Assembly (NCBI GenBank): GCA_044892505.1
Contig: CM097882.1
Location: 203,174,001-203,238,000 of the forward strand
DNA length: 64,000 bases
Direction of reading: 5' to 3'
From: Schmidtea nova
Lineage: Eukaryota
In this document: piece after piece, positions 1 to 64,000 of the stretch
Numbering within the stretch: the first letter of the stretch is position 1
How the letters are laid out: every line of letters starts with the position of its first letter
The notes under the pieces: model-generated
The model's database searches: none
Seen by the model: the letters and a program-made list of their open reading frames with translations, nothing else
Told to the model about the DNA's origin: nothing
Position numbers and translations under genes: made by a program

Positions 1-214
1 TTGAAAAAAAAAATTATGACTCATCGATGACTCATCGATGACTCATCAAAAAAAAAGTATGACTCATCGATGACTCATCGATGACTCATCGATGACTCAT
101 CAAAAAAAAAAATTTCTACCCCCCCGGGGGGGAGGGGGGGTCTTTGTTCTTTTTTTTCCCGCCCACGCCATGAGTCATAATGTCTTTGTTCCCGGCTCCA
201 CACATCTACCTACT
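1..214. mobile_element. Right terminal inverted repeat (end) of a Polinton copy of the same family as Polinton A
   Basis: Near-identical to 8760-8938; ends ...CACATCTACCTACT (reverse complement AGTAGGTAG, a Polinton-type AGTAG terminus) at 214, directly followed by MCP coding sequence. Confidence 0.85.
17..101. repeat. Seven ATGACTCAT (AP-1/TRE) motifs in 11-bp tandem units within the TIR
   Basis: ATGACTCAT at 17, 28, 39, 59, 70, 81, 92. Confidence 0.9.
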
Positions 215-1188
215 TTTCGGACAAGACTTTGCATATATGATGCACTAAAATTATCATTTTCAAAATCCTGGGTATATGTTTCACGATAATCGGTATTTTT
301 CGACAATGTTAATGAAGTCACATTAAAATGTTTGAATGTAGATGTAGACTCGGTATAAGATCCGTTATATTGATTTTCGGATTGAAAAGCCACAAGAATG
401 AAATTAGGCATTCGTCTATCTCCAAATATTTGCTCCTTGTAAAATGACGATGCCCCTTTACCGATAGCAAACGATACGATTTCTTTTGATTTTAATGGAT
501 AAATTGCATGTTTTTTATTTAAACCAATTTGATGACCGGCCAATACTGAAGAATCACATCGAACTCTTCTTACCATTAATTTTGCATCAACTATTTGGAT
601 TATTGGTTTCCCAGCTGCCGATTTCAATGATAATGCAGAATCAGATCGCTTCAATCTAATATGTACATTAACTCCGGGAAGTAAGTATTTAGGTTGATCC
701 ATAAAATCCAGTTGTAAAGACGAACACATGTTGAAAAGTTTAGATCCCTTGATCCATTTTTTCCGATAGTCAGCTGAACCATATCCCATTGGAGTAAGAC
801 ACGTTTCTTTCGCATCATTCGTATAATTTAAAATAGTTTCGATTATTGCCTTGTGTGCATATGTATTGTTTCCACCCTCGATTTTTATATTATTAAATCC
901 GAGAATTACATCTTTGAAAAGTGTATGAAACAGGTAATTATTAGGAACTACATCACTCGCATCGGCTAGAGCTTTTTTATCTTTATCTACAACTTTGATT
1001 GTAACGGACAATAATGTATCGTTCAAATCCAAATATTCGGTTTGAGAACCATTAATGTAAAATTCAACATCATTTCTACTATCTGTAATAGAATTCATTG
1101 GAAACACATCTTCAAACGCCCCATATTCAATAACTGCTTGAGGTGATGGTCGATCAAAAAGACATAATTCAGATTTACCGCAAATCAT
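215..1188 (-). pseudogene. Double jelly-roll major capsid protein, 3'-truncated at the junction with the upstream Polinton end
   Basis: Aligns with the MCP of Polinton B up to YMQS(L/M)VR; the last residues of ORF 175-1188 (VGRCVEPGTKTL) are read from TIR sequence. Confidence 0.85.
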
Positions 1189-1568
1189 TCTTCAAATATA
1201 GTTCCATGACCTTTCATTCGTTTGTTTATACGTTTTCGTTTACGTCTTGGTCCTACCGGTACAGATTCCGGTTCCTTATTTTTTGTAAACATACTTGTAA
1301 TTGTAGGAAGCATTTGTGTTACAGCAGGTATAGCTTTATTAACTGCGGCCAAAGCATTGGTTTTCAATGACGGTAATATTTTATTATCTTTCATGATAAC
1401 GTCCTTGGCAGTATTCATTCCGAAATTACCTAGTCGTCTAAGAATTGGAAGTGCAAATCTCCCAATAGTTTTTAACCAACCTGATCCATACTGTTTACCG
1501 ACAAAATACGGTAATTCGCCACCAGTTTGGCTATCACTGTACATTGAAACTATATCGGGATTACTCAT
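1185..1568 (-). CDS. Small Polinton virion protein with QxGG/QxGxG motifs and amphipathic helix (pVI-like, inferred)
   Basis: QTGG-ELPYF, QYGSG-WLKTIGRFALPILRRLG, basic C-terminus MKGHG; homolog at 59771-60169. Confidence 0.7.
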   Translation of the reverse strand: MSNPDIVSMYSDSQTGGELPYFVGKQYGSGWLKTIGRFALPILRRLGNFGMNTAKDVIMKDNKILPSLKTNALAAVNKAIPAVTQMLPTITSMFTKNKEPESVPVGPRRKRKRINKRMKGHGTIFEE

Positions 1569-2603
1569 CGTTTTTTCGAAAATGTAGAGTTAAGTGAGTT
1601 TTAGAATCTTTTGGAAATTTTATAAATCTTCCGCTGTCATCCCGGATATTTATTTCTATATTGTTTATACAGGATGTTGAAACAGATAAATACATTGGAT
1701 TATCCATTACTATTTGAACAATTTCATCTGGCTCGTATTTTTCAATCCATACCGATTTTAGTAAAGGAACCAAGGAATCACCAACAATAATGGGTTCGAT
1801 AATGTTTGTATACACGAATAATTGCTGATGAAGTTTAGATATTTTCGGTTGACGAACACCAGAAATGATATTTTTATCGGTAAATGTATCCTTATCTAAT
1901 CCTAATGTATTGACCAAGTATTTATCAAATCGGACTTTAGTAATTTTTTCTTTGAGTTTGAATTTGAACAATTTATTTAATTCGATAACTGTTAAAATTC
2001 CGAACAATTATCGCTAATATATTTCTGTAATTCATCTAGATGCGTTATATACAACTCCTCCTTGAATGTGAATACATGTCCTTCTTCACGATCATACGAT
2101 ATAGTAAAAGTAATTATTTCTTCATCGCTACTGGCCAAGTTTTGCATAACTTTGAATTCACATTCTTCTTGATTACATGTTATTGTCAGATTTTTACTTC
2201 CCATTCGTTTTGCTACATCAAGATCATTAAATGTAATTGTATACGGAACAACATTACACGTGAGAAATATTCTTCCACCTCGTTGCCACAATTCGATATC
2301 AGGATCAATTGTGTGAGTTGGAACATTCAGATGGCCAGTACTATTATATATCGAGAAAAACGCATTTGCAACAATTGTTTTCTTTTTATAGTAATAAATT
2401 TTACAATAACTATAATATGGAAAAGGTTGGTAAACAAATGTAAAATCCATTAGAGCAACTTCCCAATTTCCGTTTAAATAAATTGGATTAGGTAAATTCA
2501 CCATGAATTTACTTGCGGTATTATCCGGATGGATATTCGGACAACTATTGCTCGGTAAAATAGTGTAAAAATTCACTTTACTAGATTTTTTGACGAGATC
2601 CAT
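1561..2603 (-). pseudogene. Minor capsid (penton) protein with a 1-nt frameshift near 1995
   Basis: ORFs 1992-2603 and 1561-2007 together match the single 348-aa ORF at 60162-61208 (LPSNSCP, WEVAL, YxNIIEP, IEINIRDDSG). Confidence 0.8.
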
Positions 2604-3617
2604 GATGGTTCTTTATATCCATGCCATTTGACATAGTATTGTTTATCCTTACCCACCATTTTAGTCTTCAAAATCTTTTGAATTCTAAATATTGTAGGTT
2701 TAGGAATAACTTGTAATTCTTGTTCGTAGAATTTGCCGCTGATTATATTGTTATCAGAGTCACGAATAGTATACATGACAGGATTCTGCACTGTGTTGAC
2801 TTTCGATATTTGATATACCTCATCACTCCAATTATTATCAAAATTTTTAACGAATGGCGATGTACTAATCTTGCTAATTCGAACATGATCATCAACTTTA
2901 TATTTTGGTTTCTTTACTTTCACTTCACTCACAATATTTTCAGTATCAACTACTTCTGCCGGTTTCCTACCATTTATACCCCGATGAGCACTATGATTAT
3001 AACTGTGAATCAATTGAGGTAAGACATTAATCCAGGTTTTATTGCCTTTAAAAACAAAGTATTTTTTCAATCGATCACGTAAAGTTCGATTAAATCTCTC
3101 GACATGAGCGGCTTTGAATTGTGAGAATACCGAATAATGATTTATTCCCTTTATTACTTCCTTGACTTTACTGTTGTAAAATTCCTTTCCTAAAAAATAA
3201 TAAATATATAAAATTATATTTAACTTTACCCAAATCGGTTTGTAAATTAGTTGGCCGATCCTTTTTCATCATTGTCTTGATAGCAATTGCCATGTCATTA
3301 GCAGATTTAGATTTTACTCCAATTGCTCGAGCAAATCTACTGTAAACATCAATACATGTTAAAATATACTTGTACCCCTTGTTAACTTTGGAATACGGAA
3401 TCATTTCCATCAAGTCCATTTGCCACAAATCATTGATTCTATATGTTTTATATGCTCGAGTTGGAAACCGTTTCAACATCGGTTTGTTTAGACTGTATGA
3501 AAGTTGCCCCGATAACCAACTTTGTGTCTGTTGTTTCGACTTCTGTGCTTTTTTCCTTAGCTTTTCGACTCCACCGAAACCGGCGTCGTCTTTTGGGTTC
3601 GTCCAGATCTTCTCCAT
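2573..3617 (-). CDS. Retroviral-type DDE integrase with C-terminal chromodomain; two exons (3617-3230, 3189-2573), 334 aa
   Basis: WQMDL, LQTD and VERFNRT motifs; removing the 40-nt GT..AG segment 3229-3190 restores LQTDLGKEFYN and an open frame to YYVKWHGY. Confidence 0.88.
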
Positions 3618-3669
3618 TGCAACAAGAAGATTTAAAATTTAAATTTAAATTAGGTAATGATTGACCCAT
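3448..3669 (-). CDS. Conserved overprinted small ORF with MGQ start and CC motif (candidate lipidated protein)
   Basis: Alternative frame over the integrase 5' end; homolog at 62051-62284 keeps MGQ..L.NL.LNFKS.CCNG. Confidence 0.6.
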   Translation of the reverse strand: MGQSLPNLNLNFKSSCCNGEDLDEPKRRRRFRWSRKAKEKSTEVETTDTKLVIGATFIQSKQTDVETVSNSSI

Positions 3670-3672
3670 TGT

Positions 3673-4191
3673 TTATGACTTTCTTTTTCCCAATAAACCA
3701 GCACCTCCCAATAAAGATAATGCTAATGGTAACAATGCTGCGATAAAACCACCTTGTTGTTTATATATTACTTTGCGCATAAGTTTTTTATTTTTTGAGT
3801 TTACTAGCGACAACAATGGTTTTTTATGCTTGTTCAAAACACGCCGATTAGATGGAGTTAGATTCATTTTACCCCGCACGACTTTAACTAAAATAGCGAG
3901 TAAATCATCGATGACGTAACTAGGAAACGATTGAAGAATACCCATTCTTCTAACGGAAGGGGCTTTAAGTAATGCATTAAAAAACGGTAAACTCCGATGA
4001 TGTGCTTGTTTAGCATTAGATTTCAAATTAATTTGATTATTTTTGGGAATATTATCCATAAGTATTTTCTTGGATTTCTTTCTTGATTTCTTTATAGATT
4101 TCTTTGTAAATAGTTTCTTTGTTTTCTTTCCCGCTTTCTTTGTTCTAGCCTTTATCAATGGCTCAAACTTTACTCGAGATTTCATTAACAT
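3673..4191 (-). CDS. Basic core-like protein with C-terminal QQGG-FIAALLPLALSLLGG (adenovirus pX-like tail)
   Basis: Lys-rich N-terminus, GG motif followed by hydrophobic peptide; homolog at 62288-62824. Confidence 0.65.
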   Translation of the reverse strand: MLMKSRVKFEPLIKARTKKAGKKTKKLFTKKSIKKSRKKSKKILMDNIPKNNQINLKSNAKQAHHRSLPFFNALLKAPSVRRMGILQSFPSYVIDDLLAILVKVVRGKMNLTPSNRRVLNKHKKPLLSLVNSKNKKLMRKVIYKQQGGFIAALLPLALSLLGGAGLLGKRKS

Positions 4192-4211
4192 GATTACGAT
4201 TGCAAACAGAA

Positions 4212-4835
4212 TTAACTTTGTTTATAAACCATGGCTCCTTCACTGTTAAAAATATCAGTTCTAACGCGTAAATCATCACTACATTGTTGAGTAAAATCAA
4301 GGAAAATATATCCATGAGGAGATTTTGTAGCATCTTGAAAGGCTTCAATCAAAAAGTTACGATTAGAAGGATAAGCTTGTCTTGCCAGAAAATCAATAAC
4401 TGTCGCATCTCTAGGATTTTTAAACACAACAAGATATTGAACATTTAAATTACGAGTTCGATGACTACCGCCCTGATGAAATAAATTCTGAGTTATAAAA
4501 ATAACAGTAACACCTTTATGTCTACTGATTTTCGTAAATAAGTTATTGAAATCCTTTTCTTTATTTGCTTCTTGATACAAGTCGTCAATGATAATCACAT
4601 CACCTTGTTTTAATCTAGATGACCAGTTTTTATCGAAACCTTTAATGATTGTCATTTTTATTTTACAAAACTGATCTTGTGTCATTCCACTTTCGTTGTC
4701 AGCGCCCCTATGCCAATAAATATTATTAAATTTTGACTTGAATAATTTCGATTGCAATAATTTACAAACAAATAAAGTTTTTCCACTCCCGCTCGGACCA
4801 ACAATTTGAAACACTGCATCATTTCTTAATTCCAT
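4212..4835 (-). CDS. Genome packaging ATPase (A32/FtsK-like)
   Basis: Walker A GPSGSGKT, Walker B IIIDD, ISRH and ITQN motifs. Confidence 0.92.
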   Translation of the reverse strand: MELRNDAVFQIVGPSGSGKTLFVCKLLQSKLFKSKFNNIYWHRGADNESGMTQDQFCKIKMTIIKGFDKNWSSRLKQGDVIIIDDLYQEANKEKDFNNLFTKISRHKGVTVIFITQNLFHQGGSHRTRNLNVQYLVVFKNPRDATVIDFLARQAYPSNRNFLIEAFQDATKSPHGYIFLDFTQQCSDDLRVRTDIFNSEGAMVYKQS

Positions 4836-4928
4836 ATTTAAAAATTATATTTTCTTAATATTATTGTTTATATTTGTTTTAAATACCTGTTCTCAAAGTA
4901 ATTATTTCATTTCAAAATATTTTCAGTA

Positions 4929-5396
4929 ATGATTAGAAACATTAATTACAAAGGTAAGACAGATGTATCACACATGAAATTTCCAAATGGAAAACCCCAG
5001 CAAATTGTAGATCGAAGTGGGAAATACCCAATAATATACTTTAAATCAGGAAGATATAGAATAATGGGATGCAGGGAATTTATTAGTGACGAACAAGTTG
5101 AGTTTTACGATTTAAAGATACAATCGATAACTGTAACTGCGGATTTAGGATTTATTTGTAATTTGAATGAATTATCGAAATTAATACCATGTGTTTACGA
5201 GCCAGAATTATTTCCAGCTTTGAGATATATCAAATATAATCCCATGTGTGTAAATATATTTGCAAGTGGGAAATTAGTCATATTAGGATTAAAAAACAAA
5301 GACTATAGTACTATAGTTGATGATATTATTTACGATATAAAATCAATTATAGAAGATAAAGCCTTTGTTGATTTCATACTAACATGTGACTCATGA
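4929..5396 (+). CDS. TATA-box binding protein-like protein encoded by the Polinton
   Basis: Two TBP-like half repeats: KFP..IIYFKSGRYRIMG and YEPELFPALRY..VNIFASGKLVILGLK. Confidence 0.8.
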   Translation: MIRNINYKGKTDVSHMKFPNGKPQQIVDRSGKYPIIYFKSGRYRIMGCREFISDEQVEFYDLKIQSITVTADLGFICNLNELSKLIPCVYEPELFPALRYIKYNPMCVNIFASGKLVILGLKNKDYSTIVDDIIYDIKSIIEDKAFVDFILTCDS

Positions 5397-5571
5397 CTGC
5401 AATATCGATGCATTAGAAATGCACGATTCTGATTGGCTCTGTGTGTATCGATAGAATAAAGACATGTTGTGTATGCTTCATTCTGATTGGTTCATTATGT
5501 GTGTTTCAAATCATGTGTGTTTCTTTGATATATATACTATGAACAATCTCACATAGTTTATATTCACAATA

Positions 5572-6252
5572 ATGTCTCTTACGCAAACACTAATTAAAAG
5601 CCGTAAGGGTTTTAATTATTTATTTATTAAAATTAATATTATTTCTTTTTTAGAAAAACTAATGAACGTAATCTATCGGAAGCTGGATGAACTGTTCCCA
5701 AATCTGATGCCAGCTCTGGTCTACACGGCTCCGGAGATGTTCCCGTACAAGATAATGGTCTTGACGGGAATCGATATAAATCAGATTGTGCTCGATCATA
5801 TGACGAGCCAGAATACAGATCTACCAATGGTACCCGAGCACATTATGTGCGCATATCAATGCGGAAGTTGTGTTGAAAGAATAAGACAATTCAACATCTG
5901 GGTTTTGCGAAACTCGTTGAAATTATTCGATGTCCAGCAAATGGATAAAATCGAGGAGGAAAAGGAGGAACAAGTCAAGGAAACCTGGCCCAACTCTACT
6001 TCGGAGCCGACAGATGATGAAACAACAACAACAACAACAACAGATTTGGAAGCACCAAATCTAGATGGTCCAGTTTCACCTGAACCGATTCAATCATCAT
6101 CATCTGATTGTATGGAGTCGCCACAATCACCGGATTGTATACAATGCCATCGAAAGGCAGATGGTGTTGAGGATGAGGATGAAGAAGAAGAAGAAGAAGA
6201 AGAAGAAGAAGAAGAAGAAGAAGAAAAAGAAAAAGAAGAAGATGAACAATAA
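5572..6252 (+). CDS. Uncharacterised Polinton accessory protein with Cys cluster and poly-Glu tail; probable 51-nt intron 5603-5653
   Basis: 226-codon ORF; CAYQCGSC; (GAA)n run near 6181-6225; AT-rich GTAAG..TTTTAG segment is in frame. Confidence 0.6.
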   Translation: MSLTQTLIKSRKGFNYLFIKINIISFLEKLMNVIYRKLDELFPNLMPALVYTAPEMFPYKIMVLTGIDINQIVLDHMTSQNTDLPMVPEHIMCAYQCGSCVERIRQFNIWVLRNSLKLFDVQQMDKIEEEKEEQVKETWPNSTSEPTDDETTTTTTTDLEAPNLDGPVSPEPIQSSSSDCMESPQSPDCIQCHRKADGVEDEDEEEEEEEEEEEEEEEKEKEEDEQ

Positions 6253-6767
6253 TGATTAATTTGATGTTTTATGTATTTAGTTTTTAGTTATGTTATTTTA
6301 GTTTTGCCATTTTAGATTAATAAAAGTTTATTATTCATTTTAGTTTTTATTTTTTTATTTTAGTTTTAATTTAAATAATAGTAATAGTTTTTAATTAAAA
6401 CATTTTTTTATTAGTAGTTTTTTATTAACTATATAAAATAGTAATTAGTTTTTATTAAATAATTAGTAAGAAAGTGTTTTATGAAAAATAATAATAATTA
6501 TAATAAAAATAATTGTGAAATAAACAAATACATTAGTAGCAGAACATTGCAAACAGAACCCTGGAAGTAGAACTTATTCTGTGATGGTTTTTATATGAAA
6601 AAGCTTCATAATAATTAATTAATTAAACATGCAAACATACAACAAAGATATTGCAATACATGTGCATAGTGTGTGCAAAACAAATGCATGAATATGATTG
6701 GACAAAGACATCCAGTCATCAGTATAAATACAAAGACATTTTATAAAATATTGTCACTATTTACAAC

Positions 6768-7184
6768 ATGCAATCACGAAAACAAAATCTAGATATATGC
6801 GATGAAAAAATATATCAGACTGAGGTAAAACCAGTTCAGATGTACTATGACAGCCGACTTTATTTTTTGGTTAATGAAATACCGTATCGATTATCATATC
6901 CGGTAAAGTTAACAAAATCTTTATATGACAGTCTTGCTGTAATTATTGCCAAGGAAGATATTATCGCATTAAATCGATTATTTTCAAAGATGAATGTTAA
7001 TTTGACATGTAAAGAAACCATGTACATCAATAACAGAAAAACTCGGTTTCATGATGCTTTTCAAACTATTGATTTCATGGATCAAGAACACTGGTTCGTT
7101 ACAGTTATTATTCAAGGGTACAAGATTGATAAAAAAGATGTTGTTACTCCGATTTGGAGAGTTGACAATGCAAGATACGCATAA
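6768..7184 (+). CDS. Uncharacterised conserved Polinton protein (homolog at 14810-15328)
   Basis: Shared KPVQM..FLVNEIP..SY..KL, FHD.FQ...FM..E.WF, P.W....AR.A. Confidence 0.75.
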   Translation: MQSRKQNLDICDEKIYQTEVKPVQMYYDSRLYFLVNEIPYRLSYPVKLTKSLYDSLAVIIAKEDIIALNRLFSKMNVNLTCKETMYINNRKTRFHDAFQTIDFMDQEHWFVTVIIQGYKIDKKDVVTPIWRVDNARYA

Positions 7185-7248
7185 TTGTTTTTTAATAAAT
7201 ATTTTAGTATGAACAAATTTAGTTTTTATATTAGTTTTTGTTTTTAAA

Positions 7249-7845
7249 ATGAAATTAAATATAATTATTTTATTATTATGTGTTCACAATACTGAAGGAG
7301 AACAAGCTTTGGAAGATTGTCAATCATCACATCCGTTTCGAAAACAAGATAGTACTTGCGCGAGTTATAACGATATATGTCTTTACTCAAACATTGAATG
7401 CAATCAAATAAAATTACAATGTAATCAATGTCCTTCCAAAAATAATGTGATTAATAAAGATATTGAAAAAATGATTAACAAAATAATGATGAAAATAGTT
7501 GAACGATTAAAATGTATCAATCAAACCTTTGTTAAAAAAGAATATGAAGTCAGATACCAAAATCAAACAGTTGAAAACGAAAAAACAGCAATTGTATTAC
7601 ATTATATAAGTTTATTTATATTAATAATTATAATGATGTTATCGGCATCCATACGGCTGGAGAAGATTTCAAATATTCCAAATATTCCAAAGAATAATAT
7701 TCCGACAAATACTAGTATTCCGATGAATAATATTACAATGAATAATAATAATATTCCTATGAATAATATTCCGAGTAATAATTCAGATGTAAATAATTTT
7801 GAAACGAAATTTTGTACACGTACACAACGATATATTTATAAATAA
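7249..7845 (+). CDS. Predicted type I membrane protein: signal peptide, Cys-rich ectodomain, TM, Asn-rich tail
   Basis: MKLNIIILLLCVHNTEG; six Cys within about 40 aa; hydrophobic AIVLHYISLFILIIIMMLSASI; NIP/NN repeats. Confidence 0.6.
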   Translation: MKLNIIILLLCVHNTEGEQALEDCQSSHPFRKQDSTCASYNDICLYSNIECNQIKLQCNQCPSKNNVINKDIEKMINKIMMKIVERLKCINQTFVKKEYEVRYQNQTVENEKTAIVLHYISLFILIIIMMLSASIRLEKISNIPNIPKNNIPTNTSIPMNNITMNNNNIPMNNIPSNNSDVNNFETKFCTRTQRYIYK

Positions 7846-8076
7846 ATTTTGGCTTTTTAATGTCTTTGTTTATGTTGCACATGTGTTGCACGCATGTTGC
7901 ATGTGTCTTTGTTTAGTTTGCATGTGTATTGCAATGTCTTTGTTCATGTTGCACGCGTGTTGCAAAGTCCTTGCACGTGTGTTGCAATGTCCTTGCACGT
8001 GTGTTGCAATGTCTTTGTTAACTTGCACGCATGTTGCAAAGTCTTTGTTTAGTTTGAAAGATAATAATAATTAGTC

Positions 8077-8167
8077 GCAGAACATTGCGATCAGAACCCT
8101 GGAAGCAGAACATTGCGATCAGAACCCTGGAAGCAGAACATTGCGATCAGAACCCTGGAAGCAGAAC
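8077..8167 (+). repeat. 28-bp tandem repeat x3 (GCAGAACATTGCGATCAGAACCCTGGAA)
   Basis: Three head-to-tail copies; one diverged copy near 6539. Confidence 0.9.
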
Positions 8168-8481
8168 CTCTTCTGTGATGGTTTTGAAGTGCAAAAGCGT
8201 CATACTTGACAAATAATAATTAATTAAACATGCACACATACAAAAATGTCTTTGTTTAGTTTGCACACCTGTTGCAAATATTTTTGACGACTCTAATTTT
8301 TAGTTATAAAAAAGTTGTGTTAAATAAAAAATTTTTGTAAAAAAATTTGGTGTTAAAAAATTTGACTTGAAATAAAAAATTTATGTTAAAAAATTTTTGT
8401 TAAAAAATTTATGTTAAAAAATAAAAAAATTTGTCAAAAAAAAAATATTTGTCTAAAAAAAAAATTTTTGAAAAAAAAAAA

Positions 8482-8755
8482 TGGCGCGAAAAAAAAATTT
8501 TGAAAAAAAAAATGGCGCGAAAAAAATTTTTGAAAAAAAAATGGCGCGAAAAAAATTTTTAAAAAAAAAATTTGGCGCGAAAAAAAATTTTGAAAAAAAA
8601 AATTTGGCGCGAAAAAAATTTTTGAAAAAAAAATTTGGCGCGAAAAAAATTTTTGAAAAAAAATTTTTGAAAAAAAAAATTTGGCGCGAAAAAAAATTTT
8701 GAAAAAAAAATTTGGCGCGAAAAAAATTTTTGAAAAAAAAATTTGGCGCGAAAAA
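8482..8755. promoter_or_regulatory. Subterminal tandem array of nine GGCGCGAAA (E2F-consensus) units, about 30 bp period
   Basis: Six copies read TTTGGCGCGAAA, three ATGGCGCGAAA; most units also carry TTTTGAAAA. Confidence 0.6.
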
Positions 8756-8775
8756 AATTTTTGAAAAAAAAAATT

Positions 8776-8838
8776 ATGACTCATCGATGACTCATCAAAA
8801 AAAAAGTATGACTCATCGATGACTCATCGATGACTCAT
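8776..8838. repeat. Five ATGACTCAT (AP-1/TRE) motifs in the TIR of Polinton A
   Basis: At 8776, 8787, 8808, 8819, 8830. Confidence 0.9.
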
Positions 8839-8938
8839 CAAAAAAAAATTTTCTACCCCCCTCCGGGGGTCTTTGTTCTTTTTCCGCCCACGCATGAGTC
8901 ATAATGTCTTTGTTCCCGGCTCCACACATCTACCTACT

Positions 8939-11900
8939 AACGAGAAACGATGAGGTCAAGAAAGAAGTCGAAGCAGAAAGTGTAGCCGTAATACAAAAGA
9001 AGAACACATATGCAAATGTAACCAATATAAGATCTGGGAATCGATAATAGGAATCGTTTCGATTCAAAAATGAAATACAGAGACGGTACAAGGCAAGAAT
9101 CCGAATTTCAACAAACTTGGCATCAGCCAGATCAAGATAAATTTAGAAAACAAGAATATAAACCCCTATTCAACAATGATAGAACATTCAATAACCGACA
9201 ACAAAGAAGCGACAACAATTATTATAACCAAAATAGAGATAACTACAGAAATTCAAGAACAGATGCAAGACACAGGAAGTGTTGGGCATGTAGAGAAGAA
9301 GGACACATACGATCCGAATGTCCGAATGTACAATGCAGTCATTGCTACAAGAGAGGCCATTTCAAGTACCAATGCTATGATGTGTCGACAGAGAACCGTT
9401 TCCTGAAAAATCGACACGTTGCGATAATCGGAGAGGACTACGAACGATCAATAAACGAGGATGACCCAAACGGATATGCTCCATCATAAGGAGAGGTGGT
9501 TGGAGCAATAAATTAAATGTAAGTAATATTTTGAGCAATGTATGTATGAAATTTAATGATTGTGATTGTGTGAATGATATTGATTGTAGATAATTTGAAT
9601 AATAATAATAATAATATTTATAACAATATAAATAAAGTATCACGTCTAAAGGACAATAAACAAACTGATAGAATAGGTACTGAAATTTGTGTTATTAAAG
9701 ACTTCAATAGGTCAAATATTACGTATAATTATATGGGTGGTAGGCCCAGTGTGGAAGTAGAAATTAATAATAATATAATCAGGTGTATGTTAGATACTGG
9801 TGCAAAGATAAGTGTGATTGAATATGAAATAATAAAAAACATTAGAGAAATTAAAATAGACAAAAGTGATATAGAAGTGAAATGTGCAAATGGGAGCTCG
9901 ATTAAGGTTATTGGAAAAGCAATGATAAAAGTAAATCTAGAGAATTCTTCTAAAATAATAGATTTTTACATAACAAATGAAGTAATACAAAAATGATAGG
10001 AGGAATCAACTTTTTAAATAAATTTGAGATATTTTTACGGAAAAATCAAAACAAAGATGAGATTGCTTACATTGAAGAAAATACTAATCAAAATAATGTT
10101 CTAACGTTAGATCATGAAATTCAAAATATTTTGAAAGAATTCGATCCAATATTTATGAAACATAAATGGGATATTGGTTTAACAACGTTAATTAAACATA
10201 ATATTAATACTGAAGGACCACCGGTGGTAATAAATCCACGTCGCCAACCAATACATTTGATAGAGCAAATAGATCAAAATATAAAAGAGGTGGAAAAGTA
10301 TGGAATTATCGAGAAATGTGAATCTGCATGGAACTCTTCTCTTGTATGTGTAAAAGAGAAAGGTAAAGATGATATCCGCATCTATTTAGATTTTCGGGCA
10401 TTAAATTTAGTAACCGAAAGACCGATTTTTCCAATACCAATCACCGAAGAAATGATGGATTTATAAAATGGATCAATTTATTTTACTACTTTAGATTTAG
10501 GCAATGCTTTTTACCAAGTAGAATTAGATGAACTTTCAAAGATAAAAACCGCATTCTCAACAAAGAACGAACAATATTGCTTTAATCGTATGCCCTTTAG
10601 AATCGCAGCAGCACCTGCAACATTTCAGAAATTAATGAACAGGATACTAGGACCCTTAAACTGGATATATTAATGATATATTAATTTTTTCTCCTACAAA
10701 AGAAGAGCACGTTAGGAGAAATAGAAATGTTCTAAATCGAATAAAAGAAGCTGGATTAAAATTGAGTATGAATAAGTGCAACTTCATGAAAGAAGAAATC
10801 AAATTTTTAGGACACATTATTAACAAAAATGGTATAAGAACAGATGATAGCAAATTGGAGGCAATTAAACAATACGAGAGACCGAAATGTTTGAAGAAGT
10901 TAAGGAGCTTCCTTGGTTTAACTAATTATTATAGACGATTCATAGAAAATTATTCGAAATATTCAAAAGACCTAGAAAAACTTTGCGGAAGCAGCCAAAC
11001 GAAATTGATTTGGACAGGCGAATGTGAAATAGCTTTTCAAAACCTTAAAGAAAAATTAATGTTATCCCCGATTTTGGCATTTCCTGATTTTTCGAAAGAA
11101 TTCATTTTAGATACCGATGCCAGTTTTGATAGGATAGGAGCGGTATTATCACAGTTAGATGCTAGTGGAAATGAAAGAGTGATAGCTTATGGCTCTCATG
11201 CGATGAACACCCACGAATTAGGTTACTGTATTACTAGAAAAGAACTACTTGCGATTTACTATTTTACATTGCATTTTAAGCACTATTTATATGGTAAACG
11301 ATTTCGGATTAGAACAGACCACACAGCGATAACTTTTATGATAAAAACTAAAAAGCCAATAACACCACAATTCCAAACATGGATAAATCATTTAAGTAGT
11401 TTAGATATGAAATTGGAATACAGAAAGGGTGACCTACATAATAATGCTGATGCATTGTCAAGGAAAGACTGCGTGACTTTCGTACAATGTCAGACCATCA
11501 CGAAGAACCAAAGAAAGGGAGATTAAAGACAAGATTATTTGCTCTCATGCTAAGAGACAATGGTTCAGCATGACAAAAGGATTCAAAAGATATATTAATT
11601 ATAAAGAAACAAATTAACGACGATGAAAAGTTAGGCTTAAAAGTTGAAGATGAGGTTATAAAAACAATGAAAGACAAAATATGGATACCAAATGACAACG
11701 TAAAATATTTTATAGAATATACGCATCGTACACTTTGTCATGCTGGAGTAAGGAAGGTAAATGACTATATATCACAGAAGTTTGATATGGAAAACAAAAT
11801 GGAAAATATTAAGAATGTTGTTCAAAGTTGTGAACAATGTCAAAAAAGAAAATCTGTTACCACACGCACGAAAGAAACGATAATGAAACATAGAATACCA

Positions 11901-12841
11901 GAATTATTTGAAGTTGTATTTGTAGACATTTGTTGACCATTCAAAAAGACAGTTAATGGAAAGAAATACATTCTTGCAATAATTGATCAATTTAGTCGAT
12001 ATATTTCTTTGAATGCTATAGCAAGACAAGATGAAAATACTACTGCAAAGGTAATTAGAGATAATTGGATTTTAAGATTTGGAGCACCAAAATTGATATA
12101 TTTTGATAAAGGAAAAGCGTTTGAATCTAACGTAATAAAAACACTTATAGGAACACATAAAATGGAGATAACATATAGTAGTCCATATCATCATTCGGCA
12201 AACGGCGTGATTGAAAGACAATTTAGAACTATTAGAGATGCTATTCAAATATCAATAAAAGATAAAATACATAACAGTAATTGGGCCGATATATTACCAG
12301 AAGTAGAGTTCATGTTAAATTCAACAATTCAAAGCACAATTAGATTCAGTCCAGCAGAAGTAGTTTATGGAAAGAAAATTTACAGAGAATGGCCTTCGAT
12401 AGTTTTTGGCGAAATTGAAGTGAGTGATTATATGAAAGAACAAAACGAAAGAAGAGAGATTATAGATTCAGAATTACGCTTAAATGAAGACAAATTGATA
12501 TATAACAACTCGACAAGAATAAACCGTGAGTTCTCGATTGGGGATCGTTTTAGTTAAAAAGGACGTAAGAACGAAAGACGACGATAGGTTTGATGGTCCA
12601 TGAGAAGTAATAGAAAAGAACCATGACAGGAGTTATAAAATAAAAATGCCAAATGATAAAGTCTTGATTAGAAATATCGAATGGCTTAAGCGATACCATA
12701 TAAGCAAATAATTGAAAATAAAAGGAAGGGGGATGTGAGATGAAATTGATAAATTAATTATATATTATAAAAATCAGTATGAGTGTTATAGTATGTATAT
12801 GTTGTGTATGAACGTTGAAATTGCTCAAAGTATTATTTATA

Positions 12842-12884
<43 letters not shown>

Positions 12885-13031
12885 TCCGAGATAATTAAAA
12901 AAGAAAAATATTTGTTTTAATAATATATATTTTTGAACGAAAGCGTGTTTTCAATTTATGTATAAGAAAATTAATAATCAACCTAATAATATATATGTAT
13001 TTTCATATGTTAATTGAATGAAAATATTATT

Positions 13032-13073
<42 letters not shown>

Positions 13074-13300
13074 ATAAAAATACTAGGGTTGTTTAAATAA
13101 TCAAAAGCACTTGAGCATTTTCGAATCAAAGAGAAAACGCAAATCAAGATGGAGCTGAAGCAACAAAAGAAAAAATCAGCACAAATATATTGTTAATCAA
13201 TAAAATTTTTATTATTATTAACTCCAGTTTTGTTATTTCAGTTATCAAATCAGATTATGTTTCATCGATATTTTTCTCACTTTATTAGTCTCTACACCTA
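8939..13300 (+). mobile_element. Degenerate Gypsy LTR retrotransposon (gag end, pol, 3' LTR), interrupted in gag by Polinton A
   Basis: Two CCHC knuckles (9070-9489), MLDTGAK protease, RT/RNase H (ILDTDAS), integrase fragments with stops and frameshifts; purine tract AAAGGAAGGGGGA then TG at 12734; right boundary approximate. Confidence 0.85.
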
Positions 13301-13559
13301 TGTATTATGTTAGATGATGCAGTAGTTTTAAAAAATGAATTTTTGTACGTACGGTGATTTTATACGATGATAAATTGATTGCAATAACTTTCGAGTTATA
13401 TCAGAAATTTGTGTTGGATATAGAGATAAGTTGGATATACTAAATACAAATGCACTGGTTGAACAAGAGTGAAAAGGACAAATTCTAATCAGACTATAGA
13501 GTTTGGCAGACAATGAACGGATATTGTTAAAAGATAATAGATTAAGAAGTAAAGATTTT

Positions 13560-14421
13560 TAAATGAATGCGATGATTACACAAGACATATTGGAAAGTTC
13601 TAAAATCTGGATCATATAAGTGGTTTAATTGAACAAATTAATATGGATACTTTCACACCGATTAGGCATCGTAAAAAATAAATTAACCTTGTTTGTCAAT
13701 TTGTTCACGTATTTAGTCATTCAGACATTGACATTGGACGCTGTCAGTTAATAAAATAACAAATGAAAGTTAACCATGATTAAACTATAGATGTACGACC
13801 AAGAAGAGTAGACTGATCGAATTGTTGAAGATTTAAAGTTAAAACAAATAATTTTAAAAATTAAGTTCGTAAAATGGTCTTTTAGTTTGTATTAGTGAGG
13901 CAAAAGGTAATTTATGACTGTGTGGACAATAAGAAGTTGAATTTATCAACAGTAAGACCAATTATCCAATTACAGAAGCAACACAACCTTTTGATTCTTT
14001 GAGAAAATTTAAAGTGTTTAAAGTTTTAGATATATCAAACGGTTATTAAAATGTGCTAGAAAAGGGAGATTAAGGGAAGACTGTTTACACAACTAGATGA
14101 GGGCAGTTTGAATTCAACAAGATGTCATTAGCACCAGTAACCTTTCAAAGATTGGTGCACTTGATTTAAAAAAAGCGGAACTGAAAGCAATGTTTAATAT
14201 ACCTTGACAATGTTTTGATATATGGAAGTACACCTGAACAACAACTAGAAAGAGTAAGTGCGGTGCTTCGAAGACTAACAGAATTAGGAATAAAATTAAA
14301 ATTAAAACATGAAAAATGTAACTTTTTGCAAAAAGGAATTTCAATAGTTATGTTTTTTCAGGAAGAAATAAAATCAGACCCAAAAAAATTGAAAAGTCAA
14401 ATAACTGAAATGAACCTTAAT
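13560..14421 (+). mobile_element. Second, more decayed Gypsy pol remnant (RT region)
   Basis: IYGSTPEQQLERVSAVLRRL..KCNFLQ in ORF 14215-14460; cut at 14422 by a Polinton terminus. Confidence 0.6.
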
Positions 14422-15700
14422 AGTAGACAGATGTGTGCATTGCAGAACAAAGACATATAACGTCATAACATATGTGCGTCCAATGAAAATCAAGTAGACC
14501 CCGGGGTCCCTCTTTTTGTGCCCCCCATCATTTTTTTTGCACACTCCCCCTACATTTTTTACTCACGCACACACGATAAATCAAAAAAATTTATATTTTA
14601 ATTTTAAGATCAGTTTAAGGTCAAGGTAAAAATTTTTAAGGTCAAATTTACAAAAACATAAAAAATATATCAACAACTTTACAAACTTAAATTTTTCAAA
14701 ACCCTAAAAACTTGCAATTTTTCAAAAACCTTTAAAAAATACAAAAAACAAAAAAAAATCAAAAATTCAAAAACTCAAGAATTAATTATCAATATTTATT
14801 AAAATTATATTAAGCGATTCTAGCACTGTTGATTTTCCAAAAGGGAGACTCTACTTCTTTTGGATCTACTTTAAAGCTTTGAATCGATATAACAATAAAC
14901 CAATTTTCATTGTTCATAAACTCAACGGATTGAAATGAGTCATGAAAGTAAGTTTTCTTGTTGTTGATATTTATTGTTTTATTGCATGATAATTTTTTGT
15001 TGATTTTCATCAACACTTTATCGATCGAACAGACATCTTCATAATAAGGCTGATCGATTAAGCTTGAATATTGCGAGGTTGACAGCTTTATTGAATATGA
15101 GCACTTGAATGGGATTTCATTTACCAAGAAAAACATTTGGTAATCGTGAAACATTTGAACCGGTTTGAAATCATTTTTGGCTTGAATTGATATGATTTCG
15201 TTGATAACTGGATTTATTTTAACTGAATCTTTTATTGGACTCGATTTACTGAAAAGACTGCATTTTATGAATAAGAATAGTTTTGTTAGGTTATTTATAC
15301 TAGTCATCGTATGTGTGCTAGCTTGCATGTGTACTGCATGTGAAACCTATGTGTTCTGTCCTGCACATGTGTGTGAGTATGAATAATATTATTATGCATT
15401 TGTATTGCACGTTGAATAATTACAAATTGATTCGTTTTATTATTATTATAAATTTTATTATTGTTGCTTTTTAAAAATATTTCTTAAACAAAAAATACAT
15501 TTAAAAAATATATTTAACAACTAATAAACAAAGACAATATAAAAACAAGTCATGATTCATTTTAACTTGATTGCAACTTGGTTGCACATTGATTGCACAT
15601 TACTTGCATCTTGTTTACACATTGCTTAATTATAAATTGATAAAAAATGACAAACAAATTAATATTAAGCTATCAAAATTATAACCTACAAGTCACTTAT
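14422..15700. mobile_element. Polinton C terminal fragment, inverted relative to A
   Basis: Starts AGTAGACAGATGTGTG..GAACAAAGACAT, matching the reverse complement of the A terminus; carries a homolog of ORF 6768-7184; right boundary approximate. Confidence 0.75.
14810..15328 (-). CDS. Homolog of Polinton A ORF 6768-7184
   Basis: Collinear similarity over about 120 aa. Confidence 0.75.
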   Translation of the reverse strand: MQASTHTMTSINNLTKLFLFIKCSLFSKSSPIKDSVKINPVINEIISIQAKNDFKPVQMFHDYQMFFLVNEIPFKCSYSIKLSTSQYSSLIDQPYYEDVCSIDKVLMKINKKLSCNKTININNKKTYFHDSFQSVEFMNNENWFIVISIQSFKVDPKEVESPFWKINSARIA

Positions 15701-16762
15701 TAACTAAACTATTTAAAAAAAATAAAACAAGACTAATACTAATAACATACATACAAACAAAAGATTTATTAAAATAACATCTGTTTATATTGGAAGAACG
15801 AATTTATTAATATTTTTAATAATCTCTTCTTTAATTTTTCAGAAATTTTTTAAAATATGCATGCGAAATTAATAAAATTTTATCTAGTTTAAAAAAAAAC
15901 AATAAATAAATTAGACCAAAATAAATTTTTGATTGCTAGGTATACGATAGTTCGGCTCAATTTTTATCCAGTGTGCATTTATTATTGATAATATCTGTGC
16001 CGAAATATCGTGTACCTAACAACCAAAACAAATTTTTATTTAGACATACAATTATTAATATGAAAATTATTGATTTAAAAATAAGAGATCAATGGTGAAT
16101 CCAAACGATAATTCGAATAAATAAATTATGATATTTTCATTAATTTTAATTGCTCATAAAATATTTCTAATTATTTAAATTTACATAATTTTCCAAATAT
16201 TCGATTATTGCATTTTTTTTAATTTTAATAATTTCGCTTATAATTTTCATTTTAAATTTTATTGTTTCTATTTTAAAAGTGATGCGATTTAATCTTAACA
16301 AAATCAATATTTTAGAAATAAATATATATTTCATATTTTTTGTAGGAAACTAGATTGCTTTTAGATGAGATAAATTAATTTATTTTTGCTGATACATAAG
16401 CTTGAAAGTTTAGAAATTATATCGATTATAGTTATTCCAAATATGTCATTTAATTATTATTAAATATAATTAACTAAATAATGATTATTAAAATTTTAAA
16501 ATTATCAATAAATAGCTAATGAAATTTTGACCATTTCATTCAAGGATGTCCAACTCGCGACCCGCAACGAGCATTTTTGCGAACATTTTTCAATTATGAA
16601 AGGTAATAACTCTCCTGTTAGTATCCGCATTAATGACGCTCACCTTGGGTCAGTGTTGAAAGTCATCACTGCGAACCAAGTTTCTCCCAAAATTGGAAAG
16701 ATAGTAACAGAGAAGACATGTCAAATGTCAGGACTTAAACAATAAATTTTTATTTTTTTATT

Positions 16763-16839
<77 letters not shown>

Positions 16840-18598
16840 GTATTATTCGAAATAAACCTACGTTTCTATGAATATTGATTTTTTGTGGCCCACCTAAAGT
16901 TAAACCTTGTTTTTTTGGCCCAAGTTAGTTTTTGAGTTTGACACCCTTGGTTTACTTGATCAAGTGATTTCAGATGATATCCACCAAATAGTTCTTCTAA
17001 GGTTGGAAGTTCTAGAACTTGAAATGGTTTTTGCTAGTAAAGTTTTGGTTGCTTCTAAGTAAGTGTTTTTCACCCTAAAATTACTAGAAGTAGAGCTCTC
17101 ATTCAGTTATTTTGGAATAAGTAAAGTTTTCAAAATATTCTTTTTAAAAAAAGACGATATATCTTGATTATTCTATTTGTTTGAGGGTCATATTCTGCTG
17201 TTATGTGATCTAAATCTATAGATTTTACTAAATGCGTGATTCAAATTGATTGGTTTGATCATTAATCACAGGGCTGAGTAGACTGTATAAAGGTGATAAT
17301 CGTATTAGCAAATGCCTCCAGGGCGTTCTGCTTCTGGCTATATCAATCTTTTACCAGTCATAGTTTAAATGAGCCAATAATCTAAAGGGAGGAAATAGTT
17401 CGGCTAGATCTTGATGTACTGTTTCCAATTTATTTCACGTTGTAAAAGGCGTGATTATTAGTTTGATGTGGAATGCAATTTGGGAAGATTGACAGGGTAG
17501 GCTTGCCCCAATTTTTATAATATTGCCTTATTGTTAGCCAATAAACTCAGTTTTAAATAAATATTTTCAAACATTCTACGTGATTTAAATTGTAGAATGA
17601 ATTGAAAGCTAGATACCGAAGATTATTGCTCAAAATTTGATTAGTAGAATCTTTATAAGATTTGTTAGATTATGAAAATAAGTGCAAATGAAAATTTAAA
17701 TGTATAAGAAATTTAAGAGCAAAATCAATTAAATTCAAAAGTTGCAAAAATAGTATTTAAGTGCAAAGATTAATTAAAACAAATCAAAAAAGTCAATATT
17801 TTTCGTGGCAAACGATAAGTTATTGATGAATATACAAATATTTATTCAACAGGTGGTTCACAACTAATGCGATTACATAATTAAATTTTATTTGATTAAT
17901 TAGTTAAAATATTGTTGACAACATGAGTTATCTCAGAAGGCACTTAAATATTTTAATTTATAATATTTATTAGATTTGGGAAAATTGGATATGTTTAATG
18001 TTGGAGTAGCCTATATAAACGGAGACAAACTTGCCTTTTATTTATAAAAATTGATTCATTAAGAGCGCTGATTCAAGTTAGATATTTCTTATCAGACTTG
18101 TGACGTAATTCTAATGGGATATTTGATTTCCCTAACCCCTATATTATATATTGTGTAATCTCTGCATGTCTGATTGATTATGTTTGATTGGCTGGGTCCT
18201 CAGATAATATCACTGTTTATTATTTCACAAAAAGATATTGTTGATTGTGCTGGTGTGGGCACACCGGGTACTATAAATAGTACCTCAATTTCTTAAATAA
18301 AGTTTTTAGAATCTCTCAAGTTATTCTTACTCTTTAGAATACTTGTAAGTGATTGTATTTGTAAATACGGTTTATGGTTACTACTTATTACCAACCTAAT
18401 GAAGCCAACTATACACACGCTTTCAATCTGTAACATAATTTATAATATAAATGGAAAATAAATTATTGAAAATAAAACTTACGTGGATAACATTATCAAA
18501 ATATGATAAAAAGTGAAGAGAAAAAAACACACAAACACGATGCATAAAAAATGCATGAGAACTTTCAAAGGGCATAAATCTAACACATTAATTTTTAA

Positions 18599-18831
18599 CC
18601 CTTTCCACTCACATTAATTTAGCCGTGATTGTTCGTTCCAGTCATACTTAATTTTGAGAATTTTGTGGAATTTCAAGAAATTTTGTTGGAATTTGTAATT
18701 ATTTGATCCACCTATCTCAGGAACCACAAATCAGAAAGAAGTGATCTTGGTGTGGCAACCATTCTTGCCATCATGAGTGTTAGGCTAAAAAATTATTTGG
18801 CAAGAATTTTTGCCAAGATGAGTGGATAGGG
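18599..18831. mobile_element. piggyBac-type MITE
   Basis: TTAA on both sides; TIR CCCTTTCCACTCA / TGAGTGGATAGGG. Confidence 0.8.
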
Positions 18832-20515
18832 TTAATAAACTAATTTTATTAAGCTTTGAAAACAAAAAATTTGGAATATATTTTCATTTAATCAACTTTC
18901 CGTTGAGAAAAAAAGTGTAGAAATGACGCATGTCTTTTTTAATTCAGAGCAATCCTTCGATGACAAATATGGTATAATCAAAAATCTTCATTAAAATGAA
19001 TTTAGAAAATTATTTTGTCCACATTCGGTATCGGGGTTGCAACTTTCATTGTCGATACCCTTAAAACAAAAGTTAATAAAATAAAATATGCAATAAACAT
19101 TTATTTAAAAGATATCTTCTTTCACTGGTTAAAATTTTGCTTCTTGTAAAAATGTTAAAATTCTACTTATTTAAAATCTTCTGCGTATAAAATGTCCATT
19201 CCTCCTCTTCTGCTGTTCTTTTAAACAAAACTTTTATAAATCTCCATATTTTAATTTAATATAGATATGTATATATAATATATTAAAATTAGTTAAAATA
19301 TAAATAAATATATGTAAGACGGATGCACTACATTAGGCGATTTACAGAAAACTGAAAATCTTTCGAGATTGGTGTGTTTTATTGATACATTTTAGTGAAA
19401 TATTATTTTACTTACTGTTTTAACGAAATTTATTTTCAAAAATATATTTAAATCATAATTTGCTACAAAATTATTAAAAATAGATAGTGTAATAAAATTA
19501 TAATAAATGGTAATAGATAAAATTATAAAATTTTTGAATATAAATATTTTACAAAATCTCATATCATTATATCAATATCAAGTTTTAAAATTTTTTTTAA
19601 ACTAGCTTATCTGAAAGCCATTATAAAAATGGATAATTCGTCACAAATAAGAGAATTATCATGAGTCATAAGTAGGTGTGCACACCTGTGTGTATTATAA
19701 ACAATGTCGTATATTGAAATCAGATCTATCATTGATTATTGAAATAAACAAATATATCATTGAATCAAATTGAATAAATCATTGTTTTTAAGTAAATAAT
19801 TGAAAATGTATTATATTGAAAATAAAACTATTCTGTAGATTGGTAATGTTGTTTCTAATTAGATACGTGGAGTCAGATTCTAATAACTCTCCGAAATCGT
19901 TATAAGTCCAACATATGTATCACTTCGAATAATCGCAATCTATTAAAAATCTGAATTCAGATGGTAGAATGCATTTTAACAGTTCTCTTATATTTGACAT
20001 GCAGCTGGTATATTACATCTGAGACTGTCTTTCACGATGAATAAAACTTGATTGAACTTTTTGTTGAATAAGCAGAATTTGAAATTGAATTATAATATTA
20101 TGGAAATGATATAAAAAAGAAATGAAGGATATTTAAATAGTCTTCGTTTTACGCCAGCTATAAATTTTTCAAATCGTTCTAACCACAATGTCTGCTGTTT
20201 TGTCGATTGAAACAAAAGATTTCCTTCAAAAAAATTGTTACTACCTGTCACTATTCTAATCAATCATGGACATATACTATTTCACTCCATCATTTGATAT
20301 AAATCCAAATTGGTCATCAATTTTATCTGTCTTCTAGATTTATTCAATTTATTTATTACATTTGCTTAAAAGTTTGTTGACAACCAAAAGAAACTGTGAA
20401 TAAATGGTTAATAGATAATCGACGTGTCATTGTAATTATTTATATTAAAAACAAAATTTATTTTGATTTAAAAATGAGGAAAATATATTAATTAAGGTAT
20501 GAATAAGATACGCAA

Positions 20516-20569
<54 letters not shown>

Positions 20570-20571
<2 letters not shown>

Positions 20572-21527
20572 CGGCCTACCAAAAGTTTTCAGTCAGGCAG
20601 TTATTTACATATTGCAGTTTATAATGAACGTCTGGAGTGTAAATATGAACGGCTAACACCTTCAACATGCTGTGTGAGCACATGTACACACGCACTCACA
20701 CACAGAATAAGACTTCGCACACCAGACACACAGCAGTGAGTCATGTTAATGAAGGATTGTCATTTTCTTAGAATATGGCTACTCGGAGAGAGCTTACAGA
20801 CTTTCAGAAAGGCATTATTTACGGGTGTTACCTTTGTGGAAAAAGTCAGAGTGAAACTGCTGCATTGATTGGCCATCCCAAATTACCTACTTCCTGAGGA
20901 AGTGCCACCGGGATCAGACACTTGTCAACAAACAACGTTCAGGCCACCCTAAACTTCTGAGGATCCGTAAGCAACGGTAGCTGAAACGACTTGCGGTGGC
21001 TCATCGTCGGTTCCCTTTGTCCAAGTTATTATCCACTATTAATACTGGCCCTGTGCATGCCAGCATGTCCACCATTCGTTGTGCATTACATTTTTATGGT
21101 TTCTATGGCAGATAATTGGCAAGGAAGCCTTTGATTACAAAAACAATTAGTCTTCGTCGCTTGAAGTGGTGCCGGGAGAGGAAGAGAGAAGCCCTGATCT
21201 GAATCCTATTGAGTTTTTGTGGGACGCCCTTGGTTGACGAGTTTGCAAAAGGATTCCCATTGCCCGTAACGCCATCGAACTGGAAACGCATCTGCATGAG
21301 GAATGGACACACATCTCCCCTGATTTCCTGGCAAAAGTGGTCGATACAATGCCTAAACGAGTGTGCCTTGTTATCCAGGGAAAAGGTAATATAACGAAGT
21401 ACTAACTCTCTCAGCACTACAGACATTCAGTATTCGTGTGTGTTTCTGAAATTTGTTCCCATTGCTGTTCATTATAAACTGCAATATGTAAATAACTGTC
21501 TGACTGGAGACTTTTGGTAGGCCGAGG
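20570..21527 (+). mobile_element. Internally deleted Tc1/mariner transposon
   Basis: About 60-bp TIRs flanked by TA; transposase N-terminus MATRRELTDFQKGIIYG at 20775 and C-terminus PDLNPIEFLWD..MPKRV ending 21405; catalytic middle missing. Confidence 0.88.
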
Positions 21528-22936
21528 TATAGGTATTTATCAGAATGGTTTATAATTTATTTTTTATTTTTTATTCAATCGATTTTTATTATATGCATAA
21601 TTTACAAAATCTGGAACCTGTTAATTTACTATTACTCTATTTTCACACAAATACTCCGAACCTTCTTATACCTTTGAAAGGTTTGGTATTTTTAATATAA
21701 AATATAAGTTTAATGTTTGCAATTATATTTCAATCTGACTTTTCATGTCCTAGCTTGATAATAACTAATCTCTGTAATATATATTCTGAAACATATACCC
21801 TGCAGATATAGTATAGCCTATGGGGTATATGGGGAAGATATACTTCTTTGAAATTTTTATTTTTCAAGAAATAAGGCCAAGTCTTAATAACTTCATAAAA
21901 ATTCAAAATAATGACGCACACTGTAGTGCCTTAGATTATAAATTTCTCTTTTTTAATTAATTAATTTATTAAATAATTATTGAATGGAAGATTTAAATAG
22001 CATTGTTTTAATATTTACTTTTTCCGAGATACTTTTTTCAAATAAATCCAAAATAGTCCAACAAGAACTAACTATTTTTAATTCAAAATCAAAAAAGAAG
22101 TCAAATGAAATACTTTCAAATCCAAACGTCGTGACGAATCTAAGATCTGTGGAAATACCGAATGAAAAGAATACTTACAAACTATCTGATCGTGTCAATA
22201 ACAATCATCAGTCATTGAATACGACAATTCTTTCGTCTTCATCTCAATTATGTACTCCGATTGGAATAGCAAATTCTCATTTATTCAACCAATTTCAAAA
22301 CAATTCTCAACATTTCTCGTTCTTAAACATTCCTAATGAGTCTTCGATTTTCACTGTGAAACCAATAGAGAATTCAAACAAAAACCATTGAATCCCAAAA
22401 CAATATGTGTAATGTACAAACAATACAGAATTCCAGCACAATCAATAAAAATCAACTGACTAGGCTGCCAAAGATGCCATCGATGTTAAGGCTGAATATA
22501 CGTTATGTCTATTCGACTTACATCAAAATAATTGTTTTCCTACAAACACTTTTTTTCATTTAAAATTTAAATAAAGATAGTGAAATATTTCTAAATTTCA
22601 GAAGCTAAATATATGCCTTTGTAAATAATTGCCGTTAAATAAAAAGATTTGAAACAGAACTTAAAAAGTAAGAAAGAAATTATATATTATTGCTGCTGGT
22701 ATCAATTTCTTCATATAGAATTTTCTTGAGGCAATAGCATATTCTTATTCCGATTTTGCTTTCAAGAATAAGAACTGGAAAATAAATCTACATTAATTAT
22801 TATAAATAAAGAAACATAAAATTTTTATTATTAATTTTATTATTATGTTTTTTGTTTATTTTTATTATAATTATTTAATATTTTGTTAATTTATTACGAA
22901 AAAAAATAAATTGTTGGAAAATTTCAAGATTTTTAG

Positions 22937-24131
22937 GGTAAAGGTAGCGTATGGGAGGGCCAATTTTTAAAATTAAATAATTAATAAAAATTTATTAAAT
23001 AAATTGATATTATAAATTTTATAAACTTTATTATAAATAACCTTATATAAATGGCCTTATTAAAGGTCCACCTTTATGTGAAATTTGCGGAAGGAACATG
23101 AAATTGGTAGCAGAAAACAATGTACTGAATAAATACCTATACGAATGTCGTGATAGAACACGAAATAATTCACACCGGAAGAAAAGGTACGTTACACATG
23201 GGAGTTATTTTGAAACTTCCCGTTTGCCGCTTAGTCAACTAGTTGAATTGGTATATTTTTGGAGCGCAGAAACATCAATCAAACAAGTGAAACTGTACAC
23301 TGGAATATCCAAAACAGCAATAGTACAGTGGTTTCAGTACTTCAGAGATCTATGTAGCTGGAAATTGTTACGAGAGCATTTGGTATTCGGTGGTATTGGA
23401 CGTAGAGTGCAGATCGATGAATCCAAGTTCATGCGTTTGAAGCACCATAGAGGGGAGCCAAGGGGGAACACCGCTGCAGGTTGGGTGTTTGGTATCTTCG
23501 ATGAAGCTACTAAAAATGTACATTTGGAATTTGTGAGAGATAGAAAACAGGAAACTATATTCCCGATTATTAGGAGAGTAGTTTTGCCAGTGACATTGAT
23601 TTGGTCGGATGAATATGCAACGTATACGGGGGGGCCGAATCGAAACACTTCTCATCCTACACCACTCGCACTACTAGGTCCTTACGAACATCAATGGGTC
23701 AATCATTCTTTGCACTTCATCGATCCAGTTACAGGCGCGCATACCAATAGTATTGAAGGCTCTTGGGCCTTATGCAAACGTAAATTCAAGTACATGTTCG
23801 GTTCTCCTAATTCGTTTTTACCAAGCTACGTTGATGAATTTATTTGGAGAAGGCGGTTCGTTCATGATCGAGCAGTATTTAATATCTTTATGGAAACAAT
23901 GCAAGAAAAAAATATGGTAACATAATATGGTCTTGAGATTGTCTATTTTTACTTTACTTTATATGTATCACATTAATTTTGCTTTGATGTGGTTTTTATT
24001 ATGTAAACTCTTGTTTTGTAACTTATTTTTAATATAATATAACTTATTTTTAATATAATATCAATTTATTTAATAAATTTTTATTAATTATTTAATTTTA
24101 AAAATTGGCCCTCCCATACGCTACCTTTAAC
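22937..24131 (+). mobile_element. Merlin (eukaryotic IS1595/ISXO2-like) DNA transposon
   Basis: About 78-bp TIRs GGTAAAGGTAGCGTATGGG..; 8-bp TSD ATTTTTAG at 22929-22936 and 24132-24139. Confidence 0.92.
23098..23925 (+). CDS. Merlin/ISXO2-like DDE transposase
   Basis: VQIDES, IWSDEYATY, VNHS, HTNSIEGSW motifs; in-frame CEICG just upstream of the ATG suggests the true N-terminus is lost or spliced. Confidence 0.9.
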   Translation: MKLVAENNVLNKYLYECRDRTRNNSHRKKRYVTHGSYFETSRLPLSQLVELVYFWSAETSIKQVKLYTGISKTAIVQWFQYFRDLCSWKLLREHLVFGGIGRRVQIDESKFMRLKHHRGEPRGNTAAGWVFGIFDEATKNVHLEFVRDRKQETIFPIIRRVVLPVTLIWSDEYATYTGGPNRNTSHPTPLALLGPYEHQWVNHSLHFIDPVTGAHTNSIEGSWALCKRKFKYMFGSPNSFLPSYVDEFIWRRRFVHDRAVFNIFMETMQEKNMVT

Positions 24132-25329
24132 ATTTTTAGTTCAATTTGACAATAAAATACTCGTTAAGACCGCAGAGAATAAATTATGCATTAATTTATA
24201 AGAAAGAAAACTGTCCAACATTGTAACTTTTTTTCTTAATATTTGAAGCGTAGCGAAAATTTCTTTTCAAGTTTCTCAATTTAAAAAAAAATTATCTGTT
24301 AAGTTTTTTTTAAAAAAATGAAACTTTTAAATAAAAATAACCAAGGATCTTTCTTGATTAAACTTTAATAATTGCTTGTCAACATCACGTAACAAGCTAA
24401 ACAGATGCTGGAGGGGTAAATTATTTCTCAAAAGTAATCAGTCTGAATAAAGTTAAACAGCAGCTAAAATATAGTTAAAAATAAACAGTTTAATAATTTA
24501 ATATATATTTATAACATTTGTAATTAATCATTTTTTGTTTTTTCCAAACATCAAATATATCATAATAATACATTTTAAAAAACTGCAAAATTTCGGGTGT
24601 TAAAATATTTTAAAAAATTTTCATTTTATTTTTGTTCAAAAAATGATAATTTCAATATTGTCCTGAGGCAGGCGCGTAACTAAAGTGATTAACAGACGAT
24701 AATACTGTAAAACAACTTTTGAACCTGTTTATTAACGATCACCGTATTTTGACATAATTACTACGAACCTTCTTATACCTTTGAAAGTTTTGGAATTTTG
24801 TATATAAAATAAAGTTTGCATTGTTAAAAAATCCTTAACCTAGCAGACTCATTCTTTTCAAAGAATTATCCGTCTTTTTTATATAAACACTTACTTTGTG
24901 AGGACTATTATTCCTATTAATTTATACATTTCACCATAAATAACGTCTGGGAATATATGATAATCCTTTCTCTTCGTTAATTATATCCCTTTTACCTCAA
25001 TAATTTTTAGTAATATTTTTAATGGAAGTAAACCCAGTAAAGCATTATATGTGTCTCTTTGAACGTTTATTCACTTCTGTTGTAAGAACACTGTTCAAGA
25101 TTGTTAAGGATTATTTTAAAATCGAAAATTTTCAGCTAATAAAAATTTTGACGCAAAGGCTTATTTCGTTATTTATGTAGGGATTTGCCAAAACAAGCAC
25201 GAAATAAAATAAAACGCACAAAACTATTCGTAAATCAATAAAATATGAAAATTTAAAAAAGTAATAATTAAAGTACAAAAATTAATTAAAATTTGAAAAT
25301 TTGAAAAATTGAAAAATAAAGATTTAGCG

Positions 25330-26330
25330 GGGGAAACTGGTATGGAAGGAGGCCAAATGATGAGACAAATTTAAATATGGTAAAATAAATTCAAAAAAAG
25401 GCTTCATAGAAAAATATTTAGAAAAAACAAAATAATTAAAGAAATTAATTACTTAATGGTAAACCCGAGCTAATGGGAAACCCGAGCTAATGGGAAACCC
25501 GAGCGGTATGGAAGACCTGAGTTGTCAACAAAATTATTAAATTACTAGGGGAAATTGGATGATGTAGGAGAATCCCGGGTGAAAAGAGATTAAGTCAATT
25601 ATCCCGAACAAAATTAATTATCGGGAAACCTGAGGAAAGATTAAAAAGCCCGAGAGAAACCTGAGTGGAACCCGAACCTAGATAAAATAATATGTTTTTC
25701 AGATTAATTGATTGAGACGCGCCGAATAATAAGTCAATCAACAAAACACTATTAAAAGAAAATCGAATTTAGTATTCTGGCCAGTTGATCGAAGATAGTT
25801 TTGCGGAGACAAATTTTATAGTTAAAAAAGTTAGCTAGAATTCAGTTGAAATCAATTATTACGTACCCAAAAGAGGGATCTCCCATTGGAAAACCTACCT
25901 TATCGCTGAAAAGGGCAGAAGCAGTAAAGGTAATTGTAATAGTGTATTGAAATTTAAATAAAGGTTATTATGTTGGGGTTTTGTCAATTGATTGATAATG
26001 AAAGGACACGAGGAGTAAGAGAGTAATCGACTAGCTCATTATAACCCAACATATTTGGAGAGCTCGGCGTGATCAAAGTCTGTAAAGAGAAATTAAATTG
26101 AATACAAATTAATTAAAATTAAAAATGTTAATTGTGGAATTTGTAAAAGTTAACATGAGTCAAGAGAGTAAAAGAAAACATTTATTAAATTGAATAGAGT
26201 TATTATCAAAAATTAAAATAAAAGGTAAATTTTACAATTTTCATACATTGAAATTCAGACGAGTAAAAGTTGTACCAACCAGATCATTTTATAAATTGAG
26301 GAAGCAACAAACAATCAGAAAACGAAATGA
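25330..26330 (+). repeat. Probable solo-LTR-like interspersed repeat
   Basis: Short tandem GGGAAACCCGAGCTAAT units; related motifs in inverted orientation near 39030-39090; ends not defined. Confidence 0.3.
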
Positions 26331-26383
26331 ACAACCAAATATTAAACATTCTAATTATGTATTCGATGTGAAATAAGTTTTAA

Positions 26384-26622
26384 CCCTTTCTAAGGTGGTG
26401 GCAATATACTGTACACCATTTAAAACTAATAAAAATATCTAAGTGTAACGCTGTCGGTAATCATTTTTACTTTTGGTACAACTACTGACATATATTGAGC
26501 CACAAGAGAACAAATTTATAGTATTTGAAACCATAGATGTATTTTCCCGCTATAACTATATAATAATTATTAATAAACTTTGAGTTTTACATCACTTATA
26601 GTTTCCTTTGTCTTAAAAAGGG
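26384..26622. mobile_element. piggyBac-type MITE (second family)
   Basis: TTAA flanks; CCCTTTCTAAGG / TCTTAAAAAGGG imperfect TIR. Confidence 0.65.
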
Positions 26623-27099
26623 TTAAGTGATAAATATAACTAAAACACCAACATAACTACTAATATTTGTAAAAAAATTATTAAAATACTTTTTTTTTAA
26701 TTTGCTTCGTGATATAAATCGTCATTGACTATAACATTATTTTTATTTATATAGACTTGATCAAATTTTATCAAATCCATTGATAATCTTGATTTTTTTT
26801 TAAATTAAAAACATTTGAAAATGTTAAGCAATATTCTTCATCTGCTCCACAATGCCAACAAATATTGATTTGAATAATTTTGACTTTAGTAATTTACCAA
26901 CAAATAATGTTTTCCAATGCGACTAGGACATACAATTTGATATACTGCATGATTTCTTATTCCATATTATAATTTTGATTATTTGTTTTAATTTTGTTTA
27001 TAAAATCTAAACAATTATATATTTGAATGTAAAGATCTTTTAGAAATGTTGATTAATATTAATTACAAGGCTAGAGTATCACAAGAAATTATTTTAAAA

Positions 27100-29460
27100 T
27101 GAAGTTTCGGATAAAGAACCCCAACAATTTGTGAATATATCCACCATATCAAAAAAAACAGAACAAAAATAATCAAGAACCTGAAACTAGAAACTCTAGT
27201 TGGATGTGAACTTATCATCTGGCAAATTCACTGGAATACCGGATACTGGACTGGATAGCTCGCAACAAGAGAAGGCAAAAAATCAGTCATACGTGACTCC
27301 GACAACCAAATGAGTGAGATACAGAAGAAATCAATCAGAATAAAAATGGACAATTTACTCAGCATCAGGACAGATAAAGAAATAAAATTTGATGAACTTC
27401 AAATAGAAAACTACCCCTGAACAAGACAACGACTACGATTGTGGAGCATATGTAATTCAATGCATTACTGACTTCCTTAACAACCAAGAAACAAGACGAT
27501 AAACAACCCCAGAGGCCAAATAGATAAGAGAAAAATTAAGACAAATAATTACAAATGATATAAAGAATAACAAAAACCAAACCAAAAAGAAAGAAACGGC
27601 AAAATCGTGCAAATCATGAACAAATTTCACCTACACCAAATAAACATTAATGAACTACTAAAATGGTTCGCAGATGAGTGTAGCAACACACAGGAACCAC
27701 AAAGAGCCTTCAACAATCAAGAAAAGAAAAAAGTAAGTCAATGATCCTACCAAATCCAAAGAATGTACACCATCAACTGTGAAAAAGCAGTCAAGGAGAT
27801 ATTCAAAGACAATGAAAAGATAGCGGACCTACCAACCCAAACAATCAGCACTCACTTTGAAAGAGCGTTACCCACTCTACACAGCAAACCAATTATTATA
27901 AAATATACCGCTCCAGAATGGCAAATCAAAAACAGAAATAACCAAAGCTATCATAGACAGCCAAGACTCTGCACCAGGAGACGACAACATACTGATACGC
28001 AAATGGCGTGAATGGATGAATGCAGGAGTGCTAGTAGCAATCTACAACAACATAATTGAGAACAGGACAATCCCAGAACATGGAAGAAATATGGAACAGC
28101 CCTAATTATAAAACCAGGCAAGACCAACAAAAGCCACAACCTAGCAAACTGTAGGCCCATAGTTATCATTCCAACTAGCTATAGGATCTTCATGAAAGTT
28201 CTCAATACACGTGTTGTTGAATGCATCAGAAAAACACGACTAATTTCCGAATGGCAGAAAGCAGTAAAAAAAGACAACGGATGTGATTAACACAAATACT
28301 TACTGTCAGCAAACAAGGAAAAATCCAATAGACAGAGAAACACTGATGAAGAATTTTACATAGTCTTCCTGGACCTAGCAGATGCATTCGGTAACATTCC
28401 ACATCAAATAATTTGGCATACACTTGAAAAAATGGGAATGAACAAATATACAATAATGCTGTTGAAAGAATGCTATAAAGATTGCTACGTCACATACAGA
28501 AGTGGCAACACCTTTTCAAGCGAAATAAAGCAAGTCAAAGGAGTCAAACAATGATTTTATTTCTCAATGACCCTCTTCAGTCTGTGTATAAAATATATAA
28601 TACAAGAAGCCATAGATACAGGTTATAGGGTCAAAATGGCCGGCGAAAGAGTCACAATAATGGCATATGCTGATAACCTTGTCCTACTAACAAGAAAACA
28701 TTACCAGATGCAACGACTGCTTAACACAATAGTAGAAAAAGCCAAGCTCACTAACCTGATTTTTAAACCAGAAATGAAAATTAATGGCAAACAATTAAAT
28801 CACATAAACGAGGACAACATATACACATACTTAGGTGTAAAATTGGAGGTCCGCAAAGAAGTAACATGTCCAAACTATTTACAGAAGTCATAATAAAAAC
28901 CAAAACCATCTTTGATGCATAAATACCATAACACACGAGAAGGTACAATCACGTTTAAAGATTACATCTCAACAGTATCACAAACTCCACACTAGATAGG
29001 GAAAGAAGCATATTACAAGAAATGGTGCGATGCGACTTGCCAATGATACATCCACAGACTACCAACTACCGATGTCATGGAGTTCAAAACACTTAGACTA
29101 CTATCGGACTCGGAGGGAAATTCCTTATCAAAGCAAGGGCAAACATGCAAGACATCAGAATGAAACAGTCAAATCAAGGAGGAAGGTTAGGATCTAATAA
29201 ATGCAGAAGATACGAATATAATAAGGAATTAAGTGCCCATGTAATTAACCATTGCAGACACGGAGACAGACTGAGAACAAATAAGCACAATGAGATACAG
29301 AAAATATGAAAGAAAAGAAACATAAGCTTCGAAACAGAAACTAGACCAAAGGAATCCATATAAATGCTAAATCCCGATATCTTTATAAGACAGCCACATT
29401 AAATAACAATACTAGACATAAAATGCCCATTTGACGAAAGATCAGCTGTTGAACCAGCCA
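27100..29460 (+). mobile_element. Decayed NeSL/R2-group non-LTR retrotransposon (Ulp1-like protease, RT, CCHC, restriction-like endonuclease)
   Basis: PEQDNDYDCGAY (27416), FLDLADAFGNIPH, KGVKQ, AYADN, ELSAHVINHC, PDIFI..LDIKCPF; many stops and frameshifts. Confidence 0.75.
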
Positions 29461-29929
29461 CGTTTACCTAGTTATTAGGATTTTTATAATTATTTTTAAA
29501 ATAAGTATACATGTTAGTTATCAAGTGAAGAATTAGATGGACAATGATTTCAAAAGAGCTTTGTTTAAAAGTCATTTGTATTTTAAATATATTCTAAATG
29601 TTAATAACTTTATTTAATAAAAAATTTCACTTAAACAACGTGGTTATTTGTAGACTTTTTTAAACTAATAATTAACTAAAGATTAATTCAATTATTCTAA
29701 GTAATAAATTTAATTTTATGACATGATATTTAAAATCAGTTAGTTTTATGCAAAATATACGATAAATTAACTTTGACTATAAAACTTTGACATTGTCAGA
29801 TTTTTTAAGTAATATTATCTCTTTATGTTAGTTTTCCAAAGTTTTTTAATACATGACAGTAATTCCAGATAATATTTAGTTTATTCAGTGACAATTAGTT
29901 GATTGAAATTTATTAATACGTAGAGTCAA

Positions 29930-31140
29930 TTGGTATTTGATCAGTAAATAGTATGTTGTGTGTATAGAGTGGGTAGTTGGTTGGTTTATTGTAGGCACTT
30001 AAATAGGTATTATTAGTTCGTTGTATACAAAATTTACATTAAATTAATTTTGATTTTAAAATTTTGACTTTGTATGATTTTAAAGTAATAATATCTCTTA
30101 TGATGGTTTTTAATATACCACTGTAATTCTAGACAATATGGGGTTGATTCATTGGCAATAAGTTGGTTAATACATAGAACCATTTGTAGACTGACTTAGT
30201 CGATATCTAGTTATAATAGGATGAGATAATTGTCACGTGAAACAATTTTTCTGAGGGTGAAGATTTATTTGTTTAATATATAGAGTCAGTTGGTATCCAA
30301 TTAGTTGATTTAGTCAATTGGTTGTGGATAGAGTCTGTTGGTTTTTGATCAGTTAGTTGTTGATTTGTATGTAGTGGGATTGGTTGATTATTTGTGAATA
30401 GAGTTAGTTGGTTGATGTGTAAGTACTTGGTTGGTAAGTAAGGAAATGGTTGCTGACTTGTTAGTATGTATAAAGTGGGTAGGTAATTGGTGATTTGTGA
30501 ACAGGATTAGTTGGTTAATGTGAAGAAGTAGTTTGTAAATAAGGAATCGGTTGCTGGCTGGTTAGTATGAATAGAGTGGGTAGTTGGTTTGTGATTTGTG
30601 GATAGAGTCAGTTGGTTGATGTGTGAGTACTTGGTTGTTAACTGGTTAATGTGAAGAAGTAGTTGGTTGATGTGTAAAACTATTTGGTGTGTAAGTACTT
30701 GGTTGGTTAGTGTAGTTGGTTGGTTAGTATAATACTAATGAATAGAAGTAGTTGGAAAGTAAGTACTTGGTTGCTGGCTGGTTAGTTTGTAAATAGTTAT
30801 TTTTGGATTGGTTGGTATATGATTAATCAATATAATAATCAATATATAATCAATAGTAGAAGTAGTTGGTAAGTAAGTACTTTGTTTGCTTGTTCACTGA
30901 TGAATTGAATTAGTTGATATCTAGTTGATAGGAAGAGATAATTGATTGACATATGGAACAATTTTTCTTAGTTGGTTAATAAATAGAGTCAGTTGGTATC
31001 AAATTAGTTGATTTAACCAACTGATTGTGGATAGAGTCAGTTGGTATTTGATCATTAACCAGTCAGTTGTTGATTTCTGTGTGTGTGTAATGAGATTATT
31101 AGTTAATTGATCGATTTATTGTAGGTACTTAGATTGATAG
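29930..31140. repeat. GT-skewed low-complexity region rich in AGTTGGTT with internal direct repeats
   Basis: Two related blocks starting near 30200 and 30915. Confidence 0.6.
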
Positions 31141-31157
31141 TGGTAGTTTGAAGGATT

Positions 31158-31193
31158 CTTCTTCTTCTTCTTCTTCTTCTTCTTCTTCTTCTT

Positions 31194-31224
<31 letters not shown>

Positions 31225-31238
31225 TTATTATTATTATT
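31158..31238. repeat. Compound (TTC)n(TTA)n microsatellite
   Basis: Direct reading. Confidence 0.95.
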
Positions 31239-31458
31239 TGATTCTGCTAAAAATATTATTAAATAAATATCAACGATGTATTTTTAAAATTTAATTAAAA
31301 ATTTTATTCAATATTAAATTAATTTTACTTTAAAATAATTTAAATTTTACCCACTTTCAGATTTCCCACAAAATTAGTACTTAGTTTTTAAATTTTCATA
31401 TTATGTCATTTTAACTCTGTTTGTCCTAATTTTACCATTTTTTACTAATTTTGAAATG

Positions 31459-31680
31459 TTATGTCATTTCTTCTTTTAGTATGTTGTGGATTGCTCGATG
31501 GCTACTGTTGATCAGCTTGGTGAATCTGTTGACTGTTTGGATTAATTGTTCATCAACCACTTTTGTTATATCTATTCCTCCTTTCTCTCTTATAGAATAC
31601 ATAACTGCGTCAGCAATAGGGCTTTTATTTAGTAGATCCAAGATGTTTTTTGATTTGAGGAGCATTCTGTGTAGTGACAC
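31459..31680 (-). other. Short ORF head-to-head with the PP4 fragment; possible captured host exon, unidentified
   Basis: Protein-like composition and position only. Confidence 0.3.
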
Positions 31681-31849
31681 TTTGCATTCGTATATTAAAT
31701 TATTAAATTACAATAATTAAAGATTTTTATTTTGTAAAAAAAAATAAATGTTGTTGTTTAAAACTGTAAAAAAAATTTGTTATTTCAAATATATTATATT
31801 GACTCCATTATTAATTTGGTTTAATTTGATTTTTAAATTATCACAAAAT

Positions 31850-32305
31850 ATGTCCATTGATCATAGTGATTTAGATCGACAAATTGAACAGCTTAAGCAA
31901 TGTAAATTAATTTCAGAAATGGAAGTCAAGCTTTTCAAAAACGGTGGTGATATTCCGAACACAAATTATTTGTTTCTCGTTGATTTTGTTGATCGTGGCT
32001 TTTATTTCGTTGAAAAATTTTTATTGTTGCTTGTCTACAAAGTCAGATATCCAGATAGAATTATATTGATTAGAGGCAATCATGAAAGCCGACAAATTAC
32101 TCAAGTATATGGATTTTATGATGAATGCATGAGAAAATATGGATCAGCTGTAGCTTGGAGATATTGCACAGAAATATTTGATCACCTCAGTTTATCAGCT
32201 GTAATTGATGACCAGATATTTTGCGTTCGCGGTGGCCTTTCTCCATCTATTTCTACATTAAATCAAATCAGAGCATTAGATAGGAAGCAAGAAGTTCTTC
32301 ACTAT
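31850..32305 (+). pseudogene. PPP4C: Protein phosphatase 4 catalytic subunit fragment, intronless, internally deleted
   Basis: [43 protein letters not shown]; the segment carrying GDIHG is missing. Confidence 0.85.
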
Positions 32306-32309
32306 GAAC

Positions 32310-32610
32310 TGGATAATGAATCGATGGTAAATCTAGCAAACATAATGCTTGGAGGTTTCGCGAAGGCGCACTACGCCCGAAACACTTCATTCTGATTTTG
32401 TCGTCAAAGGTTTCAATAAGAGTCTTTGTGGCATCTTCGGCTTGAAGCGGGAAGATGAATTTTGAGTGGCAAAAGATGTTGTAAGCATCTATTTTTTGAT
32501 GGGCTCTTAACTTTGAGTTAAATATTTCTTCTGTTTTTGCAATGACTTCATTAAATAATTCTATCATATCACTTCTTTTTGTTTCTCTAATTTTTACTCC
32601 AATGTAAGTC
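32310..32610 (-). mobile_element. Fragment of an R2/NeSL-type RT C-terminal region
   Basis: QKIDAYNIFCHSKFIFPLQ..FDDKIR resembles the post-RT region of site-specific LINEs. Confidence 0.5.
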
Positions 32611-33362
32611 CCTTTTTGCCTAAAAAATTGTGGGAATAGAAAATACTTTTCAAAATAATTTAAAGCTATTTTAATTGTTTAAAAACTTTTCACATGTTTT
32701 TTTTACCAATAAATCCATATTTCAATTAAAAAATACCTGAGTCCATTTCTTGCTATAGAAAAATCTGAGAGTAGAATATCCTGTTTAAAAATATTTCATT
32801 TTATTTTACTTGTTTAAAAAATTTACACGTGTTTTTATTTACCATTAAAATTTCTTTTTTCAGTTCAAAATTACCATAGTCCCTTTTTGCCCGAGAAAAA
32901 TCTGAGAGTAGAAAATCCTATACAAATTATATCAGACCAAAATTGCCTATAGAAAATACTGAGACCAAAAAAATCTATTCAAAAATACCACACCAAAATT
33001 CTTTGTTAAAAATACTGAGACCAAAGTTCCCTGTACAAAAAAATCTACAGTCCTTTTCTTGCCCGAGAAAAATACGTGAGTAGAAAAAAAATTGCCTATA
33101 GAAAATACTGAGACCAAAAATCCCTGTACAATAAAACCCAGAACAAAATTCTCTGTACAAAAAAAACAGAGTCTTTTTTTGCCCGAGAAAAAATCTGGGT
33201 GTGGAAAATCCTGTACAAAATCGCAGATTATGAATTTTCTGTCTAACTCACGTTCAAAAGATCGACCCAAAATTTTCCTATACAAAAATAACCCAACTCA
33301 AAACGTTGTGGCCCGCTAACTCACTTTTTCTTGGGGAGTGAGTTAGCGGGCTACTAACTACT
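32610..33362. mobile_element. Probable isolated Polinton terminus (D) with subterminal repeats and hairpin
   Basis: Repeated CCCGAGAAAAA and AATACTGAGACCAAA units, 14-bp GC-rich stem 33311-33351, end ...CTACTAACTACT (reverse complement AGTAGTTAGTAG). Confidence 0.5.
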
Positions 33363-35510
33363 TACTCAAGCAATTGAGGTTTACGTTTGTAAAATACAAG
33401 AAATAATTGTAATTATTATTAGAATTGGAATTTTTATTGGAATTGTTATTGGAATTATTAGAAGACTTGATGAACAAGTATGATACATTAATTGCAAATG
33501 TGGTATATTATGAAAAGACTTTGATTATTGTCATAATGAAAATTATAAAGAAATTCTTAATCATGTATTGATTGTTGAAATGGATTGTGCTTATTGGAAT
33601 TGTTAACTACAAGAATATGGAGAATAATTGCAAAAAACTTTTTTTTATTTCATCAAGACTATTTTTTTTTAAATATTTATATAAAACTATTGATTATTAT
33701 GAAACATAAAATTTTGAATAAAACAAAATAATGCAATTTGCCACACAGTAAATCCAACGTATAACAATCATTAAAAACAAGCATTAAAAACAAAATCAAC
33801 TGTATCTTAAAATCGTGCTAACAATGAATAAAATTTTGATTATACCGTAGAGAAAAAGAATAGAAAAAAATCACAAAACATAAAAAATTTTGCAAAGTGT
33901 TTATACATTAACGTAGAAAAATCAATAAAAAACCATTGTAATCATATAATTATGGTAACAAACAACATTGTTGTAAGAACAATAAATTTATGAATTATTA
34001 TTAAAAATACAAGAAACTTATTTTATACAGCATTACTCAAATTAAATGTATACTGCATGATATTCGTCAATATTTACATGACATGATTAACACCTGAGAA
34101 TAATGCTTTTGAAACAAGATGAATAAATAATAATGTGCAAACAAGGTAAATAGAAAATAGAAACGCTAGAAATGTTATATAATGAACATGTGAGAAACCT
34201 TTTTTCCATGCTTTATATAAGGTTGCTTTCTATATATATGTGTGTGCCACAAAATTACAAATCAATTTTTAGTGCTTTTCTCTCAACCGATTCACTTCAA
34301 ATTTTGCACACTTGCTCACTTCCGGTGACAATACATGGAAATTGATAAATTTGACCAAAAAAAGTTAATTAAGTTAACTAAATAACAATTTGAATTTCCC
34401 CATACATTTAACAATGGACGAGAGGTAAATGTGTTGGTGTCTTCAGAGAAATTTTGCGTGTAAATGTAATATAAATTATTGTTCGAATCATCTCAAGTGA
34501 AATTTTTTTTTAATTTTTTTAATGCTTTTTTTTGCTTTTTTATTTAATTAATTTAACTTTTAATATAAAAATAAATGTTTTGAAAAAAAATTTGAAAACA
34601 AATTTTTTTTTAAAAATTTTTTTGAGGACACACGAAAAATGTAATATAATTTTCCCTTCTACAAAATATAACAAAAAAAAATTTCTCAGCCAAGTGGAGT
34701 TCTGCTCGCATAAAGCATGGATTTGAAAAAAGAATTTTTTTTTGATTTACTAGTTGTTTCTTGTAATTTTTTTTACCTTTATTTTTAAAATATCTATATT
34801 GACAATGAAATTTCGAATAAATTTACAGTATTTTCCAAGTTGAAATTCCGTACACAATCAGAAAACGGTGTTTAAATTATATTCAGTAAAATCTAAATCA
34901 TTAAGACTCGAAATGAAACTAAATAATTTCACCACACACATAAAGAGTGTTGTAATTTCAGCTAAACAAAAGTTTTCCATAATTTAGTTTTAATCAATGT
35001 TTTATGCTAAAAACCAATTTTTAGCAGTTCTTTCTTTATCACTGAAAATGAAACTCAGAAAGAAACATATAAATTTTAATGGAAATTACGCTAAGTCAAC
35101 GAAGACTAAGTTTCAAAATTTGGCAATCATACAAAAAAGGATGAAAATTTAAAATGAAAATCAACAAATTTTACAAATTCGGTAAGATAGCTAAAATAAT
35201 GATTTATAAAAGTTCATAATCATGATCCGTGTGAAATTTACGTAGATGTTGATGATTGAAAATCACTGTAAAATATAAAATGATTATTTTTATTTATTTG
35301 TAATATTTTTATTGATTTTTTCAACTCAGTTTTCTATTTTCTCTTTCTTTGCTTTTGAAAATTTGTTAAATTAATTTTTTTTCTTTCTCAAAATTCAGAG
35401 TTTATTTTATGAAATTATATGAAACTAAATAAATAAAAAACTATGGAAATATTGGATATATAATTTTGATTTTTAATTCATTGAAAGAATGAAAATATAC
35501 GAAATAAGAA

Positions 35511-35953
35511 CAGAGGCGTAACTAGGGTGTGGCAGGCATGGCACGTGCCATGGGCGCCAACTGAAGGGGGCGCGAAAAAGCGCCTAATGTATAAATACGC
35601 AAATGAAAAAATATATATATATATATTTTTATAGATATAAATATGTGTATTAAAAAACTACGTAAGAAAGAGCACGCATTCGTTTTTCGTTTGTTTGCCA
35701 ATGTTCTCTATGCCTCTAGCTCTCTTTCTCTCTACAAATGTGATTTTGTTTTTGAAAAAAGAAATGCAGAATAATAGTGTGTGTTGTTTTCTGTGCTAAA
35801 GCCGTTAATAAAATGTTAATAGATTTAACTTGTGTGCTTTTTACCCAATTCTAAAGTAGTTTTTTAGAAAATAAATCGTAAGTAACCTATTGTCGGAGAG
35901 GAGCGCAAGATTGGTGTTTGCAATAGGCTCCATTTGTCATAGGTACGCCACTC
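35511..35953. mobile_element. hAT-type MITE
   Basis: 8-bp TSD AATAAGAA on both sides; imperfect TIR CAGAGGCGTAACTAGG / CATAGGTACGCCACTC. Confidence 0.8.
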
Positions 35954-36357
35954 AATAAGAATTGAGATAAAATTATTTTGAACACGACTTTAAAACAGCA
36001 GCCAGTTGAATCGTACAATGATGAAGAACGTAGAAAACCCTTAAATAAAGATACTTAGGTCATTTAAAAGTGTTATAATAATGATGACATTAGTAAAATT
36101 GTTCACACGACTTTTAAAGGATCAAAAAGTAAAATAATTGGTTGTAATAAAAAGAAATTTAAGAGCTGAAAAATAAAGTTATTGACATATTAAGTACTCT
36201 AAATTTTAAATAAAAACTGATAAAGTCATCAGTAAGCCAATCCAAGCAATTGCAACATATGAAAGGTTTAAGATTGTGTACACGTTTAAAGAAATTATGG
36301 AAATTATTGAAATTAATAATATAAAAAGATCAAAGGTGAAACAAAACGATAATTGTG

Positions 36358-36422
<65 letters not shown>

Positions 36423-36509
36423 CACACTTGATAAAGGCTGTGCCGAAATATTGTTTTATTGTTTATAAAAATTTTTTTGATCTATAGTCATTATGAGAAT
36501 TATTGATAA

Positions 36510-36570
<61 letters not shown>

Positions 36571-38639
36571 CCTAGACGTAAATTCTTCTAAATGGTAAAT
36601 ATATTTATTAGTTATAATCAAAGAAATCTACTTAGTGATTTTTTGTTATTTGTATAAGATCATCAAGTTGAGATTTTGGTAGCATCAATACAATTACAAT
36701 ATAATTGTTCGTTCGTCGATTTCATGAGATAACAAATGTATTTCTAAATTGTATGAGGAAAATAAAACTTTAAGATCAGATGACATATGGTAAGTCCCAT
36801 ACATGGTATCAATGCTGGACAAAATCTGAACAAGTTTGCATTAGACGTTACATAGAATATATTATTAAAATGTATTTAGACAAAAGTCATCAGTAAACCA
36901 AAACGTCAGGATATCTGTCGTGTTGTACGTCATGCTACCTAGCCAGGTATTTAGGAAGCTTGTTCAATTTAAAAATTATTAATTTAAAGCGTCGAATATT
37001 TCAAAGTCTTTCATTTGGTAAATGTTATTAAAAAATAAAAACATTTCATATAATAAAAGTATCAATATAAGATAACAATGAAAATGTTATAAATACAATA
37101 GCTGCTTGAATTATGTTTAATTAATTTCAGTTCTAATTTGTTTACAAGGAAACAACTTATTGGCAGACAATTATGAAGAAGTCACAATAACGTTTATATA
37201 GATAAATAATATTTTTAATATTTTTTATCAATAATGATATATAGTTATTTTTGAATCAGTAAAATAGTTTATCTTTTGCACCATTGATTTATTTTCATTT
37301 TTAATTTTCTTTACTTGCGTATTTTTTCAGATAAAATACATGTCAAATAAAAATCTGAAACTAATGGAAAAATTTTTTTTATTTGTTTATATCTTTAAAC
37401 ACATCGCAATATAAAACTTTATCACTTCATAATTGGTAAAGGTAAAACTTTATTTTTGAGATTAAATATTTTTTTATTATTAGGTTTTTAAAACATAATC
37501 AAGTAAATGTCATTGAAGATAATTTTAAAAATAAACAGATTGTTGACTTTATTTTAATTTCAGAAATTTCCATATAAAGATCAAAGTTTCTTTTAATAAT
37601 TACACGAATTTTCGGTTCAGTCGTTTATGTCTTTATATAAAAATGAAAATTTATGAAATAGAAATGGAAAGATCAAAGTTGAAAATAAAAAGTTAATAAG
37701 ACTTTATTTTTAAAATATGTCCTTAAAAATATTAATTATTGATCTTACGCTAGAAATAGTAAGAACTTTAAAATAAATAATATTTTGTCAAAGAGATAAG
37801 TAATAGAAAGTGTCCTCGTCAGATACAATACCATATTATATGACGTAATATGTAATGTAATACGTGTGGGTTATAATGACGTAACAATTGACCTTTTATG
37901 TAACAATTGTGTATAATCCTAATAATTATGTAATAATTGTCATTTGATCTTGTTATATCTATAGATTAATTAACAAAAATAAATAAGTAAATTACCCCAA
38001 TTCGAAAATAATAATATTAAATAAGTAAATTACTACAATTCGAAAAATCTATTTATCTACAAAACAATATTCAAACAATTTTTATAATTTATAATATTAA
38101 AACGAATTTTAATATTATTAATTCACATATAACTGAACTCTTATACAATCCTAAAACTACTATTTTATACGTATTTTGACTGCCCTCTATTATTATATTA
38201 CAACATAGCATTTTAATAACAATTTAATGAATATACGGATATCTTTTAATTTACCATGAATTTAATGTAATTTCGATGATGAATTATTTGATAATGTCGT
38301 AAAGCTATTCATAATATCAGGATTATTGAGAATTATTTAAATGTTGATGTTTTAATTATGAATTTCATGCGGTATGTTAACAGTGATTTGAAAAGAAACG
38401 ACATATTTGAATAACAATAATGTTCATAAGTGTATGATTATAAATTAAAGATTAAATATTTTTATGTTTTTTGGTAGTTAGGTACATCATATTTCGGCAC
38501 TGCCGTGACTTGACACAATTTATAGAATAAGTGCCGAATTCTCCTATACTAAAAAAATCAAAACGCAAAAAAATATTTTGATATATAATAAAACAATTAA
38601 GCAAATTATTGATATAAATAAAAAGAGATCAAACAATTA

Positions 38640-40330
38640 ATTGAACAATTTATTTAACGATCACCATAAATTACAACTTCTGTTAAGTACACGCCTGACA
38701 AATTTGCGCTATCTTCCGGATTCGGATTTGATTCTCTAGTTAAATAATATTTCCTTCACTTTGTCTCTTTCGAATTCCTCAAGATCTCTCTCTTTGTTAG
38801 TTTTCAGTAATTTTTAATACTTTCTGTTTTTAACTCTCAGTTCGTCGACCCGTCCTCTGCTTTACGCTGCTTTTTATACCTCTCGCCAATAACAATTAAG
38901 TTTTATCGATAACTAAAAGTTACTCAATCCCGGACTTAATTGATTTAACAACAAATTATTGTGATTGCTCTCGGGTGGCTTTTCTCTAATTGCCCTGCGC
39001 AATCTCCCGACTTTGATCTCTTAGGTTTCTCCTGCGCTCGGGCTTCCCATTGCCTCAGGCTTCCGATTATCTCGGACTTCCCATTGAACGATTAATTAAT
39101 TTTAATTAGTATGTTTTTAGTATATAACTTTCTTTGGGGACCCCTTACTAAATTTCTATTATTATTTTTGGATTCGTCTTTTGATTTGGCATTCAACCAT
39201 ACCCATTTCCCCCAATGAATATTAATTAAAAAAAATTTATAAATTTTAATTAATTTTTCCACTTCTATTTATTTTGATATTTCTTGTTACTTTTGTGATT
39301 TTTATACTAACCCAACAAATGGTTGTTTATCAATCGTGTATATTGAATTTAGTTTTTATTAAAAAATACTTTAAAATATATTCAACAAAATTTGAAATAA
39401 AACTTTTTAATTAATTTAAAAATAATCTATTTAAATTACTCTTAATGTACATTAAGTTCTTATCGAATTTATTAACAATTAGAACTGGTTGACAATGAGT
39501 AAATTAACTTGTTTTTCATTTAAAATGTTATAATAAAGTTAAAGTTTGTATTCTAACTGTTAAGATCAAAAAGATGGGGGTTACTGATCTCAACACAGCT
39601 GACTCCAATTGTAAATAAACTATATTTATAAATAATAATATGTGATATTATAATTTATGTTTAGTCGGTTGCTAGTTAATATAAATAAATGAACACAAGA
39701 CGATTACTTTTTCTAATGTTTAATGAAAATAAAATTTACAAAATCTGTTGTTGTATTGTACAAATTACCAAAAGATAAAATACAAGGAATGGATTCACTG
39801 ATCCCCGCTGTTTTTACAAGCCTGCAAGAAATAGTTGGCACCTGAGTAGCACAACTATCACAAAGAAAGAAAGAGGTCAAGCAAGAATTGATTTTGAGGC
39901 TACCCGAGTGGTGGTGAAACGGTAATTGTTTCCCTCTACTGCTTAAATTTAATACTATTATTTATTTATTTAAAACGGTTAATACTGTAAAAGTAATTAA
40001 CCGTCGCTTTAAGATTCCCTTTACTTTTCAATAAAACAAAATTACAATTCTCAGACGATTCTCGAATAATCGTTAATTCCACGTCCGCTGAATAATTTAT
40101 CTCTTGCTAGTGTCCCAACAAAACTTCTGGTAAAAATAATAATCCTCCTGGAACGTTCTTCTCCGTTTTTCGCTTTCAATTGTCGTCTAATTTTGTCTCA
40201 AACTTTTCTGTCTCAAGCTTTTCGATCGTTCAATGGTACTCCCAACTTTCGTCAAACAACTCAAATATTATCGTCCCAAGTGTTACCGTCCCTTAGCTTT
40301 GTTTTGCTAGGGTTTATATACTTACAACAA
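38640..40330 (-). repeat. One or two LTR-like interspersed repeat fragments
   Basis: LTR-like composition and motifs shared with 25330-26330; no TSD found. Confidence 0.3.
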
Positions 40331-41084
40331 ACTAATAATTCTATAGTTAGTATTTAAAAATTACTATTTTTAACTAATTCTTTATTAATAATTACCAAAA
40401 ATAGCTTGATTCTATTTTTAGTAATTGTTTTCTCTAATTTTATATTTATAGTAATTATTTATTATTTTAATCTATTTTAAGTAATTAAGTATTGCTATTA
40501 TTAAAACTTTTTCTTTTTATTCTTTAAGGCCAAGGGCTTGACCCTAACATAACTACTATTTTTGGTTCAAAACCAATACTTTATTAGCCAAGTTATTTGA
40601 AAATCAAGCATTAAAACTTTGAAAATCACACCTATAAATTTCAGAAATTACAAGTAATTATTTCATCTAACTTAAAAATTCAGTTGACAAAATTATTTAA
40701 AAGATTTTTTAATTGGTAAAGCACTGACTAAGTATTATTTATTAAATTTTGTACAATGATCAATAAATTATTATTTTAATTTTAGATCAATTTCAAACCT
40801 TTAAAAATTATATTCAATAGTTAATAATTAAAATTTTATTTGAGTTACAATTTAAAAGTCCGCATATTTCCAAATAAATGGTCAATATTTTTACTTTCAG
40901 TAAAATAAATATTTGTTTTTGTTAATAATTACATAAATTCATAAATATTATAATAGCATTCTCAAATGATTTTGGAACTCAATAATGTATCCAGTCTGAC
41001 AATACATCAATTTTTAATAAGCTTTTCTTAATTAGTATAAAATTTATTCTATAACTAACTATATTTTTTTAAGAAAACTAAAAG

Positions 41085-42600
41085 ATTTTGTCCCCTGTCG
41101 GGGGCAGATAGGACAAACTGGCCCCTGAGGGGCCAGTTTACCAAAATAAATAAAAAACTAATGAATTCAACATCTGATATCACGCCTAGATATCAGAACC
41201 ATCTCATGGAGTAGCCCATCTCATAGATGACAATGATTACATTCCAAAAACAAAATGGCTAACCAACAAAGAGAGGGTTAAAACCCATCCAAATCAAATC
41301 ACAGAATCCAAAAAATCTAAAAAAGGAATCAAATACCTATTCATCAAACTAAATGGTGAAAAATTTACTCAACAACAAATCACAAATGAATCATTTCAAA
41401 CCATCAGAAGGTTCTTTCTTACAACACTCAAGTACAACTTCAGATACCCAAAGGATAGAAATACAACATACGAAATAATGGATGTGTTCGTGCACCAAAC
41501 AAAATCAGGTAACAAATTCAACATGATAGATATATCTAAGAATATGCTAGCACATCAAGATTGGCTCTTCAATCTCAAAGGAAACCCTCGAAATCCTAAA
41601 CTCTCAAAAGAAGACACAAATCACCTGGAAACTATTCAGGAAATAATGAACCAATACCCATTTAAAAATCAGGAAGAGCAAACCAAAATTTTTCCAATAC
41701 TACACCCATAGAAACATCATTGGAATTGCAAAAACCTACAAATTCCATAAAACAATAACTCTACTTTTCATGAGAGACTCAAAAGTTCAAAAAAAAGAAA
41801 AAGACTCCGTGCACGTCTCTGAATCAGAACTCTCACCTGAAGAAATGAAAATCCAAGAATTTCCAAACAACCTAATTACCGAAATCTCCCACGATGCCAA
41901 TATGGTAGATAATAATTGTAGCTCAAATTTCAACATGATCACTGAAAATTCCAAAACTGATGATGTAACTGTAATACCCATAATCATAGATATCATATAA
42001 GAACAACACTATTCTGTAGGACAAATATGCAATAAACCTCTGCCTCATATAGACACTCCAATGATCACTCCATATGACACTGCAAACACAACTCGTCTTG
42101 ATTTTCCTAACTCTCAACTTGAAAATTTCATCTCACATGGCACAGAAATCATACAAGATTTCATAAGTAAGAACATCTACCAAGAGGACCTAGTAGAATT
42201 CACAAAACACCTTCAAAGTTTCATTCCTGAAGAAACAACCGAAATCCAATCAGTACAAGTAAATTCCCAAAAAAAACCAAGAAATCAAAGAAAAATCAAA
42301 ATCTCCGACATGGAACTTCCTTTGAAAAAAGTTTTCCATGACTGTTGATGTTTCCTGAAACATCTCAAATCCAACTTGATCATCCAAGAACTAATAACCA
42401 AGAACAAATCAAAAAGAAAATCAAAGAAACTAAAGAAGAAGAGATAACTGCGTAAAGACTCTTAAAAATACCGCACTTTGAATCGAAAAATACCTAGAGG
42501 TAGGGGATATCCCGGACTTACGGGGAGAACCTACCTCTGTCTTTGCATTCCTAGTCATGCCTCGCTCTTCTGTAATTAATAAATTATTGACTTCCCTTAA
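41085..42600 (+). mobile_element. Short A/C-rich element with hairpins at both ends, possibly an internally deleted non-LTR retrotransposon
   Basis: Stem AAACTGGCCCC/GGGGCCAGTTT near the 5' end, GAGGTAGG/CCTACCTC near the 3' end followed by AATAAA; broken ORFs between. Confidence 0.35.
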
Positions 42601-42663
42601 AATATTAATTTTAATCTAAAGTATCATAATTATCTTTTTTCACCTTTGATCTTTTTTAATATA

Positions 42664-42826
42664 ATTATCAATAATTATCATAATGACTATAGATCAAATT
42701 TTTTTTTATAAACAATAACACAATATTTCGGCACAATACACACTTGATAAAGGCTGTGCCGAAATATTGTGTTATTGTTTATAAAAAAAAATTTGATCTA
42801 TAGTCATTATGAGAATTATTGATAAT
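42664..42826. repeat. Long palindrome (about 72-bp arms, 19-nt spacer), fold-back MITE-like
   Basis: Arms 42664-42735 and 42755-42826; spacer plus right arm also at about 36421-36515 between (TA)n runs. Confidence 0.8.
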
Positions 42827-43560
42827 AATAATTTAATCTAAAGATTTAGATATTTTTACTAAAGTTTATTCAAAGATTCAAAAAATTAATTTAAGTCATG
42901 TTTTTTAAAATTGTATTCTAATGATATCTATTAATTCAAAATCTAACGAAATTAGTTTTTAATAGCAGTAGATAGTTATGAGGAGCATGACTCATCGAAA
43001 TTACGTCATAATTACGTAATTTTTCGTAACCCCCCCCCCGATTTTTTTTGATCGCGTAATCGATGACGTAATTTTAAATTCAAATTTTAAATTTAAATTT
43101 CCAAAGGTCAAATAAGGTCAAACCTTCAAACAAGGGTATCATTCGAAAGGCCTTGAAGAGGTCTATCCAATGTTCATACCCTCGAAGGTCTATGGAGGGT
43201 CCTTAACCTTCAAGGGGTCAAAAACCTTTAACCTTTTACAATACTTACAAGTTATATGTCAAACAAAAAGTAATTGAGAGGTAAGTATGATGGTCATACT
43301 TTCAAAGGTGTATGGAGGGTCCTGGACCTTGAAAGGGTCAAAAACCTTCAACCTTTTTTAATTCTTATAATATGTACATCAAACAAAAGGTAATTGAAGG
43401 GTGAGTATAATGGTACAGAGATAACTTGTGTGTGTGTGTGTGTTTAAGATAAATTACTGTACTCATTGAACGCGCGTGAAACGCGCGTTCTTCTTCCTTG
43501 TTGTATAAGACAAATCACAGTACGCATTGAACGCGCGTTCTTCTTCCCTTGTTGTTTAAG

Positions 43561-43646
<86 letters not shown>

Positions 43647-43881
43647 TTATAACCAAATAAAATAGTTCTGCCAAAAAGTTTACAACAAAATTAAAAAATC
43701 AATTTGAAAATAAAAATTATATTTCTAATATACATATCACAGAGTTTAAACCCAAATGGAATATCGAGTTCGTAAATTTCAGAAACTGGCTGTCAAGTTA
43801 TAATTATTTGATGTTCTGACGAGATTGTTAAAACTACAAATAATAATAATAATAATAATAAAAATAATAATAAAAATTTAC

Positions 43882-46800
43882 CTATTGCGGATGCAGAATT
43901 CTGTAATTGTAATTCTGAATGCTGGTACCCTGATCGTTTTCATCAAATGGGTTATTGTCCAGGAATCGATTATTTTCATCATCATCATCATCATATATAA
44001 AAGTATCCCCCACCCGATGATGCCCATGTGCCAAACTCTTGTTTTTGGAACACCAATACCGCTTATCATCCCTATTTGTCAGCGCCCTCTTATTGTTTCT
44101 AATGCTGTACAATTGATGGTTTTTGGAAGTAATGCGGAATTGTGGAACAGAGTAAACCTTATTGTTAAAGAAACAATCGCGATAAGAGTTATGGTTTAAG
44201 CCACTATCTTTTAATGTGACAGACTTAGCCTTGATAGTTTCTTTGTCACCTAACAAACTGTAACATTTGGGACGAAGAAACACCCACTCCTTATATTTCT
44301 GCCCTTTATTCTCATCTTTGAATTTTCCTATAACGGAATCCAGGGCTCTACTATATAGGGCATGTTATGGGTCATAGTTAGATGTGTCAAGCAAGGAGTC
44401 ACGAATCATGGCAGGTAAGAGAATGTCAAGACTACAATGTTTAATCTCCAAGAAGAAAGAGTCTGTATCACCTGCGACTATATTAATTTGACAGTTAAAC
44501 TCCTCGCGATATTTTTGCAAGTCGTTATACTGTAACTGATACATTCTCAGTTTAGACAGATCCAGTACTGATTGACCAATGTAGCTGGGTCTATCTAAAC
44601 ATACAGATTCTTTCCTAAACAAAACCGAAATCAAATCATTGTCTATCCTGGTAAATTTCCTAAATACCGATTTTGAGGTATATGTGATAAGTTTTTGCGC
44701 TGAATTGCACAGGCGTAAGTTCATACGTTTTTTCAAGTTCTCAACAGTTTTTCCATACAAACTGTTGTTGAGTAACTTGTAATAATCTCTATCGAGCGGA
44801 GTTGTGGAAGATGCTCGTAATTGGGTGTTTGTGTCTATATATTTTTTGAATACTGTGCTTTGTGTGTACCTAATAGCCCTATGTACCTTTGTGACAACAA
44901 CACCTAACTGAAGAAAGATTTGGAGAAGTCGCCAATGGAGAACGTAGTTTGTTTTCGGGTAATGTGTAAGTAGCAACTTCTCCACTTTAGAAAAAGGTGG
45001 ACACATCTTTTCAGGAGCTACCGGAAAATCATCAAGCTTATCCTGAATTGATGGTGGTATTTGTAAATCCACTTCGACTGTGTAACCATAATCAATCAGA
45101 CTTAAATCTACCGTTGTACATTCAATTAATAATCTCTCTAAAGTCGTATCGTCAGTCACCCACTCAAAATCACCATCGGGAAGTTTTTGACTCAAAGCCC
45201 ATCCATACAGGTTGTTTATGTCAATGTACAACAACTCTGTATTTTCATCACTACGAACAAAATGCTTATTCACAAAAGTTATCCCACCTCTAATCCCACC
45301 CTCAAAGAAATTGTACATCTCCATGTCGGTGAGAAGTACAATAGGTTTATCAAGACTTAACAAAGCAGAACTCCAAGAAAGACTGGGGATACCAAGAAAA
45401 TTAAGGGGTTCAAGTTTATTATGGGCAATACTCTTAGCCCGGAATTGCTGAAAAAAGTCAGCCAACAGGAAAACATCTAACTTGAGGTAGACCATCATAT
45501 AATCCAAAAGGGAATTACACGATGTCTCTTGCCATATCAATTTGGCCTTATCATACTCATCTTGGGACACATCACTCCATTTTGGGGGTAATTCTAATGT
45601 TGAGCTTAATACATCAAGGGATGTCGCTATATCATAAGGGAATATTCCTTTACTATTTATGATAGTGCCTCTAAACTCAGATTCCGTCAAGGGTAAAGAA
45701 TTCAAGTTTGACACAGCCTTTTTCAATGAAGAATTTACAAATTGGCAACTATCGATGAATTTAACTGTCAAAGAATCTATATAGGCGGTTAGGGTTAAAA
45801 CTTCTCACTTGTTAGCGGAATGCAACTTAAATTCCAGGACTTATAATTTGACAAACCGAATTTGATGATATGATGAAGATCATACCCTTTCAAATTATGA
45901 AAGACTACAGGTAGTGTGTGTCGTATTTGTCTGGATAAATTACATTTTCTACAAGCAGCACCAATGAATTTACCAGTGAAGTGATTATGGTCTCTAACAG
46001 GGGTATCTAATAATTTATTACACAAATGACAGTTTGTGCTGTTACTGTAATTAATAGCGTCATCGTCGGTAAAAATAATTTTCTTGTCAAAATTTTTATA
46101 GTAGTAGGGACTTACAATCTTTTTTGATATATGCTCAATTTGACGTAAAAACTGATCTACACAAGAAAGCCCTATAAAAGAATTATAAAATTTTTCTCCC
46201 GTATAATTGTTGAAACACAAAAGCCCAGCAGAAATGGGTAAGTGTTTTTGATAATATCTTTCATCTTTTGGGAGTATTGCCTCAAAATCGGCATAAATGA
46301 CAAAAGGAGGAGTGATGGTTTTTCTATAATCACTAAATTCCAATAAAGAGTTATCGGGTAGAGTATACATTGTGGTTCCTAATTGGTTTTTATCACAAAG
46401 ACCTATATGTCTATTAAAACTATCGTCACGTCTAAATCCATTAAGACACCTAGGACACCACTTACATTGAATACGAACTGAACTTATTGATGAGTTTCGA
46501 CAATTTAGAAATATATTTAGGTTAGATATAGCGACATAATGATAGGTTTTTCGATTCTCCAATAATAATAAATTTAAACAAGTACCTCCTACCACCTTAC
46601 TACGATAAATAATATCTATGAAGGGATGTTTCATTATAGTGTCATTATTACTTATATTAATCAAGGCATTCTCCTCGTAACTTAAGACATTAATGGCATA
46701 TCCTGGGTTTTGTCCTTTAAATTTGGAAATATTTGATAATTTCATTGGCATATCAGCCGGGTCATATACAAGTTGGGAAAGATTATAGGATGAAGACAGA

Positions 46801-47972
46801 TGACGTAATTCATCGGGAGTGCTGCTATATTTTATAAGGGCCAATATCGAATAAAGAAAACAAAATTGATCGTCGTTATTTACATTAACTAGACAATTTT
46901 TCCTGATTAACGTTCTGGGGGTTTGAATATATTTGCGACCACTCAGTCTACTTATCTCAGAGTATTTTGTGACTATAAAACTAATATATTCAATTTTTCT
47001 GATGGTCCAATTACTCCCCTTTTCATTTATTTTACTTATTTTCTCGTTTAAAAGAGAGATACCCTCGTCAATGAAAGATTCGCTCCAAACACGAGCAGAG
47101 TTTGAGATGACGAAAGATTGAAGTTCATCATCTTTCTCAAACTCTACTTTAATACAAAATTGTATTTTCACCGATTTCATTTTACTTACAGTTTCAAATA
47201 ATTTATCAAGGAGAACGTCAGGAACAGAAAGAGTTTGACAATTCAAAGACGACACATCAAGCTTCACTATAACATGGGAGTTATTCAAGTCTGAAACTAT
47301 ATCAACTACGCCACAGCCTACTTGAACCGAAAAACAATTAAGAATTTGGGGTACTACCTCGCTAAGAATCTCGTCATCACTAATATTTACAATCTCATCA
47401 TCATCATCACTAACATTTACAACCTCGTTATCTACAAGAACCTCGTTATCTACAAGAACGTCGTTATCTACAAGAACGTCGTTATCTACCAGAACCTCAT
47501 TATCTACAAGAACATCGTTATCTACAAGAACCTCGTTATCTACAAGAACCTCGTCGTCGTCGTCACTTATTGTTATGATTTCGTCTATTTTATTCTTTTT
47601 TGTGGGAATATCAGTTGAAAAATCTGATTGTCTTTTACTACCTATTACATTTATTAACTTATTGATTGACTCTATCAATTGTTGGTTTTGTAATAAAATC
47701 TCATTCATTGTAGTATTGTTATTATTGTTGTCAATTTGCCTATTGGTTTCATGATTGGTTTCAATGTTAGTTGTTGTTGTTGTTGTTGTTGATGTAGTCA
47801 AAGCTTTTGAGTAAGCTGTATTAAAAATGGTTTTTTTAGAAGGCATATATTGAGTTAAATGAATATGGTGTTTATCATAGAAGTCAGTATATGTCGATGT
47901 TTCAAGATTTTGGCATACGGGGCATAACAGGTAAGTTATACAATTATATTTATAACGATAGTATTTTTCCAT
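43882..47972 (-). pseudogene. polB: Protein-primed family B DNA polymerase with one frameshift (about 45795) and one in-frame stop (44365-44367)
   Basis: YADFE, HNLKGYD, KFIDS, YIDINNLYG, KLLNNSLYGK, AGDTDS, LRPKCY motifs across three consecutive ORFs. Confidence 0.92.
47420..47555 (-). repeat. 18-bp coding tandem repeat (DNEVLV/DNDVLV)n in the pPolB N-terminal region
   Basis: Seen in DNA and in the translated ORF. Confidence 0.9.
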
Positions 47973-48514
47973 AATGACGTCACAGTCGTTATGGCAAATA
48001 CTATTGCAAAAAGTCGGATATTTATAACCTACATAACAAATTTAAATTTAAAATATATATCATTAATATTTTTAAATAAAAAATCTACATAATAATGTCT
48101 TAATATTTTTTAAAATATTTATTTCATAATTGTTTTTTCATCATAAAAAATAAATCAATAATATTATAATAAATATATTAATAATAATCTAAGTTTAACA
48201 TATTACTTAATAGTTTATGAAGACAAAACTATTATGTAATAGGTTAAAATTAATAGATATTTTATAAAGTCTGACAGTTGCTAATCAAATTTTGACATAT
48301 TACATAATAGTTTAAGAAGATAAACCTATTACGAAATATGTTAAAATTTAAAGGTTATTTATTTATCATATGGTATGTTAAAGTTGTTATTAAAATAATT
48401 TTTATCTTAAGATTATAATTATTATTATTATACCATGAGTTATATTAAAATAATCTATCATTATCAAATTAATATACAATATGTTGTATTAAAATAGTTT
48501 ATCTTTATCAAATT

Positions 48515-48703
48515 NNNNNNNNNNNNNNNNNNNNNNNNNNNNNNNNNNNNNNNNNNNNNNNNNNNNNNNNNNNNNNNNNNNNNNNNNNNNNNNNNNNNNN
48601 NNNNNNNNNNNNNNNNNNNNNNNNNNNNNNNNNNNNNNNNNNNNNNNNNNNNNNNNNNNNNNNNNNNNNNNNNNNNNNNNNNNNNNNNNNNNNNNNNNNN
48701 NNN
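48515..48703. other. Assembly gap (189 N)
   Basis: Direct reading. Confidence 1.
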
Positions 48704-48821
48704 ATTATTAAAAACTAATATTATTATTGAATATATTCATAGTTAATTGAGAATACTATTTAATTAAGGGAAAATATTAATAGTAAAATATTATAAAAAC
48801 ATTATAAAACATTATAAAACA

Positions 48822-49367
48822 TTATAAAAATTTAAAAATCTTACATTTTGTTCTACCATTCATCACGGAATTTATCGATGCATTATTTAAAAAATGTCCA
48901 GTATTTGAATCCTTATTAAAATTCATCGCGGATACACTTGAATTGTTATTAAAATTAAAATTCGTCGCGGATTCATTTGGGGCATTAAAAAGTTCTATAA
49001 AACATTAAATAAAATAATAAATATACAAATAAAATTTTACCGTTTCTATAAAAAACATTATTGTTTTCGTTTCCCGATACATTTCCCGATAGGTTTGGGA
49101 TATTAAATTCCATCGCCGATACATTTTTGGCATTTATATGTTCTATAAAACATGAAATAAAATAATAAATATACAAATATAATTTTACCGTTTCTAAAAG
49201 AAACATTATTGTTATTGTTTCCGGATACATTTGTAACATTTCGCATATTAATTCTTGACATTCCTATAATAAATTACGTTTAAAAATAATAAAATAAAAA
49301 TAAATAAATCCTTACCATTCAATCCATTAATGTTGGTATTTTTAACATTATTGATATTGTTGTACAT
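48822..49367 (-). CDS. Four-exon Asn-rich Polinton gene (exons 49367-49316, 49263-49189, 49142-49041, 48994-48822), 133 aa
   Basis: Three GT..AG introns (52, 46, 46 nt), all phase 1, internal exons 75 and 102 nt keep frame; not in ORF track as such. Confidence 0.7.
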
Positions 49368-49691
49368 ATTTAATAATTGATTATATGATGAATAAGAAAT
49401 TTTGGGTTATGGTAAAAAGTGACTAAAATATTGAAAACATATCTTTATATAAGATATATTGCATAATATTAATTGAACCAATGAAAATCGTTTATGAGAA
49501 GAAAAGAGTCGCTCGCATACATACAACATGGATTTACCAGCTGTGTGTGTATTATCATACACATATGTTATACATACAAGCTAACTCATTATAATTTCCA
49601 TTAATACACACATGATTACTCATGCACGATGACCGCAGAGATTATGCATTTCAATTGCAAATTTTTTATTTCAAATTAATTAAGCATATTA

Positions 49692-50111
49692 TTAATTTTT
49701 TAAATAATCTAAAGCCCCCACCAAACACCCTTTATATGCACAATTTGTATGATCTCGATATGGGCATGAAATATTGTCAGGAAAAGTTTCAACTTCCTTA
49801 ATATTATACTTAATTAATCTTAGGGACGGAAAATATCTTTTTAAAACAGTAAGTTTATCTTGATCAGTCACATAGAAAATCGCATCAACATCTTCAATTT
49901 CTTTCAAAATACATGTTGGACAAAAGTGGTCTTCCCCTTCATACCATTCTAATCTGTCATGTTCACCAATTCCAGCCCAAAAAGGAACATCATTATATAT
50001 CCAATATCTTGGTCGAAAAATATTATTAACATTCATAATACATAATTCTTTAATAATAATCCCTCCGCAATTATTATTATAACCATAAATATCAATAAAA
50101 TAACAAGTCAT
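49692..50111 (-). CDS. Polinton accessory protein resembling a DnaQ/DEDD exonuclease fold with C-terminal Cys/His motif
   Basis: FIDIYGY..IIKELC, LEWYEG, CPYRDHTNCA; fold assignment from memory of the family. Confidence 0.45.
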   Translation of the reverse strand: MTCYFIDIYGYNNNCGGIIIKELCIMNVNNIFRPRYWIYNDVPFWAGIGEHDRLEWYEGEDHFCPTCILKEIEDVDAIFYVTDQDKLTVLKRYFPSLRLIKYNIKEVETFPDNISCPYRDHTNCAYKGCLVGALDYLKN

Positions 50112-50141
50112 TTTTCTAAAACATTTATTAAACTACATTGT

Positions 50142-50525
50142 TTATACTTTTAACATTGAATTAAGCCATGCAAGACAATGTTGACCACAAGTAATTGTTA
50201 ATGGATGTTGATACCGAATTCGATTATATACAATCGGTTTACCCAATGTTTGAAGTTTACTAACTAATAAACCGGGGTAATAACATCCGAATGGATCGAA
50301 TGCATACACCTTGCTTGGTTTCACGTATACAGCAATCCAATGTTCTCCGCCTAGAGTAGATGATTGAGTATTGACGACTATGGCTTGGTTGACATCTAAA
50401 TAAGGGATTTTGTCTAGTGGATATACTCCAATAAATTCATTTCCCAATAAATGTTTTCCAATTCGATTAACCTGAATAGAACTATATAAATAGATTTATT
50501 TAATAAATAATAAAACTTACTCCAT
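50142..50525 (-). CDS. Adenain-like cysteine protease; exon 1 50525-50521, 39-nt intron, exon 2 50481-50142, 114 aa
   Basis: GEHWIA, FDPFG, Q..TITCGQHC catalytic motifs; splicing supplies ATG and gives MDSIQVNRIGKHLLGNEF. Confidence 0.85.
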
Positions 50526-50568
50526 GACAAATTGTTAAATCTTTGACTTGTACATTTATATTGATAGT

Positions 50569-51616
50569 TTAAACCAAAACTGTTCGATTAGCAGTAATTT
50601 GAATTTCATTTTCAAATACCCCATATATTATTACATGTACTGGTTCTTCAATAGCTTTAGCAAACTTTATATCTAATCTTAAATTTCCATTTTGAGGTAA
50701 TTGACTTTGATTTAAATCGAAATCCGGAGCCAAAACAAATGTAAAGAAAGGGTATTTATTTTTAAAATCGGCTAATGTTATACCACAATTCAAATTCTTA
50801 TCTAAATATCCCATATTTCTGACCATCGATTGCATATATGTAGTACAATAATTATCATTTTCGAAATCTTGAGTATATGTTTCTCGATAATCAGTGTTTT
50901 TCGATAAAGATAGAGAAGTTACATTGAAATGTTTGAATTTCGAACTTGATGCAGTATATGATCCATTGTATTGAGTTTCACTTTGAAATGAGACCAGAAT
51001 AAAATTTGGCATTCTTCGATCTCCGAATATTTGTTCCTTATAGAAAGATGATGCACCTTTACCAATAGCAAATTGTACTATTTCTTTGGTTTTCATTGGA
51101 TAAATAGCGTGTTTTGAGTTAAGTCCAACTTGATGTCCAGCTAATACAGATGGTTCAACACGAACGCGACGAATCATTAACTTTGCATCAACTAATTGAC
51201 ATTTTGGTGCACCGTTTTTTGAATAAAGTGATAGTGAAGAATCAGAACGCTTCAGTCTGATGTGAACATTGACACCTGGTAATAAATATTTCGGTTGATC
51301 CATGAAATCCAGTTGTAGAGATGAACACATTGTAAATAGCTTTGAACCTTTGATCCACGCTTTTCTCTCGTCAGAATCTCCATATCCCATTGGAGTAAGA
51401 CAAGTTTCTTTAGTATCACCATTATAATTTAAAATAGTTTCGATTATTGCCTTGTGTGCATATGTATTGTTTCCACCTTCAATTTTGATATTATTAAAAC
51501 CAAGAATCGCGTCCTTGAATAGAGTATGAAACATAAAATTGTTTGGTATAACATCATCAGTTGCAGACAAATCTTTTTTATCGGCATTTACAACTTTTAT
51601 TTGAACTGTTAGTAAA
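50569..51616 (-). pseudogene. Major capsid protein of Polinton B, C-terminal part
   Basis: Continuous with the N-terminal part at 59449-59774 once the insertion and 153-bp duplication are removed. Confidence 0.9.
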
Positions 51617-51658
51617 CTGTTAGTAAAGCCGATACCCAAAATTCTCTCAAATGATATT

Positions 51659-51985
51659 TCACAAACCATGAAATTGATCCTGCGTAAACCATTGAACAAT
51701 ATCAAAAGTACTAGATGAACCACATGGAAAATGACTCAAGGGATCCATAAATTGGCCCATTACTTTTAAACATTTCATTCTAACGTGAGAATATGTTGAG
51801 TTTAAATTTCGAACAATTTGCATTATTTGGAAATTGTTGATATCATTACATTTAGAAATTGAATTAATTTCTTTCAAAATTTCATATTTTTCAGGTGATA
51901 AAACATCGGTCATTGTGGTTGGACTTGCAAAATGATTGGTAAAAATGATATATTTTAATTTTTTACATTTGCATTTATTTTGCAT
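51659..51985 (-). pseudogene. Captured host gene 5' fragment in the LTR, tentatively tepsin (ENTH)-like
   Basis: EILKEINSISK..NLNSTYSHVRMKCLKVM resembles tepsin EEIAKISH..RLHSSSGHGKLKVLKIL from memory; duplicate at 58540-58866. Confidence 0.3.
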
Positions 51986-52163
51986 TGAATAACATTGATT
52001 TTTTTATTTTGACTGAGGGTTTGGTATTGTTCGAGGTTTGTTTTAATATTTCTCGTGGAATTTATATTTTGCTGCTAAAGTTTAAAAATTGTAAGAAACT
52101 TGTGAATATAGTTTAAAATAAATATTTTTTAAAAAGTGGACTACTAGTTTTTGATAATTTAAA

Positions 52164-52567
52164 ATGCGTTATTCTATTGTTAAAATTTTAATTGTCCTAC
52201 AAATTTTAACACTTCATATTTTGCAAATGTGTCACAGTAATATTGTTGGATGTGGTGGTTTCGTTAAAACAGATATCATTGGATTTGCTTATCATAAATT
52301 ATCAGCACAATTAATGTTTTCGGACGGAACTCTAAATTATGTGACTGATGTCCCTCCAAATGGAGCGCATTCTATTCCTATATATGATTTCGGTTTCTAT
52401 GTTACCAAAATTATGAGTCCTGACGGTTGGAATATTGAACCAACTGATGGCTACGTTATAAACATTAATAGCCAAGATTCTCGTCCAGATGACTATAATT
52501 TTCATTTCGCTGGTTTTACCGTACTTGGTAAAGTATCAACAGCTAATATTGAAACAGGTCCACTAAA
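52164..52567 (+). other. NOMO: Captured N-terminus of nodal modulator (NOMO) inside the LTR
   Basis: Signal peptide then IVGCGGFVK..GTLNYVTD..PN..IPIYDFG..GWNIEP..NFHFAGFTVLGKV..GP, matching the NOMO N-terminus; duplicate from 59045. Confidence 0.85.
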
Positions 52568-54929
52568 AATGGTGTCAGAGGAAAACCAATCTCCAATTCA
52601 AGATGGAAATCAAACATTTCGTCCCCAAGTCTCACAACATCCAGCAACAATGAATAATTCATTTCAATTAAACTCATCTAATTCTAATAATGCAAGTACG
52701 CTTAGTCAAATTGAAGTCGTTAAGCGAATTGCAGCTGCAATGCAACCACCACCACCTCCGATGCATTTAAGCAATCGACAAAATCAACCGTCAATTCCAA
52801 CCCCATTTCAAGTAAATCAAAACTCTCAAATTCCATTAGACTGTGCGCAATTGATAAGGATTCCAACCAGTTCACAAGACTCAGCTACTAACATTCGACA
52901 GGCTTCACATTTATTACAACAGAATTTAATCTTACAAAGTGATAAATTTAAGCAAGCTAACAATCATATATCAGATTCTAGCAACTCTACAGCCCCTAAT
53001 CAGTCTTTAATCGTCAACAATTCAACGAATAGTAGTCTGTCAGCAATAACAATAAGTTCACCTCCAGTCGCTCCACAGAATCAAAATTCTACAGTTCTTT
53101 CAATGATTAACGTCGACGTTCGAATATTAGAAGCGATAAATCGATCGATTTCTCAGCAGAATCCAAAACCAGTAAATTCAATGCCAGTAAATCCCAATTT
53201 TTCTCTTATTCAAACGGATCCCAAAGTCGCTCAACAATTGATTAATGACTTTCAAAAGCAGTTTCTTTGCATACCGCTAGGTGCTAAGCCACAGGGATAC
53301 AATTCAATTGGTCAAACATCGGAAGCAACACAAATCAACATGAAAAATTGCAATAACATCAAATCTATCGTAAATTTTTCACCAGCTCCATCGAATATGA
53401 ACTTAAACACCAACAACGATATCAATAATTCGCTATTAAAAGCTCCATCAAATTCAAAAGTCACAGGAACTCCAATATTAACAGATTTTCTTCTCTTTTC
53501 GGAACAGAAGATCAGCCCCCATTATCGCTGTGGAGTTACGTTAGCATATTTTATTATTATATTAAATTTCTATTATTATATATTATTATTATTTATATCA
53601 TTATTATTAAAATCATTATTATTAAAATTAACGGAGCCGCCCAATCTTCCGAATTTTAGTCTACGTCGCATATCCTATAGGTTTTTGTCAATATTCGTAA
53701 GGGTTTCCTCCGCCACATTTCACTTTAAACTAGCCCAGGACACGACTATATCAAAACTATCTACATTAATTTGCAAGCGCTTGTCGTACGAGGGACCGAC
53801 ATACATATCTTATAATGGCGCAATATTAAGGAATCAGGACTCACTTTTAAGTTCTGACATATGTTCGGATTCTTTGTTGTTCTGTCATGTACCATTGTAT
53901 GGCGGCGCACCATCAAGTATAGATGATGACAACGAATACGACGATAAAAAGCCCAAACCTTTGCCTAAAAAGCAAAGAAATGTTCGAGGCGCTGCTTCTT
54001 CCGACAGTAACTCTAGACAAAATATTAATTGTCCGTTCTTTTTAGATGAGAACCAATCACCATCAACTTGGTTACTCACACTCGAAGCCCTTTTAGAAAG
54101 TTGCGGCGTTACTTCTTCAAGAGATAAATTCTATAGAATATTATCTCTCATTCCACAGGAACATTTAGGCCGCCTTTCTGCCGTTATTCGCCGCACAACG
54201 CAAAAAACCTTTCTAACTCCTTTTGAGGAACTCAGCACAGGACTGCTGGATTTATTTAAAGTCCCCAAACAGGAAATATTCTCAAAATATTTCAAGGCCC
54301 AATCTTTAGGAAGTTGTAAGCCGACAGAATTTTTGCAGAAGGCTTTTACAGACCTCGAACAAATGCAAAATGGGACAGCACCCGACCAAAACATGCTACG
54401 CCAGTTCTTTTTAAGTGTACTTCCGACACACACACAACAGATACTTGCTTTATCGTCTCCGGTAGATATACACGAATTAGCAAAAATGGCGGACAAAATT
54501 CATGAAATTGTTCCGTTAGGTGGTACACCAGGCTCATCTGTCAATAGCCTTCCTATCGCAAGCCCGCCGATCCCATCATCAACAGAAAATGCTCTTCTTT
54601 GCGCCATTCGCGACCTTACTGATCGTATTTCGCATTTGGAACGTTACAAATCTCCGTCTCGAAATCCACCACCTTCCAATGCGTTTGACCGACGACGTTC
54701 CAAATCCCCGGCTTATTCAAACATTTGCTTTTATCATACCAAATATGGGACGAAAGCAAATTGTTGCAACATAGGATGTGGCTGGCGAAACAAAGCAGCT
54801 ACCCTCAAAATCATTGATAAGTGCATCTATCACGCACGATTTGGGGATAAAGCAAACAAATGCATTGTAGGTTGCAAATCCTACAATTCCCCACCATCTT
54901 CTCCAAACAACATTCAAAAAAACTTGTAA
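52164..54929 (+). CDS. gag: NOMO-linker-TM-ubiquitin-like-Gag fusion ORF, 921 aa
   Basis: Single open frame from the LTR through the PBS into Gag (WLLTLEALL, KPTEFL, LAKMADKI, two Cys/His boxes). Confidence 0.85.
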   Translation: MRYSIVKILIVLQILTLHILQMCHSNIVGCGGFVKTDIIGFAYHKLSAQLMFSDGTLNYVTDVPPNGAHSIPIYDFGFYVTKIMSPDGWNIEPTDGYVININSQDSRPDDYNFHFAGFTVLGKVSTANIETGPLKMVSEENQSPIQDGNQTFRPQVSQHPATMNNSFQLNSSNSNNASTLSQIEVVKRIAAAMQPPPPPMHLSNRQNQPSIPTPFQVNQNSQIPLDCAQLIRIPTSSQDSATNIRQASHLLQQNLILQSDKFKQANNHISDSSNSTAPNQSLIVNNSTNSSLSAITISSPPVAPQNQNSTVLSMINVDVRILEAINRSISQQNPKPVNSMPVNPNFSLIQTDPKVAQQLINDFQKQFLCIPLGAKPQGYNSIGQTSEATQINMKNCNNIKSIVNFSPAPSNMNLNTNNDINNSLLKAPSNSKVTGTPILTDFLLFSEQKISPHYRCGVTLAYFIIILNFYYYILLLFISLLLKSLLLKLTEPPNLPNFSLRRISYRFLSIFVRVSSATFHFKLAQDTTISKLSTLICKRLSYEGPTYISYNGAILRNQDSLLSSDICSDSLLFCHVPLYGGAPSSIDDDNEYDDKKPKPLPKKQRNVRGAASSDSNSRQNINCPFFLDENQSPSTWLLTLEALLESCGVTSSRDKFYRILSLIPQEHLGRLSAVIRRTTQKTFLTPFEELSTGLLDLFKVPKQEIFSKYFKAQSLGSCKPTEFLQKAFTDLEQMQNGTAPDQNMLRQFFLSVLPTHTQQILALSSPVDIHELAKMADKIHEIVPLGGTPGSSVNSLPIASPPIPSSTENALLCAIRDLTDRISHLERYKSPSRNPPPSNAFDRRRSKSPAYSNICFYHTKYGTKANCCNIGCGWRNKAATLKIIDKCIYHARFGDKANKCIVGCKSYNSPPSSPNNIQKNL
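52570..52579 (+). promoter_or_regulatory. Primer binding site TGGTGTCAGA (tRNA-Leu-like, partial)
   Basis: 2 nt after the 5' LTR end; matches the known TGGTGTCAGA-type PBS over 10 nt. Confidence 0.7.
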
Positions 54930-57900
54930 TGCCATCACTCGTTGCGGCTGAAGTTGATGGCAAATTACCTCCTGCACTCGATTTATTTCTAGTGAGAGCT
55001 GAATCCCCTTCTTTCAGCGTTTCTCCGAACTTTTGCAGTACTCTCGATTTTCTTGTTGACACAGGATCCAGCCTCTCCATTCTTCCTTTACAATATGAAT
55101 CTCTTTGCGATGATTCCGTTTATACCTTGAAAGCCGCCAACGGAACCATGGTAAATACACACGGTTCTTTTTCAGCAAATTTCGTTCTTCCTTCTTTAAA
55201 TCAATCTTTTATATGGAAGTTCTGTGTCGCTGACGTTATCCATCCCATTCTTGGCTCAGACTTTTTGAGTTCACACAATTTGTTGGTCGATTGTCGTTCA
55301 CGCCTTTTGAGAACACATTCGCACACAAATTCGTCTTTAGTCATTGACACAAAAAAACTCAACATTTTCAACTCATCTGACGTTTCTGTATCCACTGCCA
55401 TTCAACCCATTCATCCAAAAATTGCTACAGACATTTTAAATAAATACACATTTTCACAAACAATGCCTTTACGAAAACAAGTCTCTGTAACATCTTACTG
55501 CCATACTATCAACACCACAAACTCTCTTCCGGTACGTTGTAAAGTACGCCCTCTTTCGAACGAAAAACTAGATTTCGTTCGCTCCGAATTCGCTACGTTG
55601 TTGAACGAAGGCATTATAAAAAGATCTAAATCTCCATGGTCTTCACCACTTCATCTCGTACCAAAGAAAGACGGAACTTTCAGACCTTGTGGAGATTATC
55701 GTCGTTTAAATATGATTACGGTTCACGACTCATATTCTATGCCTTTAGTAAACGACATTTTGTACAGACTTACCGAGGCCAAAATATTTTCAACTATAGA
55801 CTTAGTTAAGGCCTATCACCAAATCCCAGTTAAAGAATCTGACGTGGAAAAAACCGCAGTTTTAACACCTATCGGACTCTTTGAGTACGTTTTCATGCCG
55901 TTTGGCCTTAGAAATTCCGCTCAAACCTTTCAAAGACACATCGACCATATTTTAATGGATTTACCATTCGCAATTCCTTATATTGACGATATCCTTATTG
56001 GTTCTAAGGATGCGGAAACACACAAAAAACATTTAGATGCAGTTCTTTGCGCACTTTCTTCCAATAACCTACAAATTAATTTAGATAAGTGCTTATTTTT
56101 TAAAGAAGAAGTCCGTTTTTTAGGTCACATCATCTCGGGTCAAGGCGTCAGTCCACCATCCGACAGACTAGATACTATATCTAAGTTTCCTCTCCCACAA
56201 ACTGTTACTCAACTTCGGAGTTTTCTGGGAACAGTAAACTATTGCCACCGTTTTATTCCTAAAATTTCAGAAATTCTTTCACCTCTTTCTGGTTACTGTT
56301 CTAAACCAAAGAAATCCATAATTCCTTGGAACGATACTTCGTTGCTCGCTTTTGAGCATGCCAAAACAGCCCTTTCAAACATACAGACTCTGCATTATCC
56401 ACGAGGAGATTTGCCATTACGTTTAACCACAGACGCATCAAACATAGCAATCGGTGCCGTTTTACACCAGATAAACGGTTACATCCCAGATCCACTAGAA
56501 TTTTACTCAAAGAAACTAACCTCACCACAACAAAAATATTCAGCTTTCGACCGCGAACTTCTCGCTATTTACCAGTCGGTTAAACATTTTAAGCATTTAC
56601 TCGAGGGCCGTCTTTTTAGCATCCATACAGACCACAAGCCACTTGTTTACTTGTTCTCAATGAAAGACCCTTCTCCGAGACAACAACGCCAGATTAGCTA
56701 TATTAGCGAATTTTCTTGCCAAATATACCACATCGCCGGCAGTGATAACATTATAGCTGATTGCCTTTCACGAAATGTAAACGCAATTATCCACTGTCCT
56801 TTATTTTCTATCGACGAACTCCAAAATAATCCTCCAGATGCCATTGATATTTCGAAATTTGGCGACAAACACATAATCAAAGACAAAATTCACTACGACT
56901 CATCTCTTCCTGGCACTCTTCGCCCAATCTTGAATGACTCCATGAGAAAACTGGCTTTTCTCTCTGTCCACAACACGCACCACCCAGGTTCCTCAGCCAC
57001 TTTTAATCTATTACACACGTGTGTAGTTTGGCCAAACATGAGACATGATGTTAAACTCTGGGTTGCACAATGCATAGGATGCCAACGTTTTAAGATAACT
57101 AAGCACACTAAACCTCCAATAATTCATTATCCCACTGGCAACCGTTTCGAAAACTTACACATTGACATCGTCGGCCCAGTCCCAAGTGACTGCGGTTTCT
57201 CTTACTTATTAACCATGATCGACCGCAAGACTCGTTGGTTCGAAGTCATTCCTTTACGCACCATTTCTTCTAACACTATCGCAACTTCGCTAATTCAAAA
57301 TTGGATTTCACGATATGGAGTTCCCAAGTCGATCATCAGTGATCGCGGAACACAGTTTGAATCTAACTTATTTCAAGCTTTGACCGCTAAACTTGGGATA
57401 CAACATCTTCGTACGACCACATATCATCCACAAACAAACGGGTTAGTCGAACGTTTCCATCGTACTTTAAAAGCTTCTCTTGGCATTCTTTCTGAACAAC
57501 AAGGTTGGACAAAGGTTTTACCTTTCGTATTATTAGGTTGGCGAAATACACCTTCTAGGACTACAGGATCATCACCCGCTCAATTACTTTTCGGTACAAA
57601 CACATCGTTACCCGGTCAACTTGTCGACTTTGATAACTCTCCTACTTTGGAAGATCTCGCGATTGCTAGAGACCATTTTTTATCAATCGACACTAATCCT
57701 GAATTCTCTTCCTCGACCACCTATAAACCTTACATTCCAAAAACATTCGAAAATGCATCACACGTCTATATTAGAAATATAACTGATGCAAGTTTAAAGC
57801 CAAGATATTCCGGACCTTACAAGCTCGTCGAGATTAAAGAAAACAACGCGAAAGTGATCGTTAACGACGCTACACAAACATTTAACCTCTGCCGTCTTAA

Positions 57901-58270
57901 ACCAGCTTTAGTTTTGCTCGATGATGAACCTCCACCTGACAATTTCTCGACCCAAACAGATATAATCTCGAACTCTCACACAAACGATAATGACCTTATC
58001 AATTCCACTGAGGACGATCTTTCCAACAACTCACCTTCATACCCGATTGTTCAAACATCAGACGCAGAAAACAAAACGACGGAAAAATCTGAATACATAC
58101 CGTTTATCCCAGAACCGAATGACGTACTTCGTTTACCACCCATTTTGAGGAAAGCAAAGCAAACACAAAATAAGCCAAAGTCCGTCACTTACAACAAATG
58201 GGTTCGTGTCCGTTCTATTAATCAAAAACCGGATTCACCAACTAGACTAATAAGAATCTATTCAAATTAA
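54860..58270 (+). CDS. pol: Gypsy Pol (protease, RT, RNase H, integrase)
   Basis: LVDTGS, YIDDIL, TTDAS, HHPG..C..C, HIDIVGP, SDRGTQFE, VERFHR; no stops. Confidence 0.95.
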   Translation: MHCRLQILQFPTIFSKQHSKKLVMPSLVAAEVDGKLPPALDLFLVRAESPSFSVSPNFCSTLDFLVDTGSSLSILPLQYESLCDDSVYTLKAANGTMVNTHGSFSANFVLPSLNQSFIWKFCVADVIHPILGSDFLSSHNLLVDCRSRLLRTHSHTNSSLVIDTKKLNIFNSSDVSVSTAIQPIHPKIATDILNKYTFSQTMPLRKQVSVTSYCHTINTTNSLPVRCKVRPLSNEKLDFVRSEFATLLNEGIIKRSKSPWSSPLHLVPKKDGTFRPCGDYRRLNMITVHDSYSMPLVNDILYRLTEAKIFSTIDLVKAYHQIPVKESDVEKTAVLTPIGLFEYVFMPFGLRNSAQTFQRHIDHILMDLPFAIPYIDDILIGSKDAETHKKHLDAVLCALSSNNLQINLDKCLFFKEEVRFLGHIISGQGVSPPSDRLDTISKFPLPQTVTQLRSFLGTVNYCHRFIPKISEILSPLSGYCSKPKKSIIPWNDTSLLAFEHAKTALSNIQTLHYPRGDLPLRLTTDASNIAIGAVLHQINGYIPDPLEFYSKKLTSPQQKYSAFDRELLAIYQSVKHFKHLLEGRLFSIHTDHKPLVYLFSMKDPSPRQQRQISYISEFSCQIYHIAGSDNIIADCLSRNVNAIIHCPLFSIDELQNNPPDAIDISKFGDKHIIKDKIHYDSSLPGTLRPILNDSMRKLAFLSVHNTHHPGSSATFNLLHTCVVWPNMRHDVKLWVAQCIGCQRFKITKHTKPPIIHYPTGNRFENLHIDIVGPVPSDCGFSYLLTMIDRKTRWFEVIPLRTISSNTIATSLIQNWISRYGVPKSIISDRGTQFESNLFQALTAKLGIQHLRTTTYHPQTNGLVERFHRTLKASLGILSEQQGWTKVLPFVLLGWRNTPSRTTGSSPAQLLFGTNTSLPGQLVDFDNSPTLEDLAIARDHFLSIDTNPEFSSSTTYKPYIPKTFENASHVYIRNITDASLKPRYSGPYKLVEIKENNAKVIVNDATQTFNLCRLKPALVLLDDEPPPDNFSTQTDIISNSHTNDNDLINSTEDDLSNNSPSYPIVQTSDAENKTTEKSEYIPFIPEPNDVLRLPPILRKAKQTQNKPKSVTYNKWVRVRSINQKPDSPTRLIRIYSN
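54917..54962 (+). promoter_or_regulatory. -1 programmed ribosomal frameshift signal
   Basis: A AAA AAC heptamer 54917-54923, 6-nt spacer, stem TGCCATCA/TGATGGCA; pol is in the -1 frame. Confidence 0.8.
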
Positions 58271-58492
58271 TTGCACCACTGTCCACCAAGTTCTATTAGT
58301 TTTTTTTTTTTTTTTTCGGTTTCCTAAATTTCTTTCGCAATTCTTTCTCAGGTTATTCCATGTCATTCACGACTCTTTCCAAATACTTTCTGGACACTAC
58401 AAAATACCATATTATTATATAATAAACTACTATATTACGTATCTACATTATAGTATTTCAAAATGTACTCCGCATCTTCCGATGGGGGCTGA

Positions 58493-59448
58493 TGTAGTGG
58501 TCTAGAAAGCCGATACCCAAAATTCTCTCAAATGATATTTCACAAACCATGAAATTGATCCTGCGTAAACCATTGAACAATATCAAAAGTACTAGATGAA
58601 CCACATGGAAAATGACTCAAGGGATCCATAAATTGGCCCATTACTTTTAAACATTTCATTCTAACGTGAGAATATGTTGAGTTTAAATTTCGAACAATTT
58701 GCATTATTTGGAAATTGTTGATATCATTACATTTAGAAATTGAATTAATTTCTTTCAAAATTTCATATTTTTCAGGTGATAAAACATCGGTCATTGTGGT
58801 TGGACTTGCAAAATGATTGGTAAAAATGATATATTTTAATTTTTTACATTTGCATTTATTTTGCATTGAATAACATTGATTTTTTTATTTTGACTGAGGG
58901 TTTGGTATTGTTCGAGGTTTGTTTTAATATTTCTCGTGGAATTTATATTTTGCTGCTAAAGTTTAAAAATTGTAAGAAACTTGTGAATATAGTTTAAAAT
59001 AAATATTTTTTAAAAAGTGGACTACTAGTTTTTGATAATTTAAAATGCGTTATTCTATTGTTAAAATTTTAATTGTCCTACAAATTTTAACACTTCATAT
59101 TTTGCAAATGTGTCACAGTAATATTGTTGGATGTGGTGGTTTCGTTAAAACAGATATCATTGGATTTGCTTATCATAAATTATCAGCACAATTAATGTTT
59201 TCGGACGGAACTCTAAATTATGTGACTGATGTCCCTCCAAATGGAGCGCATTCTATTCCTATATATGATTTCGGTTTCTATGTTACCAAAATTATGAGTC
59301 CTGACGGTTGGAATATTGAACCAACTGATGGCTACGTTATAAACATTAATAGCCAAGATTCTCGTCCAGATGACTATAATTTTCATTTCGCTGGTTTTAC
59401 CGTACTTGGTAAAGTATCAACAGCTAATATTGAAACAGGTCCACTAAA
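58493..59448 (+). repeat. 3' LTR, 956 bp, termini TGTAGTGG...CCACTAAA
   Basis: Follows GATGGGGGCTGA; terminal inverted repeat with CA changed to AA. Confidence 0.92.
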
Positions 59449-59774
59449 GTATTGTTTCCACCTTCAATTTTGATATTATTAAAACCAAGAATCGCGTCCT
59501 TGAATAGAGTATGAAACATAAAATTGTTTGGTATAACATCATCAGTTGCAGACAAATCTTTTTTATCGGCATTTACAACTTTTATTTGAACTGTTAGTAA
59601 AGTATCATTCAAATCCAAATATTCAGATTGAGATCCGTTAATGTAAAATGCCACATCATTTCTACTGTCTGTAATAGAATTCATGGGAAATACTTCTTCA
59701 AATGCACCATATTCAATGACTGCTTGAGGAGATGGTCGGTCGAAAAGACATAATTCAGATTTACCACAAATCAT
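59449..59774 (-). pseudogene. Major capsid protein of Polinton B, N-terminal part
   Basis: MICGKSELCLFDRPSPQ as in A; runs into the 3' LTR after GGNNT. Confidence 0.9.
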
Positions 59775-60169
59775 TTTGCAAATATAGTTCCATGTCCTTT
59801 CATTCGATTGTTTATATACCTTCGATGCTTTTTACGTCTAGGTCCCACTTGTTCAGGTTCAGGTTCAGGTTCAGGTTCATCATTATTAAACATACTTGCA
59901 ACATTAGGAATCATACTACTCACGGTAGGCAAGACTTTACCAATTGCAGACAAAGCATTTGTTTTCAATGATGGTAATATTTTCTGATCATTCATGATGA
60001 CATCTTTGGCAGTTTTTAAACCAAAACTACCGATTCTCTTTAGAATTGGGAGTGCAAATCGCCCTATAGTTTTTAACCAACCTGATCCATACTGTTTACC
60101 GGCAAAATAAGGTAATTCACCACCAGTTTGGCTATTACTATACAATAAAATTATATCTGGATTAATCAT
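59771..60169 (-). CDS. Small virion protein, homolog of 1185-1568
   Basis: QTGGELPYF, QYGSGWLKTIGRFALPIL, MKGHG conserved. Confidence 0.75.
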   Translation of the reverse strand: MINPDIILLYSNSQTGGELPYFAGKQYGSGWLKTIGRFALPILKRIGSFGLKTAKDVIMNDQKILPSLKTNALSAIGKVLPTVSSMIPNVASMFNNDEPEPEPEPEQVGPRRKKHRRYINNRMKGHGTIFAK

Positions 60170-61208
60170 TTAATTTACGAAAATGTAATGTCAAATGTGT
60201 TTTTGAATCTTTTGGAAAATTTATTAATTTACCACTATCGTCACGGATATTTATTTCTATATTGTTTATACATGAGGTAGAAATAGGTAAATACATTGGA
60301 TTATCCATTACTATTTGTACAACTTCATCCTGTTCATATTTGTCGATCCATACAGATTTCAGTAGAGGAACCAGAGAATCACCGACAATTATTGGTTCGA
60401 TAATGTTACTGTAAATGAACATTTGTTGATGATGATTAAATAATTTGGCTTTGCGAATTCCTTTAACTTCTCTATCTTGATATTTTTCATATTTTAATCC
60501 AAGTGTATTGATTAGTTTTTGATCAAATATAACTTCTTTAACTTCATCTTTCAGTTTAAATTTGAATACATTGTCAATAATTTCAACACCTTTAAATATA
60601 TGAGAACAGAAAAATGTCAAATAATTATATAAATCTTCAACTTTTGTCATGTATATTTCGTCTTGGAATTCATAAAGTAAATCTGTTTCTAAATCATAAC
60701 TTATTGATATATGCATTTTCTCTGATGAATAATCAGAAGGAAAAAGCATTTTATAAGTTGAATTGTTGCTAATGATTTTTAATTCATTAAACCCAAATTT
60801 ATTCGCATCTTCTATATTTTCAAACTTAAAATAAAATGGTGTTATATCACAATTTATATGTAAATATATTTTATCTAGATGTAATTCAACTTTATCATTC
60901 AAATATTGAGTATCTTCATAATTAGTTTGAACTTTAAAGTAGTCATTTACAGTTTCAGTTGTCACTGTCGTGTAGTAAATTTTGCATTGGCTGTAATAAG
61001 GAAATTTGTTATATACAAATGTGAAATCTTGCAATGCAACTTCCCAATTACCACGTAAATAAATTGGATTTTGTAAATTGATCATGAATTTACTAGCTTG
61101 ATTATCTGGATGAATTAATGGGCAACTATTACTTGGTAAAATCATATAAAAGTTCATTTTACTAGATCTTTGGCTGATATCCATGATGGGTTTTGATATC
61201 CATGCCAT
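60162..61208 (-). CDS. Minor capsid (penton) protein, intact
   Basis: 348 aa; position between integrase and MCP block; LPSNSC, WEVAL, IEINIRDD motifs. Confidence 0.8.
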   Translation of the reverse strand: MAWISKPIMDISQRSSKMNFYMILPSNSCPLIHPDNQASKFMINLQNPIYLRGNWEVALQDFTFVYNKFPYYSQCKIYYTTVTTETVNDYFKVQTNYEDTQYLNDKVELHLDKIYLHINCDITPFYFKFENIEDANKFGFNELKIISNNSTYKMLFPSDYSSEKMHISISYDLETDLLYEFQDEIYMTKVEDLYNYLTFFCSHIFKGVEIIDNVFKFKLKDEVKEVIFDQKLINTLGLKYEKYQDREVKGIRKAKLFNHHQQMFIYSNIIEPIIVGDSLVPLLKSVWIDKYEQDEVVQIVMDNPMYLPISTSCINNIEINIRDDSGKLINFPKDSKTHLTLHFRKLND

Positions 61209-62220
61209 TTGACATAATATTGTTTATCTTTACCCACTATTTTAGTTTTTAAAATTTTTTCAATTCTAAATACTGTTAGTGGGGGAATAACTTGCAATTC
61301 TTGCTCGTAAAATTTACCACTAACTACATTATTTTCAGAATCAGAAATAACATACATGACAGGATCTTGGCTAGTATTAATTTTTGAGATCTGAAATACC
61401 TCATCACTCCAATTACTATCAAAATTCTTGATGAATGGTGAAGCAGATATTTTACTAATCCTAACATGATCACCAACTTTATATTTAGGTTTTTTCATTT
61501 TCGATTTTTCTTTGCGAGATAATAAAATCTTTGCTGTATTTTTTATTGAAACATCAACTGGTCTCATTCCCTTTAATCCTATATGCGGTGAATGATTATA
61601 ACTATGAATAATCTTTGGTAAAACATTAATGTATGTTTTATTCCCTTGATGCACAAAATACTTTTTCAATTTTTCTCTTAATGTACGATTAAATCTTTCA
61701 ACATGCGCTGCTTTGAATTGTGAAAATACCGAGTAATGATTTATTCCCTTTAAAATTTCTTTAACTTTGCTATTGTAAAATTCTTTACCTAAATTAAAAA
61801 TTAAATTTAATTTAATTAATTAATTTTCTTACCTAAATCAGTTTGTAAGTTTTTCGGCTGCCCATCAGCAAACAATGTTTTGATTGCCACTGCCATTTCA
61901 TTAGCAGATTTAGTTTTGGTAGGAATAGCACGAGCAAATCTACTGAAAACATCGATACATGTTAAGATATACTTATATCCCTTGTTAATATTCGAATAGG
62001 GAATCATTTCCATCAAATCCATTTGCCACAAGTCATTAATACCATATGTTTTATATGCTCTTGTTGGAAATCGTTTCAATGCTGGTTTGTTTAGACTGTA
62101 TGCCAGTTGCCCCGATAACCATTTTTGAGTCTCTTTTTTCGAGTTTGGGACTTTTTTCTTTAGCTTTTCGACTCCACCGAAACCGGCGGGATCTTTTGGG
62201 TTCGTCCAAATCTTCTCCAT
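61154..62220 (-). CDS. Chromo-integrase; exons 62220-61833 and 61788-61154, 340 aa
   Basis: 44-nt GTAAG..TTTAG intron 61832-61789; splicing restores LQTDLGKEFYN. Confidence 0.9.
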
Positions 62221-62284
62221 TACAACAAGTAGATTTAAAATTCAATGTAAGATTAGCTAAATAACTCAAAGGAGTTTGTCCCAT
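62051..62284 (-). CDS. Overprinted MGQ/CC ORF, homolog of 3448-3669
   Basis: Same frame relationship to the integrase. Confidence 0.6.
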   Translation of the reverse strand: MGQTPLSYLANLTLNFKSTCCNGEDLDEPKRSRRFRWSRKAKEKSPKLEKRDSKMVIGATGIQSKQTSIETISNKSI

Positions 62285-62287
62285 TGT

Positions 62288-62824
62288 TTATGTTTGTTGT
62301 CCTAATAAACCAACTCCTCCTAACAAAGATAATGCTAATGGTAATAATGCAGCAATAAATCCTCCTTGTTGTTTATATATGATTTTGCGCATTTGTTTCC
62401 GACTTTTAGTATTTACAAGTGATAACAATGGTTTCTTGTGTTTGTTTAGAACTTTTTTATTTGATTTACTTATATTAATTTTACCTTTGACGATTTTAAC
62501 TATAACATCAAGTAAATCATCAATAACATAATTTGGAAACGATTGTAAAATACTAATTCTTTTAATACTAGGTGCCTTAAGTAATGCATTGAAAAATGGG
62601 AAACTACGATGATTTGATGTTTTTATTTCATTTTCAATTTTTTCTAAAGATTCTTTTGGTTTCAGATTATGTGAAATAAGATTCTTTGCAGGAATATTTT
62701 CAGTAATAAGTTTCTTCGGTGACGTGTAACTAGTCTTTGGTGGTACTTTAGTTTAACGTTTCTTTTTAAAAACTTTTTTAATTTTAGGCGACTTTAATAT
62801 CTTTGTGCGTGATTTTAAAAACAT
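62288..62824 (-). pseudogene. Basic pX-like protein, homolog of 3673-4191, with one in-frame stop (62753-62755)
   Basis: Manual translation: MFLKSRTK..KKR*..HRSFPFFNALLKAPS..KQQGGFIAALLPLALSLLGG. Confidence 0.75.
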
Positions 62825-62844
62825 TATTGATGTAATTTATTATT

Positions 62845-63468
62845 TCAACTTTGTTTATAAATCATTGCACCTTCTTTATTGAAAATATCGGTACTAACTC
62901 GTAATTCATCAGGACATTGTTGTGTGAAATCCAGAAAAATATACCCATGTGGAATTTGAGTTGCATCTTGAAATGCATCAATTAAAAAACTACGATTATT
63001 AGGGTAAGCTTGTCTTGCAAGAAAATCAATAACTGTTGCATCTCTGGGATTTTTAAAAACAACTAGATATTGAACATTTAAATTACGAGTTCGATGAGCT
63101 CCACCTTGATGAAATAAATTCTGAGTAATAAAAATAACTGTAACTCCTTTATGTCTAGCTATTTTCGTGAATAAATTATTAAAGTCCTTTTCTTTATTAG
63201 CTTCTTGATACAAATCATCAATAATAATAACATCACCTTGTCGTAATCTAGATGACCAGTTTTTATCAAATCCTTTAATTGTTGTCATTTTTATCTTACA
63301 AAATTGGTCTTGTGTCAAACCATGTTCATCATCAGCTCCCCGGTGCCAATATATTTTATTAAATTTTGATTTAAACATATTTGATTGTAATAATTTACAA
63401 ACAAACAATGTTTTCCCACTTCCACTTGGACCAACAATTTGATATACTGCGTCGTTTCTCAATTCCAT
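62845..63468 (-). CDS. Genome packaging ATPase
   Basis: GPSGSGKT, IIIDD; closely similar to 4212-4835. Confidence 0.92.
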   Translation of the reverse strand: MELRNDAVYQIVGPSGSGKTLFVCKLLQSNMFKSKFNKIYWHRGADDEHGLTQDQFCKIKMTTIKGFDKNWSSRLRQGDVIIIDDLYQEANKEKDFNNLFTKIARHKGVTVIFITQNLFHQGGAHRTRNLNVQYLVVFKNPRDATVIDFLARQAYPNNRSFLIDAFQDATQIPHGYIFLDFTQQCPDELRVSTDIFNKEGAMIYKQS

Positions 63469-63559
63469 TTAATATATTAAAGAAATTGTTATTGTTTATA
63501 TTTGTTTTAATTAATTGTTCTACACGAATAAAAAATATTTAAATTTTATTACATCATAA

Positions 63560-64000
63560 ATGCTGACCAACATAAATTATAAAGGTAAATGCTCAGTTTC
63601 GCACATGAAATTTCCAATGAAGAAACCACAACAAATTGTCGATAGAAGTGGAAAGTATCCGATTTTATTTTTCAAATCAGGTAAATGTCGAATAATGGGG
63701 TGCAAAAAACCTTTAAAAATTGAAGATTTACAATATCCAATTGAAGATATTCAAATTCAATCAATTACAGTAACTGCAGATATAGGATCCCGTGTTAATT
63801 TAAATTTATTATTGAAGAAAACTAATTGTGTTTATGAACCAGAAATATTTCCAGCTTTGAGATATTCTAAATTTAATCCATTATGTGTAAACGTTTTTGC
63901 AAGTGGCAAAGTAGTAATACTTGGTATTAAAACCTTGGATTATCATGAATTGGTTGAACAAATTATTAACGAAATAAAATCGATGAATGAGGAGGAAGAT
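63560..64000 (+). CDS. TBP-like protein of Polinton B (runs off the window; absent from ORF track)
   Basis: Manual translation MLTNINYKGK..KFP..LFFKSGK..YEPEIFPALRY..NVFASGKVVILG. Confidence 0.8.
   Translation, partial: MLTNINYKGKCSVSHMKFPMKKPQQIVDRSGKYPILFFKSGKCRIMGCKKPLKIEDLQYPIEDIQIQSITVTADIGSRVNLNLLLKKTNCVYEPEIFPALRYSKFNPLCVNVFASGKVVILGIKTLDYHELVEQIINEIKSMNEEED

Follow-up and report, generated by a model that had tools for sequence, protein, structure and literature searches.

We found that a tiny AT-rich insert interrupts the integrase core of Polintons in Schmidtea nova. Selection, reading frame, splice-site conservation and phylogeny agree in strongly supporting its identity as an intron, as the earlier note had proposed, with splicing itself inferred from sequence. 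The mini-intron is a well-supported mark of a very large Polinton clade. We consider it probable that it is a host-type spliceosomal intron, gained once in the ancestor of the clade, routinely removed and needed for a working integrase.

The interrupted integrase and its gene block

The window, that is the whole stretch of 64,000 nt that was analysed, holds two interrupted integrase genes, in copies A and B. In copy A, exon 1 (3230..3617, minus strand; 388 nt) encodes the N-terminal helices and the first two catalytic Asp residues and matches Pfam rve (E 5.5e-8), and exon 2 (2573..3189, minus strand), open over 204 codons, carries the catalytic Glu, the C-terminal domains and a chromo-like end. 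Between them lies a 40-nt, 92.5% AT, GT..AG insert in phase 1 (3190..3229, minus strand). Copy B has the same layout, with a 388-nt exon 1 (61833..62220, minus strand; rve E 4.6e-8), a 44-nt, 93% AT, GT..AG insert, also in phase 1 (61789..61832, minus strand), and an exon 2 open over 210 codons (61154..61788, minus strand). The earlier description of AT-rich GT..AG inserts of 40 and 44 nt, in the same phase after 388 coding nt, was thus re-read exactly. In both copies the insert splits the codon of the Gly that follows LQTDL. Its distance from the second catalytic Asp is two codons, and alignment to PFV integrase agrees with the position given before. The two intron interiors are unrelated, as had been claimed: their similarity was at shuffle level, with 396 of 1,000 shuffles scoring equal or higher. 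An identical 10-nt word occurs at both junctions of the B intron.

A natural uninterrupted integrase of 340 aa in the same genome, L107, is colinear with exon 1 plus exon 2, and its alignment to PFV integrase assigns two catalytic Asp to exon 1 and the Glu to exon 2. The AlphaFold model of L107 has a mean pLDDT of 86.9 and its fold matches intasome integrases (E 1.4e-14). Together, Pfam rve, the PFV alignment and the intasome fold match confirmed a retroviral-type DDE integrase. On this model the intron cut is predicted to fall mid-core, just after strand 124–126 and before the Glu-bearing helices. Counted from the start of exon 2, the catalytic Glu is residue 30, and the retained frames would give products of 149 aa (A) and 134 aa (B). 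These sizes and the loss of the Glu stood as first described; the loss of a chromodomain depends on a weak Chromo match at the exon 2 C-terminus (E 1.6e-4 and 7e-5), which lies under the Pfam cut-off.

The surrounding genes resemble Polintons/Mavericks in their rve integrase with a chromo-like end, A32-type ATPase, protein-primed PolB and long terminal inverted repeats. Uninterrupted packaging-type ATPase genes lie at 4212..4835 (copy A) and 62845..63468 (copy B), both on the minus strand, and the assignment was confirmed by Pox_A32 (E 1.3e-6, above cut-off). The protein-primed DNA polymerase B gene (44365..47972, minus strand), downstream of the copy B gene block, was confirmed by DNA_pol_B_2 (E 9e-20). 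It is frameshift-broken in the window, and most sister copies have long open frames; among 109 scored copies, most hold the polymerase as one long frame of about 1,300–1,430 codons. A terminal inverted repeat of 808 bp and 98.9% identity surrounds one B-type sister copy rather than the window's own copies. The ORFs of about 406 and 340–357 aa that follow the integrase had no Pfam match, and we presume from gene order that the ORFs after the integrase encode capsid proteins and a protease.

The ATPase and three downstream ORFs were uninterrupted in A, B and sister copies, barring copy-specific damage, and no second intron turned up in the genes covered (ATPase, three downstream ORFs and polymerase). 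A candidate second intron in the polymerase was ruled out as a copy-specific frameshift of the window copy, and the break in the putative minor capsid ORF of copy A looks like a small deletion.

Several other features of the block were observed. An ORF beginning with MG and containing a CC pair overlaps the integrase start in another frame, in copy A at 3448..3669 (minus strand; 73 aa) and in copy B at 62051..62284 (minus strand; 77 aa); it was present in 7/7 assembly representatives (59–77 aa), and 11 of the 33 relatives inspected from metagenomes had it too. We take its MG..CC arrangement to be lipid-anchor-like, and the product could be a damper of integrase translation or a virion membrane peptide. 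ORFs with a TBP domain (4929–5396 and 63560–64000, plus strand; Pfam TBP E 1e-13 and 1.6e-18) stand head-to-head with the ATPase genes. An LTR retrotransposon with identical 943-bp LTRs (51625–59448) sits in the putative major capsid ORF of copy B, and its first ORF combines NOMO1-like and ubiquitin-like domains. At another locus, L303-L304 (C1:287-307 kb), an element with a 42-nt stop-free intron and a 361-aa read-through ORF carries a tandem pair of ORFs whose sizes, 345 and 340 aa, are minor-capsid-like.

Abundance of the insert and the case for splicing

When the 1.25-Gb assembly was searched with an exact degenerate junction pattern, 10,576 matches had a 25–55-nt insert and 178 had none, both numbers being lower bounds that count only copies fitting the pattern. 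The reversed control pattern gave 0 matches in the same assembly, so the insert is not a product of chance. Far from most copies lacking the segment, the result that would have told against the earlier note, 98.3% of the junction matches contained it. Inserts of 56–86 nt gave only 17 matches, mostly microsatellite expansions. A first look across the assembly also found 37,734 polymerase candidates, and with more than 10,000 integrase junctions this implies that Polintons fill a large share of the genome.

The splice sites were conserved throughout this population. The search pattern had left the terminal positions free, and GT and AG were nevertheless both kept in 10,281 of the 10,576 inserts (97%). 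The insert lengths listed run from about 37 to 48 nt, and 1,606 of the 10,576 are 42 nt long. Among the first 30 loci there were 21 distinct introns, all of which start with GT and end with TAG; 20 of the 21 have A at both donor +3 and +4, and 12 contain a YTRAY word 11–20 nt from the 3′ end, a weak signal at 90% AT.

Both integrase exons were found to be under purifying selection, while the intron interior has drifted. Exon 2 showed a dN/dS of 0.04–0.16 at dS 0.4–3.5 in 15/15 pairs of six intron-bearing representatives; at least six sampled subfamilies carry the intron, more than the two named in the earlier note. In the same six representatives the first Met of exon 2 comes at least 29 codons past the catalytic Glu, so exon 2 would be unable to work alone. 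Over the 60 loci that were read, insert lengths of 40–45 nt span all three frames, so neither read-through nor a fixed frameshift can be the general route. The selection, the frames and the late Met together imply that exon 2 undergoes translation and has to be linked to exon 1. The GT..AG ends join two coding frames under selection, a feature of U2-type spliceosomal introns. Four sequencing runs that look genomic, with Nextera-like adapter ends, gave no joint across the intron when aligned to A and to B (in B the repeat at the intron was skipped), a result neutral as to splicing. We propose that the element would be transcribed in the nucleus and that the host spliceosome would then remove the ~40-nt intron.

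These properties leave little room for a dead lesion that is never spliced, with copies mobilised in trans by the uninterrupted 340-aa integrase ORFs present in the assembly: this is highly improbable given the constraint on exon 2 along intron-bearing lineages, the fixed GT/AG around a drifting interior and the same break signature in outside proteins that are 79–84% identical.

In the mitochondrial cox1 of the assembly, both AAA codons fall at conserved Asn positions, a sign of NCBI table 9 (flatworms or echinoderms); taken with the AT-rich genome, the tiny introns and the PPP-phosphatase matches, this suggests a free-living flatworm, likely a planarian. For comparison with host introns, PPP-phosphatase genes of the host were used, of which the assembly gave 88 matches. 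From 50 phosphatase loci came a small sample of 18 homology-predicted intron candidates, several of the low-scoring ones being false; 8 of the 10 best-scoring are predicted to be AT-rich GT..AG introns of 42–63 nt, the shortest being 42 nt. Published lengths for planarian introns, as given in parts of two papers, centre on 57 bp (PMC4978528) or peak at 45–85 bp (PMC13594981). By sequence-based prediction, the Polinton intron (about 37–48 nt) would be as short as the shortest host introns or shorter still, and retention could for this reason be substantial. As a separate observation, the window holds a PP2A/PP4-type phosphatase gene copy (31748-32395, plus strand) that lacks introns and has lost part of its sequence, with an intron-bearing relative, 90% identical, at C2:224.74 Mb of the assembly.

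Origin of the intron and its intronless relatives

Surveying the same position elsewhere, as the earlier note had suggested, revealed the insert in more than 10,000 assembly copies and, outside the assembly, proteins that break after QTDLG. We found 41 outside proteins with exon 1 as query. In a quick maximum-likelihood tree of 35 rows from the assembly and 28 from outside, with stop-containing, short-exon-2 and duplicate rows dropped, 24 intron-bearing rows and 3 outside exon-2-only proteins formed one group (SH-aLRT 96), and the 11 intronless assembly rows fell apart from it. Four outside proteins (P0153, P0194, P0154 and P0195; 17 proteins and 2 cluster members were read) end in AT-rich-codon tails right after QTDLG and are 79–84% identical to the nearest assembly copy compared, P0195 by way of its cluster mate. 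A careful tree of exon 1 only joined 3 of these 4 to the intron group (support 89/85, unstarred) and left P0195 unplaced; a tree constrained to hold all four together was not rejected (AU p = 0.24). Two of the four come from contigs equal in length to those of exon-2-only proteins. The genes of these proteins presumably contain the intron. P0155 and P0195 fall in one outside cluster, in which P0195 has the intron-like tail after QTDLG; in P0155 QTDLG jumps to the last integrase residues, by a deletion or an alternative junction.

The intron-bearing copies cluster, together with outside proteins that stop after QTDLG; a single gain in an ancestor is thus the most likely source of the common position, and the clade that inherited it would reach beyond this genome. 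Convergent gain in A and B was rejected by both the quick tree and the exon-1 tree. Duplication of a proto-splice site, as the 10-nt repeat at the B junctions might indicate, is a possible origin; TTAG|GT is present in 922 copies, and such an origin would look the same as AT-rich convergence.

No precise intron loss or retrocopy was found in the assembly by searching for an uninterrupted junction together with the clade's shorter loop. Six candidate losses all proved false, five being mutated intron 3′ ends that mimic exon and one unrelated upstream DNA, and the 11 odd intronless copies all have the longer loop of outside lineages. Metagenomic relatives were uninterrupted in 80/80 examined, a sample biased by one search word that spans the junction and by keeping the best 80 of 145. 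The intron pattern had 0 matches in IMG/VR and 0 in JGI metagenome contigs, and no integrase relatives were found in the viral contigs database.

The main intronless family within the assembly is a giant palindrome of two 6.85-kb arms with 99.8% identity, as at L107-L108 (C1:216.887-216.901 Mb) and L105-L106 (C1:17.243-17.258 Mb). Open frames for the ATPase, the integrase and the putative capsid proteins are present in each arm; a polymerase ORF of at least 80 aa is absent. Many of the 178 uninterrupted matches occur as inverted pairs about 7,245 nt apart.

Regulation, persistence and significance of the intron

The earlier note had proposed that splicing acts as an integration switch like that of the P element. 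The likeness to the third P-element intron, IVS3, is that of a recombinase intron whose retention would leave a truncated, catalytically dead product. As described in passages of PMC7776569, IVS3 shows tissue-specific retention, an exonic silencer with pseudo-donors, control by PSI/hrp48 and piRNAs, and a 66-kDa repressor. In contrast, the Polinton intron, compared here at the level of sequence, cuts mid-core and its retention tails vary. The tail was 3–20 aa long in 58 of 60 loci with read-through in the other 2, and 5 of 30 sampled 42-nt introns were stop-free; retention of this intron thus neither always truncates nor yields a conserved product, as it would in an IVS3-type system. By eye, the final ~35 nt of exon 1 contain no GT in copies A and B. 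The proposed switch found no direct support: the retention product would stop mid-domain, its tail is unconserved and the donors are near-consensus.

We nevertheless weighed a regulated switch, in which host factors or piRNA-guided chromatin would set retention so that virion and replication genes are on while integrase is limited to certain cells. The only intron seen in the element lies in the integrase, the gene that commits it to the chromosome, and this sole-intron status favours an integrase-specific role. Retention removes the catalytic Glu, and the intron, near minimal in length, has persisted in lineages that differ by a dS of more than 1; the assembly yielded no case of its precise loss. 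The host offers possible means of control: in planarian stem cells 107 frame-disrupting retention events are enriched, partly dependent on BRULI (PMC4978528, in part), SMEDWI-2 represses planarian Polintons (PMC8532177, in part), and piRNA control of splicing has the IVS3 precedent. However, the P-element retention product is a proven repressor with an intact DNA-binding domain, whereas the product predicted here would be cut mid-core. The unconserved tails and the stop-free introns also speak against a switch, and the lack, by eye, of a GT-containing pseudo-donor near the exon 1 end of A or B may do so too. Retained introns in planarian stem cells are reported to be longer than average rather than tiny (PMC4978528). 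Uninterrupted relatives with the same gene block occur in the same genome, and in a DNA element an intron may persist without selection. Hence we regard a regulated switch as rather unlikely. A more specific form, which we think quite unlikely, is that a 40-nt splicing gate uncouples integration from virion and replication expression, with PIWI or CELF/MBNL setting retention by cell type (stem versus differentiated) and so enabling the 10,000-copy expansion without killing stem cells; if true, it would be the first such switch, controlling integration through splicing, in a Polinton.

The numerical success of the clade could also be attributed to the intron itself. Splicing might mark the integrase mRNA as self or aid its export, and this would have helped the clade to an excess of about 60 to 1 over sisters that lack the intron, as the 10,576 versus 178 matches suggest; in human cells, silencing aimed at mobile elements without introns is reported to be counteracted by introns (PMC8770142). 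We judge this decidedly unlikely, since one gain provides no replication, the remaining element genes are intronless, and the main family without the intron is a palindromic derivative that has no polymerase ORF, enough on its own to explain its rarity.

An ordinary, routinely removed spliceosomal intron needs no function to persist, because replication as DNA offers an element no routine path of intron loss; with no cDNA step to purge it, the intron would remain by default. From unspliced RNA a half-core protein would result, a dead end rather than a repressor, and so short an intron may splice imperfectly, passively damping integrase output.

Introns in related elements differ from this one. 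Intact vertebrate Mavericks are reported to have no introns (PMC8097293), whereas in the clade described here the integrase alone contains one, a short one. Ginger1 has Gypsy-like integrase/transposase genes with 1–4 mostly GT-AG introns, some at conserved positions (PMC2836005, in part); in contrast to the self-synthesizing, virus-like element described here, it is cut-and-paste and without polymerase or virion genes. Dinoflagellate maverick-polinton-like proviruses contain introners, which are spliceosomal-type introns (PMC11957031, in part). The introners are young and repeated, acting as intron-generating transposons at many sites, whereas the Polinton intron is old, saturated, at a single site and with no sign of mobility. 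Maverick expansions are also reported in Dugesia (10.64898/2025.12.11.693146, in part). No description of an integrase intron of this kind was found in Polinton/Maverick titles or abstract openings, and the founding 2006–2007 papers, supplements or Repbase may already annotate a two-exon integrase; a term search of PMC8502044, PMC10748475, PMC6431247 and PMC5718144 gave nothing relevant to a Polinton intron.

The intron provides a clean marker of the clade. Polinton genes are described as lacking introns, and ORF-based annotation misses or splits a two-exon integrase, so intact elements of the clade would score as broken. Integrase output would be tied to a nuclear spliceosome that handles ~40-nt introns, which likely narrows the host range. 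Since one junction is common to more than 10,000 copies, RNA-seq data already existing for the host or its relatives can quantify, for each cell type, the transcripts able to yield integrase, making the switch cheap to test. If retention proves to be regulated, P-element-like control would have evolved independently a second time, in this case in a virus-like element.

Follow-up and report, generated by a model that had tools for sequence, protein, structure and literature searches.

A Polinton end and its genes

The window analysed in this work, a 64-kb stretch of Schmidtea nova DNA with a G+C content of about 30%, starts with a Polinton (element A) whose genes are followed by a terminal region holding an array of E2F-type sites, and by the remains of a retroelement at the site of insertion. 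The main features of this element are as follows:

1..214, minus strand: second copy of the A terminus in direct orientation, 81% identical to 8761-8938 with gaps included
175..4835, minus strand: core gene block of Polinton A, with Pfam rve, Chromo and Pox_A32 domains and synteny with element B and with the related loci L012 and L026
4929..7845, plus strand: accessory genes toward the terminus, namely a TBP-like gene (4929-5396; PF00352), a Cys-rich acidic ORF (5572-6252), a conserved ORF (6768-7184) and a putative membrane protein (7249-7845)
8923..8938, minus strand: terminus of Polinton A, AGTAGGTAGATGTGTG when read 5' inward; the same end is found at 214, and related ends at 14422 and 42967
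8939..12557, plus strand: gag/pol remains of a Gypsy-type retroelement forming the flank of the insertion site, with zf-CCHC, aspartyl protease and RT_RNaseH domains

The core block comprises a putative gene for the major capsid protein, which is cut at 214, together with PZ-like and minor-capsid-like genes, an integrase encoded in more than one ORF with a chromodomain (2573-2776) and an rve domain (PF00665, 3168-3617), a basic protein and an A32-type packaging ATPase (PF04665, E 1.3e-6), for which we count 464 homologs at E <= 1e-20. The capsid labels, which in a Polinton would stand for double jelly-roll proteins, are putative and come from position and conservation, these ORFs giving 0 Pfam or PDB sequence matches. 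The pPolB gene is not seen in element A, cut as it is at 214, and is present in the sister element B (PF03175), which runs from 42967 onward with the gene order of A plus pPolB, as well as in the syntenic L012 and L026. At 1-214, the terminus copy abuts the interior of the capsid gene of A itself, through either a nested insertion or a rearrangement. The window edge truncates this copy at its last TTTGAA monomer, so that an E2F array there, if any, would lie outside. The four Polinton ends start with AGTAG(G/A), which is near, although not identical, to the vertebrate end motifs (AGT)2 or (AG)3; the window includes one end per Polinton only.

Contigs from four of six read runs, with positions 8436-8777 left out as repeat, end at 8938-8939, and depth falls beyond the terminus. 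In the contigs from all four runs the element is much deeper than its flank, which fits a repeated family, depth not being a copy number. One X1 contig (depth 66) joins 8350 to 8903 and apparently bypasses both the E2F array and the AP-1 array next to it.

Two accessory genes of element A have a wider distribution. The TBP-like gene (PF00352) is found near the packaging ATPase in this Polinton clade (4929-5396, 63560-64000 and 11 metagenomic loci, with 41-64% identity), and the ORF at 6768-7184, also seen at 14810-15328 and in eight loci, encodes a conserved accessory protein with a W..P.W motif at its C-terminus and no Pfam, PHROG or ESM Atlas assignment. Moreover, repeated GTCTTTGTT / TTGCA blocks and 28-bp GCAGAAC repeats occupy 7860-8260 and 6516-6760; part of this material is present twice, in the ORF 6768 promoter and in the subterminal region. 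Modules of a similar kind, TTGCATGCA plus AAAGACATGACGTCA, occur in L007, L019 and L058.

Structure of the E2F array

Between the accessory genes and the terminus, the following repeats can be distinguished:

8308..8454, no strand assigned: inner continuation of the A-run/T-run scaffold, with inserts GT, GTT, GTC and GGTGTT and without E2F site
8455..8775, no strand assigned: 31-bp minisatellite in which six of nine cores form the double site TTTGGCGCGAAA / TTTCGCGCCAAA
8483, 8514, 8543, 8574, 8606, 8637, 8683, 8714 and 8745: GGCGCG cores
8467, 8499, 8529, 8589, 8621, 8652, 8666, 8698, 8729 and 8760 (span 8467..8765), plus strand: ten TTTGAA hexamers
8776..8839, no strand assigned: array of five ATGACTCATCG with the AP-1 consensus on the same A-tract scaffold, with a sixth site at 8895

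The word GGCGCG is counted 13 times across the 64-kb window, nine of them within the array (8483-8750). As the earlier note had proposed from the letters, the array occupies a Polinton subterminal position, 186-456 nt inside the terminus at 8938, and lies on the inner side of a second array (8776-8839) whose TGACTCA words we take to be AP-1 sites. Its nine cores all read TTTCGCGCC on the minus strand, and six of them also read TTTGGCGC on the plus strand, which makes the double site TTTCGCGCCAAA in the same six; word positions thus bear out the nine cores and the nine and six readings reported before. With both strands counted, the consensus TTTSSCGC with A/T flanks is matched 15 times in the array. 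The description of GGCGCG as the only G/C in 8482-8755 has to be corrected, eight more G's being present there, all of them in TTTGAA.

Core-to-core spacings are 31, 29, 31, 32, 31, 46, 31 and 31 nt, so that six of the eight equal 31-32 nt, or about three helical turns, and a tandem repeat of period 31 covers the whole nine-core region. The minisatellite consists of two monomer types in turn, A(7-11)-T(1-3)-GGCGCG and A(7-9)-T(4-5)-G, both being forms of a generic monomer made of an A-run, a T-run and a short insert, which is G or GGCGCG in the E2F array and differs outside it (ATGACTCATC further out, GT/GTT/GTC further in). Of the array bases, 69% are in A or T runs of at least 5, against a window median of 5%. 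Beyond run length, the units differ in one lost G and one added monomer and in nothing else, and the nine E2F-type copies are a single expansion event. The nine tandem sites announced earlier are therefore present, although as units of one repeat of period 31, for which chance has to be judged per 31-bp unit and not per site; moreover, as the nine copies are one event and the units young, the invariance of the core is uninformative on selection.

The last accessory stop precedes the first core by 638 nt, and, translations of the repeat aside, the ORF list has no entry that begins close to the array. Since the adjoining genes point to the terminus and no gene starts nearby, the array is not a proximal promoter. 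Several other readings of the region were discarded. The ORFs across the array (8434-8784 on the minus strand, 8481-8702 on the plus strand) are mere translations of the repeat, and the folding z of -4.8 reflects self-complementary A/T runs. The GGTGTT at 8349 is not taken as a core decayed at its CpG, given a window CpG observed/expected ratio of 0.95 and nearby monomers that vary around TTTGTT, and a sigma-70 scan has no relevance for eukaryotic DNA.

How unusual the E2F word is

A TTTSSCGC match is expected about 0.001-0.003 times per random 31-bp unit. The double site TTTSGCGCSAAA is observed 6 times for 0.05 expected, a number reached in 0 of 100 shuffles, and a simulated background of 3 Mb contained 0 double sites. 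Among the 64 possible six-base cores of pure G/C between TTT and AAA, four give the consensus on both strands and 12 on at least one. These chance figures somewhat overstate the surprise, because the motif was noticed after the fact. The presence of an E2F-site minisatellite in a Polinton terminal region is real and statistically unusual.

In the DHFR promoter, the double E2F site is single and located at the start site, whereas the array repeats it, with every ORF start far away. The likeness in letters is complete, the DHFR double site TTTCGCGCCAAA (Transfac R01928, as given in PMC2784457) being identical at 12 of 12 bases in six of the nine units. Structures of E2F proteins indicate that 3-5 flanking A/T bases are read through a narrow minor groove, and the SELEX preference reported in the same source places TTGGCGGGAA above the GCGCGC-type canonical core (PMC4686757). 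The GGCGCG core of the array is one base off the top-affinity SELEX core GGCGGG, and its word would therefore count as a canonical E2F site, though not the strongest. At the sequence level, the E2F identity first suggested for these sites holds, with an exact DHFR site and A/T flanks of the kind that E2F proteins read.

The TTTGAA hexamers

The earlier note had also seen in TTTGAA a CHR element bound by MuvB/DREAM and interleaved with the E2F sites. Tandem CDE/CHR and E2F/CLE elements likewise combine an E2F-type word and TTTGAA in one unit (PMC5716687, PMC4176359), and require a 4-nt spacer between both parts according to PMC5716687. In the array, TTTGAA follows 9-10 nt past the core in eight of nine units, the third unit having TTTAAA, so that none of the 15 E2F sites has a CHR or CLE at the 4-nt spacing, and only A/T runs fill the six bases where a CLE would stand. 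Moreover, every TTTGAA is the junction between a T-run, a G and an A-run of the repeat, which means that the scaffold makes the hexamer by itself. Its expectation is already about 0.08 per 31-bp unit (about 0.29 for any of the four CHR variants), and the window holds 174 copies outside the array, with a density of 2.7 per kb. The CHR alone can act, close to a transcription start, and TTTAAA is likewise bound by DREAM, as stated in PMC4176359; the TTTAAA of the unit lacking the G carries little weight, since any loss of that G yields this word. Altogether, the CHR/MuvB reading finds no support above chance, with the wrong spacing at 15 of 15 sites, and the CHR resemblance is probably incidental.

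The rest of the terminus and the other Polinton ends

Outward from the AP-1 array, the terminus of element A carries further short words:

8845..8863, plus strand: 19-nt word AAAATTTTCTACCCCCCTC, which recurs in the related Polintons L018 and L058, and in a shorter form in L019
8869-8877 and 8906-8914, minus strand: two copies of AACAAAGAC, together with a GGGCGG box at 8884-8889; AACAAAGACAT is common to the terminus of Polinton C

The 19-nt word is the sole word of at least 14 nt with at least four G/C that the A terminus has in common with the related loci. Shuffled sequences reached 19 nt in 3 cases out of 1000, and control stretches of the host reached at most 16 nt in 23 of 24 cases, the remaining one being a TTC microsatellite. 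In L018, L058 and L019 (shortened in the last), AAAATTTTCTACCCCCCTC directly precedes the word ATTGG (ATTAG in L019), a TATAAAA and the start codon of an accessory gene; L018 and L058 are near-identical to each other, and a CRE palindrome accompanies the word in L058 and L019. Since the word occupies a promoter position in these relatives, the A terminus uses the promoter vocabulary of its clade, which favours a regulatory role of the whole region and not of the E2F cores specifically. The single sub-threshold Rfam match of the analysis falls on the AP-1 array.

The visible end of element B is its pPolB end, and that of C is the same end as that of A. E2F sites are absent from terminus B over its first 650 nt and from terminus C over its first 400 nt. 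Terminus B has one AP-1 and three CRE-like sites, and AAGGTCA occurs in both B and C. In the B end, the stretch 42967-43080 is dense in the bZIP-type words ATGACTCAT, TTACGTCA, TTACGTAA and TGACGTAA, which are followed by AAGGTCA repeats and then by a 120-bp duplication. The end of the truncated third Polinton, C, lies at 14422-14800 within a decayed retroelement and reads AGTAG..AGATGTGTG, with AACAAAGACAT in common with A.

Related Polintons, viral sequences and literature

Searches in metagenome contigs confirmed 57 of 200 candidate stretches as related Polintons, which add up to 193 kb. E2F words are not enriched in these 57 loci (11 observed for 16 expected), which are loci without visible termini. 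An AGTAG-type end was seen in none of the 28 related loci of at least 2.5 kb that were listed, with one internal match in L034. The non-coding parts of related Polintons often hold tandem repeats. As a side observation, an accessory ORF of related Polintons (L007:190-700, L019:675-1240) has by eye the look of a dual-specificity phosphatase, an assignment we assume from its HCxxGxSRS motif.

In viral contigs, the tandem double site gave 0 matches, as did the combination AP-1 + AP-1 + E2F, and a looser tandem gave six loci, phage-like or baculovirus-like by their ORFs. The terminal 16-mer was matched 29 times, and the 500 nt around these matches held neither AACAAAGAC nor an E2F site; searches with the ATPase recovered 0 and 1 distant loci. 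A phage carrying PhoH (L003:3001-3150, L005:3001-3152) has a 27-bp tandem array in which TTGGCGCGAAAA occurs five to six times, in what looks like intergenic sequence, from which it follows that such arrays also arise without E2F.

Among the literature matches listed, which cover few subscription journals, no report of E2F arrays at Polinton ends was found. The C. elegans element CELE2 was considered as a precedent for E2F repeats and dropped, with 0 occurrences of E2F or EFL in PMC9757741. E2F sites are already known both from transposons and from the end of a viral genome, so that what is new in this case is its setting and the modular array and not the principle.

Possible roles of the array

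We propose that the array is part of a terminal control module bound by host E2F/DP, similar to the left end of adenovirus, repressive in resting and permissive in cycling cells, an explanation that to our judgement has about an even chance of being correct. Slippage of a monomer of A-tract and T-tract with host factor sites would have built the terminal control region of one Polinton subfamily. Host E2F/DP dimers would bind the repeated TTTCGCGCC(AAA) sites, and the A/T tracts would keep the DNA nucleosome-poor and supply the narrow minor groove read by E2F. In resting cells, Rb/DREAM on E2F would silence the end of the element, and in cycling cells this repression would lift and, together with the AP-1 sites, let the element be transcribed or replicated. 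As the nearest genes end upstream of the array, any action would be at a distance or on the terminus itself, and not that of a proximal promoter. That E2F binds, which way it acts and on what target are all points that we infer. The exact DHFR match, the low chance per unit, the A/T flanks and the 19-nt promoter word argue for the module, as do TGACTCA on the same scaffold next door and the CRE-like and AAGGTCA words at B and C; against it count the array being subfamily-specific as far as visible, its single expansion and the phage array. The desilencing of Polintons on differentiation in Schmidtea (PMC8532177) also counts against it.

The direction of the proposed effect comes by analogy from adenovirus genomes, whose conserved E2F site (nt 270-290) serves to recruit Rb/p107, to repress E1A and to favour persistence (Zheng et al. 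2016, PMC4726734); the array would in the same way be quiet in resting cells and released in cycling ones. The earlier note stressed the release alone and read the array, with the AP-1 sites, as an enhancer for proliferation plus stress that senses stem or germ cells. This may hold, but there is no gene start beside the array, the two other Polinton ends of the window lack it, and the adenovirus site, the closest viral parallel, represses. The E1A enhancer and packaging domain, as described in that paper, resembles the Polinton end in that an E2F consensus lies some hundreds of nt inside, amid A/T-rich repeats and beside activator sites, and in that the genome is linear dsDNA with protein priming and belongs to the same broad lineage. 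In adenovirus, however, two single sites precede an inward-reading gene (PMC4726734), whereas the Polinton has nine phased minisatellite sites downstream of outward-reading genes, in an integrated element. A second precedent is found in the Brassicaceae MITEs, which amplify E2F sites that are bound by E2F in vivo (PMC7329337, PMC5950925). In both cases a transposable element multiplies one E2F consensus word with an unsettled function, although MITEs are small non-autonomous plant elements and Polinton A is a gene-bearing, virus-like element of animals. The amplification by MITEs is reported by Henaff et al. (2014). Minisatellites are the setting of these plant sites. In Arabidopsis, E2F/RBR1 sits on transposon-borne sites apparently without gene regulation, according to a review (PMC7329337) whose source on RBR1 is marked as retracted.

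The array may instead be a neutral passenger, a slippage-prone A/T minisatellite of one subfamily whose E2F-like core arose by luck or is bound without effect. Unit differences that are almost all of run length, termini B and C without array and the X1 contig that bypasses both arrays between 8350 and 8903 are what a passenger would leave behind; the frequent tandem repeats in the non-coding DNA of related Polintons, the phage with a similar word in tandem and the post hoc choice of the motif among many possible factors point in the same direction. A passenger accounts poorly, however, for the very low per-unit chance of a double E2F site, for an adjoining array that is also a perfect factor site and for the promoter vocabulary that the terminus has in common with its relatives, and we regard it as improbable, albeit a contender to be taken seriously. 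Another kind of reading keeps E2F/DP on the array and changes its job, E2F/Rb aiding S-phase replication, repair, or excision and integration of the end. At the origins of adenovirus, the host factors NFI and Oct-1 help replication, and the auxiliary origin sites lie within about 50 nt of the end. At 186-456 nt from the protein-priming end, and 3' to every gene nearby, the Polinton array is suited to a task of this kind, but it is also several times further in than those auxiliary sites, in a terminus that shares a word with gene promoters. A non-transcriptional task of this sort, proposed earlier for the E2F sites of plant DNA transposons (PMC7329337), seems unlikely to us here.

The array may also be read by a protein of the element itself, either as a packaging sequence for the A32-type ATPase, comparable to the A repeats of adenovirus, or as a site for the TBP-like protein. 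Both proteins are encoded in the element, and phased repeats rich in A/T, some hundreds of nt inside the end, are what such a signal would look like. The A-repeat consensus for adenovirus packaging is TTTG-N8-CG, and none of its 35 matches in the window falls within 8300-8940. In addition, the ATPase of element B is 90% identical and yet the visible B end has no such array, and a KilA-N-type DNA-binding domain is absent among the 32 ORFs scanned. Even with the packaging repeats of adenovirus overlapping the E1A enhancer (PMC4726734), we consider this reading very unlikely. About as little, or slightly less, can be expected of a scheme in which the A/T tracts are the functional part, as a nucleosome-poor, inward promoter of a constitutive or stem-cell type, with GGCGCG as a site for another CpG reader or a spacer. 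The 69% of bases in homopolymer runs, T-rich when read inward, recall the T-tract promoters that mark stem-cell and constitutive genes in a planarian genome of 70% A+T (PMC10558129). Terminus C is also rich in such runs (26%), but terminus B is not (7%), there is no minus-strand ORF of at least 60 aa between the ATPase and the array, and the exact E2F match would be left unexplained.

A candidate partner gene and wider meaning

Among the genes of element A, the ORF at 5572-6252 encodes a Cys-rich protein with an acidic tail and a probable short intron near its start. Its word LDELF corresponds to MEDLF in the single homolog P0139, with which it also shares the cysteines, and LxCxE is absent. 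The 'Oncoid' genes of adintoviruses have a CR1 pattern (PMC8502044), which ORF 5572 matches in part only, its LxxLF-like word lacking the D/E/N of the published pattern; as a CR1-type partner of the Rb pocket, this ORF would be a lead only. The LxCxE found in ORF 6768 was rejected as an Rb motif, since it is present in 1 of 10 homologs and not conserved.

Little is understood about what activates Polintons, or in which cells. A function of the E2F array is plausible, the CHR part being unsupported, and the array may tie the activity of the element to dividing cells. If E2F/Rb reads this end, it would be a first concrete cis-element to test, and would link the control of Polintons to the logic of the adenovirus left end; a high-copy element of this kind would also spread clusters of E2F and AP-1 sites through the host genome. 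A broader scenario, which as a whole we hold to be doubtful, is that Polintons of the TBP clade swap host-factor cassettes (E2F, AP-1, CRE, nuclear-receptor half-sites) on an A-tract scaffold at their ends, giving subfamilies tuned to different cell states. Subfamily A would then be gated by E2F/Rb and might encode a CR1-like Rb antagonist (ORF 5572), the whole amounting to a latency switch of an endogenous DNA virus.

Other mobile DNA in the window

A Gypsy element with near-intact gag and pol (51659-59473) sits inside the capsid gene of Polinton B, and both of its terminal repeats hold a captured 5' piece of the host gene NOMO1 (PF22898). Just outside the B terminus, 42660-42830 forms a near-perfect inverted repeat of 76 nt with a 19-nt spacer. 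It has a related copy at 36439-36513 and is probably a non-autonomous element of small size. The window also contains an ISXO2/Merlin-type transposase ORF within inverted repeats of 97 nt and an intronless, deleted copy of a PP2A/PP4-like phosphatase (23098-23925, 31748-32395).

Follow-up and report, generated by a model that had tools for sequence, protein, structure and literature searches.

The locus studied here raises the question of how an LTR comes to contain the starts of two host genes, placed head to head. We examined it in a stretch of 64,000 nucleotides from Schmidtea nova, the whole of which is referred to as the window. The initial annotation had proposed that an element had exchanged its own promoter for a single host bidirectional promoter together with two gene starts. 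Our analysis revealed that the window LTR consists of two separate mRNA captures and not of one bidirectional promoter. The core of our findings is near certain: two mRNA pieces from unlinked genes in the LTR, ten different cargos in one and the same slot, their in-frame fusion, the layout of the resulting ORF1, and a near-neutrally evolving cargo next to conserved gag and pol.

Self-comparison of the window established the LTR pair as real, with 51625-52567 and 58506-59448 agreeing over 943 bp with zero mismatches, and at least 40 further matches at 99-100% identity bore out that the LTR is multi-copy. As defined from other copies, the full LTR comprises 956 bp (TGTAGTGG...CCACTAAA) and is flanked by a 5-bp target site duplication (TSD). 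The 5' LTR of the window copy is devoid of the first 13 bp, TGTAGTGG included; among the terminal sequences initially assigned, the CCACTAAA end was recovered, while TGTAGTGG does not occur at 51625 and is present in the 3' LTR only. A contig from an independent public run (indicating presence only; library type not on record) covers 51651-52243, and therefore the LTR is not an assembly artefact. The region between the LTRs harbors a 923-codon frame and the 1139-codon pol frame (Table 1). In the latter, Pfam places the reverse transcriptase (RT) at 270-428, RNase H (RH) at 493-621 and the integrase (IN) at 695-860, and a DTG protease (PR) motif can be read from the sequence upstream, resulting in the order PR-RT-RH-IN. 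With two LTRs, a primer binding site (PBS), a polypurine tract and a short TSD, the element is a Ty3/gypsy LTR retrotransposon. In family copies, the PBS reads TGGTGTCAGA(A/G)G, and we presume a resemblance of TGGTGTCAGA to tRNA-Leu; a pattern search for the primer tRNA yielded 813 genome matches, and ARAGORN, which called none of the 6 loci examined a matching tRNA, gave no confirmation.

Table 1. Features of the element in the window, and cargos found in the LTR slot of the family.
Feature	Position	Strand	Details
Target duplication, left copy	51464..51616	.	153 bp, Polinton-like gene; 153/153 identical to right copy
Short templated filler	51617..51624	.	repeats end of duplicated target, joins truncated 5' LTR
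5' LTR	51625..52567	+	LTR positions 14-956, terminus CCACTAAA
Spliced host INTS4 mRNA 5' end, antisense	51675..51970	-	~57 nt before ATG at 51913, and ~80 codons
AT-rich spacer	51971..52118	+	~148 bp, common to sister LTRs with other cargo; AATAAA at 52117
NOMO mRNA 5' end	52119..52561	+	45-nt leader and 132 codons; 2-nt overlap with LTR terminus
ORF1	52164..54929	+	921 aa from NOMO ATG, reading through LTR end and PBS
Primer binding site TGGTGTCAGA	52570..52579	+	overlaps internal ATG at 52569; assigned from sequence
Hydrophobic segment	53529..53636	+	aa ~456-491, predicted transmembrane (KD19 maximum 2.45), then basic residues
Ubiquitin-like domain, ends LYGG	53691..53906	+	PF00240, E 1e-4, below curated cut-off
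Gag	53907..54926	+	DUF7041 region (E 9e-5, below cut-off), two CX2HX9CX3C (CHCC) motifs
pol	54851..58270	+	1139 aa stop to stop, -1 frame; RT, RNase H, integrase by Pfam
Polypurine tract GATGGGGGCTGA	58481..58492	+	adjoins 3' LTR
Full-length 3' LTR	58493..59448	+	956 bp, TGTAGTGG...CCACTAAA; INTS4 at 58556-58851, NOMO at 59000-59442
Target duplication, right copy	59449..59601	.	153 bp
Cargo: histidine acid phosphatase	LTR slot		E 5e-15
Cargo: PCMT	LTR slot		E 4e-51, long form
Cargo: epoxide hydrolase N-terminus	LTR slot		E 2e-7
Cargo: LRR protein	LTR slot		E 4e-6
Cargo: tetraspanin-like	LTR slot		E 0.002
Cargo: claudin-like	LTR slot		E 0.04-0.15, weak
Cargos: unnamed, n=3	LTR slot		194-aa signal-peptide leader, signal-anchor leader, 32-aa leader (L091)

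The insertion of the window copy is aberrant, since a 153-bp target duplication replaces the 5-bp TSD of other copies, and it likely reflects one-ended integration followed by host repair. One-ended integration events of retroviruses resemble this kind of insertion. The element resides in a Polinton-like element (43882-51735 and 59424-63468 of the window, with a similar copy at ~200-5400), for which Pfam identified pPolB, an adenain protease, an A32-like ATPase and a chromodomain. The interrupted gene is presumably the major capsid gene; a PDB sequence search with it returned no match. Polinton-like 5' flanks were found for 19 of 75 family copies compared to 10 of 93 control pieces, which are non-random controls, providing a weak hint that the family may prefer such targets.

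With respect to the first host piece, the N-terminal ORF in the LTR was correctly attributed to NOMO: it matches PF22898 (E 1e-12), and LTR positions 508-941 match the host gene at 95% identity in an alignment of 435 nt that begins 45 nt before the ATG. A genome search with a NOMO domain that is absent from the LTR located a single host locus (G000:C1, ~200.63 Mb), and host DNA further upstream than these 45 nt showed no match to the rest of the LTR. The captured part, which had been counted as 134 codons and comprises 132, corresponds to the signal peptide and the first beta-sandwich domain. The microhomology at the 3' join is likewise genuine, although it extends over 2 nt (CC) only: older copies read ATTGATTATGGTCC-ACCAAA where the host reads ATTGATTATGGTCC-TT, and they retain host NOMO sequence up to GGTCC, followed by the terminal CCACTAAA.

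The minus-strand ORF, tentatively described as tepsin-like before, belongs to INTS4 according to protein, genome and PDB matches. One protein match was obtained among 1.84 billion (P0002, E 2e-11); using P0002 as a query against the genome revealed a single host gene at C1 ~509.43 Mb besides 62 LTR-type matches, and this gene was identified as INTS4 through a PDB match (E 2e-11). A search for the ENTH family resulted in 9 genome loci, none of which matched the LTR, and tepsin was rejected. LTR positions 64-359 represent the INTS4 5' end in antisense orientation, and we infer that the ATG at 51913 is the true INTS4 start. Two host introns of ~55 nt each are missing from this piece, contrary to the expectation that antisense introns would be retained.

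Between the two pieces lies a spacer that had been taken for ~180 bp of captured host promoter. It is shorter (Table 1) and 78% identical to PCMT-type LTRs over LTR positions 328-541; against both host upstream regions no match was found, with 211/300 and 80/300 shuffles scoring as high. Judged by these comparisons, the spacer is element-borne DNA and not host intergenic DNA. The NOMO 5' join resembles the PCMT start region (0/300 shuffles for L114), and the INTS4 3' join includes 17 unexplained nt. Spacers of later LTRs hold relics of earlier captured 5' UTRs, namely of the signal-anchor gene (94% over 47 nt in L181) and of PCMT (L114). INTS4-free LTRs (L093, L100, L128) contain an open frame of 45-58 codons in U3 (~15-180, ..LKEHSLPQTFTLFSDIRFSTSHFNDEL..), which may be a still older host-derived piece.

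These results bear directly on the proposal that a single host bidirectional promoter with its two gene starts replaced the promoter of the element. Two gene starts are indeed arranged head to head around an AT-rich spacer, and this arrangement, its passage through reverse transcription and its spread all withstood scrutiny. However, the parental genes are located 309 Mb apart on G000:C1 (NOMO at ~200.6 Mb, INTS4 at ~509.4 Mb), without any head-to-head parental locus, and the antisense piece is spliced. Moreover, the pieces occur separately, NOMO without INTS4 in L108, L114 and L127 and INTS4 together with acid phosphatase in L169 and L170. The spacer is foreign to both host upstream regions and common to PCMT-type LTRs. 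The distance between the parents, the splicing of the antisense piece, the separability of the pieces and the foreign spacer refute the proposal for this assembly, barring an additional intron-free INTS4-NOMO locus missing from it, and we regard the proposal as extremely improbable. The initial annotation had passed over the in-frame fusion to gag and the pattern across the family.

To place the window copy in its family, we took 20 copies, 15 of which could be parsed by script. The 5-bp TSD was present in 15/15, and the LTR pairs were identical in 14 and differed by a single mismatch in 1, from which we read that the family is very young. An ORF of 921-924 aa starting at the NOMO ATG is open in 14 of the 20 copies, with 1 copy internally deleted and 5 not parsed. 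In addition, 40 diverged relatives were chosen by body sequence, independently of LTR content. Their bodies are mostly 92-98% identical to the window type and their LTRs differ: ~40 nt at the start and ~8 nt at the end are retained, and the 3' half is the start of a different host gene. Pattern searches for the PBS, one matching 16 places and the other 67, completed the list, and ten cargo genes were identified in one LTR slot, NOMO and nine others in relatives (Table 1), with at least 40 matches to each capture for most cargos searched.

All ten cargos are in frame with the PBS-overlapping ATG, in at least one copy each. Given independent captures, the chance of this is (1/3)^10, i.e., ~2e-5. 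Because copies share ancestry, the unit of evidence is the ten genes, and since several cargos sit on the remaining tail of a previous cargo, the captures are not fully independent. Thus, the long-PCMT and signal-anchor leaders end in CNMLWLRNPLK, a tail left by the LRR cargo captured before them (host HGNPFICSCNMLWL), and the epoxide hydrolase and claudin-like leaders have another tail in common (nested cargos in L263-L268, L176, L227 and L283). Furthermore, the translations of 10/10 cargos exhibit a hydrophobic N-terminal segment as read by hydropathy. A census of 98 5'-LTR/PBS junctions, de-duplicated by flank, allowed the assignment of a cargo in 93, with 87 in frame at the cargo 3' end and 6 out of frame. 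One of the 5 junctions lacking an assigned cargo carries the 32-aa leader, which was missed by the probe. Five copies combine a long open gag with a broken leader.

We traced five of the ten cargos to a host parent (NOMO, PCMT, the unnamed signal-peptide gene, the unnamed signal-anchor gene and LRR), and INTS4 as well. For acid phosphatase, tetraspanin-like, claudin-like and epoxide hydrolase, no parent was found among the matches listed; for epoxide hydrolase, the best non-LTR candidates are about 80% identical. For all 4 parents that have introns in the captured span, these are missing from the captured piece (2 for INTS4, 3 for PCMT and 1 each for the two unnamed genes), and in the gene of the 194-aa leader, the missing intron sits directly after the start codon; the captured spans of NOMO and LRR are intronless in the host. 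The pieces therefore show the intron loss relative to the parent by which retrocopies are recognized. The matches start ~40-160 nt upstream of the host ATG for five of the genes and at the start codons for LRR.

In a tree of gag-pol from 44 natural copies (4 rows left out, midpoint root, 15/41 inner branches strongly supported), the family is ladder-like, with tetraspanin-like and claudin-like copies basal, followed by signal-anchor, SP095 and phosphatase and then by PCMT and NOMO. Cargo types succeed each other on this tree and recombine near the tips. Three copies (L245, L246, L247; C1 329.23 Mb, C1 371.17 Mb and C3 110.52 Mb of G000) carry a phosphatase 5' LTR and an SP095 3' LTR. Their 5-bp TSDs are intact and the U3 regions of the mixed-cargo LTR pairs are 92-99% identical, suggesting either gene conversion or an intermolecular strand transfer in which co-packaged subfamilies took part.

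The frame that the NOMO ATG opens encodes, in this order, a 135-aa leader, a Q/N/S-rich linker, a hydrophobic segment, a ubiquitin-like domain and Gag. Hydropathy was the sole basis for calling the signal peptides and the transmembrane segment. ORF1 includes 15 N-glycosylation sequons, 13 of which are in the linker, for which no homologues were found among 3216 candidates. The hydrophobic segment lies inside a 141-nt GT..AG stretch, a candidate in-frame intron; directly before the hydrophobic segment, older copies have an ATG that younger ones have lost, as it is absent in NOMO-type, PCMT-type and one phosphatase-type copy. For the ubiquitin-like domain, a PDB sequence search returned no match. 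A single-sequence AlphaFold model of this domain with Gag was discarded (pLDDT 36).

Compared to the host gene, the NOMO leader of the window copy shows 4 synonymous and 14 non-synonymous differences (pN/pS 0.93), and over 10 copies its pN/pS ranges from 0.09 to 1.58, with few sites. Across 14 pairs, pN/pS was 0-0.32 for CA-NC, 0.09-0.31 for pol and 0.38-1.49 for the linker, with 0.12-0.83 for the ubiquitin-like domain. The NOMO cargo thus evolves near-neutrally, and gag and pol are conserved. Therefore, the cargo is not conserved for NOMO function, and yet its frame persists.

A comparable order was found at a greater distance, as the metagenome protein P0003 (31% identity) has hydrophobic segments, a ubiquitin-like domain ending LLGG and a CHCC Gag in the same succession. 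A sister family (L047, L049, L050) with ~420-bp TG..CA LTRs has a signal-peptide-like ORF that begins in the LTR and crosses the PBS; in the L049-type ORF, it continues into an Ig-like domain (V-set match in L050, E 8e-5) and then into hydrophobic segments, closing with Gly-Gly. Another sister CHCC element (L289/L035, G000:C1 ~200.648-200.654 Mb) with 598-bp LTRs contains a nuclear-receptor zinc-finger piece (PF00105, E 3e-5), which shares the reading frame of the ubiquitin-like domain and Gag, lacks an N-terminal signal peptide and is accompanied by a weaker hydrophobic stretch.

According to the accessible part of the literature, LTR elements are known to switch template at microsimilarities to mRNA packaged with them (PMC5131818). 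Based on the sequences, we consider it probable that the LTR slot is refilled by such switches and that refills are kept for a signal peptide that would make the Gag precursor a type I membrane protein. Minus-strand strong-stop DNA would copy ~8-50 nt of the LTR end and then jump, at a microhomology, onto a co-packaged host mRNA; the reverse transcriptase would run to the mRNA 5' end and return, leaving a sense cargo beside the PBS. The same jump during plus-strand synthesis would place an antisense cargo in U3, as for INTS4. Since both pieces run toward the mRNA 5' end, NOMO and INTS4 would mimic a bidirectional promoter. No ATG occurs in LTR positions 335-552, i.e., in the 218 nt before the NOMO ATG, and the cargo ATG is therefore likely the first start of the transcript. 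The signal peptide of the cargo would direct leader and linker into the ER lumen, where the hydrophobic segment would stop transfer, so that the ubiquitin-like domain and Gag would face the cytosol and a host deubiquitinase could free Gag by cleaving after Gly-Gly. Because this cleavage would release Gag, the identity of the luminal cargo would be immaterial. Selection would retain captures that supply Gag with a start codon and a signal peptide, and particles assembled at the ER would hold more secretory mRNAs, favoring further captures. It should be noted that simple ATT/TTA repeats make up the coding sequence of the hydrophobic segment and that its pN/pS is 0-1.7 at few sites, which speaks against a membrane-bound Gag. 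More tentatively, the clade as a whole may produce Gag within a type I membrane protein, where it would form the cytosolic tail until its release at the ubiquitin-like domain, with start codon, signal peptide and ectodomain outsourced to serially replaced pieces of host mRNA that the element's own reverse transcriptase would write into the LTR, and with the LTR acting as a self-renewing display cassette for fragments of host ectodomains.

Selection could also act on the frame alone, as an out-of-frame upstream ATG would block Gag, with the bias toward signal peptides arising from ER-located particles that package ER-bound mRNAs. The near-neutral cargo would fit, as would the non-secretory in-frame cargo of the sister element L289. 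Ty1 RNA is translated on SRP and its particles are nucleated at the ER, according to the available part of the source (PMC3945221). However, mRNAs of nuclear proteins do get captured (INTS4 and the nuclear receptor of L289), and yet none of the ten slot cargos is without a hydrophobic N-terminus. In addition, by topology rules, a protein with no signal peptide and a transmembrane segment more than 320 residues in is expected to have its Gag in the lumen, and we consider selection on frame alone unlikely. Cargo turnover could alternatively be driven by silencing, if a fresh host-like LTR escapes or blunts piRNA targeting and frame and signal peptide are by-products. The succession of cargo types along a ladder-like tree is what serial sweeps would produce, but this leaves ten in-frame cargos with hydrophobic starts unexplained, and bodies that are mostly 92-98% identical would still be targetable. 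As a full account, it appears quite improbable, while it could act together with the membrane-Gag model. The remaining alternative concerns the 141-nt stretch, whose removal by splicing would leave the leader to carry the whole of Gag into the lumen of the ER, a route that has been reported for Ty1. The stretch begins with GTTAG at 53540, ends with CCTATAG at 53680 and has a length divisible by 3, and host INTS4 introns likewise start with GTTAG. Nevertheless, it is open and hydrophobic in 11 of 12 copies read, which an intron does not need, and its hydrophobic segment is followed by basic residues, making splicing very hard to sustain.

Several known systems share parts of the membrane-Gag model. 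In LTR-mediated retroposition of metazoans, host mRNA pieces likewise enter LTR elements through short microsimilarities, pieces of several genes can come together and the resulting chimera is mobilized further; these retrocopies are, in the text available, internal, between discontinuous LTR elements, and non-autonomous (PMC5131818). In contrast, the window family captures inside the LTR, with open gag and pol, in one recurrent slot, at the mRNA 5' end and in the gag frame, and neither internal insertion nor a non-autonomous element was found. With the CsRn1 clade (CsRn1, PwRn1, AgCR), the family shares the CX2HX9CX3C Gag, TGT...AAA termini, the -1 gag/pol overlap and the PR-RT-RH-IN order (PMC2582038). 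That clade has a 4-bp TSD, a tRNA-Trp PBS (TGGTGAG/CCCCGT/A) and a reported ORF1 of ~250-330 aa, whereas the window family has 5 bp, TGGTGTCAGA and ~920 aa, and the accessible part of the same report does not describe a leader, transmembrane or ubiquitin-like extension (PMC2582038). As the tRNA-Trp PBS and the 4-bp TSD are lacking, we refer to the element as CHCC-type and do not file it as CsRn1.

MLV glycoGag, as far as the source text was available, similarly gains a signal sequence from an upstream in-frame start and enters the secretory pathway, but it is encoded by the virus, starts at a CUG and is a type II accessory protein whose Gag part lies outside (PMC5120145). The leader of the window family is host-derived, exchangeable and located within the LTR, and its predicted topology leaves Gag cytosolic. 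Ubiquitin inserted in the polyprotein of cytopathic pestiviruses is cut by cellular C-terminal hydrolases to yield the authentic downstream N-terminus; in the portion of the source at hand, this insert is near-native ubiquitin from sporadic capture, compared to a diverged domain fixed in ORF1 with predicted cleavage here (PMC8310069). For Ty1, Gag synthesis and particle assembly are also tied to the ER through SRP and ER-nucleated retrosomes, while its Gag enters the lumen and returns to the cytoplasm, and the part of the source available makes no mention of a signal peptide captured from the host or of a membrane anchor (PMC3945221). Literature titles and abstracts, a scope with most subscription journals outside, contained neither an LTR that captures host signal peptides serially and in frame nor a transmembrane-ubiquitin-like-Gag ORF, and repeat libraries in genome-paper supplements may include the family without describing it.

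LTR elements with intact coding capacity would thereby acquire host genes again and again, under selection for frame, as part of their life and not as an accident that leads nowhere. A membrane-anchored Gag precursor released at a ubiquitin-like domain would represent a possible path to a membrane or envelope-like function without an env gene. With every capture, a host 5' UTR, start codon and signal peptide are dispersed in tens of copies, and piRNA self/non-self discrimination and exon shuffling become testable in one family with dated natural replacements. Moreover, such LTRs are liable to be annotated as false paralogues or false bidirectional promoters.

Besides these results, several arrangements of related sequences were observed in the genome. 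At L261/L208 (G000:C1 385.56 Mb), the 5' LTR runs into ~280 bp that repeat the 3' flank without a difference, after which a second, phosphatase-type LTR end appears. At L090 / L051-L069 (G000:C3 ~140.32 Mb), tandem 68-bp units with LTR-end/PBS junctions lie beside a diverged relative, and a long tandem array with a ~900-bp period and a tRNA-3'-end-like motif extends from ~300.51 Mb on G000:C2. Furthermore, a large gypsy-like element (L034-L035, G000:C1 ~200.632-200.644 Mb) is located directly upstream of host NOMO, with ORFs that we take to be gag, glycoprotein-like, pol and exonuclease-like.

What the first reader, a model, noticed from the sequence alone, without database searches (positions are those of the whole stretch)
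52164..54929. Signal peptide - lumenal domain - TM - ubiquitin-like GG - Gag: a candidate membrane-tethered, DUB-released Gag
Seen: one 921-codon frame contains, in order, the NOMO signal peptide and domain, a Q/N/S/P-rich linker with many NxS/T sequons, and a hydrophobic run (VTLAYFIIILNFYYYILLLFISLLL) followed by basic residues. Next comes a 74-aa segment aligning to ubiquitin (SIFVR..DTTISKL..YNGAIL..L..SDI..S.L..VPLYGG, 53685-53906), then Gag from residue 582. There is no Met between about residue 412 and mid-Gag, so Gag cannot start alone without splicing or a non-AUG start. Known: ubiquitin fusions are cut after GG by cytosolic proteases, and pestiviruses use captured ubiquitin as a processing signal. 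Inference: type I topology puts Ubl-Gag(-Pol) on the cytosolic face of the ER, where cleavage frees Gag. This would be an ER-localised assembly route I do not know from Gypsy elements.
Basis: partly seen in the sequence, partly recalled or inferred. Interest (0 to 1): 0.92.

Follow-up and report, generated by a model that had tools for sequence, protein, structure and literature searches.

The report
Ubiquitin-like domain fused before retrotransposon Gag
A jumping gene of the Gypsy type carries a ubiquitin-like domain ending in Gly-Gly right in front of its capsid protein (Gag), a design shared by at least 36 distant relatives, which probably lets host enzymes cut Gag free from whatever is translated upstream; the signal peptide and "membrane anchor" in this copy are borrowed host DNA and a simple repeat, not a family feature.

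Summary
The pieces have different origins.

- **Signal peptide and NOMO domain:** these lie in a 943-nt host-derived segment. It is 100% identical on both sides of the element and forms almost the whole LTR.
- **Q/N-rich "linker":** a second host-derived coding piece, 60% identical to a free-standing ORF in another contig.
- **"TM" run:** the translation of a TAT/TTA microsatellite. It is not conserved in relatives.
- **Ubl-GG-Gag:** this part is solid.
  - The family profile hits ubiquitin at E about 1e-11.
  - AlphaFold gives a beta-grasp with pLDDT above 90.
  - GG is invariant in 27 of 27 aligned and 36 of 36 HMM-detected relatives, and is never followed by Pro.
  - dN/dS for the Ubl is 0.25.
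- **Upstream sequence:** hypervariable, and it includes other host fragments in the same ORF: histone H2A, 5'-nucleotidase and SCC3-like. A WWE ORF lies upstream in another copy.

Best reading: a Ty3/Gypsy clade uses a ubiquitin-derived module as a host-protease cleavage signal. This defines the Gag N-terminus and tolerates translated leaders and captured host 5' ends. Cleavage itself is inferred, not shown. The ER-tether model is copy-specific and weakly supported. I found no published description.

The parts
51464..51616 (.). Left copy of a 153-nt duplicated target segment (part of a Maverick/Polinton ORF on the minus strand)
   Evidence: 100% identical to 59449-59601. The paralogous Maverick at window 229-3395 has this stretch only once.
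51625..52569 (+). 5' LTR-like repeat. It is almost entirely host-derived DNA (upstream region plus the NOMO 5' coding sequence). The last ~9 nt resemble the family's native U5 end.
   Evidence: 943 nt are 100% identical to 58506-59448. It ends directly at the PBS. The CAC[TA]AAAA end is shared with L004 and L002. It lacks the ~15 nt of native LTR start that precede the 3' copy.
51659..51985 (-). Small 108-aa ORF inside the repeat, divergent from the NOMO start. Possibly a neighbouring host gene carried along.
   Evidence: ORF list. No significant Pfam hit.
52164..52567 (+). Truncated NOMO-like 5' coding fragment: hydrophobic N-terminus plus the first beta-sandwich domain, 135 codons
   Evidence: Pfam NOMO1-like_1st, E 1.2e-12, residues 32-105. 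No further NOMO sequence in the window. A duplicate lies at 59045-59448.
52570..52581 (+). Primer-binding site (PBS), read through by ORF1
   Evidence: TGGTGTCAGA occurs once in the window (0.06 expected) and directly after the LTR in L002, L004 (twice), L005 and L006. Eleven of the 12 positions are invariant across the 6 aligned sequences; the eleventh is A or G.
52569..54929 (+). ORF1 counted from the ATG that overlaps the PBS (786 codons): leader - Ubl - Gag. No internal stops.
   Evidence: Same frame and the same PBS-encoded residues as L004.
52602..53492 (+). Q/N/S-rich leader piece derived from a host-type gene
   Evidence: 60% identity over 91% of the query to P0163 (E 5e-77). P0163 is encoded in L009 at 429-1496 with its own ATG, an AT-rich upstream region and no PBS.
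53547..53628 (+).
   Evidence: Tandem Repeats Finder: period 3, 26.7 copies; period 15, 3.8 copies. Similar simple sequence at 43560-43880.
53682..53906 (+). Ubiquitin-like domain (beta-grasp) ending in Gly-Gly (53901-53906)
   Evidence: Pfam ubiquitin, E 0.004. Family profile against PDB ubiquitin, E ~1e-11. AlphaFold pLDDT 90-97 with a beta-beta-alpha-beta-beta layout. Foldseek top 50 hits are all Ubl, SUMO, ISG15 or ubiquitin, target-normalised TM-score up to 0.88. GG invariant in 27/27.
53907..54032 (+). Disordered acidic/basic linker between GG and the Gag core
   Evidence: AlphaFold pLDDT below 50 for residues 92-128 of the model. Variable length in relatives.
54033..54875 (+). Gag: helical core (DUF7041 type) and two Cys/His knuckles
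   Evidence: Pfam DUF7041. Helices at high confidence, and nearly invariant C/H/C/C columns. 2575 homologues at E<=1e-3.
54915..54921 (+). A_AAA_AAC slippery heptamer for the -1 frameshift into pol
   Evidence: Sequence read directly. ORF2 is in the -1 frame. A C-terminal ...KN is shared by most relatives.
54860..58270 (+). pol ORF (1136 codons, no internal stops): protease (DTG at residue 67), RT, RNase H, integrase
   Evidence: Pfam RVT_1, RT_RNaseH, Integrase_H2C2, rve. DTG motif.
58481..58505 (+). Polypurine tract and the first ~15 nt of the native LTR
   Evidence: The same GGGGGC-T(R)-TGT(R)GTG motif precedes the LTR in L002, L003, L006 and L008.
58506..59448 (+). 3' copy of the host-derived LTR body, including a duplicate truncated NOMO start (ORF 59045-59473)
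   Evidence: 100% identical to 51625-52567. It ends 2 nt short of the PBS-adjacent end of the 5' copy.
59449..59601 (.). Right copy of the 153-nt duplicated target segment

Best explanation
The region is a young Ty3/Gypsy LTR retrotransposon, with gag and pol intact as reading frames, inserted into a Maverick/Polinton.

It belongs to a clade whose first ORF starts at or upstream of the primer-binding site, so the leader is translated. A ubiquitin-derived domain with an invariant C-terminal Gly-Gly sits 15-45 residues before the Gag core. The most likely mechanism is that host ubiquitin-type C-terminal hydrolases cut after GG, as they do in natural ubiquitin fusion proteins. That cut would release Gag (and Gag-Pol after the -1 frameshift) with a defined N-terminus and discard whatever was translated upstream.

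Because the upstream part is disposable, it evolves freely and has repeatedly taken up host coding sequence. In this copy that means a NOMO 5' end with its upstream region, which now makes up nearly the whole LTR, plus a Q/N-rich host-type gene piece in the leader. The signal-peptide / TM appearance is a by-product of that mosaic and a microsatellite.

Shown: the architecture, the fold, its conservation, purifying selection, and hypervariability upstream.
Inferred: cleavage after GG, the enzyme responsible, which ATG is used, and promoter activity of the captured host DNA.
For: - **Element identity:** pol has RT, RNase H and integrase domains and a DTG protease motif. PBS and PPT are shared with relatives. 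There is an A_AAA_AAC slippery site. The terminal repeats are 943 nt and 100% identical.
- **Ubl fold:** the profile of 27 clade members hits ubiquitin chains over their full length at E ~1e-11 per single ubiquitin. 8 of 27 members hit Pfam ubiquitin on their own, the best at 3.7e-23. The AlphaFold beta-grasp has pLDDT 90-97, and all of the top 50 Foldseek PDB hits are ubiquitin-like folds.
- **GG and tail:**
  - GG is one of only six invariant columns in the alignment.
  - A local Ubl HMM finds the domain in 36 distinct representatives (all under 50% identical to each other). All 36 end in GG, and 11 of them were not used to build the HMM.
  - The residue after GG is never Pro (0 of 37).
  - Counting the last Gly as position 0 (the first is -1), -3 is L/I in 26/27 and -4 is R/K in 21/27.
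- **Selection:** dN/dS is 0.25 for the Ubl and 0.14 for Gag in a 91.6%-identical pair.
- **Upstream is disposable:**
  - That same pair shares nothing upstream, and homology starts at the first Ubl codons.
  - N-terminal extensions range from 0 to ~860 residues.
  - In-frame host-type domains include histone H2A, 5'-nucleotidase and SCC3 HEAT. A WWE ORF lies between the LTR and Ubl-gag in L003.
  - In L006 and L008, H2A lies between the LTR start and the PBS, mirroring NOMO here.
- **After GG:** the linker is predicted to be disordered.
- **No own start:** Gag has no Met of its own.
Against: - No direct evidence of cleavage.
- The window's Ubl is only 14-28% identical to the other clade Ubls, and alone it is below Pfam's cut-off. 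Its tail has Pro where most relatives have Arg/Lys at -4. Recognition by a ubiquitin-specific hydrolase is therefore uncertain.
- The N-termini of metagenomic proteins come from automatic gene calling of longest ORFs, which inflates apparent extensions.
- The left end of this copy is not a canonical integrase junction. About 15 nt of LTR start are absent and there is a 153-nt target duplication instead of 4-6 bp. So this copy may have arrived by an aberrant route, or the assembly may be wrong there.
- The host organism is unidentified.
Confidence: 0.65

Rival explanations
1. One reading: translation starts at the NOMO ATG and the signal peptide directs the chain into the ER. The NOMO domain and the glycosylated linker are lumenal. 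The hydrophobic run stops transfer, and Ubl-Gag(-Pol) is released from the cytosolic face by a deubiquitinase. This would give an ER-localised assembly route.
For: All parts are in one frame. The hydrophobic run scores 2.45 and is followed by basic residues. Sequons are enriched about 2-fold. Both LTR copies carry the NOMO start at 100% identity, which suggests this configuration is recent and was copied as a unit.
Against: - The SP and NOMO piece is a truncated host fragment in the LTR. A relative has a nuclear histone in the same slot.
- The hydrophobic run is a translated microsatellite.
- Only 8 of 27 clade members have any comparable stretch, at no fixed position.
- An in-frame ATG at the PBS, shared with L004, could be the start if transcription begins downstream of the NOMO ATG.
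- The signal peptide was not tested with a predictor.
Confidence: 0.1
2. The Ubl is not cleaved. It stays on Gag as a stable N-terminal ubiquitin-like domain that recruits host ubiquitin-binding machinery (sorting or proteasome-shuttle factors), and GG is kept for structural or binding reasons.
For: The Ubl bodies diverge fast (24-38% identity where Gag cores are 59-71%), which is unlike substrates of ubiquitin-specific enzymes. The best structural matches include non-cleaved Ubl domains of ubiquilin and parkin type.
Against: - Integral, non-cleaved Ubl domains generally do not keep a terminal GG (established knowledge). Here GG is invariant in 36 of 36 and the tail positions are conserved.
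- Extensions of up to ~860 unrelated residues, or a histone, on the N-terminus of an assembling capsid protein are hard to reconcile with function.
Confidence: 0.12
3. The long frame is not a functional unit. This copy is a rearranged, non-canonical insertion or a misassembly. Its upstream frame is open only because the captured pieces were recently coding. Gag is made, if at all, from a spliced or internally initiated message.
For: Non-canonical left junction and a 153-nt duplication. A mosaic of two host-derived pieces and a microsatellite. No exact match of ORF1 or pol in the public gene index.
Against: - Both ORFs are free of stops, and the LTR-like repeats are identical.
- The frame is continuous from the PBS to the Ubl in every relative where the PBS was recognised: L002, L004 (twice), L005 and L006.
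- There is no Met near the Gag start.
- This rival concerns only the present copy. It does not touch the clade-wide Ubl-GG-Gag design.
Confidence: 0.13

Closest known systems
Natural ubiquitin fusion precursors (ubiquitin-eS31/S27a, ubiquitin-eL40, polyubiquitin)
   Same: A ubiquitin fold ending in GG is joined directly to a downstream protein. The family profile matches these PDB chains over the whole ubiquitin moiety. The residue after GG is never Pro.
   Different: The downstream partner is a retrotransposon Gag. The Ubl is usually not at the N-terminus and is highly diverged. Cleavage is not shown.
Cytopathic pestiviruses with inserted host ubiquitin or ubiquitin-like sequences used as a processing signal (established knowledge, not tested here)
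   Same: A captured host ubiquitin-type module placed in a polyprotein so that a host hydrolase creates the N-terminus of the next protein.
   Different: Those are sporadic recombinants of an RNA virus. Here the module is a fixed, ancient, clade-wide part of a retrotransposon gag ORF, and it diverges fast.
Gene capture and extra domains in LTR retrotransposons (bdelloid rotifer elements, PMC5408684; orchid Ty3/Gypsy with a demethylase domain, PMC9289625; planarian Burro, PMC6431247)
   Same: Host-type coding sequence taken into an LTR element and kept in or next to ORF1.
   Different: None of those reports, as far as the searched text shows, describes a ubiquitin-like separator before Gag, or LTR bodies replaced by a host gene's 5' end.
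DUF7041-type Gag of Ty3/Gypsy elements with Cys/His knuckles
   Same: The Gag core and knuckles are homologous.
   Different: About three quarters of the 150 best Gag homologues start at the Gag core and have no Ubl.
Ddi1-type proteins (Ubl plus retropepsin-like domain; established knowledge, not tested here)
   Same: A ubiquitin-like domain combined with a retroelement-derived domain in one chain.
   Different: The partner there is a protease rather than Gag, it is a host gene, and the Ubl is not a GG-terminated cleavage module. No such hit came back from any search.

Membership tests
Ty3/Gypsy LTR retrotransposon | pol with protease, RT, RNase H and integrase in that order | tested here: met
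   Pfam RVT_1 267-425, RT_RNaseH 490-618, Integrase_H2C2 and rve 692-874. DTG at residue 67.
Ty3/Gypsy LTR retrotransposon | Gag with a nucleic-acid-binding knuckle, and gag-pol joined by a frameshift | tested here: met
   Two conserved C/H/C/C motifs. A_AAA_AAC and a -1 frame.
Ty3/Gypsy LTR retrotransposon | Long terminal direct repeats with a PBS after the left one and a PPT before the right one | tested here: met
   943-nt repeats at 100% identity. PBS and PPT are shared with relatives. The repeat body is host-derived, and complementarity of the PBS to a tRNA could not be checked because the window contains no tRNA.
Ty3/Gypsy LTR retrotransposon | Short (4-6 bp) target-site duplication and complete LTR ends | tested here: not met
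   153-nt target duplication. The left repeat lacks the ~15-nt native start seen at the right repeat, and there is a short templated filler at the left junction.
Ubiquitin family (beta-grasp) | Sequence-profile match to ubiquitin | tested here: met
   The window alone scores 17 bits against a cut-off of 25.4. The clade profile against PDB ubiquitin gives E ~1e-11 over the full length.
Ubiquitin family (beta-grasp) | Beta-grasp fold | tested here: met
   AlphaFold pLDDT 90-97. Foldseek probability 1.00, target-normalised TM-score 0.7-0.88, rmsd 1.2-2 A.
Ubiquitin family (beta-grasp) | C-terminal Gly-Gly | tested here: met
   27/27 aligned and 36/36 HMM hits.
Hydrolase-processed ubiquitin fusion | Cleavage after GG by a host enzyme | not testable with these tools
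   Only indirect evidence: the conserved tail, no Pro after GG, a disordered linker, and disposable upstream sequence.
NOMO / BOS-complex subunit | Full array of beta-sandwich domains and a C-terminal membrane anchor | tested here: not met
   Only the first domain is present (135 codons). No other NOMO sequence is in the window and the fragment is duplicated with the repeat. It is a fragment, not the gene.
Type I membrane protein | Cleavable signal peptide plus a stop-transfer segment, conserved among relatives | tested here: inconclusive
   A hydrophobic N-terminus was seen but no predictor was run. The stop-transfer candidate scores 2.45 but is a microsatellite translation, and comparable stretches occur in only 8 of 27 relatives.

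The most novel reading that the evidence does not exclude
A clade of Ty3/Gypsy retrotransposons has domesticated ubiquitin as a universal 'cut here' module in front of Gag. Because host hydrolases would trim off anything upstream, these elements can translate their leader. They can also swap the interior of their LTRs for host promoters together with the host start codon and 5' coding sequence (NOMO here, histone H2A in a relative), and carry host gene fragments as in-frame cargo. This would be a modular promoter-and-ATG piracy strategy not described for LTR elements.
Probability: 0.45. Interest if true: 0.85.

Novelty: new variant of a known kind. Interest (0 to 1): 0.78.

Why it matters
- Retroelement Gag N-termini are normally set by the start codon or by the element's own protease. 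A conserved host-ubiquitin-type module in that role would be a new way for a retroelement to use the host ubiquitin system.
- It would explain how these elements tolerate long translated leaders and repeated capture of host coding sequence.
- It shows LTR bodies being replaced by host gene 5' regions while keeping only the terminal few bases.
- The clade (at least 36 representatives under 50% identical to each other) gives a natural series of very divergent GG-terminated ubiquitin-like domains. That series is useful for asking what a hydrolase minimally needs to recognise.
- For annotation: such ORFs will be miscalled as host-gene fusions (NOMO, histone, nucleotidase).

Tried and rejected
- **Exact look-ups:** no record in the public gene index for ORF1, pol or a neighbouring host-type ORF. 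The source genome and organism stay unidentified.
- **Metagenome scans:** The search for related loci with the alignment had no usable conserved stretch. With the single protein it found nothing.
- **RNA searches:** no tRNA in the window to test the PBS against. No Rfam family in 50-61 kb.
- **Literature:** six searches found no description of a Ubl before Gag in an LTR retrotransposon. The only 'ubiquitin' passages read concerned SUMO sites in errantivirus Gag and ubiquitination-related motifs in planarian Burro.
- **Splice reading rejected:** I first read the end of the NOMO piece as exon 1 plus a splice donor, and a minus-strand 'intron' at the repeat boundary. I dropped this once self-comparison showed that the flanks are one Maverick ORF interrupted by the insertion.
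- **LTR-less reading rejected:** I considered that the element lacks LTRs. The PPT, native LTR start and PBS line up with relatives.
- **Splice acceptor at the Ubl start:** considered as an explanation for the sharp homology boundary in L010/L007. The sequences give no clear acceptor.
- **L004 tandem copies:** these differ only in the leader, so they gave no information on selection on the Ubl.
Full report
**1. Observation**

The frame 52164-54929 is open for 921 codons and overlaps a 1136-codon pol frame (54860-58270) in the -1 frame.
- In ORF1, Pfam finds NOMO1-like_1st (residues 32-105, E 1.2e-12). It also finds ubiquitin (510-576, E 0.005, below the curated cut-off but covering 1-69 of 72 profile positions) and the Gag domain DUF7041.
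- In pol, Pfam finds RT, RNase H and integrase.
- The Met gap (none between 412 and 734), the sequon excess (15 against 7.6 +/- 2.4) and the hydrophobic run followed by basic residues are all as described.
- The upstream frame is not open by chance. There are 0 stops in 326 leader codons against 22-25 in the other frames, and 0 of 5000 shuffles were open.

**2. What the pieces are**

*The terminal repeats.* Self-comparison shows a 943-nt segment present twice at 100% identity (51625-52567 and 58506-59448). It is flanked by a 153-nt segment that is also present twice at 100% (51464-51616 and 59449-59601).
- The outer flanks are collinear with a second copy of the same mobile element at window 229-3395, which has the 153-nt stretch only once.
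- That element is a Maverick/Polinton. It has a protein-primed PolB at 44365-47972, an A32-type ATPase at 62845-63468, and an integrase with a chromodomain in the other copy.
- So the retroelement is an insertion into a Maverick ORF.
- The 943-nt repeat holds the NOMO start (ATG at 52164 and again at 59045), about 540 nt upstream of it, and a divergent 108-codon ORF. No other NOMO sequence is in the window.

*Relatives fix the landmarks.*
- In L002, L003, L006 and L008 the polypurine tract and LTR start read GGGGGC-T(R)-TGT(R)GTG. The window has this at 58484-58500, only ~15 nt before the right repeat.
- TGTCAGA preceded by TGG, that is TGGTGTCAGA, directly follows the LTR in L002, L004 (twice), L005 and L006. 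In the window it occurs once, at 52570, two bases after the left repeat (0.06 expected by chance).
- The last ~9 nt of the repeat (CACTAAAAA) resemble the native U5 end of L004 and L002.
- The repeats are therefore LTRs that keep only their outermost native bases. Their interior is host-type DNA.
- The right repeat ends 2 nt short of the PBS-adjacent end of the left one, as expected after end processing (inference).
- The left end is not canonical: the ~15-nt native start is absent, a short templated filler is present, and the target duplication is 153 nt.
- I cannot tell an aberrant insertion from an assembly error without reads.

*The leader.* In L004 the first ORF reads through the PBS in the same frame, and an ATG overlaps the PBS in both L004 and the window. 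The native start of the window's ORF1 may therefore be 52569 (786 codons).
- The Q/N/S-rich 'linker' (52602-53492) is 60% identical over 91% of its length to P0163. P0163 is a 355-residue ORF in another contig (L009) with its own ATG, an AT-rich upstream region and no PBS. It is a second host-type coding fragment.
- The 'TM' is the translation of a TAT/TTA microsatellite at 53547-53628.

**3. The Ubl-GG-Gag core**

An exhaustive HMMER search with the Ubl-Gag part (432 residues) found 2575 homologues, 27 of them at E<=1e-30. In nearly all close ones, a ~70-residue segment ending in GG lies 15-45 residues before the Gag core.

*Conservation of GG and the tail.*
- In an alignment of the window and 26 relatives, the two glycines are among only six invariant columns.
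- Counting the last Gly as position 0 (the first is -1), -3 is L/I in 26/27 and -4 is R/K in 21/27.
- The next residue is never Pro.
- A local HMM of the segment detects it in 36 distinct representatives (clusters at 50% identity). 11 of these were not used in training, and all 36 end in GG at the last model position.
- About three quarters of the 150 best Gag homologues lack the segment and start at the Gag core. The Ubl is therefore a derived trait of one clade.

*Homology and fold.*
- The clade profile matches ubiquitin chains in the PDB over their whole length at E ~1e-11 per unit.
- 8 of 27 members hit Pfam ubiquitin individually (best 3.7e-23), and P0114 hits at 1.1e-22.
- With the window's segment alone, the four PDB hits are all Ubl domains, though none is individually significant.
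- AlphaFold on the alignment gives a beta-beta-alpha-beta-beta unit at pLDDT 90-97, then a disordered stretch (residues 92-128), then a confident helical Gag core and two knuckles.
- The Foldseek top 50 PDB hits are all ubiquitin-like folds, with target-normalised TM-score up to 0.88.

*Selection and rate.*
- In a pair of elements 91.6% identical in DNA, dN/dS is 0.25 for the Ubl and 0.14 for the rest.
- The Ubl body evolves much faster than Gag. Ubl identity is 24-38% where Gag cores are 59-71% identical.
- One member of that subgroup (P0020) has a near-canonical ubiquitin, 15-25% identical to its sisters' Ubls. This suggests replacement or very unequal rates.

**4. Upstream is disposable and collects host sequence**

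- The extensions before the Ubl range from 0 to about 860 residues.
- P0011 and P0013 are 91% identical from the first Ubl codons to the end. Their 820-870 upstream codons are unrelated, and the DNA homology starts at the same nucleotide in both.
- In-frame host-type domains upstream of the Ubl are histone H2A (P0008), cytosolic 5'-nucleotidase (P0001, one continuous ORF in L001) and SCC3/SA HEAT (P0013).
- In L003, a 437-codon ORF with a WWE domain lies between the 5' LTR and Ubl-gag.
- In L006 the order is pol end, PPT, LTR start, histone H2A ATG, PBS, leader, Ubl, Gag. Everything from the H2A ATG onward is one 701-codon ORF. L008, from another sample, is 98.9% identical over this stretch, but there ORF1 is split by one break. 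This mirrors the NOMO arrangement in the window.
- A hydrophobic stretch of TM strength upstream of the Ubl occurs in 8 of 27 members with no fixed position. That is consistent with translation of AT-rich leader sequence rather than a conserved anchor.

**5. Mechanism**

The best-supported reading is that the ubiquitin-derived module is a cleavage signal for host ubiquitin-type C-terminal hydrolases. It would free Gag and Gag-Pol from the translated leader.

Grounds for the inference:
- the invariant GG and conserved tail;
- the absence of Pro after GG;
- the disordered linker that follows;
- purifying selection on the Ubl;
- the lack of a Met for Gag;
- upstream sequences that would be incompatible with capsid assembly if retained.

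Not shown: cleavage, the enzyme, the start codon used, and whether the captured host DNA in the LTR acts as promoter. No hydrolase domain of that kind was found in the element itself.

It has no support in relatives.

**6. Comparison and novelty**

The design works like natural ubiquitin fusion precursors, and like pestivirus recombinants that use inserted host ubiquitin as a processing signal (the latter from established knowledge). It is a member of Ty3/Gypsy by its pol, Gag, PBS and PPT, with a non-canonical insertion junction.

Gene capture by LTR elements is known (PMC5408684, PMC9289625, PMC6431247). Six full-text searches found no description of a ubiquitin-like separator before Gag, nor of LTR interiors replaced by a host gene's 5' end.

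I rate it a new variant of a known kind, of high interest. The interest lies in the clade-wide Ubl-GG-Gag design rather than in the ER model.

- Gag and pol of the window's element have no breaks.

Noticed in passing
window 1-5400 and 44000-64000: Two copies (75-78% identical) of a Maverick/Polinton. It carries a protein-primed PolB fused to or adjacent to an endonuclease VII-like region, an A32-type ATPase, and an integrase with a chromodomain. The retroelement sits inside an ORF of the second copy. L002 shows the same kind of PolB next to a related retroelement.
   Followed up: partly
L004 1-10324; L006 1-1700; L008: Related elements occur as head-to-tail tandems that share one LTR. In L004 there are two full copies, 5076 nt apart, whose ORF1 products are 99% identical while the first 300 nt of the unit are 95% identical. 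In L006 and L008 the end of one pol is followed by PPT, LTR and PBS of the next copy. This may point to recombination between LTRs or to insertion of concatemers.
   Followed up: partly
L003 411-1724: A 437-codon ORF with a WWE domain lies between the 5' LTR and the Ubl-gag ORF. From memory only, it resembles HECT ligases of the ubiquitin-fusion-degradation pathway. A ubiquitin-pathway fragment captured next to a ubiquitin-fused Gag is a curious coincidence.
   Followed up: partly
L010 2797 / L007 2693: Two elements 91.6% identical downstream lose all similarity at exactly the same nucleotide, the first codons of the Ubl. Upstream, each has over 800 open codons of unrelated sequence. What creates such a sharp junction is unexplained.
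   Followed up: partly
window 51604-51627: An 11-nt unit (end of the target segment) is repeated 2.2 times at the left junction of the insertion. This looks like a templated filler of the kind left by microhomology-mediated repair.
   Followed up: no
window 10300-12400 (and 13999-14373): Remains of a different Gypsy-type pol (26-35% identical to the element's pol), in pieces.
   Followed up: no
window 23098-23925: ORF with an IS1595/ISXO2-like DDE transposase domain (E 2.7e-14). In eukaryotes this fits a Merlin-type DNA transposon.
   Followed up: no
window 48515-48703: A run of 189 N, flanked by AT-rich short tandem repeats (48790-49232). Left as it is.
   Followed up: no
window 54915-54929 and the C-termini in alignment A1: Most clade members end ORF1 with ...K-N just before the stop. 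This matches a conserved A_AAA_AAC -1 slippery site a few bases before the gag stop.
   Followed up: partly
window 51659-51985 (minus strand) and 58540-58866: A complete 108-codon ORF with no known domain lies inside the host-derived LTR body, divergent from the NOMO start. It suggests that a bidirectional host promoter region was captured as genomic DNA, not as cDNA.
   Followed up: no
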